Part shown: piece by piece, positions 1 through 64,000 of the stretch | Layout: the number at the start of each line of letters is the position of its first letter | Position numbering within the stretch: position 1 is the stretch's first letter | NCBI GenBank assembly: GCA_030867685.1 | Contig: JAQOWU010000001.1 | Span: 744,001-808,000 of the forward strand | Reading direction: 5' to 3' | Length of the DNA stretch: 64,000 nt | Source of the DNA: Wickerhamiella versatilis | Taxonomy: Eukaryota | The notes under the pieces: model-generated | Seen by the model: only the letters and a program-made list of their open reading frames with translations | Told to the model about the DNA's origin: nothing | Database searches by the model: none | Made by a program: the position numbers and the translations under genes

Positions 1-279
1 TTAAGGAGAGATCAGTGCTTTCAGATAAAATAAAGCTGAGGTATTATATCCAATTACGCCACGGTCTAGAGGTATATTAATTCAAGAAAGATACTTGAAA
101 CAGATTTATCGTTCTAGATTAGATTAGACAATAATCATTGGAAGAAACGAAATTGAGTTGTTTCAAAGAAATATGACCTAAAAAGGAATCCTTATATTTT
201 CGAATATCTGAGGTAGCAGCAATTCACCGGAAAGACTGTTTATGACTTATTACTACTGAGAAACCCAATTTATTCACGA

Positions 280-1137
280 CTAAATCTTAAGAGTGTCAAA
301 GTCGGACTCACTATGCCGTTCAGTCAGGCCAGGTGGATCACTAAATGGCTTGTTCACTGCTAGACCTTTCCTGACAGCCGGGCGCTTAAGAAGCTTATCA
401 CTCCATGCTTTGACGTGTGGGTATTCATGGACGCTTAGGAACTCACCAGCTCCATAAAGACGACCTTCAACCAACTGACCAACCCACGGTACAGTTGCGA
501 TATCAGCGATAGTGTACTCATCTCCTGCAATATAGGGAACTTCCTTAAGTCTTCTTTCGAGGACATCAAGTAATCTCTTTGTCTCAAGAGCATACCTGTT
601 AATAGCATATTCAATTTTGACTGGAGCGTAGGCATAGAAATGACCGAAACCGCCACCAATGAAAGGCGCACTTCCTACCTGCCAGAAAAGCCAATTTAGC
701 GTTTCCGTACGATTGGCTATATCCTTGGGCAGGAAAGCGCCAAACTTCTCTGCTAGATACAAGAGTATAGAGCCTGATTCGAATATGCGAAGAGGACTGT
801 CAGTGTTGCTTCGATCAACCAAAGCTGGAATCTTTGAATTCGGATTGATATCCACAAATCCACTGCTAAATTGATCGCCCTGGCCGATGTTGATAAGCCA
901 AGCATCATAATCTGCATCCTTGTATCCAAGAGAAAGTAGCTCCTCGAGGAGAATTGTCACTTTAGCACCATTAGGAGTCCCCAAAGAATACAATTGTAGA
1001 GGATGTTCTCCAATTGGCAGTTCTTTGTCGTGAGTGGGTCCAGCCGTAGGTCTGTTAATGTTGGCAAACTTACCGCCACCTGACTTGTCCCATTTCCAGA
1101 CCTTCGGTGGAACATATTCTCCGTGACTTGTACTCAT
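280..1137 (-). CDS. yghU: YghU-type glutathione S-transferase / GSH-dependent disulfide-bond oxidoreductase (bacterial type)
   Basis: YVPPKVWKWDKSGGGKFANINRP, LQLYSLGTPNG, NPNSKIPAL, FESGSILLYLAEKFG and ERHSESDF closely follow E. coli YghU as recalled; start moved to ATG 1137 (MSTSHG) to match homolog length. Confidence 0.9.
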   Translation of the reverse strand: MSTSHGEYVPPKVWKWDKSGGGKFANINRPTAGPTHDKELPIGEHPLQLYSLGTPNGAKVTILLEELLSLGYKDADYDAWLINIGQGDQFSSGFVDINPNSKIPALVDRSNTDSPLRIFESGSILLYLAEKFGAFLPKDIANRTETLNWLFWQVGSAPFIGGGFGHFYAYAPVKIEYAINRYALETKRLLDVLERRLKEVPYIAGDEYTIADIATVPWVGQLVEGRLYGAGEFLSVHEYPHVKAWSDKLLKRPAVRKGLAVNKPFSDPPGLTERHSESDFDTLKI

Positions 1138-1743
1138 GTTGGTTTTAGATATCAGGCTTCTTCCAACGAAACTGATCAGATATTTATGTCGAGTTGCTGT
1201 GCTGATGTGATTGCACGTTGGGACGATGATGTGATGTGGGCGTCTAAGCATTATATTAGCGATCTTAGACGTATATTGTGTAATCTGTAATCTGGCAGGC
1301 CCGAATGGTTAGTTAGCTTTATAGTTCAGCCAAAACTCAGCGGTGACTCCTTACAAATAATCCAAATAATCCACATTGTCAAGCCCACTACCGTAAGATG
1401 ACTTCACCCTTAGCGCTTGATTAGGTATACCATACTGAGACTGATAATTCCAAGATGTATCTCACATTTATATCAATGCTAGAAAATTTTGACAAAGTTC
1501 TTTCTCGAAATCACTTATCATAAGCAAGCTTGATAGTCCTAGTCATCTAAATATATTGCTGACTCATCATGTTTTACTGTGGCTAATATAAGACAAAGTT
1601 GCTAAACATTTCAAGGATATATAGGTTTTCCATCAAACGCACTGGCTGCTCTGAACTTTGTATCAGGTACTTCCGACACAATTTAACTATACAATTCTGT
1701 ATACGTAAACAAAACTCAGCAAATGTGTCATCAGGTGTGAGTA

Positions 1744-3411
1744 ATGGATTGGGCACGAGCGGACCGGTGGCATTCGCCATCATCACGCGAGGAGTCTGAG
1801 GAGCCTGTGCATCTAGGGAGGCATAGCGATGATTCCCTAGCAATTGAGCAAACGTTTTCCGACAATGCTAGGATTGAACGAATAGCATCAAATGCCTCCA
1901 GTGCCACAGGAAAGCTGTATCGACAACTTTCGCACCACCCTTTAGACGATTCTGGTGCACAAGACGCAAGAGAATTGGAAAAGCCAGGACATAATGAAGT
2001 CGACTATCCAGAGGGTGACTTCATTCGGATAAATATTAATGACAACAAACATCCTTATACCTGGAGTACATTGAAAAAGATAGCACACACAAGTGCTTAT
2101 GGTTGGACTACTTTTACTACACAATTCACTGCCTCAATCCTTGCTCCTTGCATTCATCAGATGGCATCAGAATTTCATACCGGTGATGAAGTAGGAATGT
2201 TAGGCTTCTCGATTATTTTAATTGGGAATTCTCTAGGTCCCTTATTCTTTGCGCCGCTGAGCGAAATTTACGGCCGGAAGCTTGGGGTTTTTGTACCTTG
2301 TTTTATATCAGGAATCTTTATGTTGTTTACTGCTAATGTGACAAGTATTCCGGCAGTGGTAGTGTTTCGCTTTATAGCTGGATTTTTCTCCGCCGCGCCA
2401 ATTGTTACGGCTGGAGGTGCCCTAGCCGATCTTTGGGCACCAAAACATCGTGCTGCAGCTATGGCATTTTACTCCACAACCATTACTATCGGAAGTGGAT
2501 CTTCCCCTGTGTTAGGTGCGTTGCTTACCTCAACTGGTGGTTATGGATGGAGATGGGCGTGCTGGTTGGGTGGTCTGCTTCAAGTTTCGGTAGCTTTGGT
2601 AAACTTATTACTGCTCAGCGAAAGCTATTTGCCGGTACTAGAGTCGCGGGAGGCAAAGCGCCTCAGGCTCGAAACTGGCTATTGGTCGCTGCACTGTGAC
2701 AGTGATGAATGGAGACTCACAGCTGGGGAATTCATTCATGTTCACTTTGCAAGGCCTGTATACTTGTTCATAACGCCCATAATTTTTTTGATGGTTAATT
2801 ACAGCTCTTTCGTTTTTGGGGTTTTCTTTCTCGTTATTTCTTCGGTCGGAGACTTATTTGAAGAATACCATGACTTTGCCTTTGTTACATCATACCTGCC
2901 GCTTTTTGCTGTCACACTTGGATTTGCCCTGGGAAGTGTAATCAACGTTATCGGGTCCACACGGTATGCAAGACTTACTGACAAACTAGGGCGTAAAGCC
3001 GATCCGGAAGAGAGACTTGTGAGCATGATGGGTCTATCCTGGACCATGCCTGCAGGCTGCTTTATCTATGGTTGGACATTATATCAGCATGTGCACTGGA
3101 TCACGAGCTGTGTTGGACTTTTGCTGGTTGGTGCTGGCTTGGCAGTCATCTTTCAGGGCTGCTTAGTGTATATGATCGACTCCTATCCCAGGTTTGGCGC
3201 TAGCGCTATTGCTACAAATACTTTTGTGCGCAGTATTTATGCTGGAGTTTTTCCATTATTTGCCAGGCAAATGTATAGCGGGATTGGCCCCCACTGGGGA
3301 AATTCCTTACTGGGATTTGTTTCGCTTGCAGCAGTACCAATTCCGTGGATTTTCTTCAAATATGGTCCAAAAATACGACAAAAGAGTCGATATGACGACT
3401 TTTTAACTTAA
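1744..3411 (+). CDS. MFS drug:H+ antiporter, DHA1 family (TPO/FLR1-like)
   Basis: Hydrophilic N-tail then ~12 TM segments; motifs PYTWSTLKK, GPLFFAPLSEIYGRK, ESYLPVL, PEERL. Confidence 0.85.
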   Translation: MDWARADRWHSPSSREESEEPVHLGRHSDDSLAIEQTFSDNARIERIASNASSATGKLYRQLSHHPLDDSGAQDARELEKPGHNEVDYPEGDFIRININDNKHPYTWSTLKKIAHTSAYGWTTFTTQFTASILAPCIHQMASEFHTGDEVGMLGFSIILIGNSLGPLFFAPLSEIYGRKLGVFVPCFISGIFMLFTANVTSIPAVVVFRFIAGFFSAAPIVTAGGALADLWAPKHRAAAMAFYSTTITIGSGSSPVLGALLTSTGGYGWRWACWLGGLLQVSVALVNLLLLSESYLPVLESREAKRLRLETGYWSLHCDSDEWRLTAGEFIHVHFARPVYLFITPIIFLMVNYSSFVFGVFFLVISSVGDLFEEYHDFAFVTSYLPLFAVTLGFALGSVINVIGSTRYARLTDKLGRKADPEERLVSMMGLSWTMPAGCFIYGWTLYQHVHWITSCVGLLLVGAGLAVIFQGCLVYMIDSYPRFGASAIATNTFVRSIYAGVFPLFARQMYSGIGPHWGNSLLGFVSLAAVPIPWIFFKYGPKIRQKSRYDDFLT

Positions 3412-3686
3412 TCTCGCCCGAAAAGACAATATTATCATATTTATTGCCATTAGAAAATGGAGCATATCTCTGTGTCCACTCGACATTTTTTTTCTCTCTG
3501 TGTATAGGTGAATTTTTATGTCTGTAGCTCGTAATAATCCAATCTTGATATCATCAAGTCTTATCGTGTAAGATTGAGTTCCTTCACTTTATATTTTAAA
3601 ACGTTGAGGGTGCGCAGCAGCCAAGAGTCATCTCATCCACTTGGAAGTCACTGCTGACATATCTTGTCATTTCGTGTTATCTCTCC

Positions 3687-6143
3687 ATGAGACGAATGGG
3701 GCTTAAAGCACCTTCAGCGCTTTTTTCGGCTGTAGTGCGTGGGTTTGCGTCTAAAGTGACGCAGTCTGCGGCAGCTGGTACTGGTATGCATAATGGGTTT
3801 GATCCTAAAAGTGTTGAAAATCTCAGTACACGAGAACGCGATATTGTTGAGAAACGTCAGAAGCTCCTCGGGCCATCTTATCAACTAATGTATGAGCGGC
3901 CTGTCGAGATTGTTCGCGGTAAGGATGTTTACATGTACGATAATGATGGAAATCCGTATCTGGACTGTTACAACAATGTAGTATCAGTAGGCCACTGCAA
4001 CCCTCGGGTTATCGAGGCTGTTACGAAACAGATGTCCACTTTAAACACTCATACACGCTATATGGGTGAGAATATTTTGAACTATTCTGCTCAACTTCTG
4101 TCTACTTTTGAAAAAGAGCTTGGTCGTGTTATGTACACATGCAGCGCTAGTGAGGCAGTAGATCTTGCTTTAAGGGTAGCGAAATTCAACTCGGGGGGTA
4201 CTGGTATCATTGTGACTGATTATGCTTATCATGGCACAACAGACCGTGTTGCCGCAATTTCATCCACCGGCGGTAAGTATGTACCACTGGACGTTGCTGT
4301 CCGCACTGTGCGTGCGCCCGACTCATACCGCTGTGATGATGTTGAACAGCGTTTGGCAGATGATATAGAGGCAGCAATAGCTGATATGGAGAGACATGGT
4401 ATTAAGTTCGCTGGATTCATAGCAGATATGGTCTTCAGCACAGACGGTCTGCTCACAGAGCCTTGTGGATTTCTCAAGAAAGCCCGAGAGGTTGTGCACA
4501 AGCATGGTGGTATATTCATTGCTGATGAAGTTCAACCAGGCTTTGGTCGTACAGGTACACACATGTGGGGCTACCAGCGTCATGGAATAGTGCCTGACCT
4601 GGTCGTGATGGGAAAGCCGATGGGTAATGGTATCCCCATTGCTGCCATGGTAGCGCGTCCGGAGCTTTTGGAAGAGTTCGGTGATAAGATCCGTTACTTC
4701 AATACTTTTGCAGGCAACCCCGTCTCAATTGCTGCGGCACAGGCAGTGCTCGATGAGATTCAGGGTGGACTTTTGGAGAACTGTCGTGAAGTTGGTGAAT
4801 ATTTGCTTAACGGCTTTCGAGAAATATCTGCTGAATATCCAGAATGTATCGGTGACGTACGTGGCGCTGGTATGTATTTTGCCGTGGAGTATGTCAAGGA
4901 TCCGATCTCCAAAACACCTGACAGTGAATTGGCAGCCAAGGTAGTTAGTGAACTACGAGATCGTCGAATTCTTATAAGCACCAGTGGTCCCGAAGGAAAT
5001 TCACTCAAGATCAGACCTCTTATTTGCTTCAAGAAAGAGCATGCTGATCAACTCCTTAATGGCTTTGCTGAAACAATGGAGAAACTATGCGGCAAACCAC
5101 ATGATCCTGTAGATACTCTTGGTGCGACAGCAGCAAAGCAAGCCTTACTTAGCCCTGAAGTAGCTATTTACACGTTGAAAAATTATTACGGAATTGATGC
5201 TGTGGAAGCTAAAAAACTAGGAAGCGAGAGAGATCAGACATTCCGTATAACAGTTTCAGACGGAAGTAGGGTGCTCGCAAAATTTGCGCATCCTGCGGAG
5301 GACAGATTGGTGACGAATCTTCAGACTTCTATTTTGCGGTATATTGAAGAGAAAGATCCATCTCTTGGCGTCCCCAGAGTAATTCCGGCACTTTCAGGTG
5401 AGCTTGAGCCATACATAGACTGTGAGGGCCAGATGCGCACGGTAGTGCTTCATTCCTTTGTTGAAGGTACCATGCTCTTGGATGCACCACATTCAGTACG
5501 CCAGAGCTACAATCTGGGAGTGGAGGCAGGAAAACTTGCTAAGGCTTTGGAAGGATTCAGGCATCCAAAGCAGGATCTTGTATTATCTTGGGACCTTCAG
5601 CATGCCTCTCTACTTCGTTCCTATATGAACCTTGTTGAAAGTCCAGAGAATTATCGGAAACTTGAGCTTTGCATCGAAAACTTTGAAAGAGAAGTAAAGC
5701 CGCGCTTAGGCTCGCTAAGGAAGCGGGTTGTTCACAATGATCACAGCTTCCATAATGCTTTTGTCAACCCTGAAGCTCCTGATGAAATTGTGGGAGTTAT
5801 AGATTTTGGTGATGCCGTATCAACTCAGGTCATCAATGATGTAGCTATTGGCGCCTATTATCAACTAGGTGTTGGTGGATTGCTCGATGGTGCTTTGGCA
5901 TTTGCCCGGGGATACAATGATGTAGTGCCCTTGAGTAAGGAGGAGCGAGGTCTTCTTTTCGATCTGATCTTGACACGACTCTTTGTGAGCATCATCAATG
6001 GACTTTGGCGGGCCCATGAGGCACCTGAGAATAAGGACTACCTGTTGCGACTAGCAGGTCATGATTGGAAGCATCTAGATGCTCTTATGTCTTTGAGACC
6101 TGAAGAAGGACGGGAGAAGTTTGCTAGTTTAGGTGAACACTAA
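3687..6143 (+). CDS. Fusion: class-III PLP aminotransferase/phospho-lyase (N) + APH/hydroxylysine-kinase-like phosphotransferase (C), with putative mitochondrial presequence
   Basis: N domain: YLDCYNNV, LNTHTRY, FIADEVQPGFGRTG, MGKPMGNG, LKIRP. C domain: GSERDQTF, HNDHSFHN, GVIDFGD. Arg/Ala/Ser-rich, acid-free 33-aa N-extension. Confidence 0.85.
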   Translation: MRRMGLKAPSALFSAVVRGFASKVTQSAAAGTGMHNGFDPKSVENLSTRERDIVEKRQKLLGPSYQLMYERPVEIVRGKDVYMYDNDGNPYLDCYNNVVSVGHCNPRVIEAVTKQMSTLNTHTRYMGENILNYSAQLLSTFEKELGRVMYTCSASEAVDLALRVAKFNSGGTGIIVTDYAYHGTTDRVAAISSTGGKYVPLDVAVRTVRAPDSYRCDDVEQRLADDIEAAIADMERHGIKFAGFIADMVFSTDGLLTEPCGFLKKAREVVHKHGGIFIADEVQPGFGRTGTHMWGYQRHGIVPDLVVMGKPMGNGIPIAAMVARPELLEEFGDKIRYFNTFAGNPVSIAAAQAVLDEIQGGLLENCREVGEYLLNGFREISAEYPECIGDVRGAGMYFAVEYVKDPISKTPDSELAAKVVSELRDRRILISTSGPEGNSLKIRPLICFKKEHADQLLNGFAETMEKLCGKPHDPVDTLGATAAKQALLSPEVAIYTLKNYYGIDAVEAKKLGSERDQTFRITVSDGSRVLAKFAHPAEDRLVTNLQTSILRYIEEKDPSLGVPRVIPALSGELEPYIDCEGQMRTVVLHSFVEGTMLLDAPHSVRQSYNLGVEAGKLAKALEGFRHPKQDLVLSWDLQHASLLRSYMNLVESPENYRKLELCIENFEREVKPRLGSLRKRVVHNDHSFHNAFVNPEAPDEIVGVIDFGDAVSTQVINDVAIGAYYQLGVGGLLDGALAFARGYNDVVPLSKEERGLLFDLILTRLFVSIINGLWRAHEAPENKDYLLRLAGHDWKHLDALMSLRPEEGREKFASLGEH

Positions 6144-6688
6144 AGTCTAGATTTTCAGCGAATAAAATAGCTTAGTGTATTAATTGCTGCTATTATATTT
6201 AGTCAGTGATAAACGAGACTGTCAACATTAAAAACTATTTCAACGGCCATAATGATTGGCTATGAACATGCGCCAATAGAAAAGAGCATCAGACCCGGTG
6301 TCTTTGATCTGACACTAGTATCCATTACTATTCTTGCAAATTGCACCCAAAAGTGAGTATATCATGGTTGAGTTGCTCATCACGGAAATAATCTATAAGA
6401 AACGTAAGATACTGAATTCGACAGCTATAAGACATGGAAGCAAATTGGCAGGTAGTCCATCCATAATAATATTAAAATGTGGTTTAGGATATTTATCAGT
6501 CTCTACAGTGTATATTGCGGATCTCTACTAAATGCTATATGATATTAAGTCTCGCAGACGGTAGGTAGGAATCAGAAAATGCTGGCACGCGCTGACAAAA
6601 TATTCGTGATTTTCAACATCTTTTCTAGATAAGAAAGATCAATTGTTGCCCCATATACTATAAGCTTATTTTCTTCATTTATATGCTA

Positions 6689-8188
6689 TTATGACGTTTC
6701 ACTTTCCGTCTTCCGCACAAACCACCCTTCAGATGTATCCTCAGTATCATTCCACTCGCCATCTTCAGACTTACTGAGTGGGTCACATTGAGCCTGGAGT
6801 CTCTTTTCACGGATTCGGTCAACCATCCATCCGGATGTTTTCTTTCTATAACCACCCTTTTGATTTGAATTTACAGCGATACCTCGAAAAACTACTCCAA
6901 GTTCAAGCTGGCAACGACTATCTTCAAACACCCAGAGAAGGCAGTCACTATGCAATTCGCAAGTCGCTCTGCAGTCTTCTTTCGTTCCAGCAGGGTCTAA
7001 GTTCTCCGGTCGCTCGGAATTAACATCGTAAACCATTGATGTTCTATCCTCCCAGATACCACTTTTGTGGCCTGCGACAGCGTCCCAGTTTTCACGTTCT
7101 GGGACCACAAAAGGAAGGATAATATCCCGATAGATCTGTGAGAATGATACATCTCCGTGATTTATAGGTAAATTTCGTTCGTAATCGTACAACTCGTCAA
7201 CCTCTCGAGGGATTAAATGATGCCAGCTGTAATACGGCAGACACCAGCCATTGGGTCCTACAGCAACATCTCTTAATGTAGATCCCTGGAACGGATTGTC
7301 ATAGCTTGGATACCGTCCCCACGGCATATCGACCAGAAACTCCCCAAGATACTCATACAGCATGATGCCCACAAGAGCATCTCCACAACAGTGTCCGGCA
7401 CCGCGTACCATACTCTTTTCAACAACAGCATCCAACTGGGACCTATCAGAATGAGGGTCTTCTCCGAATAGCCGAGCCATTGCACCTCGGCTAAGGGCTA
7501 CCCCGGACCCACCGTGTGCAAAGGGTATCTTGACATACTCACCATTCAAATTATATGCCTCAGTCTCCCAATCGGCAGCTCTACCCACATACACAGGCTC
7601 GTTATGGTCATATTTTTTCAGAAATTTCAACAGGCCTCGTTGGAAAACGTACGTGTCCGCATCCATGAAAAAAAACCATTCGGTATCTTCGGGGGCAGTA
7701 AGCCAGGCATGTGCAAGCATGGGAATATTCTTGAATCTGTCGAGCTTCCAACCATCATATTTTCTTAGACCGTCTAAATCCCACATCCACTGCTCATCTT
7801 GAGACCTGCGGAGCACAAAATAGTCTCTCAGATATGACTTATGTCGCTCTAAGAGTTCTTCCGGCATCCATTTAAATATATCAATAACATCAATTCCACA
7901 TATGTTGGTTTCGATATCAGCGTAAACTGCATGATGCGGCCACCGAGATAGCGTAGATCGAATATGGGCCGGTAATCTACTGCGAATTACTGTCGCACCA
8001 CTCTTGAGCATTAGGAATACCTTATCGGCATATGGATCCAGCGGGCCGTCACTGGGGGAAGAAGTGTTTGACAGAAATCTTTGCAACGGCACCTGCTGCA
8101 GATCCGTATGTGCTTGGGATGGCAAGAACATAAATATCAGCAATGAAATGAAGAGAGCAGCTAGTATAGCAGGGCGTCGACCAAACAT
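6689..8188 (-). CDS. Glycosyltransferase family 31 (fringe-like), type II membrane protein
   Basis: N-terminal TM anchor, WFFFMDADTYV (DxD), YVGR, FAHGGSGVALS, CCGD; first ATG at 8188 (the track start is TTG). Confidence 0.8.
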   Translation of the reverse strand: MFGRRPAILAALFISLLIFMFLPSQAHTDLQQVPLQRFLSNTSSPSDGPLDPYADKVFLMLKSGATVIRSRLPAHIRSTLSRWPHHAVYADIETNICGIDVIDIFKWMPEELLERHKSYLRDYFVLRRSQDEQWMWDLDGLRKYDGWKLDRFKNIPMLAHAWLTAPEDTEWFFFMDADTYVFQRGLLKFLKKYDHNEPVYVGRAADWETEAYNLNGEYVKIPFAHGGSGVALSRGAMARLFGEDPHSDRSQLDAVVEKSMVRGAGHCCGDALVGIMLYEYLGEFLVDMPWGRYPSYDNPFQGSTLRDVAVGPNGWCLPYYSWHHLIPREVDELYDYERNLPINHGDVSFSQIYRDIILPFVVPERENWDAVAGHKSGIWEDRTSMVYDVNSERPENLDPAGTKEDCRATCELHSDCLLWVFEDSRCQLELGVVFRGIAVNSNQKGGYRKKTSGWMVDRIREKRLQAQCDPLSKSEDGEWNDTEDTSEGWFVRKTESETS

Positions 8189-9354
8189 ATCGAGAAGTAA
8201 TGTCTGTGACAATGAGATCTTACTAGTGCAACACCAAACCAGCTGAACTCGGATTTACGGGGCAACCGGCAGGGCTGTGCATCGAACCCTTAGCCTAGGT
8301 CATGGATTTCTGAAGTGATTTTTCTGGCGTAAAAATATTTTTTTGGCTTAAACGGGTAAAAAAAAGTTCTGAATTAGTCCTATGATGCTATAGACATTAT
8401 TTTCTGTCCTGAACACCTCCGTTCCTGTACTTTACCCCAGTAAATTATAAAATGCCCTAGTAAATTATAAAGTTTGAGAATGACTCTAATTCTCACGTTT
8501 ATTAAAACAAAATACTTTCGATAATAGTTCACATCAATGAGCCGGCATATTTCCTGTACCGCTACATGTAGCTTACCCCTGGCATTACCCAAAACGTGGC
8601 TCAGCTCGATATTAGGGGATTTGCTGTCGCAGAACGACTGGGATAGAAAGCGCGTAAGTTTCCGCGGACAGAATGGGGTTTAAACATATGTTGATATTCA
8701 TGGGTATTCCTACTATATCGAATATACAAGGCATGATTAGGCTTATCATTGTCAAAAACTGAATCAAGTGAAAGTAAATCATACTCAAGCTATATAGAAC
8801 TGCCTCTCGAAGATAGGACTAGTAATACCCTTTGAGTCTTTCGCTGGTAAATTATAAGGTAATTCATTTTCTTGTATCTAATAGGTGTCAAGAAGCGTAC
8901 AATACGTCGGACGTACTTACCCAAGTTTCGGACTTACATACCCATGCGGATAGATAATTTGTCGATATGATTAATATTTTATTAATGGGCCATTTCATGT
9001 TAAACAGGTTAACATACTAAGGGCCCAAAGCCAGTAGATTAATTCTCTTTGCTAGGATAATATTTTCGTGAGATCAATATGGCCAGTGCGCCTGGTTTTT
9101 TACGTCACTAGAACGTCTGACTGAAAAAGTAGATAATGAATGATAACACCGAGATAGTTATGAGCTTTCGACCATAATAATTCCAAAATACGTTATTTTA
9201 ATTTTCCGAAAGTTATCGTACAGTTTACCTCGTTGTGGCTAGATTTACGAATGATCCCCACATATATCAAGATAGTTTATCGGATCATTTAGTCAGCTGA
9301 AAAGTTTAAAGTAACTTTCTGTCTTGAAACCTAAATTTTGGCGGTAATCTCGTT

Positions 9355-10842
9355 ATGGCTAGATTTACGGACCCGGGATTTTTCGCAAAAAACCCGAGTT
9401 TTGAGTATGTCTTTATTTTAAGTGCAATGGCAGGCCAATTACTCGTTCAGTCCGTTAGCGCCAATGTGCTTCCCATAACGAGAATTATAGAAACCCATTT
9501 TGGGACTTCGGAATACGATTCTTCATGGTTTATGGCCAGTGCTGGTCTTGGAATCGGTACTATAATACTACCAAGCGGTTCCATCGGAGACAAATACGGT
9601 CTCAAGAATGCCATAGTTGGGGGCTACATTTGGGCAATAATCTGGAGTTTGCTTTGTGGTCTTAGCTATTATGTACAATATGAGTTCTTTATCGTTTGTC
9701 GTACATTCCAGGGTTGTGGATTAGCATTTGTTCTCCCGAACATTATGGGCGCCATAGGAAGAGTATACACACCGAAAACTAGAAGGAAAAACATGGTTTT
9801 TTCCGTGGTTGCTTTATGTGCACCTATTGGTGGGGTTCTTGGTCCCCTTTTTGCTGGCCTGATAGGAACTATGACCCTGAGATGGGATTGGGCATACTAT
9901 TCATTTGCAATAGCACTGTTATTAGCTCTGCTGCTAACTATTATTGCAATTCCTGATATACCTAAAAATGAAAACAACCATGTTGACTGGTTGGGGGGTT
10001 TCCTCGGTGTTGCTGTATTAACATTATTGAATTTCGTGTGGAACCAAGCCCCTGGAGCGGGTTGGAGCAATCCATATATAATTGTGCTCCTTATTGTAAG
10101 TATTCTGCTTATCCCTTTATTCATATGCTACGAGCTTATGTGGGCTAGACATCCGATGATACCCCGCGAAGTCCTGCTAAATTCACGACTTATGCTTGTG
10201 CTCGCATGTGTGCTTATTGGCTGGGGAACTTTCGGCGTAAAGATGTTTAGTATTGTGTCGTTCTTGAGAGACTTTCGCAATTACACACCACTGGCTCAGG
10301 GTGCAGCATTTGTTCCCAGTATACCTCTGGGTGCTATAGCCGCATTGTCATGTGGTACACTTCTTTCTTTGAATATTCCAGTAAGCTGGCTCTTATTTTT
10401 TTCGATGCTTGGTTTTGTAGGAAGCGATATCATTCTGGCAACTGCCCCAGTACACGAGGTTTACTGGAGGTCTTTTTTAGGGTTGTGGTTTTTGGCGGTC
10501 CTAGGAGTGGACTGGAGTTTCCCAGCCTCCACAATTTTGATGAGTGATACCCTACCCTCAAACCTCCAGGGACTAGCAGGATCTCTTGTGTCAACCGCGG
10601 TCAACTATGGAATTTCGTTATGGCTGGGTATCGGTGCTAATGTTTACTACCAGCTTGAGGACTCTGGGCTGACCCGACTGCAATCTTGGAGAGGTGAAAT
10701 GTATTTCTCTGTGGGTTCTTCTGGCCTTTGCGTGATTATTTCGTTAGCTCTTCTTGTGCAATTCTACTTGGAGAGACGGAAGCACCATGCTCCCGAGACT
10801 GTTGAAAAGGAGTGTATTGGTATTGAAAAAGAAATTGCATAG
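9355..10842 (+). CDS. MFS transporter, DHA2 family (ATR1/AMF1-like)
   Basis: ~14 hydrophobic segments; GSIGDKYGLK, RTFQGCG, DWLGG, WNQAP..GW, QGLAGSLVST. Confidence 0.8.
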   Translation: MARFTDPGFFAKNPSFEYVFILSAMAGQLLVQSVSANVLPITRIIETHFGTSEYDSSWFMASAGLGIGTIILPSGSIGDKYGLKNAIVGGYIWAIIWSLLCGLSYYVQYEFFIVCRTFQGCGLAFVLPNIMGAIGRVYTPKTRRKNMVFSVVALCAPIGGVLGPLFAGLIGTMTLRWDWAYYSFAIALLLALLLTIIAIPDIPKNENNHVDWLGGFLGVAVLTLLNFVWNQAPGAGWSNPYIIVLLIVSILLIPLFICYELMWARHPMIPREVLLNSRLMLVLACVLIGWGTFGVKMFSIVSFLRDFRNYTPLAQGAAFVPSIPLGAIAALSCGTLLSLNIPVSWLLFFSMLGFVGSDIILATAPVHEVYWRSFLGLWFLAVLGVDWSFPASTILMSDTLPSNLQGLAGSLVSTAVNYGISLWLGIGANVYYQLEDSGLTRLQSWRGEMYFSVGSSGLCVIISLALLVQFYLERRKHHAPETVEKECIGIEKEIA

Positions 10843-11029
10843 ATTTTATGGTGGGTACCTGTCAAATAACAATAATATTGCTGGGACTAATTTGGGCGGA
10901 CCGAAGATGCAACATGGTCAGGTGCATAATCATTTATTTATTAATTTAACTAGTTTTAATTAGCAACTTGTATTATACAAAGCATAGACAAAAAACCTTC
11001 AATAAAACACCGATTCTTTCGCCATGAAG

Positions 11030-12565
11030 TTACCAGCAAGATTGACTCTTCGGTGCCTCAATGACTTTGTATGGATTCAAAATCCAATTAGGGTCGTAAA
11101 GGACCTTAATTGCCTGCATCATTTTAATTGAGGTTGGGTCCTTTGTATCTTTCAGTGCGTGCAGTTTCAATAAACCTATTCCATGCTCTGCTGCGATAGA
11201 GCCACCATTAGCGGCAACAAACTCATATACAAAGGGTTCGAGGGCTGTTTCGACGGTTTTTTCATATCTCCGCAGGACAACATTCAAATGAATGTTTCCG
11301 TCCCCTATATGACCATAGCCTATGACGTCCACCACGGGTTTTGTTTCATCAGTTGTTGAAAGTAAGTCTCTTTCAACGACTTTTGACTTCGCTTCACGTA
11401 CTAATTCCCACATTTTGGGAAGCGGTAGAGACAAATCGTAAGCATTAAGTCCACCCCAAAAATTACAAAGTTTGGGTACCTCCTCGCGCCAGCGCCAAAT
11501 ATTTTTGATAGCATTTGCATTATCTGCAATTAATGCTTCCTTTACGATTCCATCCTCTTTCAGTGATTGCACAAGCTTCAGTAACTTTTCATGATCGTGT
11601 TTTTTATTAGATCCACTTGTCTCCAAAAGCACATGAAAAGGGTAAATATCATCCATCAAGGGAGGAAGTGGATCCCCCTTGAGGTTAAACGTGTATTTCG
11701 CGAGACTCATAGATGCATCGTCAATGCACTCAAAGGCGCTGAGGATTTCTGCCACTAGTTTTCGGCTTCGTATGAAGGCTTCTTCAACATGTTGGAAGTC
11801 ATTCAAGCCAAAGAACGCTACGTGGACGGACTCAGATTTTGGGACGGCTAGTATAGAGATTCCAGTAATCACACCCAATGTGCCTTCGGAACCAATAAAG
11901 AGCTGCTTCAAGTCATATCCTGTATTGTCTTTTCTCTGTGAGCTCAATCCGTTGAAGATGTCACCGTTTGCCAAGACTGCCTCAATTCCCAACACGCTTC
12001 CATGAAGACTGCCATACCTAAGCACTCGTAATCCACCAGCATTGGTTGATATATTACCACCTAATTGACATTCCCCCTTGAGCGCTAGATCTAATGGAAA
12101 GATAAATCCGTGTTGATTTAGCCATCGGTCTGCAGTGTCTAAGAGGACGCCGGCATCTGCGACGAATACACCGCTCACAGTATCGAAGGACCTTATGCGG
12201 TTCATGCGCTCCAATGAGAGGATTATCTCGTCATACACGGGAACTGAAGCACCAACTACACCTGTCCTACCTCCCTGAGGTACAACAGCTAGTTGCCGGT
12301 CATTGCAATAGCAAAGCACTTTGCTCACTTCGTCGGTAGTTTGTGGCTTCAAAACTAGACTCGAATGTCCACGAAACTTATTTACATAGTCGACATTACT
12401 CGGGGCAATTTCGGTTTCGTCGATGAGTATGCCATCATCAGACAAGATATCACGGAAGAACTTAATATCGAAATCTTCGAGTCTTGCATATTTTCCTCGA
12501 TGTACTATGGTATCATTCTCCTCTTTATATGGCGTGTCGATATTTGGAGTACTCGTCGACACCAT
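11030..12565 (-). CDS. FAD-linked D-2-hydroxyglutarate/D-lactate dehydrogenase (DLD2/DLD3-like)
   Basis: VVPQGGRTGVVGASVP, GGNISTNAGG, KDNTGYDLKQLFIGSEGTLG, GHIGDGNIH, AEHGIG, LNPYK. Confidence 0.9.
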   Translation of the reverse strand: MVSTSTPNIDTPYKEENDTIVHRGKYARLEDFDIKFFRDILSDDGILIDETEIAPSNVDYVNKFRGHSSLVLKPQTTDEVSKVLCYCNDRQLAVVPQGGRTGVVGASVPVYDEIILSLERMNRIRSFDTVSGVFVADAGVLLDTADRWLNQHGFIFPLDLALKGECQLGGNISTNAGGLRVLRYGSLHGSVLGIEAVLANGDIFNGLSSQRKDNTGYDLKQLFIGSEGTLGVITGISILAVPKSESVHVAFFGLNDFQHVEEAFIRSRKLVAEILSAFECIDDASMSLAKYTFNLKGDPLPPLMDDIYPFHVLLETSGSNKKHDHEKLLKLVQSLKEDGIVKEALIADNANAIKNIWRWREEVPKLCNFWGGLNAYDLSLPLPKMWELVREAKSKVVERDLLSTTDETKPVVDVIGYGHIGDGNIHLNVVLRRYEKTVETALEPFVYEFVAANGGSIAAEHGIGLLKLHALKDTKDPTSIKMMQAIKVLYDPNWILNPYKVIEAPKSQSCW

Positions 12566-12990
12566 TATTACTTCTGGTACTACTCATTTTTTGGCCGTAT
12601 ATAGATATATATATATAGAGAGACAGATGGAAAGATAGTCATTAATAAGGGTAGTCACATGATAAGACGTGCTCATATGTAGTCAATACTGTACAAACGC
12701 AGTGCAAAAACAAACAAGAGAGGTGTTTAAGCATAATAGGCGAGAGATTATAAGTTGGTCCTGACACCTTATTGAGACATAGTATAAGACCAGCTTCATC
12801 TTGGTCAGGCATTGTTTGGGACCACCAAGGCAGAGCAGCTTATGGCAATGCAAAACCCGAATATGACATTAATTTTTTTATGGCAATATATTACCAACAT
12901 TGTAACTACTGCTAAATGGATTAATTTGATGACCTCAAGGACCATGAATAATCGTGTTCAAATTCATGTTCGGTTCAGCTTTTATATACC

Positions 12991-13223
12991 TCATGTCCCA
13001 AAACTTGGTCACCTGTTACGACCATTGGCCCAATCTGACCTTCCTTCCAGAAATGTACATCACTGCCACAAATTCCGCAGGCTCTTACATGAACCAATAC
13101 TTCAGAAAGACCTGGTGTGCCAGAATCGAGAACAGCTCCTACCCATAGATCATGTGCAGTGTTTGTCTGTACCCCGATATTTGAAGAAGAAGACAAAGAA
13201 GAAGAAGTGATGCCGATGGATAT
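12991..13223 (-). pseudogene. 5' fragment of L-arabinitol 4-dehydrogenase / polyol dehydrogenase (Zn-MDR)
   Basis: [13 protein letters not shown]...[29 protein letters not shown] is the N-terminus of fungal LAD/xylitol dehydrogenases; no in-frame ATG (in-frame TAA upstream) and similarity stops after GHE. Confidence 0.75.
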
Positions 13224-14003
13224 TTATAAGCACGGGCCCACAATTATATAGTAGTCTCGCTTAGATATTAAGCATGAACGGCTTAGGATTAACATTAGCT
13301 CATTATATACTGAAGATCGTCCCAAACATATCAAAACATACCGGTGCACTCCAAATAATAGCTATCACTGGCGTATGTATACTCTATATTATCCTTGCGA
13401 CTCTACTACCTGCCTGATATAGCTTTGCCGATCGCATCCAACGTCGAATATACTGCTGACTAACACCCCGCAGAGGAAAAAACTACACATAGTATGATTT
13501 TTATAATTAAACCTGGCAACTGGTTAAATACTATATATATATAATAGTTGCTCAAAAGTTGTCATGTATATAGTCTATTATCGTTTTAATTTATGGATAG
13601 CAGAAGCTCAACCCCCAAGCACTTAATGGCAGCTAATGACAGGAAGACTTCTTTTGGCTACGGGTCATACTAACATAGGCTTCACCTCTAATATTATTAG
13701 TATTTACTGGGGTATTTAAAATCTAAAAATTCAAAAGATAGCTGGTTATTGCATTATTCTGGTATTCCTTTTTCCTCCCTCGCTCTGCTTTTAGGTAGGC
13801 AAAAGGGCTCGACAATATTAAGGTTGTTGGGCTATATGCGTATTTTTATTCTTTACTTAGTCCTAAGCCAGTATTTGTGTGGTGACCCATGAGCAAGTTG
13901 TTCGTCGGAGGTTTGGGGTTTTTGGTGTTAAGACGACTAATGTCTTACATCGCCTCGTAAGGTCCGGTGTGTTCGAGCGCTCAACCAATCATTTCATTAC
14001 TGT

Positions 14004-15455
14004 ATGCTGGTTGCTGGAGTTGATTCGTCGACCCAAGCCACTAAAGTGCTTATAGTTGATGCTGAGACGGGTGAACAGGTTCGTTTTGGGAAATGCCGTC
14101 ATCCAGAGGGTACAGAGTGTCCCCCAGAAGTTTGGTGGGATGCCCTGAAAACAGCCATAAAAGACGCTAATGGGCTTGATGATGTTAAAGCCATTAGTGT
14201 TGGAGGGCAGCAACACGGAATGGTGGCCCTTGATGGGGAGGGTCGAGTAATTCGCCCTGCACTCTTATGGAATGACACTAAAAGTGCTGATGCGGCCCGC
14301 GATCTTGTTGAAGAAGCTGGTGGGGATCTCTATGCGAAACGAATAGGTATTGTACCCGTCACAAGTTTCACAGCTTCGAAGCTACGATGGCTCCAAACAC
14401 ACGAGCCTGAAAATGCTGCAAAAGTACGAGCAGTGATATTGCCCCATGACTATCTGACATGGAGGCTACTTGGTTATGGCCCGCGTTCAGAATCTGAGCT
14501 TGGGCCTGACTTAGAGGCCCTTGTCACAGATCGAAGCGATGCATCTGGAACTGCTTATTGGTCCAGTATGACAGATAAGTACGACTATGACATGTTCAAA
14601 TATGCCTTCAATCGTACGGCTCGCGAGGCAGGCTCAAAGGACCAAGGTGATGTCATTCTACCTCGTGTTCTCAAACCAAACGAGCGGGCAGGGGTAGCAC
14701 CCTCTGGTTTGATTGTGGGCCCGGGAGCAGGAGACAATGCAGGAGGTGCGATTGGTCTCCATGCAGTAGAGGGCGATATAATCGTATCAATTGGGACTAG
14801 TGGCACTGTTTTCACTCCTTCGCCACAACATGTAGCTGATCCAACTGGAACCGTCTGTGGATTCTGTGATTGCACAGGTAAACAGCTGCCATTGGTTTGC
14901 ACATTGAATGGCGCGAGATGCATTGATGCTGTATGCAGGATTTTGGATGTCACTTTTGACCACTTGGTTGATCTTGTAAGGCAATCGGAACCAGGGGCAA
15001 ATGGTCTGGTTTTGATTCCCTATTTCCAGGGAGAACGTACACCAAACTTGCCAGATGCCAAGGGTTCTTTATTAAACATTGATCTTCATAATTTAACCCG
15101 CCCTAATATTGCCAGGGCTTTTGTTGAAGGAGTTGTATGTTCCATGGCAGATGGCCTGGAAGCCATTCGGAGTGAAATTCCTAATGTTCCTATGAAACGT
15201 TTGATATTAATCGGGGGTGCTTCAGCAAATCCAGCGGTTCAAGAATGTGCTGCAGAAATCTTTGATAATGTACCTGTTGTAGTCCCAACGCCGGGTGAAT
15301 ATGTAGCAAGAGGCGGTGCGGCTCAGGCTGCATGGGTTTTACTTGGCTATCTTCCTAATTGGAAACTGCCGTTGGATCGCGAATTAGCCCCTAAACCTGT
15401 GAAAAAGGTCTTTCAGCAATATCTGGCAGCAAAAGAAATCTACTTCAGGTCTTAA
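14004..15455 (+). CDS. xylB: Xylulokinase, FGGY family, actinobacterial type
   Basis: LVAGVDSSTQ, ISVGGQQHGMV, RPALLWND, TDRSDASGT, GAGDNAG, SIGTSG, PYFQGERTP. Confidence 0.85.
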   Translation: MLVAGVDSSTQATKVLIVDAETGEQVRFGKCRHPEGTECPPEVWWDALKTAIKDANGLDDVKAISVGGQQHGMVALDGEGRVIRPALLWNDTKSADAARDLVEEAGGDLYAKRIGIVPVTSFTASKLRWLQTHEPENAAKVRAVILPHDYLTWRLLGYGPRSESELGPDLEALVTDRSDASGTAYWSSMTDKYDYDMFKYAFNRTAREAGSKDQGDVILPRVLKPNERAGVAPSGLIVGPGAGDNAGGAIGLHAVEGDIIVSIGTSGTVFTPSPQHVADPTGTVCGFCDCTGKQLPLVCTLNGARCIDAVCRILDVTFDHLVDLVRQSEPGANGLVLIPYFQGERTPNLPDAKGSLLNIDLHNLTRPNIARAFVEGVVCSMADGLEAIRSEIPNVPMKRLILIGGASANPAVQECAAEIFDNVPVVVPTPGEYVARGGAAQAAWVLLGYLPNWKLPLDRELAPKPVKKVFQQYLAAKEIYFRS

Positions 15456-16047
15456 ACCAGATAGTCTTGGTCTGATTTATCTGAGACTTCTCTTTTGATC
15501 TTATTCATCCTATCTTAAAAAGTCATTTCATAGTTATATATAGAGATATAGGCACACAGTCTTATATAACTAACGTACAATGTGGTCCCGAGGCATTAGG
15601 TAATATTTTGAGACACTTGATATGCTTTCATCGCTCGCCCGGTTTCGATACGGCTTGATTTTAAACAGATACATTCTAGAACTATCGCTTTATTTTATAG
15701 GTAATCTCATGCGTTTCTGGAAAATTAATGAGATTCTTGATATACGTATGGAAAAGCCTGGCAGGTGCTGCTGGGTTAGGTCCTCTCAAAATGGCTATCT
15801 GTAAACAGGCAATAACGGCGAACGCGAAATGGGTCCATAGTAACTTATTGGTTCTTTTCAAATGGTAATCATCCGTGAAAGTGCTTAATTTAATAACGTT
15901 TTTTGTTTTTCATCGGGGCTGAAATGTCCTATGTTAAGCTATCACACTATATATGAACAATTTGTGGCTGGGTACTTCTTGTCCTACATAAGCGCTTGCG
16001 CATATCTCCACACATCACACCTCGGCAGATTAAAAAACTAAGAGAGT

Positions 16048-17178
16048 ATGTCCAACTTGGTTCGAGCAGACATCAAGGAAAGACAGTCAAATCTTGAAGT
16101 TCTAAGGATAATCAGCATGGTTCTTATTGTTGCACATCACTTTCAGCTAGATCGTGATTTCGAACGGGATGAGAACGGCCTTTCTGTGCATCCAATGAAT
16201 GAATTTACGTTGAACTTATTGCATTCAGGAGGGAAAGTAGGTGTTAATATATTCATGCTATTAAGCGGATACTTTCTTAAGGACCAAGGTGTGAAGCCAA
16301 AAGCACTGATAAGAACCTGGGTACAGACTATAATGTGGTCACATGTAATACTCTTTGCTGAGTTTTTTCGTAGACCACTATACACCCACGATTACCTTTA
16401 CGGGCTGTTCCCTGTAACGAGCTACTCCTACTGGTATGTATCTGCATATTTTACTGTCATGCTATTATCGCCCATTATTACACATACTGTGTCCCATGCA
16501 TCCGATCTCAGGCTCATTTTAGTACTAGTCACAATGTTCGTTACCATGAGTGTATTAGGCTGGCCTGATTGTACCGCTTACTGCAATAACATGTGGCTTG
16601 TATTTGTATCTCTGCTAGGGGCCTCGTTGAAAAGGTTCGAAAGGCTGAAAGAAAGTATCACTCTCAAATTTTGCACTTCAGCTTTGATACTTTCCCTCTT
16701 TTGCAGTATTTCAAGCATTTTTTATTTTATTACGTATCCAACCTCTAGTTACGCTCAGCGTTACGGCGGATATGCTCTCACATTTGATATTAGAAGCCCA
16801 ATGTCACTTATTTTATCAGTCCTAGCTTTTCTTATCGCCTCAAAGACTAGCATTCAGTCTCGCTATATAAATGCGGTTGCAGGATGTACATTTGGGGTGT
16901 ACCTTATCCATGAAAGTCCATTTCTTAGGTATGATATTTGGCACACTATTATGCAAACAAGTCGTTGTCAGGACGAAGCAACTTTTCCAGCATATGCTCT
17001 ACTTGACATTTTCACTGTATACATCGGTTGCTCCGCACTAGAATTGTTACGTCAAAATTTGTTTGCGGCAGCTGAAACAAAGGCGACCAGCAAGATTGAA
17101 ATGCTTCTGCTATATGTAGAGGCGAAATATGAAGAGCTTTTGTCCTCAAACGAAAAGATGTTCATCTCTTTAGCATAG
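16048..17178 (+). CDS. Acyltransferase family 3 (membrane O-acyltransferase), bacterial type
   Basis: RQSNLEVLRIISMVLIVAHH, GVNIFMLLSGYF, YWYVSAY, TFGVYLIH; ~10 TM segments. Confidence 0.8.
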   Translation: MSNLVRADIKERQSNLEVLRIISMVLIVAHHFQLDRDFERDENGLSVHPMNEFTLNLLHSGGKVGVNIFMLLSGYFLKDQGVKPKALIRTWVQTIMWSHVILFAEFFRRPLYTHDYLYGLFPVTSYSYWYVSAYFTVMLLSPIITHTVSHASDLRLILVLVTMFVTMSVLGWPDCTAYCNNMWLVFVSLLGASLKRFERLKESITLKFCTSALILSLFCSISSIFYFITYPTSSYAQRYGGYALTFDIRSPMSLILSVLAFLIASKTSIQSRYINAVAGCTFGVYLIHESPFLRYDIWHTIMQTSRCQDEATFPAYALLDIFTVYIGCSALELLRQNLFAAAETKATSKIEMLLLYVEAKYEELLSSNEKMFISLA

Positions 17179-17724
17179 AAATTCACGTACAAACCATGTA
17201 TTCCGTTCTTAGTTGATATTGTATTAGATAGGTTTTAGGATTGTAGATTTTTTAGTTAGCATATTTTCTGTCTGAACATGGAGGACCTATTGCCGTCAAT
17301 TGTCTCATTGGCTTTGCACTTCTCAATTAAGCAGCATAAGTTTTCTGGGTAAATACCTCAGGCCTGAAGCTGGCAACAAAGTACTAAGAATGTGCAATCA
17401 AATTGAATGAAGAATAATACAGTAGCAATCAAATATTATCACCTCCCAGTCATATGCTTTAGAAGTATGTAAATTTATTCTGAGGGAAAACAGAATATAG
17501 GTAGAAATATCTTGACCTAGTATATTCAGAGAGCTCCGCGCACCGTAAAGAAGGTAATTGACTCAGCTGGCTTGGCACACTATTACTATAAATGTCTACT
17601 GAATACATCAAATGACTGCGAAAATTAGATAAGCCACACGAGTTATTATGATCCCTCGAGATACTGATGTTGGTGAAATTTTTTGCATCCTAGCTTAGAG
17701 TTTATTTCTATTATATTGAGAAAA

Positions 17725-18723
17725 TTAAAGTGTTGCCTCCATAGGGGATAGACCCCATCTATGCAGCATTTTCTTGTCTTCGTCCCATCCTGTACACATA
17801 GTAGTCAACATCCTTTCTCCTGTAAAAATAGCATTACAACCAGCCATAAAGCATAGAAATTGTTCGTGCTCCTTCATAGTATAACGTCCTGCTGCAAGTC
17901 TTATTATGCTGGTAGGCATGACCAGTCGGGCTGTGGCAATCGTTCGCACGATGGCATCAAGTGAGAGTTTTGGTGAGTTTTTCAAATCCTCGATAATTTT
18001 GGTACCCTCGATAGGGATAAGGCGATTTATAGGTAATGATTCTGGATGTTTTTTCAGATTGGAGAGTGTATGCAGGAATCCAATATGGTCCTCTTCAGTT
18101 TCACCCATACCTAATATACCTCCAGTACATACATTGATATCCGCAGAACCTATATTATCTAGCGTCTGCAAACGATCGTCATATGTCCTTGTACTGATTA
18201 CCTTTGGGTAATGTTCACGCGATGTATCAATGTTATGATTGTAGGCTGTAAGTCCACAGTCTTTCAAGTATCTAGCTTGCTCATTGTTGATCATGCCAAG
18301 TGTAACGCAACTTTCCATTCCCAGAGCATGAATCCCTTTAACCATTTCTCCGATGCGTGTGAGCCCACTTTTCCTTCCTCTCATTTCACGCCATGCCGCT
18401 CCCATGCAGAAACGGGTGCTACCATTCTCCTTTGCTTTAACCGCCTTTTCGAGTACTTCTTCGATAGCTACGAGCTTCTCTGCTTTGAGCCCCGTATTAT
18501 GGCGAGAAGACTGTGAGCAATACTTACAATCTTCAGTACAGCCACCAGTCTTGATATTCATAAGTGTGCAGAGTTGTACCTTGCGAGGGTCATGCCAGCG
18601 ACGATGCTGGTTCTGTGCTTGATGAACAAGCTCGAGCAAAGGAGTCTGGTAAATTTCTCGGAGTTCAGAACGAGTCCACTGATTGCTCGGCAAAGTAAGC
18701 TTTAGGGCTCGAGTCAGTGACAT
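17725..18723 (-). CDS. BIO2: Biotin synthase (radical SAM)
   Basis: CTEDCKYC (CxxxCxxC), YNHNIDTSREHY, HPESLPIN, IRLAAGR, AGCNAIFTG; yeast Bio2-like throughout. Confidence 0.95.
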   Translation of the reverse strand: MSLTRALKLTLPSNQWTRSELREIYQTPLLELVHQAQNQHRRWHDPRKVQLCTLMNIKTGGCTEDCKYCSQSSRHNTGLKAEKLVAIEEVLEKAVKAKENGSTRFCMGAAWREMRGRKSGLTRIGEMVKGIHALGMESCVTLGMINNEQARYLKDCGLTAYNHNIDTSREHYPKVISTRTYDDRLQTLDNIGSADINVCTGGILGMGETEEDHIGFLHTLSNLKKHPESLPINRLIPIEGTKIIEDLKNSPKLSLDAIVRTIATARLVMPTSIIRLAAGRYTMKEHEQFLCFMAGCNAIFTGERMLTTMCTGWDEDKKMLHRWGLSPMEATL

Positions 18724-20256
18724 AGTGCGAAAAAAAATGCTAGTTGGTGCTTATCAAATAGTAATCTGTTGCATATTGCTTTTCTACCTATTTTGATTGG
18801 TAACATAGGTATTTGCCCCATCATGACTATGCAATGGAGTCATACTACCCTTACCCTACGTAAAATAAACGATTTTTTGCATGTCTTCGTTTGAAAGGGA
18901 GAACTTGGAGGATGGTGGGACTTAGTACTTATCCGGGCTCGTTATGAAAACAGAAACCTAAAAAAACGGAACAGGCTAGCATGGGTGGGCATTTTATCCT
19001 CTGACGGTCCGACGTCTGTTATCTAGTGGTGCCATAGAGTATGCTAGCACGTATATACGTCGAATGGAACATTCTTCCTTAGTTTACTTTGTAGGGTTCT
19101 CAGTTGATCATCATGGCAACCTATCCTTTGGGTCACTGTTTAATATAATTTATTTAATAAGGTCCGTATGTTCAAGAACGTTCTAGCAACTAATATCGTA
19201 GGAATTTCGTGGTACTATGAAGCTCATGTGATTCATTTCTAATAGTAAGCTTCATTTGTAGATGGTCACTGGTTGTGTAAAAATCAAGTGATTCAAAAGG
19301 TATGCCCTAAACTGCTTGAACAAAGTAGTCTCAAGTGCACCAAAGAGGATTTCTGAAATAGATTTTTTACCACAGATACAGAGACACACAGGTCAGTAAT
19401 AACCCACCTCTCAAATTTACCTCTAAAACCCTCGATAACACAATAACACATATTTTGTAGTAATCAAACTCAGGTAATTATATAGCATTTATCATTAGGG
19501 ATTTATGTGCCTACCGTCAAAGTACTCATGTCCATGTTCACTGTGACTTTGCTTATATCTTTAGTATGTCTGAAGCATCATAAGGTCATATATACGATAT
19601 AGGGAAGCTTGGTACAGATGAATATGCGATTCTAGCAATTAACCTTATGTGCTAGAGCTGCAACCTACAGGTAAGTATGTGGATGTAACGACGCACCCTC
19701 AAAAATTTCCCCTTCTGTTCTCGAACCGTAGAGAGGCATTTCGCCATTAACAACTGCATAAGTTGTCATCCGTACAAAATTTTCAAAAGTGAAACCGTGG
19801 AAGCTAGGATACTGATAGTGATAGATAAAGTCCAAGGTTGAGCTTTAGAGTCTTCGATACCCAGTATTGCCATATACCATAAATCATTAGCATCTGAATC
19901 TTCTATACCTGGAATATAAAGCCTTTTTACTGGACCCTGGTTGGACAATGCAATGTCGCGATACCAGCGACAATGACTTTAGATCACTCTGTATTGCAAT
20001 AATTTTATTTTTCTTCATAAACATAATTCCCGATTTTGTCAGTCGTACCTCATGGGAAATAAGCAATAGTATCTGACGATTGCTACGGAACAAAACTAGA
20101 AGCCAGTCCATAGTCAGGTCTATTGATGTAAAAGGAGTATTGTTTTCAATTTCCTAAATTTATGCTAGTAGAATATTTTGAAGATTCCGCCAAATTGAGT
20201 TATATATATAGGTTCTGGTCATATTTCTCTTGAGGCAGAATGAGTCTTTAGGCAGA

Positions 20257-20697
20257 ATGAGTCAGAATATTGGCCCGAGGACAATGGACCCAAGTGAGTA
20301 TGAGGTATGCAAGGAATGCCCTAGTGCTGAGGATTACTGTCGATTAAGAAAAGAGGCAGGACTAAGTGGAAAAAGCCTTGAAGTCGCTACTCGAGGGTTG
20401 CCTAAATCACTATTTGCTGTAAGTGTATATGATGGCGGCACTCTTGTTGGGATGGGACGTGTAGTTGGCGATGATTGTCATCTACAGATTGTTGATATGG
20501 CTGTGAAGCCCTCCATGCAACGCCAGGGAATTGGTAAATTGGTGATGAAAAACCTCTGCGACCAGATGGCTGCAAATGTAGATCCCACCGCTTATATTAG
20601 CATGATCGCTGATGGTGACTCACATTATTTATATTCTCAATTTGGATTTATGCCTGTAGAGCCATATTCAATTGGAATGTGGCGCCGCTTTCCTTAA
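20257..20697 (+). CDS. GNAT N-acetyltransferase, bacterial type
   Basis: YCRLRKEAGLS, LVGMGRVVGD, DMAVKPSMQRQGIG (acetyl-CoA motif), LYSQFGF; ATG 20257 or 20284. Confidence 0.8.
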   Translation: MSQNIGPRTMDPSEYEVCKECPSAEDYCRLRKEAGLSGKSLEVATRGLPKSLFAVSVYDGGTLVGMGRVVGDDCHLQIVDMAVKPSMQRQGIGKLVMKNLCDQMAANVDPTAYISMIADGDSHYLYSQFGFMPVEPYSIGMWRRFP

Positions 20698-21536
20698 TTC
20701 TACATGCAGCTAGTCTTCTAGGCGCACAGATTGCCTAAATCTATACCATCATTGAAACTTGGGAGTATTCTATTAGAATTATAGATGACTCCACACCAAT
20801 TTTTATCTTATTTTTTGGGAATAGTTTCTGGTATTTGTTACATATTGAATATGAATCGCTAATTAGCTAAAAAGTTTAATTAATTCAGCTTCACGCCGGG
20901 CTGAAGAATAACAGGTGTTTAGTCTATAAAAGCATACTTATACTCAAAATGTAAATGGCTCAACAATTGCTTGCATGATTCTTACACTGGTTACCAGGGA
21001 AAGCTAGCTCGCTGGATTATTACTTAGCGATTCGCGAAAGAAGATGCTGATATAGCTTTGTCTGATATGAGATGGGAGATAGAGGATATTAACAGCGTAG
21101 TCAAAATAGTAGGCTTTAGTACCAAATTTTTTAAAATGTGACCATCATGAATCGCAGTCGCTTTTCTGAAAAAGTAGAGTAAGCTGAGAAGGGTCAACCG
21201 ACGAATTCATGGACAGTGTCCGCGGGGTGTCTTTACTATTGAAAACATAGAGATGTATGTAAGATAGCCCACTATGCTGGCTAGTGGCATATTTCACGAA
21301 GTCGGATGTGTACTTCATCACGATTCATGCTATTCTCCTTAAGACTGTGTGGTTCTTCTTGTATTATGTTAGATCCACTTCACTATCTGAGACTGGCTGG
21401 ACAATGAAAGATAGCCCATTTGCTAATGATTAAATATTTGTTAAATTGGAAAAATACTATTAGTTTCGTACACACATATCAATTCTAGCTATAATAAATT
21501 TATTTCGACATCACATTGACCGGAAGTGGGCTATCC

Positions 21537-21896
21537 CTATCCAAGACTCAGCGGGGAAATCGTGTGTATTCGGCTAGGAATCTTCTGCCTGAAATAATTT
21601 TCAAGTGGGTGTGTTGGACTCATAGGTTCGCTGAAACTGTAATCCTCATCAGATGCAGACTCACACAGGTCAACATCAGGGCCTGATTCAATATCTTCGG
21701 GGTAATGATCAAAATAGGACGGATATATAAACGGTGATTTTTCAAAAGGGTCATGATCAGAATAAATCTGCCGCTTTCCAAGTGGTACAGAATCTTTATT
21801 TTTGCAGATGGCAGAGCAATAGATTTCCTTGAACGAATTCAGCGGAGCGTTGCACGCGCTGCAAGACTGGGGGAATAATTCGAATTCAGCAGTCAT
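21537..21896 (-). CDS. Ecl1-family (extender of chronological lifespan) Cys-rich small protein
   Basis: CxxC-x11-YCSxxCxxxD-like Cys pattern (CSAC...IYCSAICKNKD) followed by a Ser/Pro/acidic tail. Confidence 0.65.
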   Translation of the reverse strand: MTAEFELFPQSCSACNAPLNSFKEIYCSAICKNKDSVPLGKRQIYSDHDPFEKSPFIYPSYFDHYPEDIESGPDVDLCESASDEDYSFSEPMSPTHPLENYFRQKIPSRIHTISPLSLG

Positions 21897-22290
21897 GGTT
21901 GATTATTCTCAACCAAGAGGGAAGATACTTATAGAGAAGAATGTCGAAATAACGTAATTTATACTACTATGACTAAATGGCGCACGCGATAGTTCCTTTG
22001 AGTCATATCCAAGTACGACATCTGGCTTAGTGAGCGGGTGATCAATCACGTGTATTTCTGACATTTTGGGCAGTTGGAAGCGGCATGTCATAAAACTACG
22101 GAGCGGCGAGTACTTAGCTTTTAGATCAGTTTTAATTCTTGGACTAATATTATAGTTATTACATGGTCAATAGTGTCCCTAGTATTCCACATATACGAAT
22201 CAGATTGATATCTCGAATCATCCTGCAGGTCACTTGAAAACCTTTCATTTTACTTCTACCTCAGAAGAATTTCTCTCCTGTGTCTCGCGT

Positions 22291-22424
22291 TCACGTGAAG
22301 TATGATCTCACAACAATATACTATTACACAACTAGGGATTTTCACATTGCAAAGATCACATGATAAGGCATAGTCTTATCACGCGATATCACGTACCCCT
22401 TGTATTTGAAGTGGTCATCACGTA
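22291..22424. promoter_or_regulatory. FMO upstream region with E-box TCACGTGA (22291-22298) and inverted GATA pair TGATAAG-n7-CTTATCA (22361-22381)
   Basis: Motifs read directly; Cbf1 and GATA-factor assignment is by analogy to S. cerevisiae. Confidence 0.45.
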
Positions 22425-22442
22425 AATGGTGATGCCTTCATA

Positions 22443-23960
22443 ATGGCACATCGTGTGGCTATCATCGGTGCGGGACCAGCTGGAGCCATAGCTCTGGATA
22501 GTTTTCTAAAAGCTGGGTATAAAGATGTTACTCTGTTTGACAGACAACGGTCGGTTGGTGGGACTTGGTCGCTTGATGAGGACATAGGTTTCAAACCACA
22601 AGAGGATGTCCCAGGGATTGAGCGATTGGGATCCAAGGCGAATCCACCAATAGATATTCCAGCGGGAGTCGATGAGGCCTCTGAATCAGATCCATTGAGG
22701 ACCCATCAGGTTAACTATGGCACACGGTTCGAGGAGGCGAATCTCTATAGACAAGTAGAAACGAACGTTCTTGCCGAACTCATGAATTTTTCTGATAATC
22801 CATTTCCTGCTGTATACCCTGCCAAAACATATGAGCGATTTGGCGTGGATGACGCATTCCGAACCCAGGACGTTGTTCGGGCATATGTGCGAAATTATTA
22901 CGTCGGTAGAGAAAAATATCTGAGATTGAGAACGACTGTGGAGCGTGCTTATCAACCCAATGGAATTGGGAGTCCATGGAGGCTTATTCTGAGGCGCCGT
23001 GGTGCTGATGCTGACAAGGATGAATGGTGGTCCCAAGAATTTGACTTTTTGTACGCGGCTACTGGGAGATTCAATGTACCATATGTTCCTAATATTGAAG
23101 GCCTTAAGGATGCGGTCGACAGGTCTCCAAGAGGAACAATCACTCATACAAAAGTATTTCGAGAGCCGTCAGATTTCCAGAATAAGAGAGTTGTTGTGGT
23201 AGGAGCATCATTCAGTAATGTGGATGTTGTCCATCTGATTCATGATGCCGGGGCTCAATCACCGGTTCATGTAGCTCTTAATACTGTGCTTCCACCACTT
23301 CTTCCACATTTTGCGCAGCCTTGGATCGAAACTCACAGTAAAGTGAAAAAAGTTATATATGACTCCAACAAGGTGAAGTTAACGATTGTATTTGCCGACG
23401 ACTCAGTTGTGCACGATATAGACAAGTTAATTCTTGGCACCGGATACCAGTACACGTATCCATATCTTGAGGACTACGTGAATCAATTTGGAGGTATTGT
23501 TGACCAGGATGGACGAGGAACTCATAACCTCTACTGGTCAACATGGTGGAAATATGATCCATCTCTTGCAATTTCTTCGAATATTGTAGATGCTATATTT
23601 TGGCGCTTTATTGAGACCCAGGCTAAAGCCACGGCCAAACTCTGGCAACTTGACCGCGACGAATGGCCTACAGTTCGAGAGGCGGAAGAATGGGAAGAAA
23701 AACGTCGTAGTGAAACTCTTTTTAACTTTCATATTTGGTATCCCCAATTTGATAAGCTCATTAGGGGTATTGCAAATGTGGGGAAAATAAAATTTGGATC
23801 ACTGCCAGACTTTGCGCATCTTTATGAACAAGGTATCGCACTGAAAGCGAATTATAACTATAGGAGAGGTCAGAAAGAGTTGACTGATCACCCGGAGCTA
23901 CGAGATCGCTATGAGGCAACATTGAAGTATCTCAAGGAACACCAGGCTAAGCCGGTGTGA
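22443..23960 (+). CDS. Flavin-containing monooxygenase (class B FMO, fungal)
   Basis: IIGAGPAG (FAD), GGTW, ATGRFNVP, HTKVFR, VVVVGASFS (degenerate NADPH motif), LGTGY. Confidence 0.85.
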   Translation: MAHRVAIIGAGPAGAIALDSFLKAGYKDVTLFDRQRSVGGTWSLDEDIGFKPQEDVPGIERLGSKANPPIDIPAGVDEASESDPLRTHQVNYGTRFEEANLYRQVETNVLAELMNFSDNPFPAVYPAKTYERFGVDDAFRTQDVVRAYVRNYYVGREKYLRLRTTVERAYQPNGIGSPWRLILRRRGADADKDEWWSQEFDFLYAATGRFNVPYVPNIEGLKDAVDRSPRGTITHTKVFREPSDFQNKRVVVVGASFSNVDVVHLIHDAGAQSPVHVALNTVLPPLLPHFAQPWIETHSKVKKVIYDSNKVKLTIVFADDSVVHDIDKLILGTGYQYTYPYLEDYVNQFGGIVDQDGRGTHNLYWSTWWKYDPSLAISSNIVDAIFWRFIETQAKATAKLWQLDRDEWPTVREAEEWEEKRRSETLFNFHIWYPQFDKLIRGIANVGKIKFGSLPDFAHLYEQGIALKANYNYRRGQKELTDHPELRDRYEATLKYLKEHQAKPV

Positions 23961-24443
23961 TTAGAGCAACGGTAGTGGCTGGAAGTGATAACTCAATGTG
24001 CTAGGGACTTATCTTTCATTACGGTGACCTCCCGTTTACTTGCCGAGAATACGTGTGAGTCCAATAAAACAGTCATATATACGTTTACCATGCCATAGTT
24101 ACAAAAAAAAATTCCGTGCAGTCCAGGAATCTTTTAGGCTCCTTTGAATACGTATCACCGTAATAATTAGACAATATAAGACTCATCTCATCAGTGCGAT
24201 TATATAAGGCCGTTCGGTAGCAGTTATTCCAGCAGGGTAAGGTATGACATCTAATTTCTAAATTGGAGCAGCACTGTCGACTTTGGAAGAATTTCTCAGA
24301 AATATGCATTCCTTGATTCGAGTTCATTTAAGTCTCTTAGTAAATTCAATACGATCTTCTGCCTTTTTTTTTCCAGGATATTATTCTGGGAGTGAAACAA
24401 CAGCAAGAGTTTCTATGCCGATGAAAATTACTCAGCTTTCGTC

Positions 24444-25136
24444 ATGACTTGTCCGGTACCTCGTGTGATTTACATTCGCCACGGTGAGACAGAGTGGTCT
24501 AAGCAGGGCTTTTACACTTCAATCACTGATCTTCCACTTACAAGGGAAGGTGCAGAGCGAGTTGCAATGGATGGGAGGGCTGCGGTGGGTCCCGATAATC
24601 TAATACAACCAAACCGTGTTCGACACATATACGTGTCGCCTCGTTTACGCGCCAAGCAGACCAAAGACTTATTCTTGGCTGAAAAGGCATGGCAAATACC
24701 ACACTCTCGTGAGACGGTTGATGAGAGAGTCCGTGAATGGGATTATGGTGACTATGAGGGCTGGACTACAAAGCAAATAAACTCATTCCGGTCTGCTCAG
24801 GGAAACAATGAGCCTTTTAAAATCGTAGTCCATGGGTGTCCTGCTGGTGAGTCTCCTCAGGATATCGAGAAAAGACTTGATGACCTAATTGAGGACATTC
24901 GAGACACGCACAGAAGAGTCCTGGAAGGTGATGAGAATGATGGCGATATACTAATATTTGCACATGGACATATCCTACGTATGCTTGTGCATCGCTGGCT
25001 GCGAATCCCTTTGAGTGACTACTTCCCTCTAATTCTTCCTGCAGGCGGTGTTGGTATCTTGAGTTATGCTCATCGTAATCTGGATGAGCCTGCGATCGTG
25101 CTTGGTAGTTCATACATGCGTAACAACGCTAATTAA
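24444..25136 (+). CDS. SHB17: Histidine phosphatase, sedoheptulose-1,7-bisphosphatase-like
   Basis: IRHGETEWSK, TDLPLT, VSPRLRA, REWDYGDYEG, GCPAGES, FAHGHILR. Confidence 0.75.
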   Translation: MTCPVPRVIYIRHGETEWSKQGFYTSITDLPLTREGAERVAMDGRAAVGPDNLIQPNRVRHIYVSPRLRAKQTKDLFLAEKAWQIPHSRETVDERVREWDYGDYEGWTTKQINSFRSAQGNNEPFKIVVHGCPAGESPQDIEKRLDDLIEDIRDTHRRVLEGDENDGDILIFAHGHILRMLVHRWLRIPLSDYFPLILPAGGVGILSYAHRNLDEPAIVLGSSYMRNNAN

Positions 25137-25262
25137 AATCATTTTGAGCGTAAAAGTCTTTCAATATCGTCTTCCTAATCTGAGCCTGAACCTGCTGGCC
25201 CTGGCAATAAGTATCGCTATTAGACATATTGTATTATATACCTCAAAAAGCTAAATACATTT

Positions 25263-25625
25263 TTAGACTGGCTTGAAGGCGATCGCCTCTACCTCCACCT
25301 TAAAATCGCCTGCAAGAGCAGCGCCCATTGCAGTGCGTGCCGGTGGGTTGACACTGAAGTATTTACCGTACACCTCATTAAATCCACTGAAATCAGACAT
25401 GTTTGGAAGGATTGCAACACACTTAATTACATCAGTGAGTTTGCACCCAGCAAGTTCCAGGGCACTCACTAAGTTCTTCATGACTTGCTCAGTGTGTTCC
25501 TGGATTGTCGTGCCTACGATCTTGCCATCGACAACTGGAACTTGGCCTGAGATGTAAATGTAGTCACCTGCTCTCACAGCTGGAGAAAGAGGTACGTGTG
25601 AAGTGCCGTAATGAACTACTGACAT
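25263..25625 (-). CDS. RidA/YjgF family enamine/imine deaminase
   Basis: LSPAVRAGDYIYISGQVP, FNEVYGKYF, PPARTA, VEVEAIA. Confidence 0.9.
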   Translation of the reverse strand: MSVVHYGTSHVPLSPAVRAGDYIYISGQVPVVDGKIVGTTIQEHTEQVMKNLVSALELAGCKLTDVIKCVAILPNMSDFSGFNEVYGKYFSVNPPARTAMGAALAGDFKVEVEAIAFKPV

Positions 25626-26655
25626 GATTCGCTAACATGTAATCAGCGTATTAATTTATACTTAGATGTGCTTATGTAACAGGTCTTTCACATGGAGCAA
25701 CCTTCAGCGAACAACTATAATGCATACTAGGAGAATCACAGAAAGTAGGTAGAATTTCAAAATATCTTGTGTTATTCCAATTTAGGCTACAGTTTCTCTC
25801 ACAGGTCTGGTTATAATGCTTGGAATCCTCCTTCCCACCATGTCTTACTTTGTAGCCCCCCTGTCTCGCAGTTCTTATCTATTGATTTATAATCATATTG
25901 TAAGGCTGGTCTCTTGATGTAGGAACATGTAAACAGCAGATATATCTCTATTAGCTGATGCTGTTGTTTAATATTTCAGTATTCAGAGCAGAGTGCTCAA
26001 TATAATGGGTATGTAGGCACTCTTATTTAAAGTCACCTAAGTCACTTGTGCTGAAAATTCGGCCCGGCGATTAACATATTTTTCTCTGGTATGATATATA
26101 CTGTGTTGTCTAGTAGAGATATGAAGGGTTAAAGGTAAAAAAAAACAGTGAACAAAAGCTGCATACTACTAGGAATGAATTACGCTCTATTAAGAAAGAC
26201 GTTGTGATTTTACATAACCAAAGACACCCTACGGTTAGCGCGTGTAATCTGTTGAACTTTATGGCAATATTGTCTTGATTCCCTGATTTCTACCGCGACC
26301 AGTGACAAACATTCTAAGTCTACGGCTTACGGAAATTAATTCATTATGAGTAGCTCAGAATAGGTAGGTCTGTTGAAGCAGATAGGAACTGGTCCTCGAC
26401 ATTTCCATGTGGAAAGCGTCGGCAACGGAGCTACTTCGAAGAAGACTGTCAATAGCATTTAAAGACGAAGGGCTAGAAAAAAAAGCTCCTATATGTGGAG
26501 GCTGAATATATAGTCACGCATGGTTAGCCACTCCATATCTTTCCCCTATGTCATGTGATTTGGATTTGTCAAGACTTCCCTTTGACTGTGCGGTTCGCAG
26601 CCTAGCTTCGTCTGTAATTTGGCCGCACGACCTGAGGAGACAGGCGAATTACACA

Positions 26656-28080
26656 ATGGATATCAATGATGTGTCATTAAATGATATTCATGAACGCCAT
26701 TTTGGTATTGTTCCTGCGTTCTTTTTAATCCTTAATCGAATTATTGGAACTGGTATATTCAGCATACCTTCAGGTATATATGAGCTGACAGGAAGTATTG
26801 GCTGGAGTATATTGTTTTGGGTGCTAGGTGGTTGCCTAGCGGCAAGTGGATTCACAGTGTATCTTGAGTATGGATTAGAGATGCCCGAAAATGGGGCTGA
26901 AAAAAACTATCTCGAGCGTGTATACCGGCATCCCCAGCATCTTTTACTCACAATGTTCGTATTTTCTGCGGTATTCCTGACGCTTAGCTCCTCAAACTCT
27001 TATGCGTTTGGACTCTACTTGCAGTTGGGGTTTGGCTTTGAACCGACAGAGGAAGTTACGCGGTACATCGGTGCTCTGACTGTCATAGTGATTTGTGTTC
27101 TTCATGCCGTTTTTCCCCATGTCGGTCGCTCAGCTTCTAATCTATTCGGGGTTTGCAAACTTGCAATCCTGCTGCTGATTGCATTCTGTGTACCATTGAT
27201 CTATTTTGGAATTCTAAAGGTTCCAAATCGGCCCAATAACTTCGAAAATTTATTTAAAAATGATGGATTTGGTGGAAGTGCGTATGAAATAAGTGTGGCC
27301 TTACTCCGAGTATCTTTTAGTTATCGAGGCTGGGAAACGTGCAACATGGTTATGAAAGAAGTGCGGAATCCATCAAGAACGTTGAAAATTGCTGGAATAC
27401 TTGCTATTTCCACGATAACAGCCCTTTATACTTTTTGCTCTGTGGCATACTTTATGGTCGTGCAAAAGGATGAGATAATATCTTCTGGGGCTACTATCGC
27501 TGGAATATTTCTATTCAAGGTATTCGGGGAATCAGCCACAAGCCATTTGCTCCCAATGTTTATATGTTTATCCAATTTTGGCAATATTCTAGTCGTGTGT
27601 TATGCTGCATCGCGTGTTACCCAAGAGCTTGGCAAGCACAATATTATGCCATTTTCAAGATATATAAGCTCACAAGAACCCTGGAATACCCCGTTAGCGG
27701 GCCTGTTAATTCATGCAGTGATGAGCACAGTGACTATCTTGGCACCCCCGCCTGGTGAAGTTTACGAATTTATTGTTGATGTTTCGACCTATCCAGTTTC
27801 ACTCTTCGCGATGCTCGTGTCATTGGGACTTCTATACCTGCATGCCAACGCTAAAGCGGAAAACTGGAGGCCGCAACTCTATCGAGCTCCCAACGTATGT
27901 GTATTATTTTTCTCGCTTGCTAATATGGTAATGGTGATATTTCCTTGGGTCCCTCCCCCACATCCTATTAGTGGAGCACTCCCATATTTTGCTAGCCCTC
28001 TAGGCGCTGTCCTAACATTGGGTCTTGGCGCGATATACTGGGTTTATTGCCGCCAGACAGGACGTGTTCGCTCGTCTTAA
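26656..28080 (+). CDS. Amino-acid permease, LAT family (MUP1-like methionine permease)
   Basis: ILNRIIGTGIFSIP, GAEKNYLE, FSYRGWE, EVRNP, APPPG; likely start 26656 (alternative ATG 26548). Confidence 0.85.
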   Translation: MDINDVSLNDIHERHFGIVPAFFLILNRIIGTGIFSIPSGIYELTGSIGWSILFWVLGGCLAASGFTVYLEYGLEMPENGAEKNYLERVYRHPQHLLLTMFVFSAVFLTLSSSNSYAFGLYLQLGFGFEPTEEVTRYIGALTVIVICVLHAVFPHVGRSASNLFGVCKLAILLLIAFCVPLIYFGILKVPNRPNNFENLFKNDGFGGSAYEISVALLRVSFSYRGWETCNMVMKEVRNPSRTLKIAGILAISTITALYTFCSVAYFMVVQKDEIISSGATIAGIFLFKVFGESATSHLLPMFICLSNFGNILVVCYAASRVTQELGKHNIMPFSRYISSQEPWNTPLAGLLIHAVMSTVTILAPPPGEVYEFIVDVSTYPVSLFAMLVSLGLLYLHANAKAENWRPQLYRAPNVCVLFFSLANMVMVIFPWVPPPHPISGALPYFASPLGAVLTLGLGAIYWVYCRQTGRVRSS

Positions 28081-28564
28081 TTGTTAAGTTATTTGATTCT
28101 ATCCTTTATAAAACATATTTCACGCTAGTGCTGTTGATTCAACTTTCACGAAGCTTCTGGTTTTCGGATACAGAGATCCGCAGGCCGACCACGGATCACG
28201 CAGGATCACGCAATATCCTGCTGCATAACCCTTACATGCTTGATTAGGAATAATACTGGAGGATACAGTATAGCTTCCTACTCTACTCCATAAATATCAC
28301 CCAAACGCACAAATGCCCATAAATAGATGATTTTAGCTTCTCATGAAGCCGTTCAAGTGGGAGGGTTTCTCTTGTTTGGATGTCAAATAAAAAAGTGTCA
28401 CAGGGGTACGATGCCATTATTGTCTCTTTATACAGAGCACGAACCATATAGTGTACGTATAGAATAATGACAAACTTAACTACCACCTCGTCATTGAAAA
28501 CAAGGAAGAAAGCAATGAAAACCACTCATGATGCTGGCTTCAATATACTTGTTGAGCCACCGAC

Positions 28565-29744
28565 TCAAAAGAACTCGTTTGCAGAGGAGTCCTCTCCATC
28601 ATGGTATGATTTGTCGTAAATGAGACGGTATTTAGAAACAATCTTGTTAAGTGCTTCCTGAAGCATTTCCCAAGGGAATACCTTGATTTCTCGGACTATA
28701 TTCCGGGGCCGTGGGGGGGCAGAAACTCATGATGAGCCAGAAGAAGTCACCGTGCTCAACATTATGCTTCGAAATAGTCATGGGCTTGAATGCTTCCAAA
28801 TTCCTTCTTGTCCTGTTTTTCTCCTCAATACTTAGTTTGCGGCCAACAATGAATTCAAGAAGATTTATATAGTCAATGCTTGTGAAGTAATAGCTCTGGG
28901 TTGATTGATCAAGAATGCAGGATATAGCGACCATATCGGGGACCCACTCCTCTGGGTCGATAAACTTAAACTTTAGTCTTACCTCGGCATCATACTGTTC
29001 ACGAGTAAACCAAAGAATCCTGCGACTCGAAAACGCCTCTTTGTCAGTCCATCCGTCAATAGCGGAGGTTAAACTCCCCTCTAAATGCAAATGAACTGTC
29101 TTGGAAAGCTGGTTACCAGATGCGTTTGTTGGTTCTGAGGTCTCTCCTAGCTTGGCGTCTGTTAATTGCACAAACAACGGTGCTCCTAGTTGTTCCGAAT
29201 ATCTGGTTTGGTCGTTAGCTGGAGACTGGTTCTTAGGTATTTGAGACGCGGACTGTAACGAGCTGTTATTTTGGGATAAAGAGCTCTCCGAACCTCTTGA
29301 ACTGACGTTTAACTGACCTGACCGGTCACTGAACATCTGATATGACTCTGGTTGAATATCACCCTGCCCAGTGTATAACGACCCCGTCGAGCTAGTCATC
29401 TCGTTTTGCGGCATTTGCATATTCTGCAGTTCCGGCATGCCATAAGGATATTGAGACAAGTACGGTGTACCTGGAATATCCACGGGCGGTGCTGAGGAGG
29501 GGTAGCAGGAAGAAATACCCTGTAGAATGTCCATCAGTTCTGAAGAGCCTCCAATGCGTTCGCTAGGCCACTGTGATTGCTGACCTTCAGCATCATCGTC
29601 TGCCATACCGAGCATGCCAGTGGACGGTTGGCGTCTACTTTCGGGTGGCATGAAATGTGGGAACGCTGGGAAATATGACGAGCTACGTCCGAGCAGGTCA
29701 ATTTCCTCGTCTGTCCTTCCCTGCAATTGAGGAGTGGCTAGCAT
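28565..29744 (-). CDS. MedA/medusa-like fungal regulator domain protein with a one-base frameshift at G7 run 28713-28719 (pseudogene or assembly error)
   Basis: ISCI..YFTSIDYINLLE..EEKNRTRRNLEAFKPMTISK; removing one base gives FCPPRPRNIVREIKVFPWEMLQEALNKIVSKY, the expected conserved C-terminus, ending TGA at 28565. Confidence 0.75.
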
Positions 29745-31350
29745 CCAGTAATTCAGATTATGTACAAGAACTCAGATTTTTGGGTCACGTTTCTGACTTT
29801 TGCTCTGGCTGACGTCTACTACCCGAATATATCCGAGAGCACGTGACCACAGGCCCACCCTTGGAAAGCCCCTCCGCGGAGCATGATCAGGACCAGAATA
29901 CAGATATTTACCTAAGCAAACAACCAAAAGGTTTCTATGTAGAGTCTCATATCGGTAGTACGTTGTTTTTGCAGCTTTCTGGGCCGTGTGGTTTGATAGG
30001 AGATCTATAACCAGCATCGACCAGAAAAGTTCTGGGCACGGGTGGGCTTAGGGTATATACCCCGACGCGGTCGAAGCTTATGAACGACCCCTGGTATGTA
30101 GGCAGGACGTTAAGATCACAGGCCGGGCTGAGGCAATCAAATCCAAAGCCTCATTAAAAAAAGCCAAAGATCTTCAATTCGGTCATACGTCGTATTGGGG
30201 AATCTTACAACCCCGCCCAGCAATAAGCTGGAGAGATCAGTCTAATGCAACATTACATAATCATCTTCGTTCTTTCAGGAATCTAAGAATTAAGACGTTC
30301 ACAGTATTGAAATCTCACTGTATGAAGAGGATCTTGCATAATTTTCATAATATAAGCTGCTTTATTCGCTTATTTGGTTCTTCAAGCGGAGTATGTTGTT
30401 AGGGCAGGGGTTCATGTATCCTCCAACGTGAAGCTTATTGCCGAGAAAGCATTGGCAAGAAATTTCAGCGAGTTTCTTTTTGCTATAAGCCCTGCAAAAG
30501 CCACAATACTATCAGTCTAATACTTTTAATATATCTTTTTGCGGTTGCTCAGTCTTTGAACTTGCTTTCGACGGGTCCAGACTTGCCTTGCCCTAATATT
30601 TATCCATACCGATGCGAGATTAAAGACAAGCAACAAGATTAATAACAGTTTTGGTGGGTAGAAAGAGAAGTGACATGCAGAAATGTAACCCCGAAGTTGT
30701 TATTATACCACCCGTTATGCGTATATAGCGATTTGCTATTGACTATGCTGTGTCATCAGTCGCTCACATGAGATTTCTTCTGCATCTATTCGTATTTATG
30801 TTGCAATTAATAGAAAATTATTCCTTTTTTTTAGTGAATACACGTCTGAGATTCGTCATTAGCATGCGGGGTCACCATGAAAATTGCTGTCTCAAATGAC
30901 AAATGAACCCTTGCACAAGTGCGGCTTCTCCCCACTTCTCCTTGACCCATGGGGCAACGCAAGATAGCCGCCGCAGCGATGCAAATCGCCAGATAAAGAT
31001 ATGTGGTAATTAATAAAAGTTATTATTTTAATATTGATTAGAGACAGTCATTTCTGGTCAGGAAATATGTATAGTTGCCGTGAAATAGACAAGGAATTTA
31101 CCGCCTGATACAACCAAGATCATAAACATCTCTGTCTGTTACCAGGCCATCAACTCATTTTCGTTTAGATTTTTACGTCACTTGCGATCTTTAATATTTA
31201 CGTGGCATGTGTGGCATTTTTGGCATTCCCATGGTAATCATCAGGAATTCATTATCTTTTGATACGATTATGATTTCTATTACAGATTTTATTGCTTTCA
31301 TCGTAAAGGAGATCTTCGCATATTTTGCTGCAGCACCACTGCTACTCTTG

Positions 31351-31448
31351 TTATTATTATATTATTATTATTGATATTCTTACTATTGATATTATTATTC
31401 TTATTGTCAATATCATGATTACTACTATTATTACAACTATTATTATTA
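31351..31448. repeat. Degenerate (TAT/ATT)n microsatellite
   Basis: ttattattatattattattattgatattcttactattgatattattattc...tattattattaa. Confidence 0.8.
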
Positions 31449-31716
31449 AAAAACCAATCTCAAAAGCAGTGTGAAATTATAACGATAACTCCATTATCGT
31501 GCTTTTATAGAACAGTTTCCTGAAATATTAGGATTCGCTTGTCTAACCGATGGTCTAGATAGTTTTTTGCCGGGCTCTCCCAAGTGGCTTTTCAGAGTCG
31601 TTAGGTAACACATTACCAATAATTTGGACAACAGCGTCACAAGGGTACAGGTTCCCATGGGAAGACGAATCTGAACAATTCAAGATCAGAAGTAATTAGT
31701 AAAATTGACATATAAA

Positions 31717-32205
31717 TCACAGGGCCTTTTCAATGGCGTTTCTGAGTTTTGATGGATTCTTGAAAACCGACCAGCGTCCGATCACTTTACCATCACGGTC
31801 GACAAGAAACTTTTCGTAATTCCAAAAAATTCTCTTGCCTATTATACCAGATTTCTGGGATTTCAAAAAGCGATAAACTGGGTCTTGTTTGCTTCCATTA
31901 ACGTAGGTCTTACCCAGCACGGGGAAGGACACACCCCAATTCACAGAACAATACTCTGTGATGTTATCAGCAGTTCCAGGCTCTTGCCACAAAAACTGAT
32001 TGCATGGTACACCAATGACGACAAAATCCCGGTCTCTAAACTCACGATAAAGCGATTCGAGATGTTTGTACTGAGGGGCGAAGAGGCACTTTGACGCTAC
32101 ATTGACGATCAGCACAACCTTCCCCTTAAGGTCGCTGAAAGGGTACGGTTCACCTTTGGCATTTTTTGGAGCAAGGTCGTAAAACGCTTTCTTCTCGCCA
32201 GCCAT
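31717..32205 (-). CDS. Glutathione peroxidase-like thiol peroxidase (GPX/HYR1 family)
   Basis: GKVVLIVNVASKC, PCNQF..QEPG, WNYEKFLVDRDG. Confidence 0.9.
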   Translation of the reverse strand: MAGEKKAFYDLAPKNAKGEPYPFSDLKGKVVLIVNVASKCLFAPQYKHLESLYREFRDRDFVVIGVPCNQFLWQEPGTADNITEYCSVNWGVSFPVLGKTYVNGSKQDPVYRFLKSQKSGIIGKRIFWNYEKFLVDRDGKVIGRWSVFKNPSKLRNAIEKAL

Positions 32206-32513
32206 TTTGAGGTGACTAGTTGTTAATTACTCATCATTCTTTACCGCAGTATTTTATAAGCCGCACAAACGCAGATCAGTATATGTTATGCGACAGCGGA
32301 AGGACACTTTCCCTGATAGTAAGCATCTCTTATCTTAAAGAAAATCACATTGGTAGCAAATTTACCTGGAAATCTACGGTGAAATGACCAAAAATACTTA
32401 GACTGGGTGTAATACAGACACTATCTACCCTGGTAATCGGATTTACTGAAACAAATTATTAATTGATTTATGCCTAAGGTATGACATGAACGCTCTAGGA
32501 AAGCGCAGTGTAC

Positions 32514-34229
32514 TTACGAAGACATTAGGAAGGGGCCATAATCAAAACTAGCTGTCTGGGGTCCGAACTTCCTAAGCCCATCTGGTGCATCAAAGGCATC
32601 AAGATGGAGTTCTAGAAGAACCAGACCATCCCAGTCTGTGGCTTTTGCTAGATTATCCTTTAACTCACCTTCCGTAGTAATTGAAGCCGTGAAAACTTTC
32701 TCGGGATGGTCTGAGAATACCTGGGGCAACTGTGTGAATTTCCAGTTGGCAATATTGTTATACTTCGATTTCCAACCGAGAATATATCTTTCAATAGTGT
32801 ATCCTTTGTTATTGATAACAAATATGATGGGCTTTACCTCCTCCCTCAGGATTGTTGAAAACTCTTGTGCCGTCATCTGGAAGCTGCCATCACCAATGAA
32901 CAGTAAATGCCGTCGCTTGGGACTAGCAAGGGTTGTTCCGAGAACTGCTGGCAGAGTGTACCCGATAGAGCCCCAAATTCCCGAGCTGATATACGTCACA
33001 TTATCCGGCATGGGTTGTGATCCCAGACCGACACTGGATGTACCTGCTTCGGCAATTACCACGTCATTCTCCTGAATAAAGTGCGACGTCAACAAAGGCC
33101 ACAGTCTGCCGTGACACAAGGAGGAGCCAGCTTCGAACTCAATCTGTTCTGATTTGTTCGCAGTAGTGTTTGTCGAAATAGGGTCAAAATCAAAATTTTC
33201 CAATTCACGACTCAAATCAGTGGCTAACTGTCTAAGAAGCTGGCGTAGAGAGACGTTATAGTAAACCTCACGGCCACCAATGATGACAGCTGGACCGGTG
33301 AGTGAGATAGTGGTCTTAACGGGCAATTTTTGGGTGAACTCGCCTGAATTGACTTCCACAAAACGGGGTTCCGTTACAATAAGGCAATCAGAAGTTTCAA
33401 TACGCTCACGCAGTGCCTCTGACTTTGTAGCTTGGCCAGCATAAACGCCGAGCCACCTTGGGCCACTTTCATTTAATATAGACTTACCCGTGGAAAGTGC
33501 TGCGTAGGGAATATCGAGAGCCTTTGAGAGGTTCTCCAGCTCTGGTCCAAGATGGAATCTTTCTGCCTCCATATCGACTAGAATTGCAGGTCTATGTGAA
33601 TTTCGAATCATTTCGGCAATGCGATTGAAAGCATATTTGAGCTGTACAGGTTCACTGGCACCAACGGCCAATGCTTCCTCTGGATGAATTTCCGGTAGCT
33701 CTAAGGTCTTGAGGTAAGTAATATCTGAGGGTACCTGCATGTAAACAGGGCGTTTCTCCCTAAGACATACCCGAAGCGCACGATCAATATCCTCTGCAGC
33801 ATTGGCTGGATGTATCATGGCTTGAGCAGCAGTAAACTGCTGATAAACCAATAAGTTGTTCTCATAGTCTCCATTTGCTAGTGAGTGGTGTAGTAACATT
33901 CGACCTTCAGTTGCATAAAGGGGAGGGGCTCCATTGATGCAAATTACCGGCACATGTTCAGCTAAAGCCCCAGCAACACCATTTAAAGCACTTAATTCAC
34001 CAACTCCATATGTGGTCAAGATGGCAGCAATACCATTTAGGCGAGCATAACCGTCTCCGGCATAGGCCGCATTCAGCTCGTTGCATGTTCCTACAAATTC
34101 AATGCCATCAACATTATTCAGTTGCTCCAAAAGAGATAGATTGAAGTCGCCTGGAACTCCAAATACATGCTTTACACCTATTTGACGGAGGCGCTTCCAA
34201 AGAAAATCACCGATCGAGTCACTTGGCAT
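32514..34229 (-). CDS. TPP-dependent 2-keto-acid decarboxylase (PDC/IpdC/KdcA family), probably bacterial type
   Basis: FGVPGDFNL, CNELNAAYAGDGYAR, TTYGVGELSA, LHHSL, WGSIGY, IGDGSFQMTAQE, NNKGYTIER. Confidence 0.9.
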   Translation of the reverse strand: MPSDSIGDFLWKRLRQIGVKHVFGVPGDFNLSLLEQLNNVDGIEFVGTCNELNAAYAGDGYARLNGIAAILTTYGVGELSALNGVAGALAEHVPVICINGAPPLYATEGRMLLHHSLANGDYENNLLVYQQFTAAQAMIHPANAAEDIDRALRVCLREKRPVYMQVPSDITYLKTLELPEIHPEEALAVGASEPVQLKYAFNRIAEMIRNSHRPAILVDMEAERFHLGPELENLSKALDIPYAALSTGKSILNESGPRWLGVYAGQATKSEALRERIETSDCLIVTEPRFVEVNSGEFTQKLPVKTTISLTGPAVIIGGREVYYNVSLRQLLRQLATDLSRELENFDFDPISTNTTANKSEQIEFEAGSSLCHGRLWPLLTSHFIQENDVVIAEAGTSSVGLGSQPMPDNVTYISSGIWGSIGYTLPAVLGTTLASPKRRHLLFIGDGSFQMTAQEFSTILREEVKPIIFVINNKGYTIERYILGWKSKYNNIANWKFTQLPQVFSDHPEKVFTASITTEGELKDNLAKATDWDGLVLLELHLDAFDAPDGLRKFGPQTASFDYGPFLMSS

Positions 34230-34311
34230 TATGTTGATTAGTCACATAGTTTGATTCGATTTTTTACTGTGAATACACCATACCTCTATTATTAAGTGAG
34301 ATGTCTGGGTA

Positions 34312-35610
34312 ATGCTCCCTGCTTTTAATGAGTACTACCGTCAACGGAATTTGACAGGTTTTTCACCAGGTTTCATTATAAATCTCAAACTAAATCGTGA
34401 ACTATCATTTGACGCGTTAGCTAATTCGATATTGCATACAGGAGAGCAGTTTCCCGAGCTTTTTCGTCATGTTGTGAACAATGAAATAAGACATATAACT
34501 CGCCAAATTGAACTGGATGAAGTTATAATTTCCGATCCACCTATTAGTTCAAACGGTGAGCTGGACTGGGACCAAATTTTCAGCCAGATTAAGATTCCAT
34601 TGGAAGGAGTGAACTGGCGAATAATAATTTTTGGTCGAATTTTGGCTGTATATGCTAACCATACCCTATTTGACGGTGTTTCTATGCGAATTTTCGCTGA
34701 AAAAATTATTGCAAATGCTAACAGGTATAATCCCGAGAAGAATATGTGCATTTACAGGGAGCACAAAGCTAGTGGTCCCGTGGGACACTTGTATGACCGT
34801 ATTCCCACCACTTATATGGAGTGGCTTATTCGAAAGAGTGCACCTTTCTTTGTGACGTGGGTATTACCATTGATGCGCTCGTTTAGATCGCCCTATAGGT
34901 TCAATAAGTTTGTCTGGAATCGAGGAGAAAACGATCAAATAACCAACAAAAGCTCTAGATTCATCTTCAATATCCCCTCGGAACGGTTAGAGCATATTTT
35001 AAGTGAATGCAGAGGGAATCAAGTAAGCTTGACAGCTTTCCTTATTTCTAAGTTCGTGCATGGACTTACCCGCATCCCATCCACATCCCAAACTGGTTCT
35101 ATGCTCGATATCACAGTACCAGTCAATACCAGACCTTATTTGTGCAATCTCCTGAACAGTCCCCCGGACAAGTTAGACATTGGTCTATATGTTTGTGGTG
35201 GGACGATAAATTTAAATGTTTTCTGTCTTGGGAGTTTTCTTGATACCTGCAAATATATCCAGTCAGAATTATTAAAATTGAAGTCTAATCAAGCACAGAA
35301 AATTAACGAAATTCGAGCGCTTAATGAGGTCGACATATCTTCGTTCGTACGCAGTCAGCAATCTAGTCCTGATCCTTTGAATACCTTCGAGCTTTCAAAT
35401 ATTGGTTGTCTCGATGTAGCTGCTGTCGAATATCCTACTTATGAAGTAGAAGATGCATTATTTATTCAGCCAATGCTTCACGCATATTATTTTTCTGCTA
35501 GTGTGGTGTCTTCGAAAAGTGGTGGTGCGAATCTCGTTATTGCGTACCCATCCATTTTGAATGATTCCCTTATGGCGTGCTTCAATCACTTATCTTATGA
35601 ATGGCAGTGA
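34312..35610 (+). CDS. Alcohol acetyltransferase family (AATase/ATF/SLI1-like)
   Basis: HTLFDG (HxxxDG), CRGNQVSLTAFL, PVNTR, FELSNIG; 432 aa. Confidence 0.7.
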   Translation: MLPAFNEYYRQRNLTGFSPGFIINLKLNRELSFDALANSILHTGEQFPELFRHVVNNEIRHITRQIELDEVIISDPPISSNGELDWDQIFSQIKIPLEGVNWRIIIFGRILAVYANHTLFDGVSMRIFAEKIIANANRYNPEKNMCIYREHKASGPVGHLYDRIPTTYMEWLIRKSAPFFVTWVLPLMRSFRSPYRFNKFVWNRGENDQITNKSSRFIFNIPSERLEHILSECRGNQVSLTAFLISKFVHGLTRIPSTSQTGSMLDITVPVNTRPYLCNLLNSPPDKLDIGLYVCGGTINLNVFCLGSFLDTCKYIQSELLKLKSNQAQKINEIRALNEVDISSFVRSQQSSPDPLNTFELSNIGCLDVAAVEYPTYEVEDALFIQPMLHAYYFSASVVSSKSGGANLVIAYPSILNDSLMACFNHLSYEWQ

Positions 35611-35766
35611 AACTTGACTCTAAATTAACTTATTGCATTTCGCATTTCTGTCTATTTCTTAGAACGTCTTGAAACGATACAATAACATGTTACTTGTATG
35701 CAGTAATATTGGTAGCTAGCTCCCCAAGTTGTTAAAAATAATCTGATACGTCGTTATTTTTTTATA

Positions 35767-36813
35767 TCATACTTTTGCTGTCTTGTTAAAATTTCCAAAC
35801 GTAGCTATGCCGCGTGAGTTCTCGGGCATCCTTAATTCCCCATTTGAAACCTTGGTTTTAAGATATTTAAACACTTGAAGTCCTTGAGACCATATGTGGT
35901 CTCCAACTGTCATAGCAGTATAATCACTCGTACTTTTATCAGCGAATTGTGGAAGTGGTTTTACCTCTGTATGGTAGTCACAAGAGTAGAAAAGGGGGAA
36001 AGAGAAACGATCTTCTTTTACTGAACGTACGCGATGAGCTGTGGCAGTAAACTTCCCTGCCGTCATGATTTCTAATACATCGCCAATATTCACTACAATT
36101 GTTCCAGGTATCGGCGGTGCATCAATCCATTCACCACGATCATTGAGTACTTCCAGACCAGGTGCATCTGCGAGTAGAAGTGTGAACCACTCGTAATCCG
36201 TATGCTCACCGATTCCAGGAGCGTCAACTGCATCTTCGTCGTATGGATAGTGAATCATTCGCATTTTTGACGGTGGATAAGATACCAAATCGTCAAAAGC
36301 AGTTTCTTCCAATCCTAGTGCTGTTGCAAATCCTCTCCTGAGAACATTGCCTAAGGCAAAAACTTGGTCGTAGTATCCTTGAACTCTTTCTCGGAACTGG
36401 GGAATATCCGGCCATGTGTTTGGACCCACAAGAGGGGTCTCATTCTTTACAAGTGGATGATCGGCAGGGACTTCAAAGCCAACGTCAAAGGCCTCCTTAT
36501 GGTCTGGAAGACGATTCTGAGGCCCTTTGGTGTAAGACTCTTCACCCTCTGGTACAAAACCCTTGTGTGATTTTGACAGACCAATGTAATACTTCATTTT
36601 TTCTTCATATGGTAGAGAAAAAAAGTCCTTAGCAGCACTGTACAAACCCTCAATGTAGGAGTCATCGATTTTGTGTCCAGATACGTAAAGGAATCCAATG
36701 TCTCTTGATGCCTTTCCAAGTGCATCAGCCACGGATTTCCTTTGTTTTGGATCCTCAGAATAGAGACCACTGATGTCAACTACAGGGATACTTGTAAATG
36801 TTTTCTGAGACAT
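35767..36813 (-). CDS. 2-oxoglutarate/Fe(II) dioxygenase, IPNS/DIOX_N family
   Basis: IPVVDISGL, GFLYVSGH, HTD (HxD), VNIGD, ATAHRV, RFS; ATG at 36813 (the track start is TTG). Confidence 0.85.
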   Translation of the reverse strand: MSQKTFTSIPVVDISGLYSEDPKQRKSVADALGKASRDIGFLYVSGHKIDDSYIEGLYSAAKDFFSLPYEEKMKYYIGLSKSHKGFVPEGEESYTKGPQNRLPDHKEAFDVGFEVPADHPLVKNETPLVGPNTWPDIPQFRERVQGYYDQVFALGNVLRRGFATALGLEETAFDDLVSYPPSKMRMIHYPYDEDAVDAPGIGEHTDYEWFTLLLADAPGLEVLNDRGEWIDAPPIPGTIVVNIGDVLEIMTAGKFTATAHRVRSVKEDRFSFPLFYSCDYHTEVKPLPQFADKSTSDYTAMTVGDHIWSQGLQVFKYLKTKVSNGELRMPENSRGIATFGNFNKTAKV

Positions 36814-36919
36814 CTTCAATCGAATCAATGGATTCGTGGAACACAATGTTATGCAAAGATGGTTATGTGGTCTACTGTCGGATTCTTAGGCCCCCTCCCA
36901 CCTATCTGGTTACAAAGTA

Positions 36920-36945
36920 GATAAGCATTACTAACAAGTGATAAG
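36920..36945 (+). promoter_or_regulatory. Two GATAAG sites in the divergent dioxygenase/permease promoter
   Basis: GATAAG at 36920-36925 and 36940-36945; nitrogen-catabolite (Gln3/Gat1/AreA-type) role inferred. Confidence 0.45.
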
Positions 36946-37220
36946 ACTGGTACGTGATTTCTAGCAAGTAAAATGCAAAATTGCCACCACTATTTATGAA
37001 GCTGAAAGATATTCTAAGTATATTACATATTACTTCTGTCTCAGTGTGAAATTAAATGTCTTTAGGCTGGAAAGAAATCCTCAAATCCAAGTTAAAGGTC
37101 TCTTTCAATGCAACACTTTGGTTTAGGGGTCGGAAAAAGTTACCTTGGAGTACCAACGGAAGCCGACGTTTTATTATTAAGAGCTATTGATTGTATAGCC
37201 CCGCTAAATTGAAAAACTTT

Positions 37221-38870
37221 ATGGTTGGCTTGAAAGAACGAAAAGAAGTCATCTCTACTTCACCAATTGAGATGTCCTCATCAGCATATAGCATCGATGA
37301 AGGGGCGAATGATGCAGATAACCTAGCAAATATGGGTTATGATCAAGAACTTCATAGATCATTCTCGAAATGGGAAGTATTTGGCCTTGCCTTTAGTATA
37401 ATGAGTCTCGGTCCTGCACTCTCTAGTACTCTGACTTATGGTCTGACGGTAGGTGGTGCAGGACTGACATGGGGCTGGTTCGTGCCAATGTGTTTCGTAA
37501 TGACTGTAGCCATAGCGATGTCAGAGCTTTCCTCAACTTGGCCTACTGCAGGAAGCATGTATTACTGGACTTTTCAGTTATCACCGCCTAAGTGGCGCCG
37601 ATTCCTAAGTTACTTCAGTGGCTGGGCTGACTTAACTGGACTTTGGTTTGGCTGTGCATCAGTATTCTACGGTTTCACCAAACAGCTTTTGTCATCTGTT
37701 CAACTCGGGGTAGAACAATACGAAGCTACTGATTCTCAACGCTTTGGCGTGTATGCAGCATCTTTGGTATTATCTATGGCTTTGTGTAATATACCTGGGA
37801 AGGTTATGGCTAAAATTCAAACAGTATCCATCTATTTCAATATAGTTGCGGTGTGCATACTGGTTATAGCACTCCCAGTGGGGCTAAGGATAAAAGGGAT
37901 TGACCTAAATTCAGGCTCAGATGTCTTTGGCAGCTTCCAACCGGGTGAGACAAACTATCCCCAAGGTTGGGCATTTATGCTTGGATGGATGTTACCCATA
38001 TATTGTGCTGTAACCCTTGATACTAGCACGCATTTATCCGAGGAGACCAATGATGCAGCAAGATCCGTACCATTCTCGGTAATGCTGTCCTGTGGTTTGT
38101 GTTTTGGCTTGGGATTCATTATCGTCTGCGTACTTGCAGCAGTGATCAACTGGTCTGATATTACCACAATATTGGATGCAGAGCTCCCTCTAGCAGTGAT
38201 CATTACTCGCTGTCTTAATAAAGAATGGAGCATAGCTATCATGTCATTGTTTACATTCATTCAGTTTTTTATGGGTCTTTCCACTATGTATGCAAATAGC
38301 CGTCAGTGCTTTGCATTAGCAAGGGATAATGCACTTCCATTTTCGGGGTACCTACGGAGGGTGGATAAGCTTGGTACTCCCTATTATGCGATACTTTGTA
38401 CTTTCATCATTGCTCTATGCTTAGGACTTCTTATTCTAGCAGGAGATGTGGCGGCAGAAGCAATTTTTTCGATGTCAGTTACCTCATTATATATGGGATG
38501 GTCAATACCTATCTGGCTTTATGCATACGATCGAAAGCTATTCCATCCAGGACCCTTTTATCTGGGTAACATACTCAGCCGCGTAAACAGTATAATTGCC
38601 TCGGCATTTTGTTTTATAGTCATCTTTCTGCTCACGCTATTCCCTGCAGATATTCCAGTTAAGGATCCAGCGGATATGAACTGGTCCATAGTAGTATGTG
38701 CTGGTGTTTGGCTTATCGCACTTTGTTGGTTCTTTATTCATGCTCATAAAGTATATCATGGCCCCGCAATGGCGGAGGAGGAAGGCTCCAATATTGTAAT
38801 AGAGGGCGGAGAGGTTGCAAGTGGAGAAAAGACGGAAGAGAAGATAGACACTGGTATAGAAACCAAATGA
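37221..38870 (+). CDS. Amino acid/choline (ACT) family permease, UGA4/TPO5-like
   Basis: LANMGYDQELHRSFS..FGLAFS, ELSSTWPTAGSMYYW, HLSEET, FALARDNALPFS, PGPFYLG. Confidence 0.85.
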   Translation: MVGLKERKEVISTSPIEMSSSAYSIDEGANDADNLANMGYDQELHRSFSKWEVFGLAFSIMSLGPALSSTLTYGLTVGGAGLTWGWFVPMCFVMTVAIAMSELSSTWPTAGSMYYWTFQLSPPKWRRFLSYFSGWADLTGLWFGCASVFYGFTKQLLSSVQLGVEQYEATDSQRFGVYAASLVLSMALCNIPGKVMAKIQTVSIYFNIVAVCILVIALPVGLRIKGIDLNSGSDVFGSFQPGETNYPQGWAFMLGWMLPIYCAVTLDTSTHLSEETNDAARSVPFSVMLSCGLCFGLGFIIVCVLAAVINWSDITTILDAELPLAVIITRCLNKEWSIAIMSLFTFIQFFMGLSTMYANSRQCFALARDNALPFSGYLRRVDKLGTPYYAILCTFIIALCLGLLILAGDVAAEAIFSMSVTSLYMGWSIPIWLYAYDRKLFHPGPFYLGNILSRVNSIIASAFCFIVIFLLTLFPADIPVKDPADMNWSIVVCAGVWLIALCWFFIHAHKVYHGPAMAEEEGSNIVIEGGEVASGEKTEEKIDTGIETK

Positions 38871-39054
38871 TCCACCTTTTTACATTACTGGAGCTTATCC
38901 AACAAAATAGAGCTATAGTTCATTAAAGACTTTAATAACTTGTTTACAACTCGTCTGAGAAGGAAGTTACCGATAGTGAAGAAAAAAAAAGAGACCTATT
39001 ACTAGTATTGGCGCCTAGAGGGCGTTAAACCAGCAATTTATGCAATTTTCATGG

Positions 39055-40599
39055 CTATGTAGGCCTCCACTCACCCAGCCACTTATTGGCCGGCTGAGCA
39101 AGCTCTGAGATTCCTCGTTTAATGTACTGACCCTGGCCTTTACTTCCATGTAGTTTGCCCTCTTTCCATACAAGTTTTCCTCTTAGCAAAGTATAACGAG
39201 GCCAATTACGGAAAACGTGACCCTCAAAAGGGGTATAGTCAATTTTATGATGTAAATGATGGTTTTCCAAAGTAAATGGAGTCATCTTTCCTTTAGGATA
39301 CCAAATACATAGATCCGCTTCTGAAAGACCAGGTACTATTCCACCTTTGCGGGGGTACATACCATATAGCTTTGCCGGAGTAGTGCACAAGAGATCGACG
39401 AATTTTTCTATAGTAAGCTTACCCTCTTCAACAGCAGAAAAAATTAGGGGCATTCTTGTTTCTACGCCTGGTAATCCATTTGGAATATATCTGAAACGGC
39501 CATCTGAGCTTTTCTGGAATGCCAACTTTTTACCTAATGAAGAATTGTAATTCACTGGTGCATGATCTGAAGATAGAATAGTAAACGTTCCATTACGAAG
39601 TCCATTCCATAAAGCTTCCTGATCCTTTTCATCTCTTCTCAAAGGTGGGCTGCATACGCACTTTGCCCCAATAAATGGATCGTTTGCCGTTGGTTTCATA
39701 CTTTCGCCACATAAGTAAAGATATTGTGGGCAAGTTTCGGCAAAAATAGGGTATCCTTCGGTCTGTGCCTTACGAATGACAGAAACAGCGCCAGGTGCGG
39801 AAACGTGAACAAAAAGGAGAGGCGTATCAAGAAGTCCAGACATCACTAGGGCCCTATTTGTAGCCTCTGCTTCAATCACTGGCGGACGCGACACCCCATG
39901 GTAATAAGGCTGTACCTTGTTTTCCTCCTCTAAACGGTCAGTCATCCATTCGATCATATCCCCGCTCTCTGCATGTATCAACACGGTAATACCGTGCCGA
40001 CGACAAAGTAGTAGCACATCCATCAGCTCGTGATCTCGGAGCTTCATACCCTTATAAGTCATAAAAACTTTCACGCTACTAACACCATATGTTTCCAATA
40101 AAATGGGCAATTCGCGATCTAGAACTTCTTTATCTGGATTGCTAATAATCAAGTGAGTAGCATAGTCACCATATGCGGACCCCTCACCTAATTGAACATA
40201 GTTCTTCCATGATTCGACCAGGGATTTGCTATCCTGAACCGCAAATGTTATAACAGTCGTCGTACCACCGCAAATTGCGCTACGTGTACCAGATTCAAAA
40301 TCGTCTTCGCACACCATTATGGGGCCCTGCGAGCCAATATGGACATGTGCATCAACACCTCCAGGTGTCACATAGCCACCCTCGGCATCAATTACCTCCA
40401 AGGCCTGTGATTCTGGTATGTCTTTCGCTAATGTGGTAATTAAGCCATTCTTTATATGTTAGCCATTTTATACTGCTTACACGAGCATTCATGAATCATA
40501 AAAACTTGAACATACCTTAATCCCGATGTTATATGGTAAACTGTCAAGGGCGGTGCACACAACAGCATTTTTGATCACAATATCATATGTATCGGACAT
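39055..40599 (-). CDS. Dihydropyrimidinase/hydantoinase, two exons (40599-40516, 40449-39055)
   Basis: Exon 1 MSDTYDIVIKNAVVCTALDSLPYNIGIK splices in frame to NGLITT..VIDAEGGYVTPGGVDAHVH; also GGTTT, SVKVFMTY, HAE, AETCPQYL, SSDHAP, IPNGLPGVETR. Confidence 0.9.
40450..40515 (-). other. Spliceosomal intron, 66 nt
   Basis: GTATGT donor, GCTAAC branch point, AAG acceptor; splicing restores a frame with a typical amidohydrolase N-terminus. Confidence 0.85.
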
Positions 40600-40954
40600 T
40601 ATATGATGACAAACCAAACCTGCAATCGATAATTCGTCCAAAAGCACCAAAATTGATAAGCATTATGTTTGTCACAGATTAAAGATACCCTCTTAAGGTT
40701 ACATTAATTCCCCTTTTATTTCTGAATCAATAAATAGGGAGGGAGCGAATTTTCAAGTGTTGATCGTATGATCTGTTCAGTGGAATCTTGATCTACAGCA
40801 ACACGATATCTCCTTCGACTTTTGTATGATGAAAGAGGCGGATCAGTGACCTACATATCATGACGGATAAACCGCTTAAATTAAATTTTATTATAGGCAT
40901 TTGGACATAATAATACGAAAAAACAAGCCAGCTATGTGTCTTGTGACATATCCT

Positions 40955-41890
40955 TTAACGTAAATTCTTCAGCGAGTCGATAATCAGTGCCCAGAACCTC
41001 TTATTGTCAACGCCAATAGCAGCTTGCGAATGACAATCCTCATGTATAGGAAATCTAGCATCTGCGACGGTCATTCCAACTGTGAGACTTCCATTTAATT
41101 CCACATTAATAGGCATCTTTCGTGTTTTGAGTATCGAAGGATCTATGATATATGCAATAGTGCAGGGGTCATGTACAGGTGGCTCTAGAAAGCCTTGTGT
41201 CTCATAATACATTTTTGTGAAATATACCAAGAGATCCTTTACGAAATTAGCCTGAAAAGTTCCGATAGAAGCTATTTGATCGACAGTCTCCTTAGACGCC
41301 AATGCCTGGTGCGTAGCATCGATTCCTACCATGGTTAGAGGCCAAGGCTCATTAAATACAATATGAGCAGATTCAGGATCAACGAGAATGTTAAATTCCG
41401 CTGAAGCACTCCAATTTCCTCCTGAGATCGCGCCTCCCATCAACACGATCCCCTTAACTCTTGGAATTAGCCTTGGTTCGAGTCTAGCCGCTATTGCTAT
41501 GTTCGTGAGAGGCCCGATAGGTACGAGTGTAATACTTTTGGGCGGATACGCCATCACAGTGTCTATTATGAACTGTACTGCATGACGTGGATCTAAGTGC
41601 ATTTCAGATTTCGGTAATTCAGGTCCTTCCAATCCGGAATCACCATGCAATACTCCAGCAGTCTGTGGTGGCCTTACGAGGGGTCTTTCTGAGCCCCGGC
41701 AGACAGGAATATCAGTTGCATTGGCAGCGCTTAAAACACTCATTGCATTATTTGTTACTTTATCAATTGACTGATTCCCCGCTACTGTTGTTACACCGAG
41801 AACTTCTATATCTGGATGTCCGATGGCAAGCATCAATGCTATAGCATCATCATGGCCCGGGTCACAATCAATGATAACTTTGTTTGCCAT
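40955..41890 (-). CDS. Inosine/uridine-preferring nucleoside hydrolase (RihA/URH1 family)
   Basis: IIDCDPGHDDA, TTVAGN, GPLTNIA, LMGG, AEFNI..DPE, PPVHDP. Confidence 0.9.
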   Translation of the reverse strand: MANKVIIDCDPGHDDAIALMLAIGHPDIEVLGVTTVAGNQSIDKVTNNAMSVLSAANATDIPVCRGSERPLVRPPQTAGVLHGDSGLEGPELPKSEMHLDPRHAVQFIIDTVMAYPPKSITLVPIGPLTNIAIAARLEPRLIPRVKGIVLMGGAISGGNWSASAEFNILVDPESAHIVFNEPWPLTMVGIDATHQALASKETVDQIASIGTFQANFVKDLLVYFTKMYYETQGFLEPPVHDPCTIAYIIDPSILKTRKMPINVELNGSLTVGMTVADARFPIHEDCHSQAAIGVDNKRFWALIIDSLKNLR

Positions 41891-41974
41891 CTTTTAATAC
41901 CCGATTATTAAGTGAGATTTAAGGACAGGAAACCCGGAAGAACTCTATAAATTTAGTGATCTAACCTTTGAAAG

Positions 41975-43492
41975 CTAAGCGGTAGCCTGTACTACTTCAT
42001 CAAGAACGCTTTTGGTAGTTTCCAGATCTCGCAACTCATCCACGCTCCAATTTGAAACCGCGATACGGCATGCTGGAATACCTTCCCAACTAGTAGCTGA
42101 TACGTAAATCCTTCCGCTACTATTTAAAGAGGCCGCTAGATTCGCGTTGGCACTATTATATTTGGTTCTGAACAACACTATAATAAAAATCTGCTGCAAA
42201 TACTTCTCCTTTGATGGAAATCGAGGTAATGTTTCATAGGATGGATGATCCCACAACCAGCTAGCAATGGATCGCGCTAGAGACACTTGTTTGCCTACCA
42301 TTTGGCTATATGCGCTTTTTCCATATGTGATAAGTGATGCATAGACCGGTAAAGCCCTAAAGCGTCGAGAGTTTTCAATACCAATATTATTAGGCGACTC
42401 GATACATTGTGTTCTCGAGTTCCCTAGATATGGAGCCCCAGTGTTTTTAAATACCGATTCAGAAATTCCAGGGTGTCGACAGAAGAACACGCCACAGTCA
42501 TATGGAACATTGAGCTGCTTGTGCGCATCAACTGTAATAGAATCAGCGAGTTCGATACCATCGCAGCATTGTAGAAGTACGTTAAATTCCGATGGTAAAC
42601 ATCGAGCAAATAATCCGAAGGCACCATCAACATGGAGCCAAGCCCTGTATTTATCACATAGTTTACGCAGCCGTTCGAAATCTTTAAAACCTTTAGTGGC
42701 AAAAAATCCAGTGTTCACCTCACTACAACTCACTACCACTATGCTGACCACTCGCGGCTGCGCGAGCTCCTGCTCAAGCCGATCATAATCAAACAATACT
42801 GGATTTAATTCGTGATCCATAGAAACATTTTGCACATTGAGACGACCAATACCGAGAATTCCCGCAGCTTTCGTTACTGAAGAGTGTGGCAAAGTGGACA
42901 ATACTTTGATATTATCGATATTACCAGCCCGCATGGATTCCATCAAACCTTGTTCCGCTATGTCGCACCCACCAAATGCGTCGAAACCGTATTGACGGCC
43001 ACATGCTAATCCAAGAATATTGCTTGCCGTTGCACCAGTGGTAAATGTCCCATTGCACCACACATTCTTATCCAGGCCAAACAGATCTAACAAAAGTTTA
43101 AGAGTGCATTGTTCAACAAGAGTGGAGATAGAGTGTGATGGAATGTGCACTTGAACATTCTGGTCGAAAGCTGTTACAATCTGGTCGGCAAATTGGGCAG
43201 CCGGTGTAGCTCCACCGGTAACAAAGCCATAATATGTCGGGGAATTTCGGTAAAACCCAGGAGATATCTCATGTAGCATGTGACAAATGCCCTCCTTTAG
43301 GCCCTTTCCATGCTCTGGAAGTGTCTCTATGAGCGAAGAAGCGGCATCATTCAATGCTTTTGGATCAGGAAGAACATTAGAGTTATTCGCAGGCCCCATA
43401 GCTTCTGACCAAAGTTTACTGATTTGCTGTAAAAGATCTTCTCTCTCATTTCTACCTAACTCGAAGGCTTGTTTAGCTTTAGCATTTGACAT
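41975..43492 (-). CDS. Group II PLP-dependent amino-acid decarboxylase
   Basis: YYGFVTGG, FTTGATASN, HSSVTKAA, WLHVDGAFG, DSITVDAHKQLNVPYDCG, ENSRRFRALP. Confidence 0.85.
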   Translation of the reverse strand: MSNAKAKQAFELGRNEREDLLQQISKLWSEAMGPANNSNVLPDPKALNDAASSLIETLPEHGKGLKEGICHMLHEISPGFYRNSPTYYGFVTGGATPAAQFADQIVTAFDQNVQVHIPSHSISTLVEQCTLKLLLDLFGLDKNVWCNGTFTTGATASNILGLACGRQYGFDAFGGCDIAEQGLMESMRAGNIDNIKVLSTLPHSSVTKAAGILGIGRLNVQNVSMDHELNPVLFDYDRLEQELAQPRVVSIVVVSCSEVNTGFFATKGFKDFERLRKLCDKYRAWLHVDGAFGLFARCLPSEFNVLLQCCDGIELADSITVDAHKQLNVPYDCGVFFCRHPGISESVFKNTGAPYLGNSRTQCIESPNNIGIENSRRFRALPVYASLITYGKSAYSQMVGKQVSLARSIASWLWDHPSYETLPRFPSKEKYLQQIFIIVLFRTKYNSANANLAASLNSSGRIYVSATSWEGIPACRIAVSNWSVDELRDLETTKSVLDEVVQATA

Positions 43493-43766
43493 ACTGGGCT
43501 ATCATCAACTTACTCTCGAGATATCCTCGAAGTTACTGCTGACAAATATTATATTCGACTTAGACGCTCTTTTGCTGGGCTGGCAACATCAATCATCCAT
43601 TACCAAGGGACCAGTATATATTATTGTTCAAATTTGTAAACTTGATAAACTTGATAAACTCTCGTTCATATCTGTGTATAATCTGTGAGTAACTGTAGCT
43701 TTACGGTTTTAAATCTACGTGTTTCAATTTCATCATTCTATCCAAAAGAAAAAAGAAAGAGAGAAT

Positions 43767-44438
43767 TCATTCATCAACAGTAACAAGGGCAAACCCATCC
43801 CAACCTTTACTCCCTACCGTCTGAATCACAGTTGCGTCTAGTCGGGGGTCTTCCTTTACCGCATGTAGGAATTTCTGAGCACCATTGACTCTACTATCGA
43901 CGCTTTTTTCATCCGCAACGCCACCGCTACGTACCACGTTGTCAGCGACTATCACCGTACCTTTGCGGGAAAGGCGGAGTACCATAGGTAAGTAGTTAGG
44001 ATAATTCTCCTTATCGGCGTCAATGAATATAAAATCATAAGGTCCATTTAGAGTAGGGAGGATTTCAAGTGCATTGCCACCCAGAACTTCCACCTTATCT
44101 GTGACACCAGCAAAATCAAGGTTAGATTGAGCTACCTTAGCGTGGTGTGGACTATATTCGATTGTCGTAATCTTACCCCCGGGGGGTAAAGCCTTTGCCA
44201 TCCAAATAGTGCTATATCCACCAAGCGTTCCAAGCTCTAGTACTCGCGATGCCTTCGTCATTTTAACATATTGAGCAAGAAGCTTACCTTGTGGCGCAGA
44301 AACATCGATAGCAGGAAGGCCCTCTGCTTTATTTGTTTCCAGTACTCGCTCCAAATGCCGATCGTTGGGGATCAAAATATCTGTCACATACCGGTCAACT
44401 TTTGACCATTCGTCTGATTGCTGTGGCATTCCTTGCAT
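43767..44438 (-). CDS. SAM-dependent O-methyltransferase (caffeoyl-CoA/catechol OMT family)
   Basis: VSAPQGKLL, VLELGTLGGYS, FIFIDADKENY, VADNVV, KGWDGF. Confidence 0.85.
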   Translation of the reverse strand: MQGMPQQSDEWSKVDRYVTDILIPNDRHLERVLETNKAEGLPAIDVSAPQGKLLAQYVKMTKASRVLELGTLGGYSTIWMAKALPPGGKITTIEYSPHHAKVAQSNLDFAGVTDKVEVLGGNALEILPTLNGPYDFIFIDADKENYPNYLPMVLRLSRKGTVIVADNVVRSGGVADEKSVDSRVNGAQKFLHAVKEDPRLDATVIQTVGSKGWDGFALVTVDE

Positions 44439-44625
44439 AGATTGGATGAGGTAAGATTGATTGTAAGTTCCATGTGGGGAAATCTCCTAAGTGGAATACA
44501 TAATAGTTAACAATTTTTATGAGCGGATATGTGAAATACTACTATCTATTAATCAAGCATTTAAACGAACTCGTTCCCTTTGATATTCTTACATAGCACT
44601 ATAATCGAATCTGCGTTCATTTCTT

Positions 44626-45444
44626 TCAAGGTAGAGTATAGCCGCCATCAATAATGACATCACTACCTGTTTGAAAGCTAGATGCATCACTGGCTAGATA
44701 CAGATAAAGCCCCTTTATTTCTTTGACGTAGCCCTGTCTTCCGAGAACTGCCATATGATAAGCTTCTTGTTCAACGGCGGGGGATGCACCCATTTTTGTA
44801 TGAAAGAAACCGGGGCTCACAATATTTACCCGAGCGAATGAGCGCCATTCACGAGCAAGACTTTTGCCCAAATGGGTTACCGCAGCCTTTGACATATTGT
44901 AAATGGGTTGATCAACTGGAATATTCACGATGTGGCCAGACATACTCGACGTTATGATAAGATTCCCTGATCCCTGCTGCTTGAATACATTCCCAGCATA
45001 TTTTGCGCAATAAACAACGCCATCAACATTTACGGCCATTTGTTTACGATATTCATCTAGTGAAGTCTCCAGGAGGGGCTTAGATATTGCCATTCCTGCA
45101 TTTGCAACAAATACATCAAGCTTTCCAAATTCATCCACAACAGCATCTATTGCCTCTTTCACTTTCGACGGGCTCGTAACTTCGACCTGATAGGCTTTGA
45201 CTTTTACACCGTGCTGCTGAGCAAGCTTTTCACCCTTGCTTACGGCCGCCTTGTTTGTATTGTACCAAAGCGCTACATTTGCACCAGCTTCGGCCATTCC
45301 CTCGGCAATCGCAAATCCTATACCATCTGCAGCACCTGTAACGCATACCACGCGTCCTTTCAGAGATAGTTGATCAAACACATTATCTGCAGTATTCGGG
45401 CCGGATCTTTCCTTCAGTGGCGCACTAGGTGGCGTGTTTAACAT
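44626..45444 (-). CDS. SDR polyol oxidoreductase (sorbose/L-xylulose reductase-like)
   Basis: VTGAADGIG, FVANAG, SSMSGHIVN, YNMSK (YxxxK), SLAREW, IDGGYT. Confidence 0.8.
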   Translation of the reverse strand: MLNTPPSAPLKERSGPNTADNVFDQLSLKGRVVCVTGAADGIGFAIAEGMAEAGANVALWYNTNKAAVSKGEKLAQQHGVKVKAYQVEVTSPSKVKEAIDAVVDEFGKLDVFVANAGMAISKPLLETSLDEYRKQMAVNVDGVVYCAKYAGNVFKQQGSGNLIITSSMSGHIVNIPVDQPIYNMSKAAVTHLGKSLAREWRSFARVNIVSPGFFHTKMGASPAVEQEAYHMAVLGRQGYVKEIKGLYLYLASDASSFQTGSDVIIDGGYTLP

Positions 45445-45881
45445 GATCGAAATTCAACAGGAATATTAAGGCTATCTGGTAAGCCAGTGGTAGACGATTA
45501 ATCCCCGCTCCCCGCTCCCAAGCCGCGCTCTGGAGAAAACCCTATCCTACCCCCTACCCCGGATTATACCCCAGAAGTCCATCTGATTTGAGAATTGGTA
45601 GCTAATGCTGATTTTCTATAATGATTCAGGTTAGGAAGATGATTTAAAGCTCTCGTCGACTTCATTTCCTTCACTCTCCGTTAAAGCTACTAGTTACTAC
45701 GCCCTCATGTCAGTATTACCATCATTCGCTATAGTATCCGTATATTAGAAGCAATTCTTGACGATTTATCCAATATATAATGACAGAGTTTGCCTGCCAT
45801 AAGAACTTAGCAAGTAATTGTTATATAATAAAGCTATATGAACAGGCGAAGGCGAGCAATCCATTTAACTTATTAAGGTAT

Positions 45882-46520
45882 ATGCTCCGTTTGCTCAACC
45901 CAACAAAGGTCACCCCTTTTCGTGGGTACGTAACAAGTTTCGTGCGCTCATATTCAAACAGTAAGCCCAATACAGATGCCTTGAAGACAGCAGGCGTATT
46001 TCCTGACGTGATCGACCAATTCAAGCCTAGCATCGAAATACGAGCTATCTATCCCGATGGATCTGCTGTGAATGCAGGTAATGAGCTCAAACCATCACTC
46101 ACGCAAGGAAGACCAGATATCACTCTGTTCTCTAATGAGCCATATTCCAACAAAAGCTTTACGCTCGCCATCACAGATCCTGATGCGCCAACCAGAGGCG
46201 ATCCTACGTGGTCTGAGTTCGCACATTTTCTGGTAAGCGGCATTAAGCCGACCGTGGTGAAGGATTCGTTTAAAGTTGACTTCAATCAGGCGAAGGAACA
46301 CATACCGTATATGGGACCGGGCCCTCCAGCGAATACAGGACACCACCGTTATGTCTTCCTACTATTTGAAGAAAATGGAGAGGTTAATGGACTTCCATCA
46401 GACAATAGAGCAAACTGGGGCACAGGCATTCCTGGATCAGGAGTCCGAAATTGGTTGAAGAACCAGAAGTTGGTTCCAGTGGGTATCAATTTTTTTGTAG
46501 CGAAAAATGAACAATCTTAA
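45882..46520 (+). CDS. PEBP family protein (TFS1/carboxypeptidase Y inhibitor-like)
   Basis: TDPDAP, SEFAH, YMGPGPP..GHHRYVFLLF, R.NWG; start 45882 gives a presequence-like N-terminus (alternative ATG 45780). Confidence 0.85.
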   Translation: MLRLLNPTKVTPFRGYVTSFVRSYSNSKPNTDALKTAGVFPDVIDQFKPSIEIRAIYPDGSAVNAGNELKPSLTQGRPDITLFSNEPYSNKSFTLAITDPDAPTRGDPTWSEFAHFLVSGIKPTVVKDSFKVDFNQAKEHIPYMGPGPPANTGHHRYVFLLFEENGEVNGLPSDNRANWGTGIPGSGVRNWLKNQKLVPVGINFFVAKNEQS

Positions 46521-46793
46521 GTACATAAAGATGACACCATAAAACTCTCATGAATTTTTACACATCCGAAATATTTATTATTCTGTGTACCACTTAAGCT
46601 ATATACTAGGGGAGCAGTGAGGCGTCTTTTATCTTCCTTCATTTGCTCGGAACTCTCACTAGCTATACTATCCTTATTCAACACACTCTTTTTTAACTTT
46701 GTTCAAGAGGTATCGCCTGCACTCTGTATTCCGCTGCAACAGGAGATCTCATATTAACTAAGCAGCTACTCCCGAGACGCTGTAAAGTGGGTT

Positions 46794-48470
46794 ATGGACG
46801 AAGACAACGACCGAATTTTTCGGCGCCCTAGAGATGCTATAAGGGTTCTTGTTATTATTCTTATTGTTTTCACCATCATTTCAACCTCATTCATAAGTGG
46901 AGGTCGAGATGTGAGGGTTTACGGTAATATGGCCGTCGTAAGTGAGGAAGAGACCGACTGGGACAGCACTATGGATTACACCAGCTTGGTAGATGGTCTT
47001 CGTAGAGGGAAGGAGTTTCATTGGCACGAATGGCTCGATCTCAATAAGACGGAGATGTTTCATGAGAAGAACCTGAATCCGAAGTTCTATCCCAATTTAT
47101 ATGGCAAAAGTGCCAAGGATTTGAAATTTCCGCCCACATTGAGCTCTACGGCTGCGGAATACGCAATGCTTGGTAGGCTCTTTTGCGAGCGAGATATGGT
47201 CAAACCGTATCGTGTTGTCAAGCTTGGAGATCCCATGGAACCAGAACTGAGCAAGCAGGCTCAAGTAATTGATCTGAAGGATACTTCAAGTGACAAATGT
47301 CACAGACAATATGGGCAATCTTCCTGCTCTGCTTTTCAAAACATTACAACGCAGAAGGAGGAACGCACCCCGCAAAAAATTGAGAATATTGACTATTTAG
47401 TGAAAGAGTTGAGCGACGAATCCTTCTATTGGAATCCAGGAGCAATCTCAAGAACAGATGCTCATTCTCAAAATCCCATTTTAAGAGCACATGGAACAAC
47501 AATCAAAGAGGCTCTCAAAAATTATAAGCCTGACAGCAAGCATTTTCATGAACTCCATCTGAAGCACGATCCTTTGGCTTACAGTTTGCATTATGATTGG
47601 CGTTTTTTTAGGGGTATTACAGGTTATGACGATCAGCTTGAGAGTCTACAGTTTCTTACGCGCGCATGGGCTCAATTTGCCGACACTTTTGATCTCACCT
47701 ATTGGATAAGTCATGGCTGTCTCCTCGGCTGGTGGTGGAATGGTATTTCGCTACCATGGGATAGAGACCTAGATTTCCAGATGCCCATTGCTGATTTAAA
47801 TCGCTTAGCCCGAGAATTTAACGGCACGCTGGTCGTGAGCAATGAGCATGAAGGGAAAAAGGCCTTCTACATCGATGTTAGTCCTTGGTATGCTCAACGA
47901 TTAGGAAATGAGGCAAATACTATTGATGCAAGATTCATTGACATTACTAAAGGAACATATATCGATATTACCGGTCTTGCGTACACAGAATCCGACAAAT
48001 TGGTTCATTGCAAGGCACATCACGGCTATACATTGGACGCGTTAAGTCCACTTCGTCGCTCTCTGTTTGAGGGAGTACCCGTGATGGTCCCTTATCAAAC
48101 GGATGAAGTGCTCCGTGATGAGTATCCGAAGTTCGATGAACCCACTTACAAAAATTGGGTTTATAACCCCAAAATACGGCATTGGGAAAGCATTTTGCCA
48201 TGCGAAGATTTCTTAAAGGACTTCAAAAAAGGTTCTAATATTGTGTGCCCTCCTACAAAAAACGTTTCGCAGGAGGAATGTGATTATACTACCTTTGGAA
48301 CTTGCAACGCATATTCCCTTGCATTGTATGCAAGAACCAACCGAATAACTGAGCTTCACCGTCTAGAGTCTGATATATGGACCGACTTTCAAAATAGAGA
48401 TCGGGAGCTCGTTCCAAGCGAATTGCAGGAATTGGCATCAATCCTGGGAACTTATCATCCGGTTTATTAA
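46794..48470 (+). CDS. LicD-family nucleotidyltransferase, MNN4-like mannosyl-phosphorylation protein
   Basis: N-terminal TM; FHWHEWLDL, HYDWRFF, WISHGCLLGWWWNG..PWDRDLD.Q, IDARFID..G.YIDITGL. Confidence 0.85.
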   Translation: MDEDNDRIFRRPRDAIRVLVIILIVFTIISTSFISGGRDVRVYGNMAVVSEEETDWDSTMDYTSLVDGLRRGKEFHWHEWLDLNKTEMFHEKNLNPKFYPNLYGKSAKDLKFPPTLSSTAAEYAMLGRLFCERDMVKPYRVVKLGDPMEPELSKQAQVIDLKDTSSDKCHRQYGQSSCSAFQNITTQKEERTPQKIENIDYLVKELSDESFYWNPGAISRTDAHSQNPILRAHGTTIKEALKNYKPDSKHFHELHLKHDPLAYSLHYDWRFFRGITGYDDQLESLQFLTRAWAQFADTFDLTYWISHGCLLGWWWNGISLPWDRDLDFQMPIADLNRLAREFNGTLVVSNEHEGKKAFYIDVSPWYAQRLGNEANTIDARFIDITKGTYIDITGLAYTESDKLVHCKAHHGYTLDALSPLRRSLFEGVPVMVPYQTDEVLRDEYPKFDEPTYKNWVYNPKIRHWESILPCEDFLKDFKKGSNIVCPPTKNVSQEECDYTTFGTCNAYSLALYARTNRITELHRLESDIWTDFQNRDRELVPSELQELASILGTYHPVY

Positions 48471-48746
48471 GCAAACTTCTACTTATTATTATGTACGTAT
48501 TTATCGACAAATGTATAGCCAGTTTTACGCAAGTTGGAGATCGACCTTCCTCCATGTTGCTTTTAAATTAGTCTGTGGCAGGAATATTATCGCTTTCAAT
48601 CGGCTAGTGATGCAGCAATGGCTCCTATGCGTCGCCGATCTCTTCCGTCATCATCCCGGGCGGCTAATGGGTTATCGGATGAGCGCGTCTATTTATGATT
48701 ATTAATCAGGTAGTTATATTGTGCTACCTGCGCCCTTTTAAAAGGT

Positions 48747-50051
48747 ATGAGCCTCTCCAACGAATATGTCAAAACGCTCGATCGGAACAACGTATTCCAT
48801 TCCTGGTCTGTTCAAAGTGCAAATGATCCTGTGGTAATCAAGGGAGGTGGTGGCTCTAAATTGTGGGATTATAATGGGAACGAATACCTTGATTTTTCAA
48901 GCCAGCTAATATACACAAATTTGGGTCATCAGCATCCCAAAGTGATTGCCGCTATAAAGGCTCAAGCTGATACGTTGGTAACTATAGCCCCTGGTCATGC
49001 CAATCTCGCTCGTGGTGAGGCTGCAGCACGTATTCTCTCGCATGTGCCAAAAGATAGTTTCTCCAAAGTTTTTTTTACGAATGCTGGTGCAGATGCTAAC
49101 GAAAATGCTATTCGGATGGCTCGTAGTTTCACAGGTCGTGATAAAATATTATCAGGCTACCGGTCGTATCATGGAAATTCTGGTACCTCAATTGTAGCTA
49201 CGGGAGATGCCCGCCGTATTCCCAATGAGTTTAGTCGTGGCCATGTCCACTTTTTCAATCCTTATCTCTATCGCACTGAATTTTGGTCTGTAGATGAGGA
49301 CCAAGAGTGCGCTAGAGGCCTGCACCATCTGAGAAGAGTGATAGAATGCGAGGGTCCAGGATCTATCGCAGCAATTATTCTTGAGAGTATTCCTGGTACT
49401 GCGGGTGTGCTGATTCCCCCCAAAGCCTACCTCAAAGGTGTTCGACAGTTAGCAGATGAGTTTGGCATCCTGCTTATTCTCGATGAGGTTATGGTCGGAT
49501 TTGGGCGTACAGGTAAATGGTTTGCATTTGAACATTTTGATGTGGTTCCAGATTTGATCACGTTTGCAAAGGGAGTGAATAGTGGATATGTTCCAGCTGG
49601 TGGTGTTATAGTCTCTAATAAAGTCACTGACCATTTCCATGATCTAATGTTTTATGGTGGGTTGACGTACTCAGGCCATCCACTTGCGATGGCAGCCATA
49701 GTGGCTACGATTGATGCTATGGAGGATGAAAAAGTAGTGGAAAACGCTGAGAGGATTGGCAAAGAGGTGATAGGCCCGACTTTGAATTCTATGGCTAAAG
49801 AATGCAAGCTTATCGGTGAAGTTAGAGGCATGGGTGTCTTTTATGCATTGGAACTTGTTAAAGATCCAGTGAGCCGCGCACCGCTGGATGATCTGTGTAT
49901 GAAGAAGTTTAAGGCTGGAATGATCAAGCGAGGCTTGCTTCCCTTCGTTGCGCAAAACCGCTTGCACATAGCACCACCGTGTAATATTACTCCTGAAGAA
50001 ACAAAAGAGGGGCTTAAAATTATTGCGGAAGCTCTGAATGATATATCCTAG
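48747..50051 (+). CDS. Class-III omega-aminotransferase (taurine/beta-alanine/diamine type), actinobacterial-like
   Basis: VFHSWS, YLDFSSQL, GHQHP, YRSYHG, DEVMVGFGRTG, TFAKGVNSGY, GGLTYSGHP. Confidence 0.85.
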   Translation: MSLSNEYVKTLDRNNVFHSWSVQSANDPVVIKGGGGSKLWDYNGNEYLDFSSQLIYTNLGHQHPKVIAAIKAQADTLVTIAPGHANLARGEAAARILSHVPKDSFSKVFFTNAGADANENAIRMARSFTGRDKILSGYRSYHGNSGTSIVATGDARRIPNEFSRGHVHFFNPYLYRTEFWSVDEDQECARGLHHLRRVIECEGPGSIAAIILESIPGTAGVLIPPKAYLKGVRQLADEFGILLILDEVMVGFGRTGKWFAFEHFDVVPDLITFAKGVNSGYVPAGGVIVSNKVTDHFHDLMFYGGLTYSGHPLAMAAIVATIDAMEDEKVVENAERIGKEVIGPTLNSMAKECKLIGEVRGMGVFYALELVKDPVSRAPLDDLCMKKFKAGMIKRGLLPFVAQNRLHIAPPCNITPEETKEGLKIIAEALNDIS

Positions 50052-51094
50052 AAATCCATTGACCAGAGTGGATATACCGCGATTCTTCATCTTCTACATC
50101 TAAATACGTTTCAAATTGAATATATCATATAATTACGGCTCTAGTATATATATACATCATGAGTCACGCGCGTATATGCCACATGTCTTTACTATTGAGA
50201 TTACTAGCTAATAGATATGTTTGTTCGAGTCTAAGTGAAGTCCGTATACTAGGTGATGAGCGTGTATCCAAAGCTATCATCTATTTGAGAAGTACTGAAG
50301 GGATAGAGAAGTCAATTCTCACCAAGTGTCTACTAAGCCTTAAATTTGATCAAAAATCTTCTCTCATTCACCAAAACATCAGAGGTTTTCTTAGTATTTG
50401 TGCTACTCTGATAAGAATGGCCACTTAAATTTAAAATCGTCAGAACTACCGAGTTTGACGTGGACATAACAGTGCTCCAAAGAGAGAGTTAGACTCAAAA
50501 GACGGCATAATTAAATGGGCATATATCTAATTGCTATCTTTTAACTCACCTTGGATGAATTAGTTTTGGATCAAAAAAATAGCCCAAAGACTTCTGATAA
50601 CAAGCTATCTCTTATGTAGAATGAAATTTCAACATGATGGTCAGAATGAATATGGCTAGAGTTATTGGCTTCATGAAAGTGCCCTATTAATTTAGGATGT
50701 GGAAATAAGGTTCATATGTATACAGCGAAAAAAGTTCTTGTCGTCTTAAAAAAAAATACATTTGGTACTGCAATAGCATCAAATATTAAATAAGGCTCAC
50801 AGAAGGAATTTTTAGAAAAACATATGTATGATGTAATAAATAATAAATGATTCAAGATTGCCGATCGTATCTTTTTCATCTCATAAATATGTGATCGAGC
50901 TAATATGGACGTAGACTGTAGATACTAGAACAAAAGCATACGAAAATCAAATGAAACTATCAGAAAATACGTACTTTAGTCCTCATTCAAAACAATAATG
51001 TATTATTGTTTCAAAACGTGCGAAAACTTTCAACCCTGACAAAACCTGCAGATTATTAATCTAAGTCTCGGGTGTCTACCGTCGCTGAATTCAG

Positions 51095-51940
51095 ATGATT
51101 CCTAAACTTGCTTCCTATGAACTCCCTAAATCAGAGGAAATTCCTCGTGGAAGAGTTGATTGGCCTTTAGAACCTGCTAAGGCTGCGCTGCTCATACATG
51201 ATATGCAAGACTATTTTCTAGACTTTTGGGGTGAAGACAGCCCTTTCACAAAGTCTTTGGTTCAAAACATACAACGTTTAAAGGAGTTCTGCAAGTTGAG
51301 AGATATCCCTGTCTATTACACCGCTCAACCAGCTGAGCAAAGCCCAGAGGATAGAGCGTTACTGAATGATATGTGGGGTCCGGGGATAGCGACTCGGCCA
51401 CACCGAAAGAATGTTACCAAGGCCTTAGAACCGCAAGAAAACGATATTGTATTGACCAAGTGGCGCTATAGTGCATTTCAACGTTCGAACCTGGAAGAAC
51501 TACTCAAGAAATCAGGTCGTACTCAGTTAATTATTTGTGGCGTTTACGCGCATATTGGCTGTATGACAACTGCACTCGATGCATTTATGCGCGATATAAA
51601 GCCTTTTCTGGTGGCTGATGCATTGGCAGATTTTTCGAGAGAGAAGCACATCACAGCTTTAGAAATCGTAGCCGGATCCTGTGGAAGAGTGATCAAACTG
51701 GATAACGTGGTTGGCGGTCTACCTCAGAGCATAGAAGAATTACGCGAGCAAGTCCTAGTGTTGCTTGATGATGAAGATGAGGCTCCAGAAAATGATGAGA
51801 ACCTCGTGGACTTTGGGCTGGATTCCGTCCAAATTATGGCCACGGCTGCCAAGTGGCAGAAAATCAAACCGGAGATAGACTTTATCAAGCTCGCCCAGAA
51901 TCCTAGTATTACTTACTGGTGGTCCCTTTTACAAGATTAG
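51095..51940 (+). CDS. entB: Isochorismatase / aryl carrier protein
   Basis: IPKL, LLIHDMQDYF, DRALLNDMWGPG, KWRYSAF, GVYAHIGC, DAFMRDI; ArCP FGLDSV. Confidence 0.95.
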   Translation: MIPKLASYELPKSEEIPRGRVDWPLEPAKAALLIHDMQDYFLDFWGEDSPFTKSLVQNIQRLKEFCKLRDIPVYYTAQPAEQSPEDRALLNDMWGPGIATRPHRKNVTKALEPQENDIVLTKWRYSAFQRSNLEELLKKSGRTQLIICGVYAHIGCMTTALDAFMRDIKPFLVADALADFSREKHITALEIVAGSCGRVIKLDNVVGGLPQSIEELREQVLVLLDDEDEAPENDENLVDFGLDSVQIMATAAKWQKIKPEIDFIKLAQNPSITYWWSLLQD

Positions 51941-52172
51941 ATTCAATGCGGCAGCAAGCGAATTCTCTTGTCTGCTATAACATAGCTTTTCTTTTTGTGG
52001 AGAATATTTCTCTTAAAGACAAGGATCACATGTGAACATAGTCCGTGTACGTCTGTCTACATACTTCAACCCACCAGATATTTTAACGACTGGCATATAG
52101 GCGGTTAGGCTTAGTAAGGTATCTCTTACAGACATTGTAGATGCTACGATTGCTATTGAAGAGCCAGGCAGA

Positions 52173-52895
52173 ATGAGTATTTTCGACCCCATAAATTCAT
52201 CAGCTTGTGATGAGCTTATTCAAAAAATCGAATGGGGTACTCTTGTATCCCATCCGCAAGTTTACTATTGCAAGGTCAACTTTAATGATTCTGCCTATGA
52301 TGACGACCACTACTCCAATTACGGTATTGAATATCCCAGCCACATTAGGCGTTCTGTATTGAAGCGACGTGCCGAGCATCTGGCAGGCCGGTTCTGCTGT
52401 CAATATCTTTTTCATGCACTTCAATTACCGGGTGCTGTTTCACACCACGAGGATAGGTCACCCTGCTGGCCTCCAGGAGTCGCAGGAAGTATTTCACATT
52501 GTAAAGGTCACTCCATCGCCCTTGTAACTAATAAGCAGGATAAGCATCCTGGCGTGGATGTCGAAATTCTGGATAAGCAAACCCTCAGTGAATGCGCAGA
52601 TATGTTTTCCTCCAATGATGAACGAAACATGGTAAGACGAAAACTCGACTCTGAGGCTCACAAAGAACTCCTTATTTTCTCTGCGAAAGAAAGTTTTTTC
52701 AAGGCAGTTTATCCACAGGTGAAGTTTTTTTTCGGTTTTGAATATGCTACCATAGTAGATGTTAATGCTGAAAAAAAAACATTTATATTAGAATTAACTA
52801 AAACGTTGATACCAGCGAGATTGGAGAAAGGAATGCACTGGGTTGGAAATTTCAATATCGAAGGCGAGCTTATTACGACATGTATAGTGTGCTAA
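52173..52895 (+). CDS. entD: 4'-phosphopantetheinyl transferase
   Basis: KRRAEHLAGR, WPPGVAGSISH, GVDVE, FSAKESFFKA; position in ent cluster. Confidence 0.9.
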   Translation: MSIFDPINSSACDELIQKIEWGTLVSHPQVYYCKVNFNDSAYDDDHYSNYGIEYPSHIRRSVLKRRAEHLAGRFCCQYLFHALQLPGAVSHHEDRSPCWPPGVAGSISHCKGHSIALVTNKQDKHPGVDVEILDKQTLSECADMFSSNDERNMVRRKLDSEAHKELLIFSAKESFFKAVYPQVKFFFGFEYATIVDVNAEKKTFILELTKTLIPARLEKGMHWVGNFNIEGELITTCIVC

Positions 52896-53074
52896 ATTTC
52901 TAATTCGGGATAGAGATTAAAAAAAGCAGCATTATAATTTTTCATTTCATTTCATTTGATTTTGTCCTATGTCTCATCGGCACACAGCATTCCTCTGTTT
53001 CATAACGACGGTAACCCTAAGCCTGAAGATTGATTATCCAATAAATCTATCGGACAAATCAATCTTTTTGGTCA

Positions 53075-56000
53075 ATGGCATTGCCCCTTGTGGCAGCGCA
53101 ACCAGGAATCTGGGTAGCTGATCAGCTATCCCCCTATCAAAATGCATATATGATAGCTCACTACTTGGATATTCTTGGTGACTTGAATGTCGATGCTCTC
53201 TGCGCGGCCATAATGAGTGGTATGATGGAGGCAGACACCTTACAGATGCACTTCACAGAAGTAGATGGAGAGCCTAAACAAATACCTATGGGCCCGCTGT
53301 TACTTCCCTCGCCTATATATAAGGACTTGCGCGCTGATGTTAATCCTCTTCATTCGGCACATGCGTGTATGTATGATGATTTGAAAGGCAATAGGCGGCT
53401 GATGACTGGGAATAATCTCAGTTGTAACGTAATATTACGTCTAGATGAGAGGCATTATGTCTGGTACCAGCGCTACCATCATCTCCAATTAGATGCGTTC
53501 AGCTTTACTGCTTTGACTCGTCGTATCGTGGAGCTTTATAGTGCGTCTGTGAGAAATTTGGAACCCAGAATGACCCCATTTGTGCCTTTTGCAAACGTAG
53601 TACAAGAGTATGCCTCGTATTGGAATTCTGAGAAGAGATTTAAAGATGCAGCATATTGGACAGGCGTGTGCAAATCTTTGCCAGAAGCTGTATCTCTTTC
53701 GCCCAGATCTCTAAGTGGAGAGACTCCGACAACAAATATTTTGCGACATGCTACTACATTTGATCCCAGTACAATGCGTACCCTGTTCTCAGCTGGCGAG
53801 GCAGCTGGCATAAGAAGTGTTGACCTTGTGCTAGCTATAATTGCTCTTTGGCTGTTGAAGCTTTCTGACAGTAAATCTATGGGTGTTGGATTTATATTCA
53901 TGCGTAGAGCTGGTTCAGAAGCATTGAATGCTACTGGGCCAGTAATTAATGTTCCACCTATGTGCGTAAGTCTGTGTGAGACTATACTCTCAATGGCGAA
54001 AAATATAAATAAGACTATCAAGGAAATGCGTCGTCACCAACGCTACGATGCTGAACAGATTGTGCGGGATACCAAACGCAGCTGGGATAGCGAACCCCTG
54101 TATGGTCCTGTGATTAACTTTAAGGCTTTCGATTATAAACTCGACTTTTCGGGGGTTAAATGCACTACGCATCATTTAGCTTCAGGACCAGTACGTGATA
54201 TGGAAATCACCATATTCCTTGACGACGAGGCGAATTGCTCGGTAGAGATTCTTGCCAACGCTCAACGGTATAATACAGATATTCTGGAGAAACATCTAAA
54301 CCGACTTCACCTCCTGGTGGATCAATTTGCCACCAATATTGACCTTTCGTGCGAAAAGGCTGATGTATTATTGCCTGAAGAGAGAAAATTAATCTCTGAG
54401 ACGAATTCAACCGAGGTGCCAATTTCGAAGGATACGCTTGCCAGCCTCATTCAGAAGCAATGGCTCGCCACACCAGAGAGTCCTGCATTGCAAGACATGC
54501 GACACTGTTTGAGTTATAGGCAGATGATGCTACAGGCTAATTCTTTGGCGCAGTGTTTGGTAACGCGGGGTATTAGTCCAGGAAGCATTGTTGCCGTGGC
54601 ACTGCCCCGCTCCATATTTTTAGCAGTTGCTTTACAAGCAATAATTCTAGTTCGTGCGGCTTGGCTTCCGTTGGATACGGGATACCCAGAATCACGGTTA
54701 AAGTTCATGCTTGAAGATGCACAACCGTCGCTTCTGATCACAAATACCGATGAGCTCAGCAGAATATCATTTGCTGCACCAGTCGAAACGTTTATATACG
54801 ACTCATTGCTCCCAGAAGTGGAATCATTATCACTTCCATCTGTCAAACCGGATGATAGGGCATATATAATTTATACGTCAGGTTCTACTGGTCAACCCAA
54901 AGGGGTAGTTCTCAACCATCAAGCGATAGTCAACCGATTGCTGTGGATGCAAGATCAATATGGTCTCAAAACGCATGACAAGGTGTTACAAAAGACTCCA
55001 TGTAGTTTTGATGTCTCAGTGTGGGAATTCTTCTGGCCAATAATCGTTGGTGCTCGTCTGATAATGGCACCACCAGAAGCGCACCGCGATCCAGAGCAGC
55101 TTCAGAAGCTTATATTGGACCATCAAATAACCACGATTCATTTTGTTCCATCAATGCTGGCGTCTTTTGTTAATGTTTTGGGCCAGAATCAGGACTGTCA
55201 AAGTCTTTCACGTGTATTCTGCAGCGGTGAAGCCCTTTCAACTGACTTGGCAAAACAATGGCAAAATAAAATGCATGTTCCATTATACAATTTGTATGGG
55301 CCGACCGAAGCAGCGATCGATGTTGCTTTCTATCCTGCTTTTGGTGCCAGTCTGGAAGCAGTAAGTACCCATACCGTGCCTATTGGAGTACCTGTTTGGA
55401 ACACATCACTGCATATATTAGATTCACATTTATGTCCAGTTCCTCTCGGGATTATTGGTGAACTCTACATTGAGGGGGTGCAACTCGCAAACGGGTACCT
55501 GAATAGATCCAGCCTGACTGCTAGCTCCTTTATTAAAACTCACGTCGACAAAATACTCTATCGTACTCATGACTTATGCCGGCGATTGGACAGTGGGTCC
55601 ATTGAATTTATTGGCCGAAGTGATCACCAGGTTAAGATTCGTGGACAGCGTATCGAGCTCGGTGAGATAGATCAAGTAATGCAGCATCTTGATGGTGTTT
55701 TGCAGGCTGTCACTGTACCACAACTTTTAGGAAAGTATAAAGAGGGTGATTTTCATGATGGACGGCAGCTAGTGAGCTATGTAGTTCCAGCAACCGACAT
55801 CAAGCTTGACGCAGAAAAACTACTTAGGGAAGCAGCACGGTTCTTACCATCGTATATGGTGCCATCAGTACTCGTCTTTATGACTGAACTTCCTCTAGGA
55901 AACACAGGAAAGCTCAATCATCGGGCCTTACCTCTTCCAGATATCAATTGGCAACAGCAGCATAGGGAAAATGGACGTCTTCCTAATGCTGGCTTAGAGC

Positions 56001-57001
56001 AAGTGGTTGCTAATGCATTTAAAACTTTACTTGGTTGTGAAACTGTTTTTGCAGATGATGATTTTTTTTCCCTTGGTGGCCATTCGCTTCTCGCAGTACG
56101 CTTAGCTGCATTATTGCGGCAGGAATTGAAATTGCCTGTTGCTATTGGGCAAATAATGCAATCATCTAAAGTGTCAAGCTTAGCTGCACAATTGAGCGAT
56201 ATTGAGAACCAAGAAGCTTGGGAAAACGCAGGATATGAGACTCTTTTACCATTTCGAGTTAGTGACGATGATAGTAAGGGCCCAACATTATTCTGCATTC
56301 ATCCTGCCTCGGGATTTGCGTGGCAGTTTAGTATTCTCCAACGCTATCTGGAAAAGAATTGGTCTATTGTAGGTGTTCAATCGGCCCAGTCCGATGGACC
56401 TCTTGCTACTACTGCTTCATTGACTGACTTGATCGAGTCTCGATATGAAGCTATCCGCACAAAGCAGAAGCACGGCCCGTACCATTTGATTGGTTACTCA
56501 TTGGGGGGAACAATAGCTCATGGTGTGGCTGCTAGACTGAGACAGTCAGGCGAAGTAGTGGCGTTTCTAGGATTGCTCGACACTTGGCCGCCAGAGTCTC
56601 AGAACTGGGACGAAAAACTTGGTAAAAATAATGTGGATCAGGCTGTAATTGATGAAATGATGCGTGAAAGGCAGGAGTTTTGTCAAGCTCAACAGGGTTT
56701 GTTCGATAATTCAGAAAAACTTTTCAACGTTATTGAGAATAACTATGCCAGTGCAGTGCGATTACTTGCCACTGCTCGTAGTAGCTATTTTGATGGCAAA
56801 GCGACTTTATTCGTTGCTGAGCGCACATTACCTGCCAATGTCGACATTAAGGATGTCTGGTCTCCTTGGAATAGGCAGCTGGAAGATCTTACGGTCGACT
56901 GTTCACATGTAGATATAATTTCACCGGCAACATTTGAAACCCTCGGCCCGCAAATCGCTGAAGTTTTACGAGCTAAAGAAGAGGCATCAAAGCTGGCTTA
57001 A
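53075..57001 (+). CDS. entF: Enterobactin synthetase component F, NRPS C-A(Ser)-T-TE
   Basis: LPLVAAQPGIW, RYHHLQLDA, YTSGSTGQPKG, FDVSVWEFF, LYGPTEA, GGHSLL, HPASGFAWQF, GYSLG, HVDIISP. Confidence 0.95.
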   Translation: MALPLVAAQPGIWVADQLSPYQNAYMIAHYLDILGDLNVDALCAAIMSGMMEADTLQMHFTEVDGEPKQIPMGPLLLPSPIYKDLRADVNPLHSAHACMYDDLKGNRRLMTGNNLSCNVILRLDERHYVWYQRYHHLQLDAFSFTALTRRIVELYSASVRNLEPRMTPFVPFANVVQEYASYWNSEKRFKDAAYWTGVCKSLPEAVSLSPRSLSGETPTTNILRHATTFDPSTMRTLFSAGEAAGIRSVDLVLAIIALWLLKLSDSKSMGVGFIFMRRAGSEALNATGPVINVPPMCVSLCETILSMAKNINKTIKEMRRHQRYDAEQIVRDTKRSWDSEPLYGPVINFKAFDYKLDFSGVKCTTHHLASGPVRDMEITIFLDDEANCSVEILANAQRYNTDILEKHLNRLHLLVDQFATNIDLSCEKADVLLPEERKLISETNSTEVPISKDTLASLIQKQWLATPESPALQDMRHCLSYRQMMLQANSLAQCLVTRGISPGSIVAVALPRSIFLAVALQAIILVRAAWLPLDTGYPESRLKFMLEDAQPSLLITNTDELSRISFAAPVETFIYDSLLPEVESLSLPSVKPDDRAYIIYTSGSTGQPKGVVLNHQAIVNRLLWMQDQYGLKTHDKVLQKTPCSFDVSVWEFFWPIIVGARLIMAPPEAHRDPEQLQKLILDHQITTIHFVPSMLASFVNVLGQNQDCQSLSRVFCSGEALSTDLAKQWQNKMHVPLYNLYGPTEAAIDVAFYPAFGASLEAVSTHTVPIGVPVWNTSLHILDSHLCPVPLGIIGELYIEGVQLANGYLNRSSLTASSFIKTHVDKILYRTHDLCRRLDSGSIEFIGRSDHQVKIRGQRIELGEIDQVMQHLDGVLQAVTVPQLLGKYKEGDFHDGRQLVSYVVPATDIKLDAEKLLREAARFLPSYMVPSVLVFMTELPLGNTGKLNHRALPLPDINWQQQHRENGRLPNAGLEQVVANAFKTLLGCETVFADDDFFSLGGHSLLAVRLAALLRQELKLPVAIGQIMQSSKVSSLAAQLSDIENQEAWENAGYETLLPFRVSDDDSKGPTLFCIHPASGFAWQFSILQRYLEKNWSIVGVQSAQSDGPLATTASLTDLIESRYEAIRTKQKHGPYHLIGYSLGGTIAHGVAARLRQSGEVVAFLGLLDTWPPESQNWDEKLGKNNVDQAVIDEMMRERQEFCQAQQGLFDNSEKLFNVIENNYASAVRLLATARSSYFDGKATLFVAERTLPANVDIKDVWSPWNRQLEDLTVDCSHVDIISPATFETLGPQIAEVLRAKEEASKLA

Positions 57002-57185
57002 TTCCATCTCCAAACTGCGTAAATAATTTTTTTGATATTAGAAATGGCTGTAGAATCTAAATTAGAATATCCGTTTTTGACGTGATTTATGCCGGTCGGT
57101 GAAAACAATGTTTCAGGGCTGCAGGGAAGGAAGCTGCTAATAAAAGTGTATCTCATCAATCTCTGACTAATATTTTACCGGCCCG

Positions 57186-58376
57186 ATGAGCGCATCCTCT
57201 TCAATACCGTCTTCCTCTTTATCTTATTCACCTGATGATAAGTTTTATCTTATATCTCCTACACGCAAGATAGTTACAGAGGGCTGTTTCAAACGGATTT
57301 GCACTCCAGCGCAGGATGCTAGCGACTTGGACGGTGAGTTTCAATGTTCACTCAAGAATGCTCTAGAGGAAGCCAAAGCTGCAGGTATTGAAGAGCCGTT
57401 GGTTGTTGGTGCCGTACCATTTGATGTAACGCAGCCATCTGCACTGTTCATCCCGAATTCCTGGCGGTCGCTTAGCGTCGAGGAAGTCCATGCTTATGGG
57501 GCGAAGCAAAAAGACTATGCCATCGAACTTCTTTCTATCGATTCGATACCTGACCACAACAAATTTTTATCGATTGTCAGCGAAGCTATTGACAGAATCA
57601 CACATGAGGGACTTAAAAAAGTTGTCTTGTCACGATTACTGGAAATACAGGCAAAGAATAACGTCGATAGTGAGGCTCTTCTGGGCCGCTTAACCATGCT
57701 AAATAGCACTGCCTACAATTTTCGCGTGCCACTACCTGATGGTGGGTACTTGGTTGGATCGAGTCCAGAATTGCTGGCCAGCCAGCAGGGAGAAAAGTTT
57801 ATGTCTATACCGCTTGCTGGAACGGCAAAACGTGATTCTCGAGATTGGGTGAAGGATACAGCGGTTGCTCAAGGGTTATTGTCGTCACAGAAAGATCGAT
57901 ATGAGCATCGATTGGTCATTGATTCCATGCGTGAAACCCTAGAAAGTAGTCAAAAATTTACCGAAATGCAATTCCCCGACACCCCTAAGTGTATATCGAC
58001 ACCAAAAGTCTGGCATCTTGCTACCGAGATTGCTGGTTCACTGGTTAATAGCTCCGACAACGCCCTCTCTCTCGCATGTTTATTACATCCTACACCGGCT
58101 CTCAATGGGTTTCCTCATGATGTTGCACGTAAAATGATTTCTGAACTCGAACCGTTTAACCGAGAGTATTTTGGTGGAATTGTTGGATGTTGCGACGCGA
58201 AAGGAGATGGAGAGTGGGCCGTAGCTATCCGTTGTGGAAAAGTTAAAGATGATAAGATACGTCTTTTTGCTGGTGCTGGTATCGTAGGAGACTCGATTCC
58301 TGAATCTGAGTGGCGGGAAACAGGCATCAAACTTTCGACAATGTTACATGCATTTGGGCTTCCACCCAAAGAATAA
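57186..58376 (+). CDS. entC: Isochorismate synthase
   Basis: VGAVPFD, KVVLSR, GSSPELL, PLAGT, KDRYEH, WHLAT, LHPTPAL, IRC, FAGAGIV.DS.PESEW.ET. Confidence 0.95.
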   Translation: MSASSSIPSSSLSYSPDDKFYLISPTRKIVTEGCFKRICTPAQDASDLDGEFQCSLKNALEEAKAAGIEEPLVVGAVPFDVTQPSALFIPNSWRSLSVEEVHAYGAKQKDYAIELLSIDSIPDHNKFLSIVSEAIDRITHEGLKKVVLSRLLEIQAKNNVDSEALLGRLTMLNSTAYNFRVPLPDGGYLVGSSPELLASQQGEKFMSIPLAGTAKRDSRDWVKDTAVAQGLLSSQKDRYEHRLVIDSMRETLESSQKFTEMQFPDTPKCISTPKVWHLATEIAGSLVNSSDNALSLACLLHPTPALNGFPHDVARKMISELEPFNREYFGGIVGCCDAKGDGEWAVAIRCGKVKDDKIRLFAGAGIVGDSIPESEWRETGIKLSTMLHAFGLPPKE

Positions 58377-58568
58377 AAACATATTCACTACTTAGATACA
58401 GAAGTAAAGAATTATATAGAATTGATTTGAATTTCGTAGAGAGTCGGATGGTGCCAGATGCTTACGAACTCGGTGGAGGCCGATAGGTCAAGATTGATTT
58501 GATACTACCCTAGTCCATCACGTGATTAGGCTACACAGTACCTGGGCGTGGCTACCGTTCGTTACCTA

Positions 58569-60185
58569 ATGGTTATTCCTTATTGTCGATGGCCTAAGAA
58601 CGAAGAGGCTAAGTATGAAGCTAAAGGATATTGGGCTGGTCTCCCCTTATGCGACATCGTCACTAGGCGGTCTGAGGATGACAACACCGCAGTGATAGAT
58701 GGTGATCGGAGATTAAGCTACCGCCAGCTAGATCATATGAGCAGTTGTCTGGCTAGTTCGTTGCAGAAGCAAGGTTTGAAACAAGGAGATACCGCTATAG
58801 TTCAGCTGTCTAATAACTACGAGCTATACGTTGTCTTTTTTGCCTTATTAAAACTTGGAGTGGTATTAGTTAACGCTCTCTTCAGCCATCGCCAGCTCGA
58901 ACTTGAAGCTTATGCTGACCAAATTCAGCCTAGGTTGTTAATTGCAGATAGGGGTCATGCCATTTTTCATGACAATTCTTTTGTAGACCATTTGCGGACG
59001 GTATCGCCGGGGCTTCACGTCACACTTTTTCGTCAAGAGACCCGCGATAGTAGTCAATCGCTTGACGCCTTCATGGAAGGTTCAAAGGCAGAATTCTCAT
59101 CCTCACCAACTCCTGCTGATGAGGTGGCATTTTTTAACTTGTCAGGCGGCAGCACTGGTACTCCAAAGCTCATTCCCCGCACACATAATGACTATTATTA
59201 CAGCGTTCGTCAAAGCAACGTGGTCTGCAGAATAACTGAGGCAACCCGATTCTTGTGTGCAATTCCTGCTGCGCACAACTTCCCAATGAGCTCGCCAGGG
59301 GCTCTAGGTGTATTCTATGCTGGTGGCCAAGTAATAATGGCCCCAGACCCCAGCGCTACAAGCTGCTTTCCGCTTATAGAGCACCACAAGGTTAATTTGG
59401 CCTCACTGGTGCCAACTGCGGCTAGTTTGTGGCTTCAACAAGTAGACCAGACGGGAAATGGCAGTTTACGTTCTCTCGAGCTACTACAGGTCGGTGGTGC
59501 ACGACTAAGTCCAGTTTTGGCCGCAAAACTCTCGAAGACCATTGGTTGTAAGCTACAGCAGGTTCTTGGGATGGCGGAGGGACTGGTAAATTACACTCGC
59601 CTAGATGATGATGAGAATCATATTTTTACTACCCAAGGCTATCCGATGTCGCCAGACGATGAAGTCTGGGTGGCAGATGTAGAAACTGGAGAGCCTCTAC
59701 CACGTGGAGAGGTTGGTCTGCTCATGACCCGAGGACCATATACGTTCAGAGGGTATTATAAAAGCCCAGAGCACAATGCAAAATCTTTTGACGCTCAAGG
59801 CTTTTATTGCTCTGGTGACTTAATCGCCATCTCGGAAGATGGATACATCACTGTACACGGGCGCCAAAAGGATCAGATTAACCGGGGAGGAGAAAAGGTA
59901 GCGGCTGAAGAAATTGAGAACTTATTGTTGCGCCATCCTGACATCATCGAAGCTGGCATTGTGGCAATCGTGGATGACTTGCTGGGTGAGAAGAGTTGTG
60001 CTTTCATTATGGTGCGTAAGCCAGTAAAGCCATCTCAGCTTCGAAGGTTTCTCCGGGACCAGGGAATTGCGGAGTATAAGTTACCTGACAAGTTCCAGGT
60101 GGTGCCTGAGCTCCCTCTTACTGCAGTTGGCAAGGTTGACAAAAAAGAGCTTCGTTTACAACTCCCCGATAGCTTAAGAGATTGA
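58569..60185 (+). CDS. entE: 2,3-dihydroxybenzoate-AMP ligase
   Basis: [72 protein letters not shown] 58569. Confidence 0.95.
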
Positions 60186-60301
60186 ACTAACTTAATCTTA
60201 GTGAGTAAAACGATCACAGATTGATTAGATTAAGACTCCACCTAGACAACCAGCTCTTAGTCACGTTTGGCGGAACCGACGAGTAAAACAATATTTCACC
60301 A

Positions 60302-61063
60302 ATGACGACAAAGTTTGACTTTGCGGGTAAAAAGGTTTGGGTCACAGGCGCTGGTCAAGGTATTGGATACGTAGTTGCAACCGACTTTCACAAAGCAGGT
60401 GCGGTGGTTACAGGCTTTGATCTAAAATTTCACCCCGACACTGAATATCTGTTCGATACTCGAGAGTTGGATGTTGCAGATCCGGTTCAGGTCAAGTCAG
60501 TCACTGAGCACTTGTTAACGACGAGCCCTGGTCTAGATATCCTTGTAAATGCGGCGGGTATATTGAGGATAGGTCAGACAGACGAAGTATCGTTCCAGGA
60601 CTGGCAGCTTTGCATCAACGTGAACGCTGGAGGCGCCTTTAATATGTTCCAGCAAACGCTTCCCGTATTTCGCCACCAGCGTCATGGTGCAATCGTCGTG
60701 GTGAGCTCAAATTCCGCACATTCACCACGACTCGGAATGTCTATTTACGGAGCTTCTAAAGCAGCATTGCGCAGCCTGTGCCAGACAGTGGGCCTTGAAA
60801 TGGCACCTTACGGTGTCCGATGCAATATGGTCTCTCCTGGATCAACCAATACTGAAATGCAACGTAGCCTATGGAAAACACCTGACGGCGAGTCACAAAT
60901 GATTGCCGGTTTTCCGGAACAATTCAAGCTGGGAATTCCGCTAAGAAAGATCGCTCAGCCAGAAGAAATTGCGTCAACAGTGATGTTTTTAGCCTCGGAT
61001 GCAGCGAGTCATGTGACTCTACAGGACATTGTCGCCGATGGCGGGGCAACACTGGGCGCCTGA
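60302..61063 (+). CDS. entA: 2,3-dihydro-2,3-dihydroxybenzoate dehydrogenase
   Basis: KVWVTGAGQGIG, NAAGILR, YGASKAA, SPGST, FKLGIPL.KIA, DGGATLGA. Confidence 0.95.
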   Translation: MTTKFDFAGKKVWVTGAGQGIGYVVATDFHKAGAVVTGFDLKFHPDTEYLFDTRELDVADPVQVKSVTEHLLTTSPGLDILVNAAGILRIGQTDEVSFQDWQLCINVNAGGAFNMFQQTLPVFRHQRHGAIVVVSSNSAHSPRLGMSIYGASKAALRSLCQTVGLEMAPYGVRCNMVSPGSTNTEMQRSLWKTPDGESQMIAGFPEQFKLGIPLRKIAQPEEIASTVMFLASDAASHVTLQDIVADGGATLGA

Positions 61064-61085
61064 TGCCAAATGACAAATATCGGTT

Positions 61086-61496
61086 ATGATCTGGAAACGT
61101 ACTAGTGATGTGGAAAAGCTCAATGCCATGTCCCCTGGAACCATGATCGGACATCTGGGCATCAAATTTATTAGTTCGGATGATGATACACTGGTGGCGA
61201 CTATGCCTGTAGATTCACGAACGTGTCAACCCTTCGGGCTGCTACACGGCGGGGCTTCAGCGGTATTAGTGGAATCCCTTGGATCCTTTGCCAGTTGGCT
61301 TGCTACCCCTGAGGGGAAAAATGTTGCCGGGACTGAGGTCAATGCTAGCCATGTGCGAGCGGTTTTTGGTGGAGAGGTTGTTGGGGTGTGTAAATCTCTT
61401 AGTCTAGGCGGTCGCCAACACGTTTGGTCTGTCATGATTTATGATGATAAAAATCATTTATGCTGCTGTGGCCGATTAACAACAGCTATAATATGA
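61086..61496 (+). CDS. entH: Proofreading hotdog thioesterase
   Basis: MIWKR, MPVDSRTCQPFGLLHGGAS, E.NASH. Confidence 0.9.
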   Translation: MIWKRTSDVEKLNAMSPGTMIGHLGIKFISSDDDTLVATMPVDSRTCQPFGLLHGGASAVLVESLGSFASWLATPEGKNVAGTEVNASHVRAVFGGEVVGVCKSLSLGGRQHVWSVMIYDDKNHLCCCGRLTTAII

Positions 61497-61681
61497 TGGT
61501 TGACGTGTGATATCACCAAACAAAATATAGGCAGTGCTTCAATAACGTATTTGGTTTAAACCAGTTATGTGGGCTATTTTTGCATTGTCCAACAAGCAGT
61601 CTCAGGTAACGTGATGATGCCTTGTGGCACAACTATTATATACCGTGTGGGATGTAATAGGAATCTACATAAATATCTTTG

Positions 61682-62185
61682 CTACGCTGCGCACTTTTTA
61701 TGTGTGCCCTCTAGTAGATCTTGCAACGAATCAACAACGCTATGCTGCCCAAAGTGGTGCCTCCAAAGTCTGCTTCCCATATCTGCAGACCGGTCCAAGG
61801 ACGAGCCCATAGTGAGCCACTTAAGCAAAGTTGGCTGAAGGCCCGCGTCAAACAACATGAAGCCTACGCAAAGGCAACAGGCATCAGTTTGGATGCCACA
61901 GACATACACCTTACCGACATTTCTCGACTTCAAATGCTGAATCAGGGCATATGGTGGCATATATCCATATTTTATAAACATAGCATCTGTTTTAATTAAC
62001 GGATCATCATTAAAGCCTTGCGGCTTCCAGCCGAGTTGCTTTTCAAAAGGGGTTACCTCCTCATTATACCATTCGACGGTTGAGACACTATAGAATTTAT
62101 CACGAACAACTTCAATTTCCATTATCAGCTGTTGCGACGGATGAAAGCTCTGCTGAACGTCAACGACCAGCAGAGCTTCCTTCAT
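61682..62185 (-). CDS. Cysteine hydrolase (isochorismatase superfamily), bacterial type
   Basis: LLVVDVQ (Asp), FIKYGY (Lys), CGIQTDACC (Cys), LFDAG; ATG 62185. Confidence 0.75.
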   Translation of the reverse strand: MKEALLVVDVQQSFHPSQQLIMEIEVVRDKFYSVSTVEWYNEEVTPFEKQLGWKPQGFNDDPLIKTDAMFIKYGYMPPYALIQHLKSRNVGKVYVCGIQTDACCLCVGFMLFDAGLQPTLLKWLTMGSSLDRSADMGSRLWRHHFGQHSVVDSLQDLLEGTHKKCAA

Positions 62186-62399
62186 TGAGATGAGTAAGCG
62201 AGAGTGACCATTTTGCTTCTGTCTGAGAATCAAAAGCAATGGAAAAATTAAGCAATAGCATCATGAATTCGACTTGCTGTAGCCTCTCATGCTCATTATC
62301 CCATTTATGCTTGTCATCTATAGATTGAGTAATTTCACAAAACACTGTTGAGAAAAATCAAGAATTTTATTATATAATTTTTCATCAGACGAGGCTTTC

Positions 62400-63503
62400 A
62401 TGGGAACTAGACTGAACAACGATGATGCATTTGCAGCGACTAATCGCGGTGGAATCATTGAGAATAAGCATAACATTCATGCAGCTATAGTAGATGGCAA
62501 CGGTGACCTACTCTATGGTATAGGTGATCCATCTCGTGTCACACTTGCGCGGTCCGCAGTCAAGCCAATCCAGGCTTTAGCAATTTTGAAAACAAAAGCT
62601 GATCAGTTGAGTGGATTCGACGATGCAGATCTGGCCTTGATGTGTGCTTCTCATAGCGGTGAGGCCCGTCATATCGAGAGAGCTCGCGATATGCTGTCTA
62701 AGATCTCTGTCCATGAAAATGAGATGCAGTGTGGTGGCCATCCTTCACTCTCGACGCATGTGAACACTACATGGGCCAAGGAAGGGTTTGTTCCAACTCC
62801 TTTGTGTAGTAACTGCTCTGGAAAGCATGCTGGTATGCTCGCAGGTTCTAAAGCACTTGGTGCTGATATCGGGGACTATCATCTGCCGAACCACCCAATG
62901 CAAAAACTGGTGATGCAGACAGTGGCAGATGCATGTGATTTGGAACCCAACGAGGTTTTATGGGGGGTAGACGGTTGCAACTTACCTACACCTGCATTTC
63001 CGCTAGATCGTCTTGCTCGGATTTATGCAAAATTGGCTGCGGCTGCCGATAAAACTGATAATGTGGATGACAGGAATGGAGATTCGGCCAACCTTGGCCG
63101 TATCTACAATGCCATGGCCTCTTATCCAGAATTGATTGCTGGAGATGACCGATATTGCACTATACTAATGAAAGCATTCAACGGTGACCTCATTGGTAAA
63201 CTTGGCGCAGATGGCTGTTACGGTATTGGCATTCGTGACTCGGATGATACAAGGCGATTAGGCTCTAATAATGGACTTGGAATAGCAGTCAAGATTGATG
63301 ACGGCAGCATTGACGTGCTATATGCTGTTGTGTCAGAATTACTGGAACAACTTAATATCGGTACTGCTGAAAACAGAAATTGTCTTGAGTCTTTTCGCAA
63401 TATGAAACGACTGAATTCAAAGGGTATTGATGTGGGCGGAATATCATTCCACTTTAAGCCTCGATCATATCGGAAAACCGATACCGATTCAGGTGCAGAG
63501 TAG
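62400..63503 (+). CDS. L-asparaginase II (Rhizobium AnsA-type, class 3 asparaginase)
   Basis: RGGIIENKH, RSAVKPIQA, CASHSGE, NCSGKHAG, DGCNLP, GKLGADG, AVKIDDG. Confidence 0.9.
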   Translation: MGTRLNNDDAFAATNRGGIIENKHNIHAAIVDGNGDLLYGIGDPSRVTLARSAVKPIQALAILKTKADQLSGFDDADLALMCASHSGEARHIERARDMLSKISVHENEMQCGGHPSLSTHVNTTWAKEGFVPTPLCSNCSGKHAGMLAGSKALGADIGDYHLPNHPMQKLVMQTVADACDLEPNEVLWGVDGCNLPTPAFPLDRLARIYAKLAAAADKTDNVDDRNGDSANLGRIYNAMASYPELIAGDDRYCTILMKAFNGDLIGKLGADGCYGIGIRDSDDTRRLGSNNGLGIAVKIDDGSIDVLYAVVSELLEQLNIGTAENRNCLESFRNMKRLNSKGIDVGGISFHFKPRSYRKTDTDSGAE

Positions 63504-63576
63504 AAAATAAAATTGAATAAAATAAATACTTCTCTCACTAAAAAACGCTAGTTTAAGAGGCTTTCGGGAGCTCTAA

Positions 63577-64000
63577 CTAACCACATAGAGTACTTGCGGC
63601 CGTGGCGTAATCGCACATGTCGGCAGCATCTACGGCTATATGCTCCCAGCGGATAATAGACGACTTATCAAGTGCAAACCCACCAGAATTCTGCCAACGC
63701 CATGAACCGTCCAACGTGAAAGGTGAAGGGATTCCCTCAGCGCTAAGTTCACTTAGTTTAGAAAATCCACCACTCATGTTCAATATTCCACCCCAACCGA
63801 GTACACCGACTCCCCAGCCAGCATAAATTGTCCGTTCTGGATCAGCAACAAGACGAAGGTTCTTGATTCTATCACCGAATGCTGCAGGACCTCCAATAAT
63901 ATCGAACCATTCTTTCACAACAGGCTCATCGCTATGTTGTACGATTATAACGTGCAATTCTGGATATTTTTGAACTTGCTGGCCGAGTACGAGCACCTCT
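63577..64000 (-). CDS. AhpC/TSA-like (thioredoxin-fold) protein, 5' end outside window
   Basis: LVADPERTIYAGWGV and WQNSGGFALD..IIRWEH resemble the fungal AhpC-TSA_2 C-terminus; the frame runs to the window edge. Confidence 0.55.
   Translation of the reverse strand, partial: EVLVLGQQVQKYPELHVIIVQHSDEPVVKEWFDIIGGPAAFGDRIKNLRLVADPERTIYAGWGVGVLGWGGILNMSGGFSKLSELSAEGIPSPFTLDGSWRWQNSGGFALDKSSIIRWEHIAVDAADMCDYATAASTLCG

Follow-up and report, generated by a model that had tools for sequence, protein, structure and literature searches.

A lyase-first phospho-lyase and kinase fusion with a presequence-like leader, probably of bacterial origin, in the yeast Wickerhamiella versatilis

The 64,000-nucleotide stretch of Wickerhamiella versatilis DNA analysed here (the window; GCA_030867685.1, contig JAQOWU010000001.1, forward strand, 744,001 to 808,000) raises the question of how two enzymes of bacterial type came to be encoded as one polypeptide in a yeast, and what that polypeptide may do. 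The gene concerned is an ORF for 818 residues on the plus strand (3687..6143), uninterrupted as stated in the initial annotation and with a single stop, in which Pfam recognises an Aminotran_3 domain (residues 72-462, E 3.5e-67) followed by an APH domain (residues 509-740, E 2e-17). All motifs listed in that annotation were recovered, namely DCYNN (Y95), THTRY (R124), LKIRP (K441 and R443), HNDxxxxN (683-690) and DFGD (706-709), together with an MGKPMG motif (K310). The whole of the evidence is best explained by a bifunctional catabolic enzyme of bacterial origin, with reversed domain order and an added leader, and we consider this explanation likely.

The N-terminal half (residues 24-470; 3756..5096, plus strand) has the Aminotran_3 fold, the PLP lysine (K310) and the D-E-V-Q motif (D280, Q283) of class-III enzymes, a group in which lyases are rare, with phospho-lyases named among them (available part of PMC8154272). 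In the PDB, the phospho-lyases 5G4I (E 2e-103) and 6TOR (E 4e-98) match it best, ahead of the next entry at 6e-49, and a fold search with a full-length model of mediocre quality (pLDDT 74, pTM 0.48) gives the same ranking, phospho-lyases first. Transaminases and racemases score no more than half as high as phospho-lyases, and no NCBIfam transaminase cut-off was reached. By these sequence tests the N-terminal half qualifies as a putative class-III phospho-lyase. The best match in both sequence and fold, the A1RDF1 phospholyase of Arthrobacter aurescens (5G4I/5G4J; 42% identity in the fold alignment), differs from the fusion in being a stand-alone protein of 446 residues without kinase or leader. 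Its Tyr61, Arg90, Lys412 and Arg414, which reportedly bind phosphate (Cuetos 2016), align with Y95, R124, K441 and R443 of the fusion, which are conserved in 84-85 of 85 lyases. The study of Cuetos 2016 is cited in the available text of PMC6750192. Human ETNPPL (6TOR), at 40% identity to the lyase half, belongs to a different lineage and has V and K where the fusion has Y95 and R443.

The C-terminal half (residues 486-818; 5142..6143, plus strand) is predicted from Pfam and modelling to be a small-molecule kinase of the APH fold. Its catalytic residues are intact, with the N-lobe lysine, HxDxxxxN and DFG elements of APH enzymes all present (K532; H683-N-D685 and N690; D706-F-G-D709), and the kinase model built from a 64-row alignment has a pLDDT of 95. 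Searching the PDB with the kinase as a single sequence returned nothing; as a profile, its best matches are 6EF6 (E 1.6e-15) and the homoserine kinase 2PPQ. The structure 6EF6, titled as an aminopropanol kinase, is a separate, microcompartment-associated protein with a TM-score of 0.73 by target and 16% identity to the kinase half, and it comes 21st by fold E-value. Identity to solved enzymes is 13-20%, too low for them to reveal the substrate of the kinase. Among 80 stand-alone relatives, 11 bear "hydroxylysine kinase" as an automatic JGI name, the trees described below being built without any HYKK sequence. With these PDB and profile matches and the conserved residues, the original assignment as a phospho-lyase joined to an amino-alcohol kinase is supported.

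From the sequence, its transcription, the conservation of residues, kinship and gene orders, all observed directly, we infer an activity, a substrate, a location and a fusion site. The kinase would use a nucleoside triphosphate to phosphorylate a hydroxyl next to a primary amine; the PLP domain would then bind the amine at the cofactor held by K310 and grip the phosphate with Y95, R124, K441 and R443, and elimination of the phosphate would release ammonia, phosphate and an aldehyde. The chemistry as such is already known. Coupling of kinase and lyase was reportedly treated by Veiga-da-Cunha in 2012, and Erwinia work of the 1970s is said to have dealt with an amino-alcohol kinase and a phospho-lyase. 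The two-step hydroxylysine pathway of HYKK and PHYKPL (PMC5200902 and PMC8154272, available parts) uses in principle the same chemistry, but with separate genes. In the literature searched, an enzyme assay was found for no member of the lyase-kinase subfamily, nor of the bacterial operon that is its closest kin.

As to the substrate, 5-hydroxylysine or a similar basic hydroxy-amino acid has, judged from sequence, a nearly even chance of being the right one; ethanolamine or aminopropanol would be a doubtful choice, and some other compound a slightly more doubtful one still. An amino-acid ABC binding protein is encoded in three of the four closest operons, the Klebsiella record naming the lysine/arginine/ornithine type. 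The yeast genome already encodes copper amine oxidases and choline/ethanolamine kinases, two of each, which makes a need for ethanolamine nitrogen scavenging less likely. A leaderless paralog of the fusion adjoins a RidA-family gene. The RidA family suits enamine-forming lyases, and this neighbour fits such an enzyme; it was matched in none of 145 bacterial loci, and so arrival of RidA together with the operon is not indicated.

The closest kin of both halves are an enterobacterial/Pseudomonas gene pair (70-73% identity for the lyase, about 48% for the kinase), located in an operon with genes for an amino-acid ABC transporter, a GntR regulator, a phosphotransferase and a class-III aminotransferase. 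Relatives, trees and loci thus agree with the proposal that both halves stem from separate, adjacent bacterial genes. The initial annotation had further supposed that these neighbours already stood in lyase-kinase order. This does not hold for the four closest loci (Brenneria, a Klebsiella plasmid, a metagenome contig and Pseudomonas), in all of which the genes are adjacent and the kinase comes first, with a spacing of 2 bp in Brenneria and Klebsiella and of 81 bp in Pseudomonas. Separate genes in kinase-then-lyase order were found at 43 of 61 prokaryote genome loci (15 with the lyase only, 3 divergent), and kinase-first order at 50 of the 80 metagenome loci kept from 571 matched (30 with the lyase only). 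Adjacent kinase and lyase genes on the same strand are present at 93 of these 141 loci, and lyase-first order at none. Mere read-through of a donor operon among those sampled thus does not explain the fusion, and either a swap of order or an unsampled donor is required.

Fused proteins give a similar picture. The 120 matches listed comprise 14 lyase-first fusions (among them the same gene in another strain and the genome's own paralog; 13 others exist), 47 kinase-first fusions and 59 lyases only, and 150 representatives comprise 141 kinase-first proteins, 6 lyases only and 3 lyase-first proteins. The statement in the initial annotation that bacterial fusions have the kinase at the N-terminus is supported by these counts, and no lyase-first fusion from a named bacterium occurs among the 120 matches listed or the 150 representatives. 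The bacterial fusions PRK06148 and PRK06149 hold both domains in one chain and were matched at E 3.6e-200 and 1.2e-138, but in the opposite domain order, and some of the hits also carry Peptidase_M23. Membership of the yeast protein in either family was rejected, the order being reversed and the curated cut-offs missed (667 of 1128 and 464 of 973). Two-domain clusters in the ESM Atlas, where domain order is not given, are all bacterial. In a search for shorter proteins, no lyase among the 120 matches listed was named as eukaryotic. Lyase-first order does occur as separate gene pairs, 6 and 14 bp apart, on two rhizobial plasmids (2 of 279 plasmid records, a figure that is no count of order because the E-value limit of the search hides most kinases); both pairs are distant from the yeast gene (44-46% for the lyase, 22-29% for the kinase). 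In genome samples, Brenneria-order genomes were matched in 27/401, only Brenneria reaching 70%, and Pseudomonas genomes with the close subfamily in 1/401, the value of 0/401 for the Megasphaera-type lyase being uninformative as it had no positive control.

The genome encodes a second fusion about 69 kb away, leaderless, of 796 residues and 57% identical to the first, and on another contig (C3) an unfused lyase-then-kinase pair with a spacer of 551 bp. These two further copies lay outside the view of the window-based initial annotation. Gene fusions after operon transfer in the W/S clade are said to have been reported by Gonçalves in 2019. Trees were built from 85 lyase rows and 55 kinase rows chosen from the matches. 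A single starred clade contains the 14 fusions, the C3 pair and the enterobacterial pair, the last of these nested among the fusions in all four trees; in the lyase tree Pseudomonas and Megasphaera-type lyases are also in that clade. One further lyase-first fusion, P0229, belongs to a distant lineage (identities of 38% and 28%). AU tests on one domain do not reject a clade of all 15 rows (p-AU 0.22 for the kinase, 0.16 for the lyase), but the test on the joined alignment does (p-AU 0.013, LG+G4). Leaving out P0014 and P0046, a group singled out once the tree was known, gives a clade of 13 rows that is not rejected (p-AU 0.21). This suggests that lyase-first fusions have more than one origin. 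Descent of the C3 pair by fission, favoured by the single-domain trees (95/88 for the kinase), is not claimed, as the joined trees give no resolution. The architecture is not widespread in fungi: in the available supplements of PMC13376923, orthogroup OG0011028 has 6 entries in the W/S clade (frequency 0.5), 3 in Pezizomycotina (0.0625) and none in other groups.

Clues on the joining event come from the junction of about 15 residues (5097..5141, plus strand), which is similar to the tail at the N-terminus of the bacterial kinase. The spacing from K-x-R to E-R-D is 73 residues; the Brenneria proteins joined end to end would give 75, and 10 of the 14 lyase-first fusions have 72-74. Most of these thus appear to share a single, nearly exact butt joint; at least one independent event is possible besides, and P0229 comes in addition. 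It is quite possible, if short of probable, that several lyase-first fusions arose independently in eukaryotes from separate transfers of one bacterial subfamily, as the position of the enterobacterial pair within the fusions, the rejection of a single clade of 15 and the remote lineage of P0229 would imply. However, the single-domain tests keep one clade, several rows are of unusual letter composition, the value of 0.013 comes from LG+G4 and not from a mixture model, and the common junction length speaks for a single event in most rows. That constant junction, spread over three subclades, points instead to a fusion older than the yeast copy, which would have arrived already joined from another eukaryote or from an unsampled bacterium whose lyase and kinase genes were closely spaced in that order, the yeast adding only the duplicates and the leader. 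This we would sooner doubt than accept, even though it agrees with the closely spaced rhizobial pairs, the Pezizomycotina entries, the 13 rows retained as one clade and a metagenome scan for P0013 in which none of 24 candidate stretches was confirmed. Against it stand the lack of any lyase-first fusion from a named bacterium among the matches and representatives given above, the distance of the rhizobial pairs, and the C3 pair, whose unfused genes could represent the state before fusion. In the bifunctional enzyme that we favour, the halves would derive from a gammaproteobacterial-type gene pair, swapped in order relative to the sampled operons and joined nearly end to end.

A separate question is whether the N-terminal extension directs the protein to mitochondria. 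The initial annotation described a mitochondrial-type leader of 33 residues ending at a second Met at 3786. The presequence-like composition stands, and the length does not: the Met at 3786 is the third (after 3687 and 3696) and corresponds to a conserved internal Met in the G-M-Q-N-G-F-D motif of bacterial lyases, which begin 10 residues ahead of it and align from residue 24, so that the added leader measures about 23 residues (3687..3755, plus strand). It contains Arg and Lys and no D or E (net charge +5), whereas each of the 752 33-mers from the remainder of the chain has at least one of the two, and it includes an R18-G-F-A motif; an Arg-rich, acid-free stretch with an R-2/R-3 motif, as expected of a presequence, is thus contained in the mRNA. 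Among the 40 strain differences listed (32 more exist), all five in codons 1-33 are synonymous (chance 0.002). Leaders of 30-63 residues, likewise rich in Arg and free of acidic residues, occur in three fusions of the same starred clade, one of which fits the cleavage pattern used; the other nine scored (P0012 was left out) start near the bacterial position or have extensions that lack these traits.

These features make it most likely that the 818-residue copy is imported into mitochondria via a leader of about 20 residues, and the leaderless paralog would remain in the cytosol. The context of the first ATG is poor, with a pyrimidine at -3 (a purine is found at ATG 3786 and in 22 of 35 window ORFs), and that of ATG 3696 is weak too. 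Initiation downstream is therefore possible, which would leave room for a second, cytosolic form. It is unlikely that the protein is made mostly from 3786 and is cytosolic, the leader being no working presequence: the poor contexts and the lack of a presequence-like leader in most other fusions would fit, but the leader is in the mRNA, its strain changes are synonymous, leaders of like composition, apparently independent, are found in three relatives, and a start at 3786 would lose 10 residues present in bacterial lyases. Far less probable is that the PLP domain of the fusion is an ordinary omega-transaminase and its kinase a detoxifier of a drug-like compound. Pfam family names, automatic aminotransferase names on many relatives and a fold common to APH enzymes might be read in that way, but the weak transaminase and racemase scores, the unreached NCBIfam cut-offs and the consistent coupling of the kinase to a lyase gene argue for the phospho-lyase.

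Transcription was assessed from RNA over 3387-6386 (four runs from at most three samples in two studies, labelled as the same species). About 70 fixed differences from the window indicate that this RNA comes from another strain; of the 40 listed, 34 are in the ORF, where 33 codons are altered, 31 synonymously and 2 not. Depth is unbroken over the ORF, without joints and without a dip at the linker bin (76-135), and falls to 5-17 at 3487-3686. Probable transcript 5' ends lie at 3659..3669 (plus strand), just upstream of ATG 3687, as loose read ends at 3659, 3661 and 3669 in two PolyA runs, on which the extra letters are presumably template-switch oligo; no ATG occurs in 3600-3686. The trough and these ends show that the leader is part of the mRNA, and that the upstream MFS transporter gene (1744..3411, plus strand) has a transcript of its own. 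The 3' end lies at approximately 6190..6210 (plus strand), depth being about 5 or less past 6186; on the minus strand, 12 molecules start at 6199 in one run. The cover, though continuous, comes from short reads, which do not by themselves prove a single mRNA molecule.

Besides a gene for a class II asparaginase, the window holds entB, D, F, C, E, A and H, and the same layout was reported for Candida (Wickerhamiella) versatilis (bioRxiv 10.1101/399394, available text). That operon transfer concerns the same clade and the same window, and likewise involves bacterial genes adapted to eukaryotic expression, but its genes stayed separate, a fused polypeptide being excluded by the authors in the text available. 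With a GC3 of 0.39 against a neighbour median of 0.40, the composition of the 818-residue gene gives no signal of transfer. Its bacterial origin has in effect been tabulated: in the available Supplementary Data 3-8 of PMC13376923 (2026), OG0011028 is listed among bacterial transfers with three W. versatilis genes and one each from W. domercqiae and St. bombicola, four genes bearing KO K14286 (ETNPPL) and the role "new function". The gene order of the window is that of Supplementary Data 6, reversed, and the third W. versatilis gene appears there as a "multidrug transporter", the sole model between a GST and a glycosyltransferase. We infer that this model merges the MFS gene with the 818-residue gene, and an apparent gene-model error would thus hide the latter in the published annotation; entD and entH are likewise without rows of their own in that table. 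The words fusion, fused, lyase, aminotransferase, phosphotransferase and ethanolamine are all absent from the main text of PMC13376923. In the literature accessible to search, which took in few subscription papers and part of those supplements, no description was found of the lyase-first fusion, its order or its leader, and the reversed order, the leader and the coexistence of three arrangements seem to be new.

With this locus, a yeast clade noted for capturing bacterial genes would gain a probable route of catabolism. The locus offers a testable case of the conversion of an operon into a eukaryotic gene by a change of order, fusion, duplication and retargeting, three arrangements being open to comparison within a single genome, and it draws attention to an uncharacterised operon on Klebsiella plasmids. 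It is tempting to speculate, and at present rather a long shot, that eukaryotes have repeatedly and independently rebuilt the kinase-then-lyase operon as one lyase-first protein (in the yeast group, in P0014/P0046 and in P0229), and that three stages kept in this genome (an unfused pair in reversed order, a cytosolic fusion and a mitochondrial one) together serve a two-compartment hydroxylysine or amino-alcohol pathway; if true, such a pathway has not been described for budding yeasts in the literature searched.

Regulation by nitrogen had been proposed from an upstream CTTATC, an argument that finds no support here. The site (GATAAG) is present at 3560..3565 and is at background level, GATAAG occurring within 300 bp upstream of 10 of the 35 window ORFs, and this single site contrasts with the above-background clusters typical of nitrogen-catabolite-repressed genes. 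In a published contrast of YNB and YPD, which is no test of nitrogen control for either gene, the model containing the 818-residue gene showed no differential expression (FDR 0.36), and the leaderless paralog was higher in YNB than in YPD (log2FC -1.25, FDR 0.001).

The genome of W. versatilis encodes a second lyase-kinase fusion outside the window (G000:C1:816768-819158, locus L073 3769-6159), a leaderless protein of 796 aa with 57% identity to the 818-aa fusion, and the next gene after it on C1 is of the RidA family. An unfused pair, lyase then kinase with a spacer of 551 bp, lies on contig C3 (G000:C3:74541-77461, locus L072 4042-6962). Both its members form long branches in trees, with N replacing H122 in the lyase and P replacing W635 in the kinase (818-aa fusion numbering), and in the published table (PMC13376923) the row matched by inference to this lyase has a TPM near zero.

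Among other lyase-first fusions, P0229 (771 aa, far lineage), whose ETNPPL-like lyase has V at the Y95 position and K at the R443 position, appears to be of independent origin. Protein P0046 departs from the alignment shortly past the kinase D-W motif, as it would on read-through into an intron, which suggests a eukaryotic host.

A lyase-then-kinase pair on a Rhizobium binae plasmid (L176 5983-8292) is located immediately upstream of homoprotocatechuate (hpa) genes, suggesting a role in aromatic amino alcohol breakdown. On a Klebsiella michiganensis plasmid, IS elements adjoin a transporter-GntR-kinase-lyase-EamA block (L174 3934-11212). Lyase matches at 60-80% occur in 40 plasmid records, nearly all from Klebsiella.

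Within the window, the bacterial-type YghU glutathione oxidoreductase gene (280-1251, minus strand) may be a second bacterial gene with new targeting, as its model match begins at residue 44, behind a basic N-terminal extension devoid of acidic residues. The enterobactin cluster entB-D-F-C-E-A-H (51095-61496) was previously reported in the W/S clade (bioRxiv 10.1101/399394). The published table (PMC13376923) assigns to bacterial transfer a xylulokinase (14004-15455), a pyruvate decarboxylase (32514-34229), a 2OG-Fe dioxygenase (35767-36813), an O-methyltransferase (43767-44438), another class-III aminotransferase (48747-50051) and asparaginase II (62400-63503); it also places a highly expressed RidA gene at about 25200-26500, which falls under the 150-aa lower limit of our ORF set.

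Follow-up and report, generated by a model that had tools for sequence, protein, structure and literature searches.

The closest described relative of the locus analyzed here is the enterobactin gene cluster of the yeast Candida (Wickerhamiella) versatilis. In the text of Kominek et al. 2018 (10.1101/399394), this cluster is assigned an Enterobacterales origin, with entB-entD and entE-entA-entH at opposite ends, a class II asparaginase gene on the 3' side, a mean spacer of 158 bp, and an entH gene that is unique to this species. The same text reports siderophore halo assays that were positive for five species in the clade of Wickerhamiella and Starmerella (W/S), and yeasts of this clade are called enterobactin producers in the available text of Sun et al. 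2024. A similar transition from a bacterial operon to a eukaryotic gene cluster is described, in the available text of PMC13376923, for the thiamine salvage genes of the W/S clade, which differ from the ent genes in the pathway and in the donors. On the bacterial side, the ent-fep cluster of Escherichia coli consists of separate units, entD, fes-ybdZ-entF and entCEBAH, with fepA-G, entS and fepB lying between them on both strands; the annotated record has reversed entD and fepA, then fes ybdZ entF and, further on, entC E B A H, in agreement with the order quoted in an earlier note on this DNA.

The window, that is, the whole 64,000-nucleotide stretch of the W. versatilis genome that was analyzed, contains an ent block of seven uninterrupted ATG-to-stop ORFs in the order entB-D-F-C-E-A-H, preceded by a long spacer:

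50052..51094, no strand: 1043-bp AT-rich spacer 5' of entB, presumed entB promoter region (GC 0.34)
51095..51940, + strand: entB, bifunctional isochorismatase / aryl carrier protein, 281 aa (2fq1, Pfam Isochorismatase)
52173..52895, + strand: entD, 4'-phosphopantetheinyl transferase, 240 aa, the most diverged gene (Pfam 4PPT_N, ACPS)
53075..57001, + strand: entF, NRPS C-A-PCP-TE, 1308 aa (Pfam domain order, 5ja1)
57186..58376, + strand: entC, isochorismate synthase, 396 aa (NCBIfam EntC, 5jxz)
58569..60185, + strand: entE, 2,3-dihydroxybenzoate-AMP ligase, 538 aa (NCBIfam PRK10946)
60302..61063, + strand: entA, 2,3-dihydro-2,3-dihydroxybenzoate dehydrogenase, 253 aa (NCBIfam PRK08220)
61086..61496, + strand: entH, hotdog-fold proofreading thioesterase, 136 aa (EntH tree, position after entA)

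The ORF listing of the window reproduces exactly the seven co-oriented genes, coordinates and spacers given in the earlier note: by the ORF coordinates, the spacers from entB to entH are 232, 179, 184, 192, 116 and 22 bp long (mean 154 bp), and the five of 116-232 bp are AT-rich. The genes were also correctly called intronless, given that the alignment of each ORF with its bacterial orthologue is full-length and that the RNA reads show zero joints in 46001-64000. All layout features agree with those of the C. versatilis cluster as described in the text of 10.1101/399394, and nothing substantive differs. Because gene content and layout match that cluster, the system is already known, and the region is very probably the horizontally acquired enterobactin cluster of the W/S-clade yeasts in its published C. 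versatilis form, so that the earlier assessment of the locus as striking but probably not new holds. Publication of the cluster dates from 2018-2019, with follow-up work in 2024 and 2026; there is, therefore, no new kind of thing here.

The window shares with E. coli the seven biosynthetic enzymes (34-64% protein identity), the position of entF upstream of entC on the same strand and the adjacency of entA and entH, but differs in that all seven genes are co-directional, entB comes first, entE abuts entA, and codon use and spacers are eukaryotic. The front position of entB, which had been contrasted with E. coli, is a departure from the bacterial order in general: among the bacterial loci with both genes, all 77 have entB after entE, and entA comes directly after entE in 0 of 74. 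No trace of ybdZ, which would encode the MbtH-like partner of EntF, or of fes, fepA-G or entS was found in the window, so that no remnant of the E. coli esterase and transport genes accompanies the cluster. The description of the locus as a complete operon thus stands in part: the biosynthetic set is complete, but this is not a working operon, considering that transcripts start separately (see below) and ybdZ, fes, fepA-G and entS are absent.

Searches against NCBIfam, Pfam and solved E. coli structures agree on the identity of each Ent protein. EntE and EntA pass the cutoffs of their NCBIfam models (PRK10946, 893.3 bits against 783, and PRK08220, 387.3 against 312). EntB matched no EntB model in NCBIfam; its alignment with E. 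coli EntB (2fq1) covers residues 2-279 at 6e-115, and it matches Pfam Isochorismatase at 2.2e-40 and keeps the GLDS serine motif of the carrier domain. The top NCBIfam match of EntC is EntC, at 456.9 bits and under the cutoff of 624, with an alignment to E. coli EntC (5jxz) over 14-392 at 1.9e-116. EntF, with 1573.8 bits under an equivalog cutoff of 2400, has the Condensation, AMP-binding, PP-binding and Thioesterase domains of Pfam in order, matches E. coli EntF (5ja1) with 1381 bits over 3-1297 and keeps the motifs HHLQLDA, GGHSL and GYSLGG (catalytic His, carrier Ser and thioesterase Ser). EntD scores 76.6 bits with the NCBIfam EntD model (cutoff 169), and its best solved-structure match is 7bcz, with a chain named EntD, at 5.5e-21; the blocks KRRAEHLAGR, WP..GS.SH, GVDVE and FSAKES..KA align with seven bacterial EntD sequences and fit the motif definitions of an Sfp/EntD-type phosphopantetheinyl transferase. 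Four of the seven proteins (EntF, EntC, EntD and EntH) miss the NCBIfam equivalog cutoffs, as expected for diverged xenologues, yet this leaves them without a formal pass.

The assignment of entH required a distinction from paralogues. The protein reaches 165.7 bits with the NCBIfam model (cutoff 237), and its match to E. coli YdiI (166.6) is better than that to E. coli EntH (4k4c; 146.3, 5.5e-42); it has V90 at the position where 66 of 66 cluster-linked bacterial EntH proteins have H. A 93-row tree places it among 65 cluster-linked bacterial copies of EntH, in one clade with an SH-aLRT of 93, as the sister of the Biostraticola cluster copy (support 94) and apart from 27 copies located elsewhere in genomes (YdiI/MenI type). 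By tree topology and by its location directly after entA, the gene classifies as EntH and not as the paralogue YdiI/MenI.

The trees and the AU test group the Ent proteins with Enterobacterales orthologues. The best 80 genome loci all belong to Enterobacterales (60-66% identity), and the best 80 matches kept from a metagenome search are 59-65% identical, that is, of bacterial grade. In the concatenated tree (EntC+E+B+A, 78 rows), Enterobacterales and the window form a group with an SH-aLRT of 100, and the window falls inside a 68-row clade (100) that lacks Serratia, Hafnia and Acerihabitans, on a long branch (0.82) and with odd composition. The AU test rejects keeping the window outside this group, which was named after inspection of the tree, with p 0.0203. 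Biostraticola tofi (Bruguierivoracaceae; locus L074) has the top identity to the window in every gene compared (entF 53, entC 53, entE 66, entB 64, entA 73 and entH 61%), is sister to the window in all six single-gene trees and in both concatenated trees, and shares 54 exclusive residues with it, compared with 10 for the next taxon. When Biostraticola is removed (LG+G4), the window drops to the base of all 27 remaining Enterobacterales. Judged from the sequences, the window appears to be nested in Enterobacterales above the Serratia lineage, a placement that leans on Biostraticola alone.

The claim that the cluster is flanked by eukaryotic genes does not hold because the three genes closest to it resemble bacterial genes as much as the ent genes do, being 65%, 59% and 62% identical to genes on bacterial plasmids:

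48747..50051, + strand: class-III aminotransferase, left neighbour, bacterial-like, outside the pathway (NCBIfam PRK06062, 693 bits, cutoff 472)
61682..62185, - strand: isochorismatase-family cysteine hydrolase, 167 aa, bacterial-like, convergent with entH (Pfam Isochorismatase, 1.2e-06)
62400..63503, + strand: class II asparaginase, 3' neighbour (Pfam Asparaginase_II, 6.8e-116)

Over 98% of its length, the aminotransferase matches a Klebsiella plasmid gene at 65% identity, and its closest Atlas clusters are 100% Bacteria. The cysteine hydrolase, likewise 100% Bacteria in the Atlas and covered by RNA reads, shares 59% identity with a plasmid sequence of Novosphingobium and 53% with an annotated Pseudomonas cysteine hydrolase gene; its derivation from EntB as a relic was considered and rejected (E 0.32). 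The asparaginase is 62% identical to Rhizobium plasmid genes. The first neighbour without a bacterial plasmid match is the LicD-family gene at 46794-48470. The ent cluster is, accordingly, part of a run of bacterial-like genes 14.8 kb long, which is consistent with the pile-up of foreign genes in the chromosome-end domains of W. versatilis described in the available text of PMC13376923. Neither the aminotransferase on the left nor the cysteine hydrolase between entH and the asparaginase appears in the main text of 10.1101/399394.

Mapping of poly(A) RNA (two runs, 3,383 and 14,514 reads) yields reads on all seven ent genes; the source strain of this RNA differs from the window by 1-5%, most reads being 95-99% alike. 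In both runs, the depth is close to zero in the bin 50201-50800, upstream of entB, with the flanks covered on each side. Among the loose read ends listed, at least three genes (entF, entE and entH) have 5' ends at which a non-genomic, oligo-like tag directly precedes the first base; the tag has no match in the window at up to three mismatches:

53061, + strand: transcript 5' end, 14 nt 5' of the entF ATG (18 tagged reads)
58564, + strand: transcript 5' end, 5 nt 5' of the entE ATG (41 tagged reads)
61079, + strand: transcript 5' end, 7 nt 5' of the entH ATG, within the 22-bp spacer between entA and entH (22 tagged reads)

The single promoter and single transcript of a bacterial operon are not what is found here, although read-through or bicistronic forms may exist. 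Because polyadenylated RNA covers every gene and entF, entE and entH have separate 5' ends, the ent genes are a cluster of individually transcribed genes and not a polycistronic operon, which is shown for these three genes and inferred for the rest. The Cell version of the Kominek et al. study reportedly mentions new transcription start sites in its abstract. According to the text of 10.1101/399394, C. versatilis transcripts are mostly monocistronic, with a sub-population of overlapping ones.

By their enzyme families, EntC, EntB and EntA would convert chorismate to 2,3-dihydroxybenzoate, EntD would prime the carrier domains on EntB and EntF, EntE would charge EntB with dihydroxybenzoate, EntF would join dihydroxybenzoate to serine and cyclotrimerise the product to enterobactin, and EntH would remove wrongly loaded groups from EntB. 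That enterobactin is the product is suggested by the published assays within the W/S yeast clade. The cluster could instead be a decaying relic that is transcribed but no longer yields enterobactin in this yeast: EntD is highly diverged (30-37% identity to bacterial EntD), the condensation motif HHLQLDA of EntF has A where E. coli and Biostraticola read G (...DG), the MbtH-like gene is absent, the 5' leaders, at 5-14 nt, are very short for yeast mRNA, and several ent-bearing yeast species gave no halo in the assays described in the text of 10.1101/399394. This appears very unlikely, given that all seven reading frames are open, key catalytic motifs are retained, and poly(A) RNA is present on all genes, with the ent expression of C. 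versatilis being the highest among the three species sequenced according to the same text. Furthermore, in the six proteins other than EntD, 88-100% of the bacterial-invariant residues are kept (entB 99/104, entF 365/415, entC 86/94, entE 184/198, entA 83/83, entH 37/42) compared with 47-74% overall identity.

A rival explanation is that of an Enterobacterales contig misjoined to yeast DNA, as could be suspected from the Enterobacterales affinity of every ent protein and the bacterial-like genes adjoining on both sides. The probability of such contamination or chimeric assembly is negligible. The GC3 of the ent genes (0.382-0.465) is within that of the 28 other ORFs of the window (0.347-0.494), compared with 0.518-0.86 in bacterial orthologues, and their RSCU correlates with that of the other window ORFs at r 0.890 but with that of bacterial ent genes at -0.29 to 0.06 (31-80 bacterial orthologues per gene, only one for entD), so that codon use is host-like and unlike that of any bacterial orthologue measured. 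The nearest bacterium is just ∼63% identical over 1430 columns, and the AT-rich spacers span 116-232 bp versus 2-162 nt in bacteria. A single 111,276-bp contig from an isolate run spans 46001-64000 in one piece, and metagenome contigs covering 48693-51404 and 59900-62502 cross both borders with 0 differences, leaving no chimeric join at either. Exact Ent proteins were found in public assemblies on contigs of up to 400,565 bp, and the ent stretch is present in sequencing runs from 11 studies. Contamination is, thus, rejected because the codon use is that of the host, unbroken contigs bridge the borders, and poly(A) RNA, with tagged 5' ends, covers all seven genes. Trees, codon use, contigs and RNA together support the earlier proposal of horizontally acquired enterobacterial ent genes, as in Wickerhamiella/Starmerella yeasts.

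Whether these genes entered this yeast separately, apart from the single operon transfer of the W/S clade, has to be considered because entH is reported for this species alone in the text of 10.1101/399394 and repeated uptake at the site is conceivable given the other bacterial-like genes nearby. The AU tests on 12 yeasts in that text favour one source and one transfer, and the full amelioration and long branch suggest an old event. In addition, all 65 bacterial loci with both genes have entH after entA, and therefore, the retention of entH is best regarded as the ancestral state; the 22-bp entA-entH gap is within the bacterial range of 2-45. An independent acquisition is, accordingly, extremely unlikely.

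Under the reading of a single ancient transfer, a yeast ancestor would have acquired an Enterobacterales ent array, the genes of which would then have been wholly recoded to the codon usage of the host. The transport, esterase and MbtH-like genes would all have been lost, entB shifted from the entE-entA interval to the front of the cluster, and five of the six junctions widened from 2-162 nt (bacterial, by alignment ends) to 116-232 bp. The B. tofi array is a single co-directional run, ybdZ-entF-entS-entC-E-B-A-H, that differs from the window in being only ∼63% identical, in having entB in the bacterial position and in keeping entS and ybdZ. Because this array is already co-directional, a donor related to Biostraticola could have passed on the yeast order F-C-E-A-H directly, and then only entS and ybdZ had to be lost and entB relocated. 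The adjacency of entD and entF in the yeast is left unexplained because the EntD homologue of B. tofi is on a different contig.

The motif AGATTGAT is repeated in four internal spacers, and 0 of 1000 shuffles match its count:

53027..53035, + strand: AGATTGATT, motif copy 5' of entF (exact match)
53057..53065, - strand: AGATTGATT, motif copy, inverted partner of 53027..53035, overlapping the entF 5' end (exact match)
57154..57162, - strand: AGATTGATG, one-mismatch motif copy that ends 24 nt before the entC ATG (sequence match)
58491..58499, + strand: AGATTGATT, motif copy 5' of entE (exact match)
60218..60226, + strand: AGATTGATT, motif copy 5' of entA (exact match)

A fifth exact AGATTGAT copy is located 6.6 kb away, 16 nt 5' of a catechol-O-methyltransferase-family gene. 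These observations suggest, as a tentative and on balance doubtful pair of linked propositions, that a newly evolved shared cis-element replaced the bacterial promoter and that the donor was a relative of Biostraticola, of the family Bruguierivoracaceae by NCBI ranks. After the transfer, co-regulation from a single promoter would have given way to a shared AGATTGAT(T) element 5' of entF, entC, entE and entA.

Biostraticola as the nearest relative, the AGATTGAT motif and the mapped 5' ends are not mentioned in the main text of 10.1101/399394, and neither the Biostraticola kinship nor the motif nor the expressed cysteine hydrolase gene was found in the literature searched; these three are possible additions to the published picture. 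With a whole bacterial biosynthetic operon inside a eukaryote, the ent cluster is an oddity worthy of a textbook, for which contamination is now excluded on independent grounds and the picture of the neighbourhood is corrected. The leads on how an operon is domesticated come from the spacer motif, from the short leaders and the start site in the 22-bp entA-entH gap, and from a bacterial relative that is nearer and more simply laid out. One host transcription factor would bind AGATTGAT, so that what was an operon would have become a small regulon of eukaryotic type, to which the catechol-O-methyltransferase-family gene may also belong through the fifth copy of the motif.

The enterobactin cluster of the earlier note matches the ORF listing exactly: seven ATG-to-stop ORFs, all on the + strand, occupy the coordinates it had given, and the spacers of 232, 179, 184, 192, 116 and 22 bp are reproduced from these coordinates. 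The seven Ent names are upheld by NCBIfam, Pfam and the solved E. coli structures.

Genes of the enterobactin cluster and their best support (window coordinates)
51095-51940, +, entB: PDB 2fq1, 6e-115, full length including the aryl-carrier GLDS motif
52173-52895, +, entD: PDB chain named EntD, 7bcz, 5.5e-21
53075-57001, +, entF: 5ja1, 1381 bits; Pfam Condensation, AMP-binding, PP-binding and Thioesterase in order
57186-58376, +, entC: 5jxz, 1.9e-116
58569-60185, +, entE: above the curated NCBIfam equivalog cutoff
60302-61063, +, entA: above the curated NCBIfam equivalog cutoff
61086-61496, +, entH: 136-aa hotdog thioesterase

E. coli YdiI/MenI gives the entH ORF a better score (166.6 bits) than E. 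coli EntH does (146.3 bits), and position 90 of the ORF is V, compared with H in 66 of 66 cluster-linked bacterial EntH proteins. Both paralogues were gathered from whole genomes and classed by the presence or absence of an entA homologue just upstream; in the resulting tree of 93 rows (65 cluster-linked copies, the window protein and 27 copies from elsewhere in the genomes), the 65 cluster-linked EntH and the window protein form one clade (SH-aLRT 93) with the 27 other copies outside, and the window protein is sister to the cluster copy of the bacterium Biostraticola tofi (SH-aLRT 94). Given this placement in the cluster-linked clade, the window ORF is a true EntH, and the lower score against E. 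coli EntH reflects the quicker change of EntH in Enterobacteriaceae. Counted on the alignment to the E. coli proteins, Q48, H54, E63 and H89, which we take to be the catalytic residues of EntH, are present.

Contamination is ruled out by three independent lines of evidence: the ent genes are host-like in their codons, joined to their flanks, and transcribed. The GC3 of the ent genes (0.382-0.465) is within the span seen in 28 other ORFs of the window (0.347-0.494), compared with means of 0.68-0.71 and a minimum of 0.518 for the bacterial orthologues of six genes (31-80 per gene) and 0.627 for the single bacterial orthologue of entD; the RSCU of the ent genes correlates with that of the other window ORFs (r 0.890) but not with that of the ent genes of four bacteria (-0.29 to 0.06). 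Both borders are continuous: a single 111,276-bp contig of an isolate run spans 46001-64000, and contigs from a metagenome run, one not flagged as a possible source, bridge the left (48693-51404) and right (59900-62502) borders with 0 differences. The 10-kb stretch 50000-59999 is found in sequencing runs from 11 studies, and the exact Ent proteins together with both flanking proteins are recorded in public assemblies, on contigs of up to about 400 kb. From two raw RNA runs under the same species label, 3,383 and 14,514 reads map to 46001-64000, covering 7 of 7 genes, with RNA nearly absent from the bin 50201-50800, upstream of entB. No RNA read across 46-64 kb contains a joint, and hence there are no introns in this stretch. 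Most RNA reads are 95-99% identical to the window, and so the strain sampled for RNA is somewhat different. Compared with the window, this strain and the isolate contig show clustered substitutions and small indels, at 51971, 61494-61704 and 62189-62747 (for example, the stretch after 51971, in the entB-entD spacer, is replaced, and 2 nt are deleted at 61701); among the differences listed, the spacers and the right flank vary more between strains than the ent coding regions.

The horizontal enterobacterial origin claimed from the sequence is borne out by a genome scan, trees and an AU test, in all of which the Ent proteins group with Enterobacterales. The EntE scan of species-representative genomes yielded 413 relatives, the best 80 of which are all Enterobacterales with 60-66% identity; in metagenome contigs, searched for related yeast loci, the best 80 of 297 relatives are all of bacterial grade (59-65%). 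The search for outgroups in a class-level sample gave an EntE match at 1e-80 or better in 1 of 251 genomes, the centre genome itself, and the control genomes of the family search yielded no loci; the outgroups are five named loci from plasmid records, four of them with all four genes. In the concatenated EntC+E+B+A tree (78 rows; 9 of 86 loci, with genes missing, were omitted), Enterobacterales and the window are united with SH-aLRT 100; a 68-row clade (100) contains the window and leaves Serratia, Hafnia and Acerihabitans outside; and Biostraticola tofi is sister to the window (SH-aLRT 100). This pair recurs in all five single-gene trees (entA 69, entB 60, entC 96, entE 96, entF 100) and is kept under a site-heterogeneous model with 33 rows (100). 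The window has 54 exclusive residues in common with Biostraticola, compared with 10 for the next taxon, while Biostraticola has only about 1.9 times as many private states as the next taxon (281 vs 145). Shared indels were also considered as evidence for the pair and discarded, there being only two single-column cases, which are not convincing. A tree that keeps the window outside the 28 Enterobacterales sampled, a group named after the tree had been seen, is rejected by the AU test (p 0.0203, delta lnL 48.7). The branches are long (window 0.82, Biostraticola 0.32), and when Biostraticola is omitted under LG+G4, the window shifts to the base of all Enterobacterales; the nested position thus hangs on this single genome. 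Kominek et al. arrive at an agreeing placement: the accessible text of their preprint on the Candida (Wickerhamiella) versatilis cluster puts it after Serratia/Rouxiella and before the split of Pantoea/Erwinia from the closer E. coli relatives (10.1101/399394). The literature search found no paper joining 'Biostraticola' with 'enterobactin', and the name is absent from the 10 papers listed on Wickerhamiella/Starmerella yeasts.

The annotated E. coli record has the layout quoted in the earlier note (entD and fepA on one strand, then fes-ybdZ-entF, a fep/entS block and entCEBAH), and the difference noted there, with entB first in the yeast, holds for bacterial loci generally. Among the best 80 of the 413 relatives, entE comes directly after entC in 78 of 78 loci with both genes, entB after entE in 77 of 77, entA after entB in 74 of 74, and entH after entA in 65 of 65, with an entA-entH gap of 2-45 nt by alignment ends; entA comes directly after entE in 0 of 74. 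Given this uniform order, the leading position of entB and the junction of entE with entA are derived in the yeast, and the 22-bp entA-entH gap is the sole junction still at the bacterial scale. Wherever entF is fully covered in the same best 80 (31 loci), it sits upstream of entC on the same strand, with a gap below 2.5 kb in 10 of the 31. Nine of the ten were mapped (Biostraticola, four Erwinia, Kalamiella, one Pantoea, two of three Serratia); in these, entS alone lies between entF and entC, and the co-directional arrays (fes)-ybdZ-entF-entS-entCEBAH are much nearer to the yeast F-C-E-A-H order than the E. coli layout is. The EntD homologue of Biostraticola is on a separate contig, and therefore the yeast entD-entF adjacency is not explained by that array. 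A search of the window for remnants of fes, ybdZ, fepA-G, entS and cstA found none at E up to 1, the sole match being a generic MFS resemblance (E 0.002) to the MFS gene at 1744-3411; fes/ybdZ/fep/entS remnants are likewise reported as undetectable in the accessible preprint text (10.1101/399394). A second aryl-AMP ligase on the E. coli S10 chromosome (reference record, locus L091, 3825784-3827358; its 327.7 bits fall short of the cutoff of the DHB-AMP ligase model) is probably of the yersiniabactin YbtE type, as found on plasmids.

Tagged 5' ends in a poly(A) library, among those listed, fall at 53061 (18 reads), 58564 (41) and 61079 (22), that is, 14, 5 and 7 nt upstream of the start codons of entF, entE and entH, respectively; they cover these three genes, and 43 further loose ends exist. 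Directly before each 5' end the reads carry a non-genomic tag with a consensus ending in GGTATCAACGCAGAGTACATGGG, which has no match in the window with 3 mismatches or fewer and which we take to be the 3' portion of a commercial template-switching oligo that marks cDNA 5' ends. The entH 5' end lies within the 22-bp entA-entH spacer, so that the entH promoter must be within entA. The abstract of the final version of the Kominek et al. study (Cell, 2019) reportedly mentions new transcription start sites within coding sequences. Read-through transcripts may exist beside these separate starts; the accessible part of the preprint describes the C. versatilis ent transcripts as mostly monocistronic, with some overlap at entB-entD and entE-entA-entH (10.1101/399394).

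The ent spacers are not enriched, relative to other intergenic DNA, in GATA (WGATAA, 1.0/kb vs 2.1), Aft-type (0 vs 0.4/kb) or CCAAT (1.0 vs 1.9) consensus sites, which we take to be the known iron-regulator sites. Five copies of the word AGATTGATT are present in the 64-kb window, with 1.37 expected, and four of them lie within the 925 bp of internal ent spacers.

Copies of AGATTGATT in the ent spacers
53027, +, before entF, exact
53057, -, before entF, exact
58491, +, before entE, exact
60218, +, before entA, exact
57154, -, before entC, variant with one mismatch

Without a preset word, the core AGATTGAT emerges as the commonest 8-mer of the six ent spacers (5 copies in 4 spacers); among dinucleotide-preserving shuffles, its count is reached in 0 of 1000 and its spread over four spacers in 1 of 1000. 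The idea that the spacers are duplicated promoter modules was rejected: the six aligned motif sites have no similarity past the core, and the copies therefore look like discrete sites, not copied pieces of a promoter. No copy lies in the entB-entD spacer, the entA-entH spacer or the 1043 bp ahead of entB, and of 218 papers containing the string, the 10 listed are, judged by title, unrelated. The sole exact copy outside the ent spacers (44454-44462, +) lies upstream of a catechol-O-methyltransferase-family gene (Pfam Methyltransf_3; 43767-44438, -), 16 nt from its start. Because enterobactin is a catecholate, co-regulation of this gene with the ent genes through the candidate motif is conceivable.

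The claim that the cluster is flanked by eukaryotic genes has to be amended for the immediate neighbours, which are bacterial-like; the LicD-family gene at 46794-48470 has no match among bacterial plasmids.

Immediate neighbours of the ent cluster
48747-50051, +, class-III aminotransferase, left neighbour: bacterial NCBIfam subfamily, 693 vs a cutoff of 472; 65% to a Klebsiella plasmid gene
61682-62185, -, isochorismatase/cysteine-hydrolase family, 167 aa, between entH and the asparaginase: 59% to a Novosphingobium plasmid sequence; RNA-covered

The nearest protein-atlas clusters of these two proteins are 100% bacterial, which is a lead only. The cysteine hydrolase, possibly another foreign gene, finds no mention in the accessible preprint text (10.1101/399394); its derivation from a duplicated EntB was rejected (E 0.32). 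The asparaginase, the 3' neighbour, is 62% identical to Rhizobium genes and is called bacterial in the same text (10.1101/399394). With bacterial-like genes on both sides, the ent cluster lies within a 14.8-kb bacterial-like run with differing best-hit taxa, which fits the accumulation of foreign genes in the chromosome-end domains of W. versatilis reported in the available portion of PMC13376923. A Wickerhamiella isolate with 28% divergence is also mentioned there.

Elsewhere in the window, a UriH nucleoside hydrolase (40955-41890, -) scores 461.2 against a bacterial equivalog cutoff of 450, and an aminotransferase-kinase fusion of the PRK06148 type (3687-6143, +) and an Acyl_transf_3 gene (16048-17178, +) look bacterial; foreign genes may be common throughout the window. 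Also further to the left are alcohol acetyltransferase, DUF7082 and Fringe-like families, presumably typical of fungi or eukaryotes. Two MFS transporter genes (1744-3411, +, and 9355-10842, +) lie 40-50 kb from the ent cluster; siderophore importer genes are often near ent genes according to the accessible preprint text (10.1101/399394).

The overall identity of six of the yeast proteins to bacterial orthologues is just 47-74%, and the bacterial-invariant columns are retained at 99 of 104 positions in entB, 365 of 415 in entF, 86 of 94 in entC, 184 of 198 in entE, 83 of 83 in entA and 37 of 42 in entH. EntD retains the blocks common to seven bacterial EntD sequences. EntF has an intact carrier motif, GGHSL, and an intact thioesterase motif, GYSLGG, and its condensation motif is HHLQLDA, compared with an ending in DG in E. 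coli and Biostraticola. This pattern of retention fits purifying selection on working enzymes. As the earlier note had suspected, the feature is not new: it is the yeast enterobactin cluster already in print, in the form described for C. versatilis, to which the spacer motif, the short leaders, the Biostraticola relationship and the neighbouring genes add incrementally only.

Follow-up and report, generated by a model that had tools for sequence, protein, structure and literature searches.

The enterobactin (ent) cluster of the Wickerhamiella/Starmerella (W/S) yeasts is a known case of an operon taken up from bacteria by horizontal operon transfer (HOT). In the available text of bioRxiv 10.1101/399394, Kominek et al. 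reported separate promoters and poly(A) sites for most ent genes, entE-A-H overlapping to some extent; they also noted a likeness between WGATAA and the Fur site and suggested that, at the first promoter, control passed from Fur to a GATA factor. The cluster and its per-gene promoters are thus already known, and therefore the shared word described below is the remaining question.

Regarding the fungal factors that might be compared, the accessible parts of the respective papers give ATCWGATAA as the site of the iron-GATA repressors SreA, Fep1, Urbs1 and Sfu1 (PMC2610380), CSAAT-N12-RWT as the bipartite site of CBC:HapX (PMC7144946), and YTGAT and YCGAT as the sites bound by the GATA-like factors Ash1 and WC-2 respectively (PMC5311114). 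In a different species, St. bombicola, low iron raises enterobactin 6.5-9.6-fold, according to the available part of PMC11043216.

Here we analysed the ent cluster of Wickerhamiella versatilis, where a short word recurs in several of the spacers. Our preferred reading, to which we give a probability of about 0.58, is that a single host factor, which may be a GATA-type finger protein of a non-canonical kind, recognises this word as a shared candidate site that was built once the transfer had taken place.

Layout and transcripts of the cluster

The window, that is, the whole 64-kb stretch of DNA analysed, contains seven ORFs on the same strand (51095-61496) in the order entB-D-F-C-E-A-H, as assigned from the ORF list and Pfam:

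51095..51940, + strand: entB, isochorismatase (ORF call, Pfam)
52173..52895, + strand: entD, phosphopantetheinyl transferase (Pfam); spacer upstream without the motif
53075..57001, + strand: entF, NRPS with C-A-T-TE (Pfam); mRNA 3' end at about 57042-57048 from RNA reads
57186..58376, + strand: entC, isochorismate synthase (Pfam); 5' end at about 57169 from RNA reads
58569..60185, + strand: entE, DHB-AMP ligase (Pfam); 5' end at 58564 from RNA reads
60302..61063, + strand: entA, dehydrogenase (Pfam)
61086..61496, + strand: entH, thioesterase (Pfam); own 5' end at 61079; upstream without the motif

What characterises the HOT was also found here, namely homologues of entA-F, co-linear on one strand of a yeast genome and nearest to Enterobacterales. 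Among the matches listed, EntE is 56-67% identical to most of its relatives, the named ones being enterobacterial, and its best relative reaches 77%. The host is a eukaryote with a 9.88-Mb genome that encodes GATA, Hap4-like, FTR1 and ferric-reductase genes, one reductase being at C7:1656539; no transcription-factor gene was found among the ORFs of the 64-kb window. Compared with the W. (Candida) versatilis layout in the available text of bioRxiv 10.1101/399394, the genes are the same, entH being present, a class II asparaginase likewise lies near the cluster, and the mean ent spacer is 154 bp here versus 158 bp there.

RNA reads from strains diverged by about 3-4% were mapped to 50701-61700 (533 strain differences in total, the 40 listed all being left of 52630). 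The 5' ends were called from loose read ends, which resemble the template-switch oligo and which we take to be 5'-end marks. Among the matches listed, at least four of the seven genes had separate 5' ends: entB at 51058 (21 reads), entC at about 57169 (46 reads), entE at 58564 (42 and 34 reads) and entH at 61079 (22 and 27 reads), the last one being a start without any site. For entF, one contig starts at 53064. All four mapped 5' ends are T|A steps, which agree with the pyrimidine-purine rule for start sites as given in the available part of PMC7849388. These separate 5' ends, together with the 3' end seen for entF, bear out the proposal of per-gene eukaryotic promoters made in an earlier note on this DNA, and mostly monocistronic ent transcripts are found both here and in the available text of Kominek et al. 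(bioRxiv 10.1101/399394).

A word shared by the ent spacers

The earlier note had located five copies of AGATTGAT and a palindrome at entB, and all of its coordinates proved exact. Before entF, AGATTGATT at 53027-53035 is accompanied by its inverse AATCAATCT at 53057-53065 and by a CCAAT at 53038, and no second inverted 8-mer pair of this kind exists in the genome; ATCAATCT precedes entC at 57155-57162, and AGATTGATT precedes entE and entA at 58491-58499 and 60218-60226 respectively. The sites start 18-84 bp ahead of the ATG, as expected from the claim that they lie within about 85 bp of it. Likewise, the claim that five 8-mers in some 670 bp are beyond chance stands, the four spacers summing 671 bp with a Markov expectation of 0.036-0.046.

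As regards the free choice of the word, some 8-mer was common to at least four of the seven spacers in 46 (motif masked) and 50 (unmasked) of 15000 length-matched draws from 181 real upstream regions, a non-random pool taken from loci around motif hits, iron genes and the window, and in 57 of 15000 Markov draws. With this choice allowed for, P is about 0.003-0.004, and the post-hoc-corrected chance for the 8-mer, around 0.003, is small, though not negligible.

The word is actually longer than the earlier note saw, since the flanks agree at entC, entE and entA, where the 8-mer extends to the 13-mer AGATTGATNWGAT. The sites are the following:

50878..50890, - strand: degenerate copy upstream of entB, 2 mismatches; aligns with the entA site over 23 bp
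51050..51062, no strand: palindrome AGATTATTAATCT, which spans the entB 5' end (51058) and differs from the 8-mer by 1 mismatch and from the 13-mer by 3
53027..53065, mixed strands: three sites before entF, 53027(+) being a 9-mer with 3 mismatches to the 13-mer, and 53036(-) and 53053(-) having 2 mismatches each
57150..57162, - strand: full 13-mer AGATTGATGAGAT before entC, 19 to 7 bp ahead of the entC 5' end and past the entF 3' end
58491..58503, + strand: full 13-mer AGATTGATTTGAT before entE, 73 to 61 bp ahead of the entE 5' end
60218..60230, + strand: full 13-mer AGATTGATTAGAT before entA (flank comparison, genome search)

Besides the palindrome, entB has two 13-mer sites with 2 mismatches. 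No copy of the word was found in the entB-entD spacer (232 bp) or in the entA-entH spacer (22 bp), and entD and entH are expressed despite the missing site.

A genome search with AGATTRATNWGAT gave 9 matches, 4 of the G form and 5 of the A form. Three of the four copies of the G form, AGATTGATNWGAT, in this 9.9-Mb genome are those of the consecutive entC, entE and entA spacers, and the fourth is within a lipase-like ORF. The long form of the word is near-private to the ent spacers. The 13-mer was itself defined post hoc, and the corrected figures are those of the mismatch-tolerant test on six spacers, which at width 13 gave 2-39 and at width 17 gave 4-31 of 2500 null draws (P 0.001-0.016 for the sharing of a degenerate 13- or 17-mer). 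ATTGATNWGAT, in which the leading AG is dropped, was discarded as a specific word because its 93 genomic matches make it unspecific.

At entC, the copy is found after the entF 3' end and before the entC 5' end, that is, in untranscribed DNA, which argues for a DNA element; a TATA-like TAATAAAA is found at about -31 of the entC start, upstream of the entC 13-mer. Furthermore, the copies occur in either orientation and at variable distance from the start, which fits a putative double-stranded binding site. We consider likely the claim of the earlier note that one cis-element is shared.

The alternative that survives best is chance plus post-hoc selection, with slippage or brief local duplications generating GAT repeats within new AT-rich spacers, the word having no function. 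The P values of 0.003-0.016 are not tiny and the finding was selected from many windows; the same sharing test with 7-mers was not significant (P 0.11-0.13), and the likeness of the motif-pair spacers of entF, C, E and A was marginal (P 0.03-0.11; 0.5 for F-C). The 8-mer is also found genome-wide at its expected frequency, 445 copies (118+143+184) versus 396-599 expected; an enrichment suggested by the reversed-pattern control (118 versus 53) was explained by word composition. Nevertheless, three of the four genomic 13-mers lie in consecutive spacers, the result holds for several widths and with both background pools, and the likeness among spacers ends after 13-20 bp and is of mixed orientation, which speaks against a local repeat as well. 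Whole-spacer duplication was rejected because this likeness is confined to 13-31 bp. We regard chance as an unlikely explanation, but one to be reckoned with.

A second alternative is a general promoter word, a site of the core promoter or of a general factor, which was picked up by the new promoters and lets the spacers act as such, with no pathway-specific control. We examined 40 of the 114 9-mers outside the cluster (3 on an 18%-GC contig were dropped): 24 were intergenic, 14 coding and 2 on a stop codon. The intergenic fraction, 24/40 versus 30-37% for words of the same composition, is a 1.6-2.0-fold enrichment (P 0.002-0.0001) that favours a general word. So do the sense ATCAATCT, recurring 17-31 bp ahead of the ATG in five genes (entF, entC, ferric reductase, O-methyltransferase and one more gene), and the position of the entB, entC and entF copies at the 5' end. 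However, the copy at entE has the opposite orientation and is placed 61-73 bp upstream, 1-mismatch words do not clearly favour an orientation or a position (7 versus 5 in -40..-8), and the 13-mer is not general. We find this alternative decidedly unlikely; if the word were only a general one, it would still reveal what new promoters consist of. The neighbours of the 9-mers are mixed, including cytochrome c1, GTP cyclohydrolase II and ferric reductase and also the unrelated HSP90, tRNA ligase, ribosomal L13 and EF1-gamma. DAHP synthase was rejected as a regulon member because its 9-mer overlaps the stop codon that ends the upstream gene.

Known binding sites and a possible link with iron

The Aft1/2 site is YRCACCCR, which is absent from the ent spacers, and a search of the genome for an AFT protein, made without a positive control, gave no match. 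The earlier note had suggested as reader an iron-responsive GATA factor or the CCAAT/HapX-type complex, and in canonical form neither was supported. ATCWGATAA does not occur in any ent spacer; GATAA occurs once versus 3.9 expected, and HGATAR, with 3 versus 5.3 expected, is not enriched. Similarly, CSAAT-N12-RWT is absent from all ent spacers and the single CCAAT is below the 2.3 expected. Proteins of the SreA/Sfu1 type have two GATA fingers and a Cys-rich iron-sensing linker. Both kinds of gene are in the genome, a two-finger GATA protein gene at C7:1280643-1281137 (a 564-codon frame containing both fingers) and a gene at C8:1662019 for a Hap4-like (HapX-type) protein, and a single GATAA and a single CCAAT share bases with the entF sites. 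With the defined sites absent, however, it is very improbable that an SreA/Sfu1-type repressor on ATCWGATAA/GATAA or CBC:HapX on CSAAT-N12-RWT acts here in its known form.

Some likeness to the described systems was found, always with respect to the available parts of their papers. As in SreA-type sites (PMC2610380), there are paired GAT cores at siderophore genes and a two-finger GATA gene in the host; the cores here are direct repeats (GAT-T-GAT-NW-GAT) in contrast to the partial palindrome of those sites, and GATAA is missing from four of the five spacers of the earlier note. The TCAAT core resembles the CCAAT of CBC:HapX and a HapX-like gene is present, but the bipartite site is missing (PMC7144946). 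TTGAT is found in every ent copy, as in the sites of Ash1 and WC-2, although YTGAT alone is unenriched in the ent spacers (11 versus 7.2) and the available part of PMC5311114 holds no siderophore link. Finally, the word found here differs from WGATAA and lies in internal spacers, whereas the suggestion of Kominek et al., in the available text, concerns the first promoter.

The tandem GAT cores, an excess of AGATT in the ent spacers (13 versus 3.3), the known GATA-like factors on YTGAT and YCGAT, and the unusual GATA fingers of this genome, with longer loops at C1:72945 and C1:255641 and with 3-5 fingers at three loci, make a GATA-family reader the best guess. Given that a factor exists, the GAT cores suggest as the most likely one, at about even odds, a zinc-finger protein of the GATA family whose specificity is non-canonical. 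ATCWGATAA is missing from all 13 of the iron-gene promoters described below, so a Sfu1-like protein with shifted specificity could still be involved, and the site used by the two-finger GATA protein of this genome may be a different one.

Regarding iron, we examined 13 further iron-type genes (2 FTR1, 1 multicopper oxidase and 10 with a reductase domain). The 8-mer was in 2 of their promoters versus 0.58 expected (P 0.12). AGATTRAT, with 0.93 expected, was in 4, at 3 distinct sites, and none of the 13 had the 13-mer. One ferric reductase promoter (L051) has the 8-mer and two 2-mismatch 13-mers. Within 1.5 kb upstream no 8-mer was found at the 5 TRI12-family transporter matches checked (of 26), nor at the two-finger GATA gene. 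The iron regulon proposed in the earlier note was therefore not borne out, the other iron genes being mostly without the word and the canonical sites absent. No ent terms occurred in the 11 supplementary files (expression tables; 16 in total) of PMC13376923 that were searched. Iron control of the candidate site is plausible, the chances for and against being roughly equal.

Origin of the word and proposed control

When metagenomes were scanned with the nearest relative of EntE, all 80 loci were bacterial in layout, with median gaps of 4 bp for C-E (n=76), 20 for E-B (n=73), 9 for B-A (n=62) and 5 for A-H (n=50). The 8-mer was in 0/72, 0/77, 0/74, 0/67 and 0/50 of the bacterial stretches upstream of C, E, B, A and H respectively. 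Thus, as the earlier note had proposed, the element was installed after the transfer: bacterial gaps are 4-20 bp, none with the 8-mer, and the ent spacers and the word arose post-transfer. Given such spacers and a nearest EntE relative just 77% identical, any likeness among spacers that was not under selection should have decayed.

The Fur box has a 19-bp consensus, and among the matches listed the bacterial entC promoters have a clear one (15-16/19 in 28 of 30). That the word is a relic of this box, or an RNA-level element, is largely refuted: one bacterial entC promoter (L071) has 11 AT-rich bases in common with the entB palindrome and a hand-over was proposed by Kominek et al. (available text) for the first promoter, but the best Fur match in the ent spacers is 11-12/19, the same as background, just 6 of 60 bacterial promoters have at least 9 bases in common, no bacterial spacer precedes entE or entA, and an RNA element is disfavoured by the mixed orientation and by the entC copy being untranscribed.

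Our preferred reading of a shared candidate site would then run as follows. After the capture of the operon, new spacers would have grown between the genes, each a small Pol II promoter, as observed for entB, C, E and H. The spacers ahead of entF, entC, entE and entA would bear a double-stranded tandem-GAT site, AGATTGAT(NW)GAT, as would, to a weaker degree, that of entB. One host factor may read these candidate sites, so that the enzymes would be co-expressed and the lost single operon promoter replaced; a short shared word probably lets one host protein control several new per-gene promoters together. Wherever a site overlaps the start, the factor may act as a repressor by occluding the core promoter, and the entC, entB and entF sites, on or just before the transcription start, would make such occlusion the simplest mode.

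A bolder version, which we hold to be doubtful, is that operon-wide control was rebuilt anew: an operator-like site of 13 bp, near-private to the cluster, would have arisen separately in each newborn promoter, in some on the core promoter, and a re-specified Sfu1-like or unusual multi-finger GATA reader would have brought the bacterial pathway back under Fur-like iron repression via distributed eukaryotic sites.

We found no report of the shared element in the literature on W/S ent, on operon transfer with promoters or on Wickerhamiella cis-motifs (including the available parts of PMC13376923 and PMC11952965), although the Cell 2019 version and the preprint supplements may hold motif analysis. 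The available text of bioRxiv 10.1101/399394 does not mention a shared motif (0 occurrences of 'motif'), and a literature search with the word itself gave one unrelated match. The shared word is a credible and testable candidate element in a known system. What this well-known transfer leaves to explain is how the captured bacterial operon came under eukaryotic control, and a defined 13-bp candidate site with mapped starts would be a direct handle on the gene-by-gene rebuilding of co-regulation and on the host factor. Outside the cluster, three further 8-mers lie in the window, at 22202, 44454 and 63292.

Transcript ends and the entB-entD spacer

The RNA reads gave entH a separate 5' end at 61079, that is, 7 nt upstream of its ATG at 61086. 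Because of this short distance, and because the entA-entH spacer measures 22 bp, the entH promoter is placed inside the entA coding region. Reverse-sense adapter-like loose ends were also found at 53768, inside entF (19 reads), and at 52112, in the entB-entD spacer (4 reads), which suggests antisense 5' ends at both places. According to the same reads, this last spacer (over 51970-52160) is transcribed and varies among strains, for example by a 15-bp deletion in X1; it does not contain the shared motif.

Shared words inside and outside the cluster

A second word, ACGTGAT/TCACGT, which is E-box-like, was located in the window as follows:

57079-57089, upstream of entC
58517-58529, upstream of entE
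60260-60267, upstream of entA

ACGTGAT was found 3 times in the ent spacers versus 0.25 expected, for a word picked post hoc. The word is also present upstream of the ferric reductase just past the window end (upstream region of locus L045).

Regarding the GAT-core motif, genes outside the cluster that have a copy upstream include:

window 43767-44462, O-methyltransferase (Methyltransf_3), 9-mer 23 bp upstream of the ATG
L012:3171-4670 (a fetched locus), secretory lipase, 1-mismatch 13-mer 30 bp upstream of the ATG

Among the 162 background promoters, that of the lipase was the only one with a 1-mismatch 13-mer. A putative role of the O-methyltransferase in catechol modification is conceivable; this gene lies 6.6 kb away from entB.

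Flanking genes and candidate multi-finger GATA ORFs

The following genes flank the region (L006, a locus fetched from the genome):

window 3687-6143, class-III aminotransferase with a fused phosphotransferase domain
L006:1325-3403, ferric reductase, about 4 kb past the window end and close downstream of the ent cluster
L006:4495-6321, amino-acid permease, two ORFs split by an intron or frameshift
L006:8768-9997, class-III aminotransferase

The two aminotransferase genes are alike, one on each side of the region.

Elsewhere in the genome, contig C7 has three ORFs with several weak GATA-finger matches each:

C7:152005-153378, 4 weak finger matches
C7:214872-215855, 3 weak finger matches
C7:350199-352069, 5 weak finger matches, spread over two frames

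Such multi-finger ORFs are unusual in yeasts, and these three are possible candidate readers of tandem GAT sites. The first of them has a ferric reductase 4 kb away and an ARN-like transporter candidate 8 kb away.
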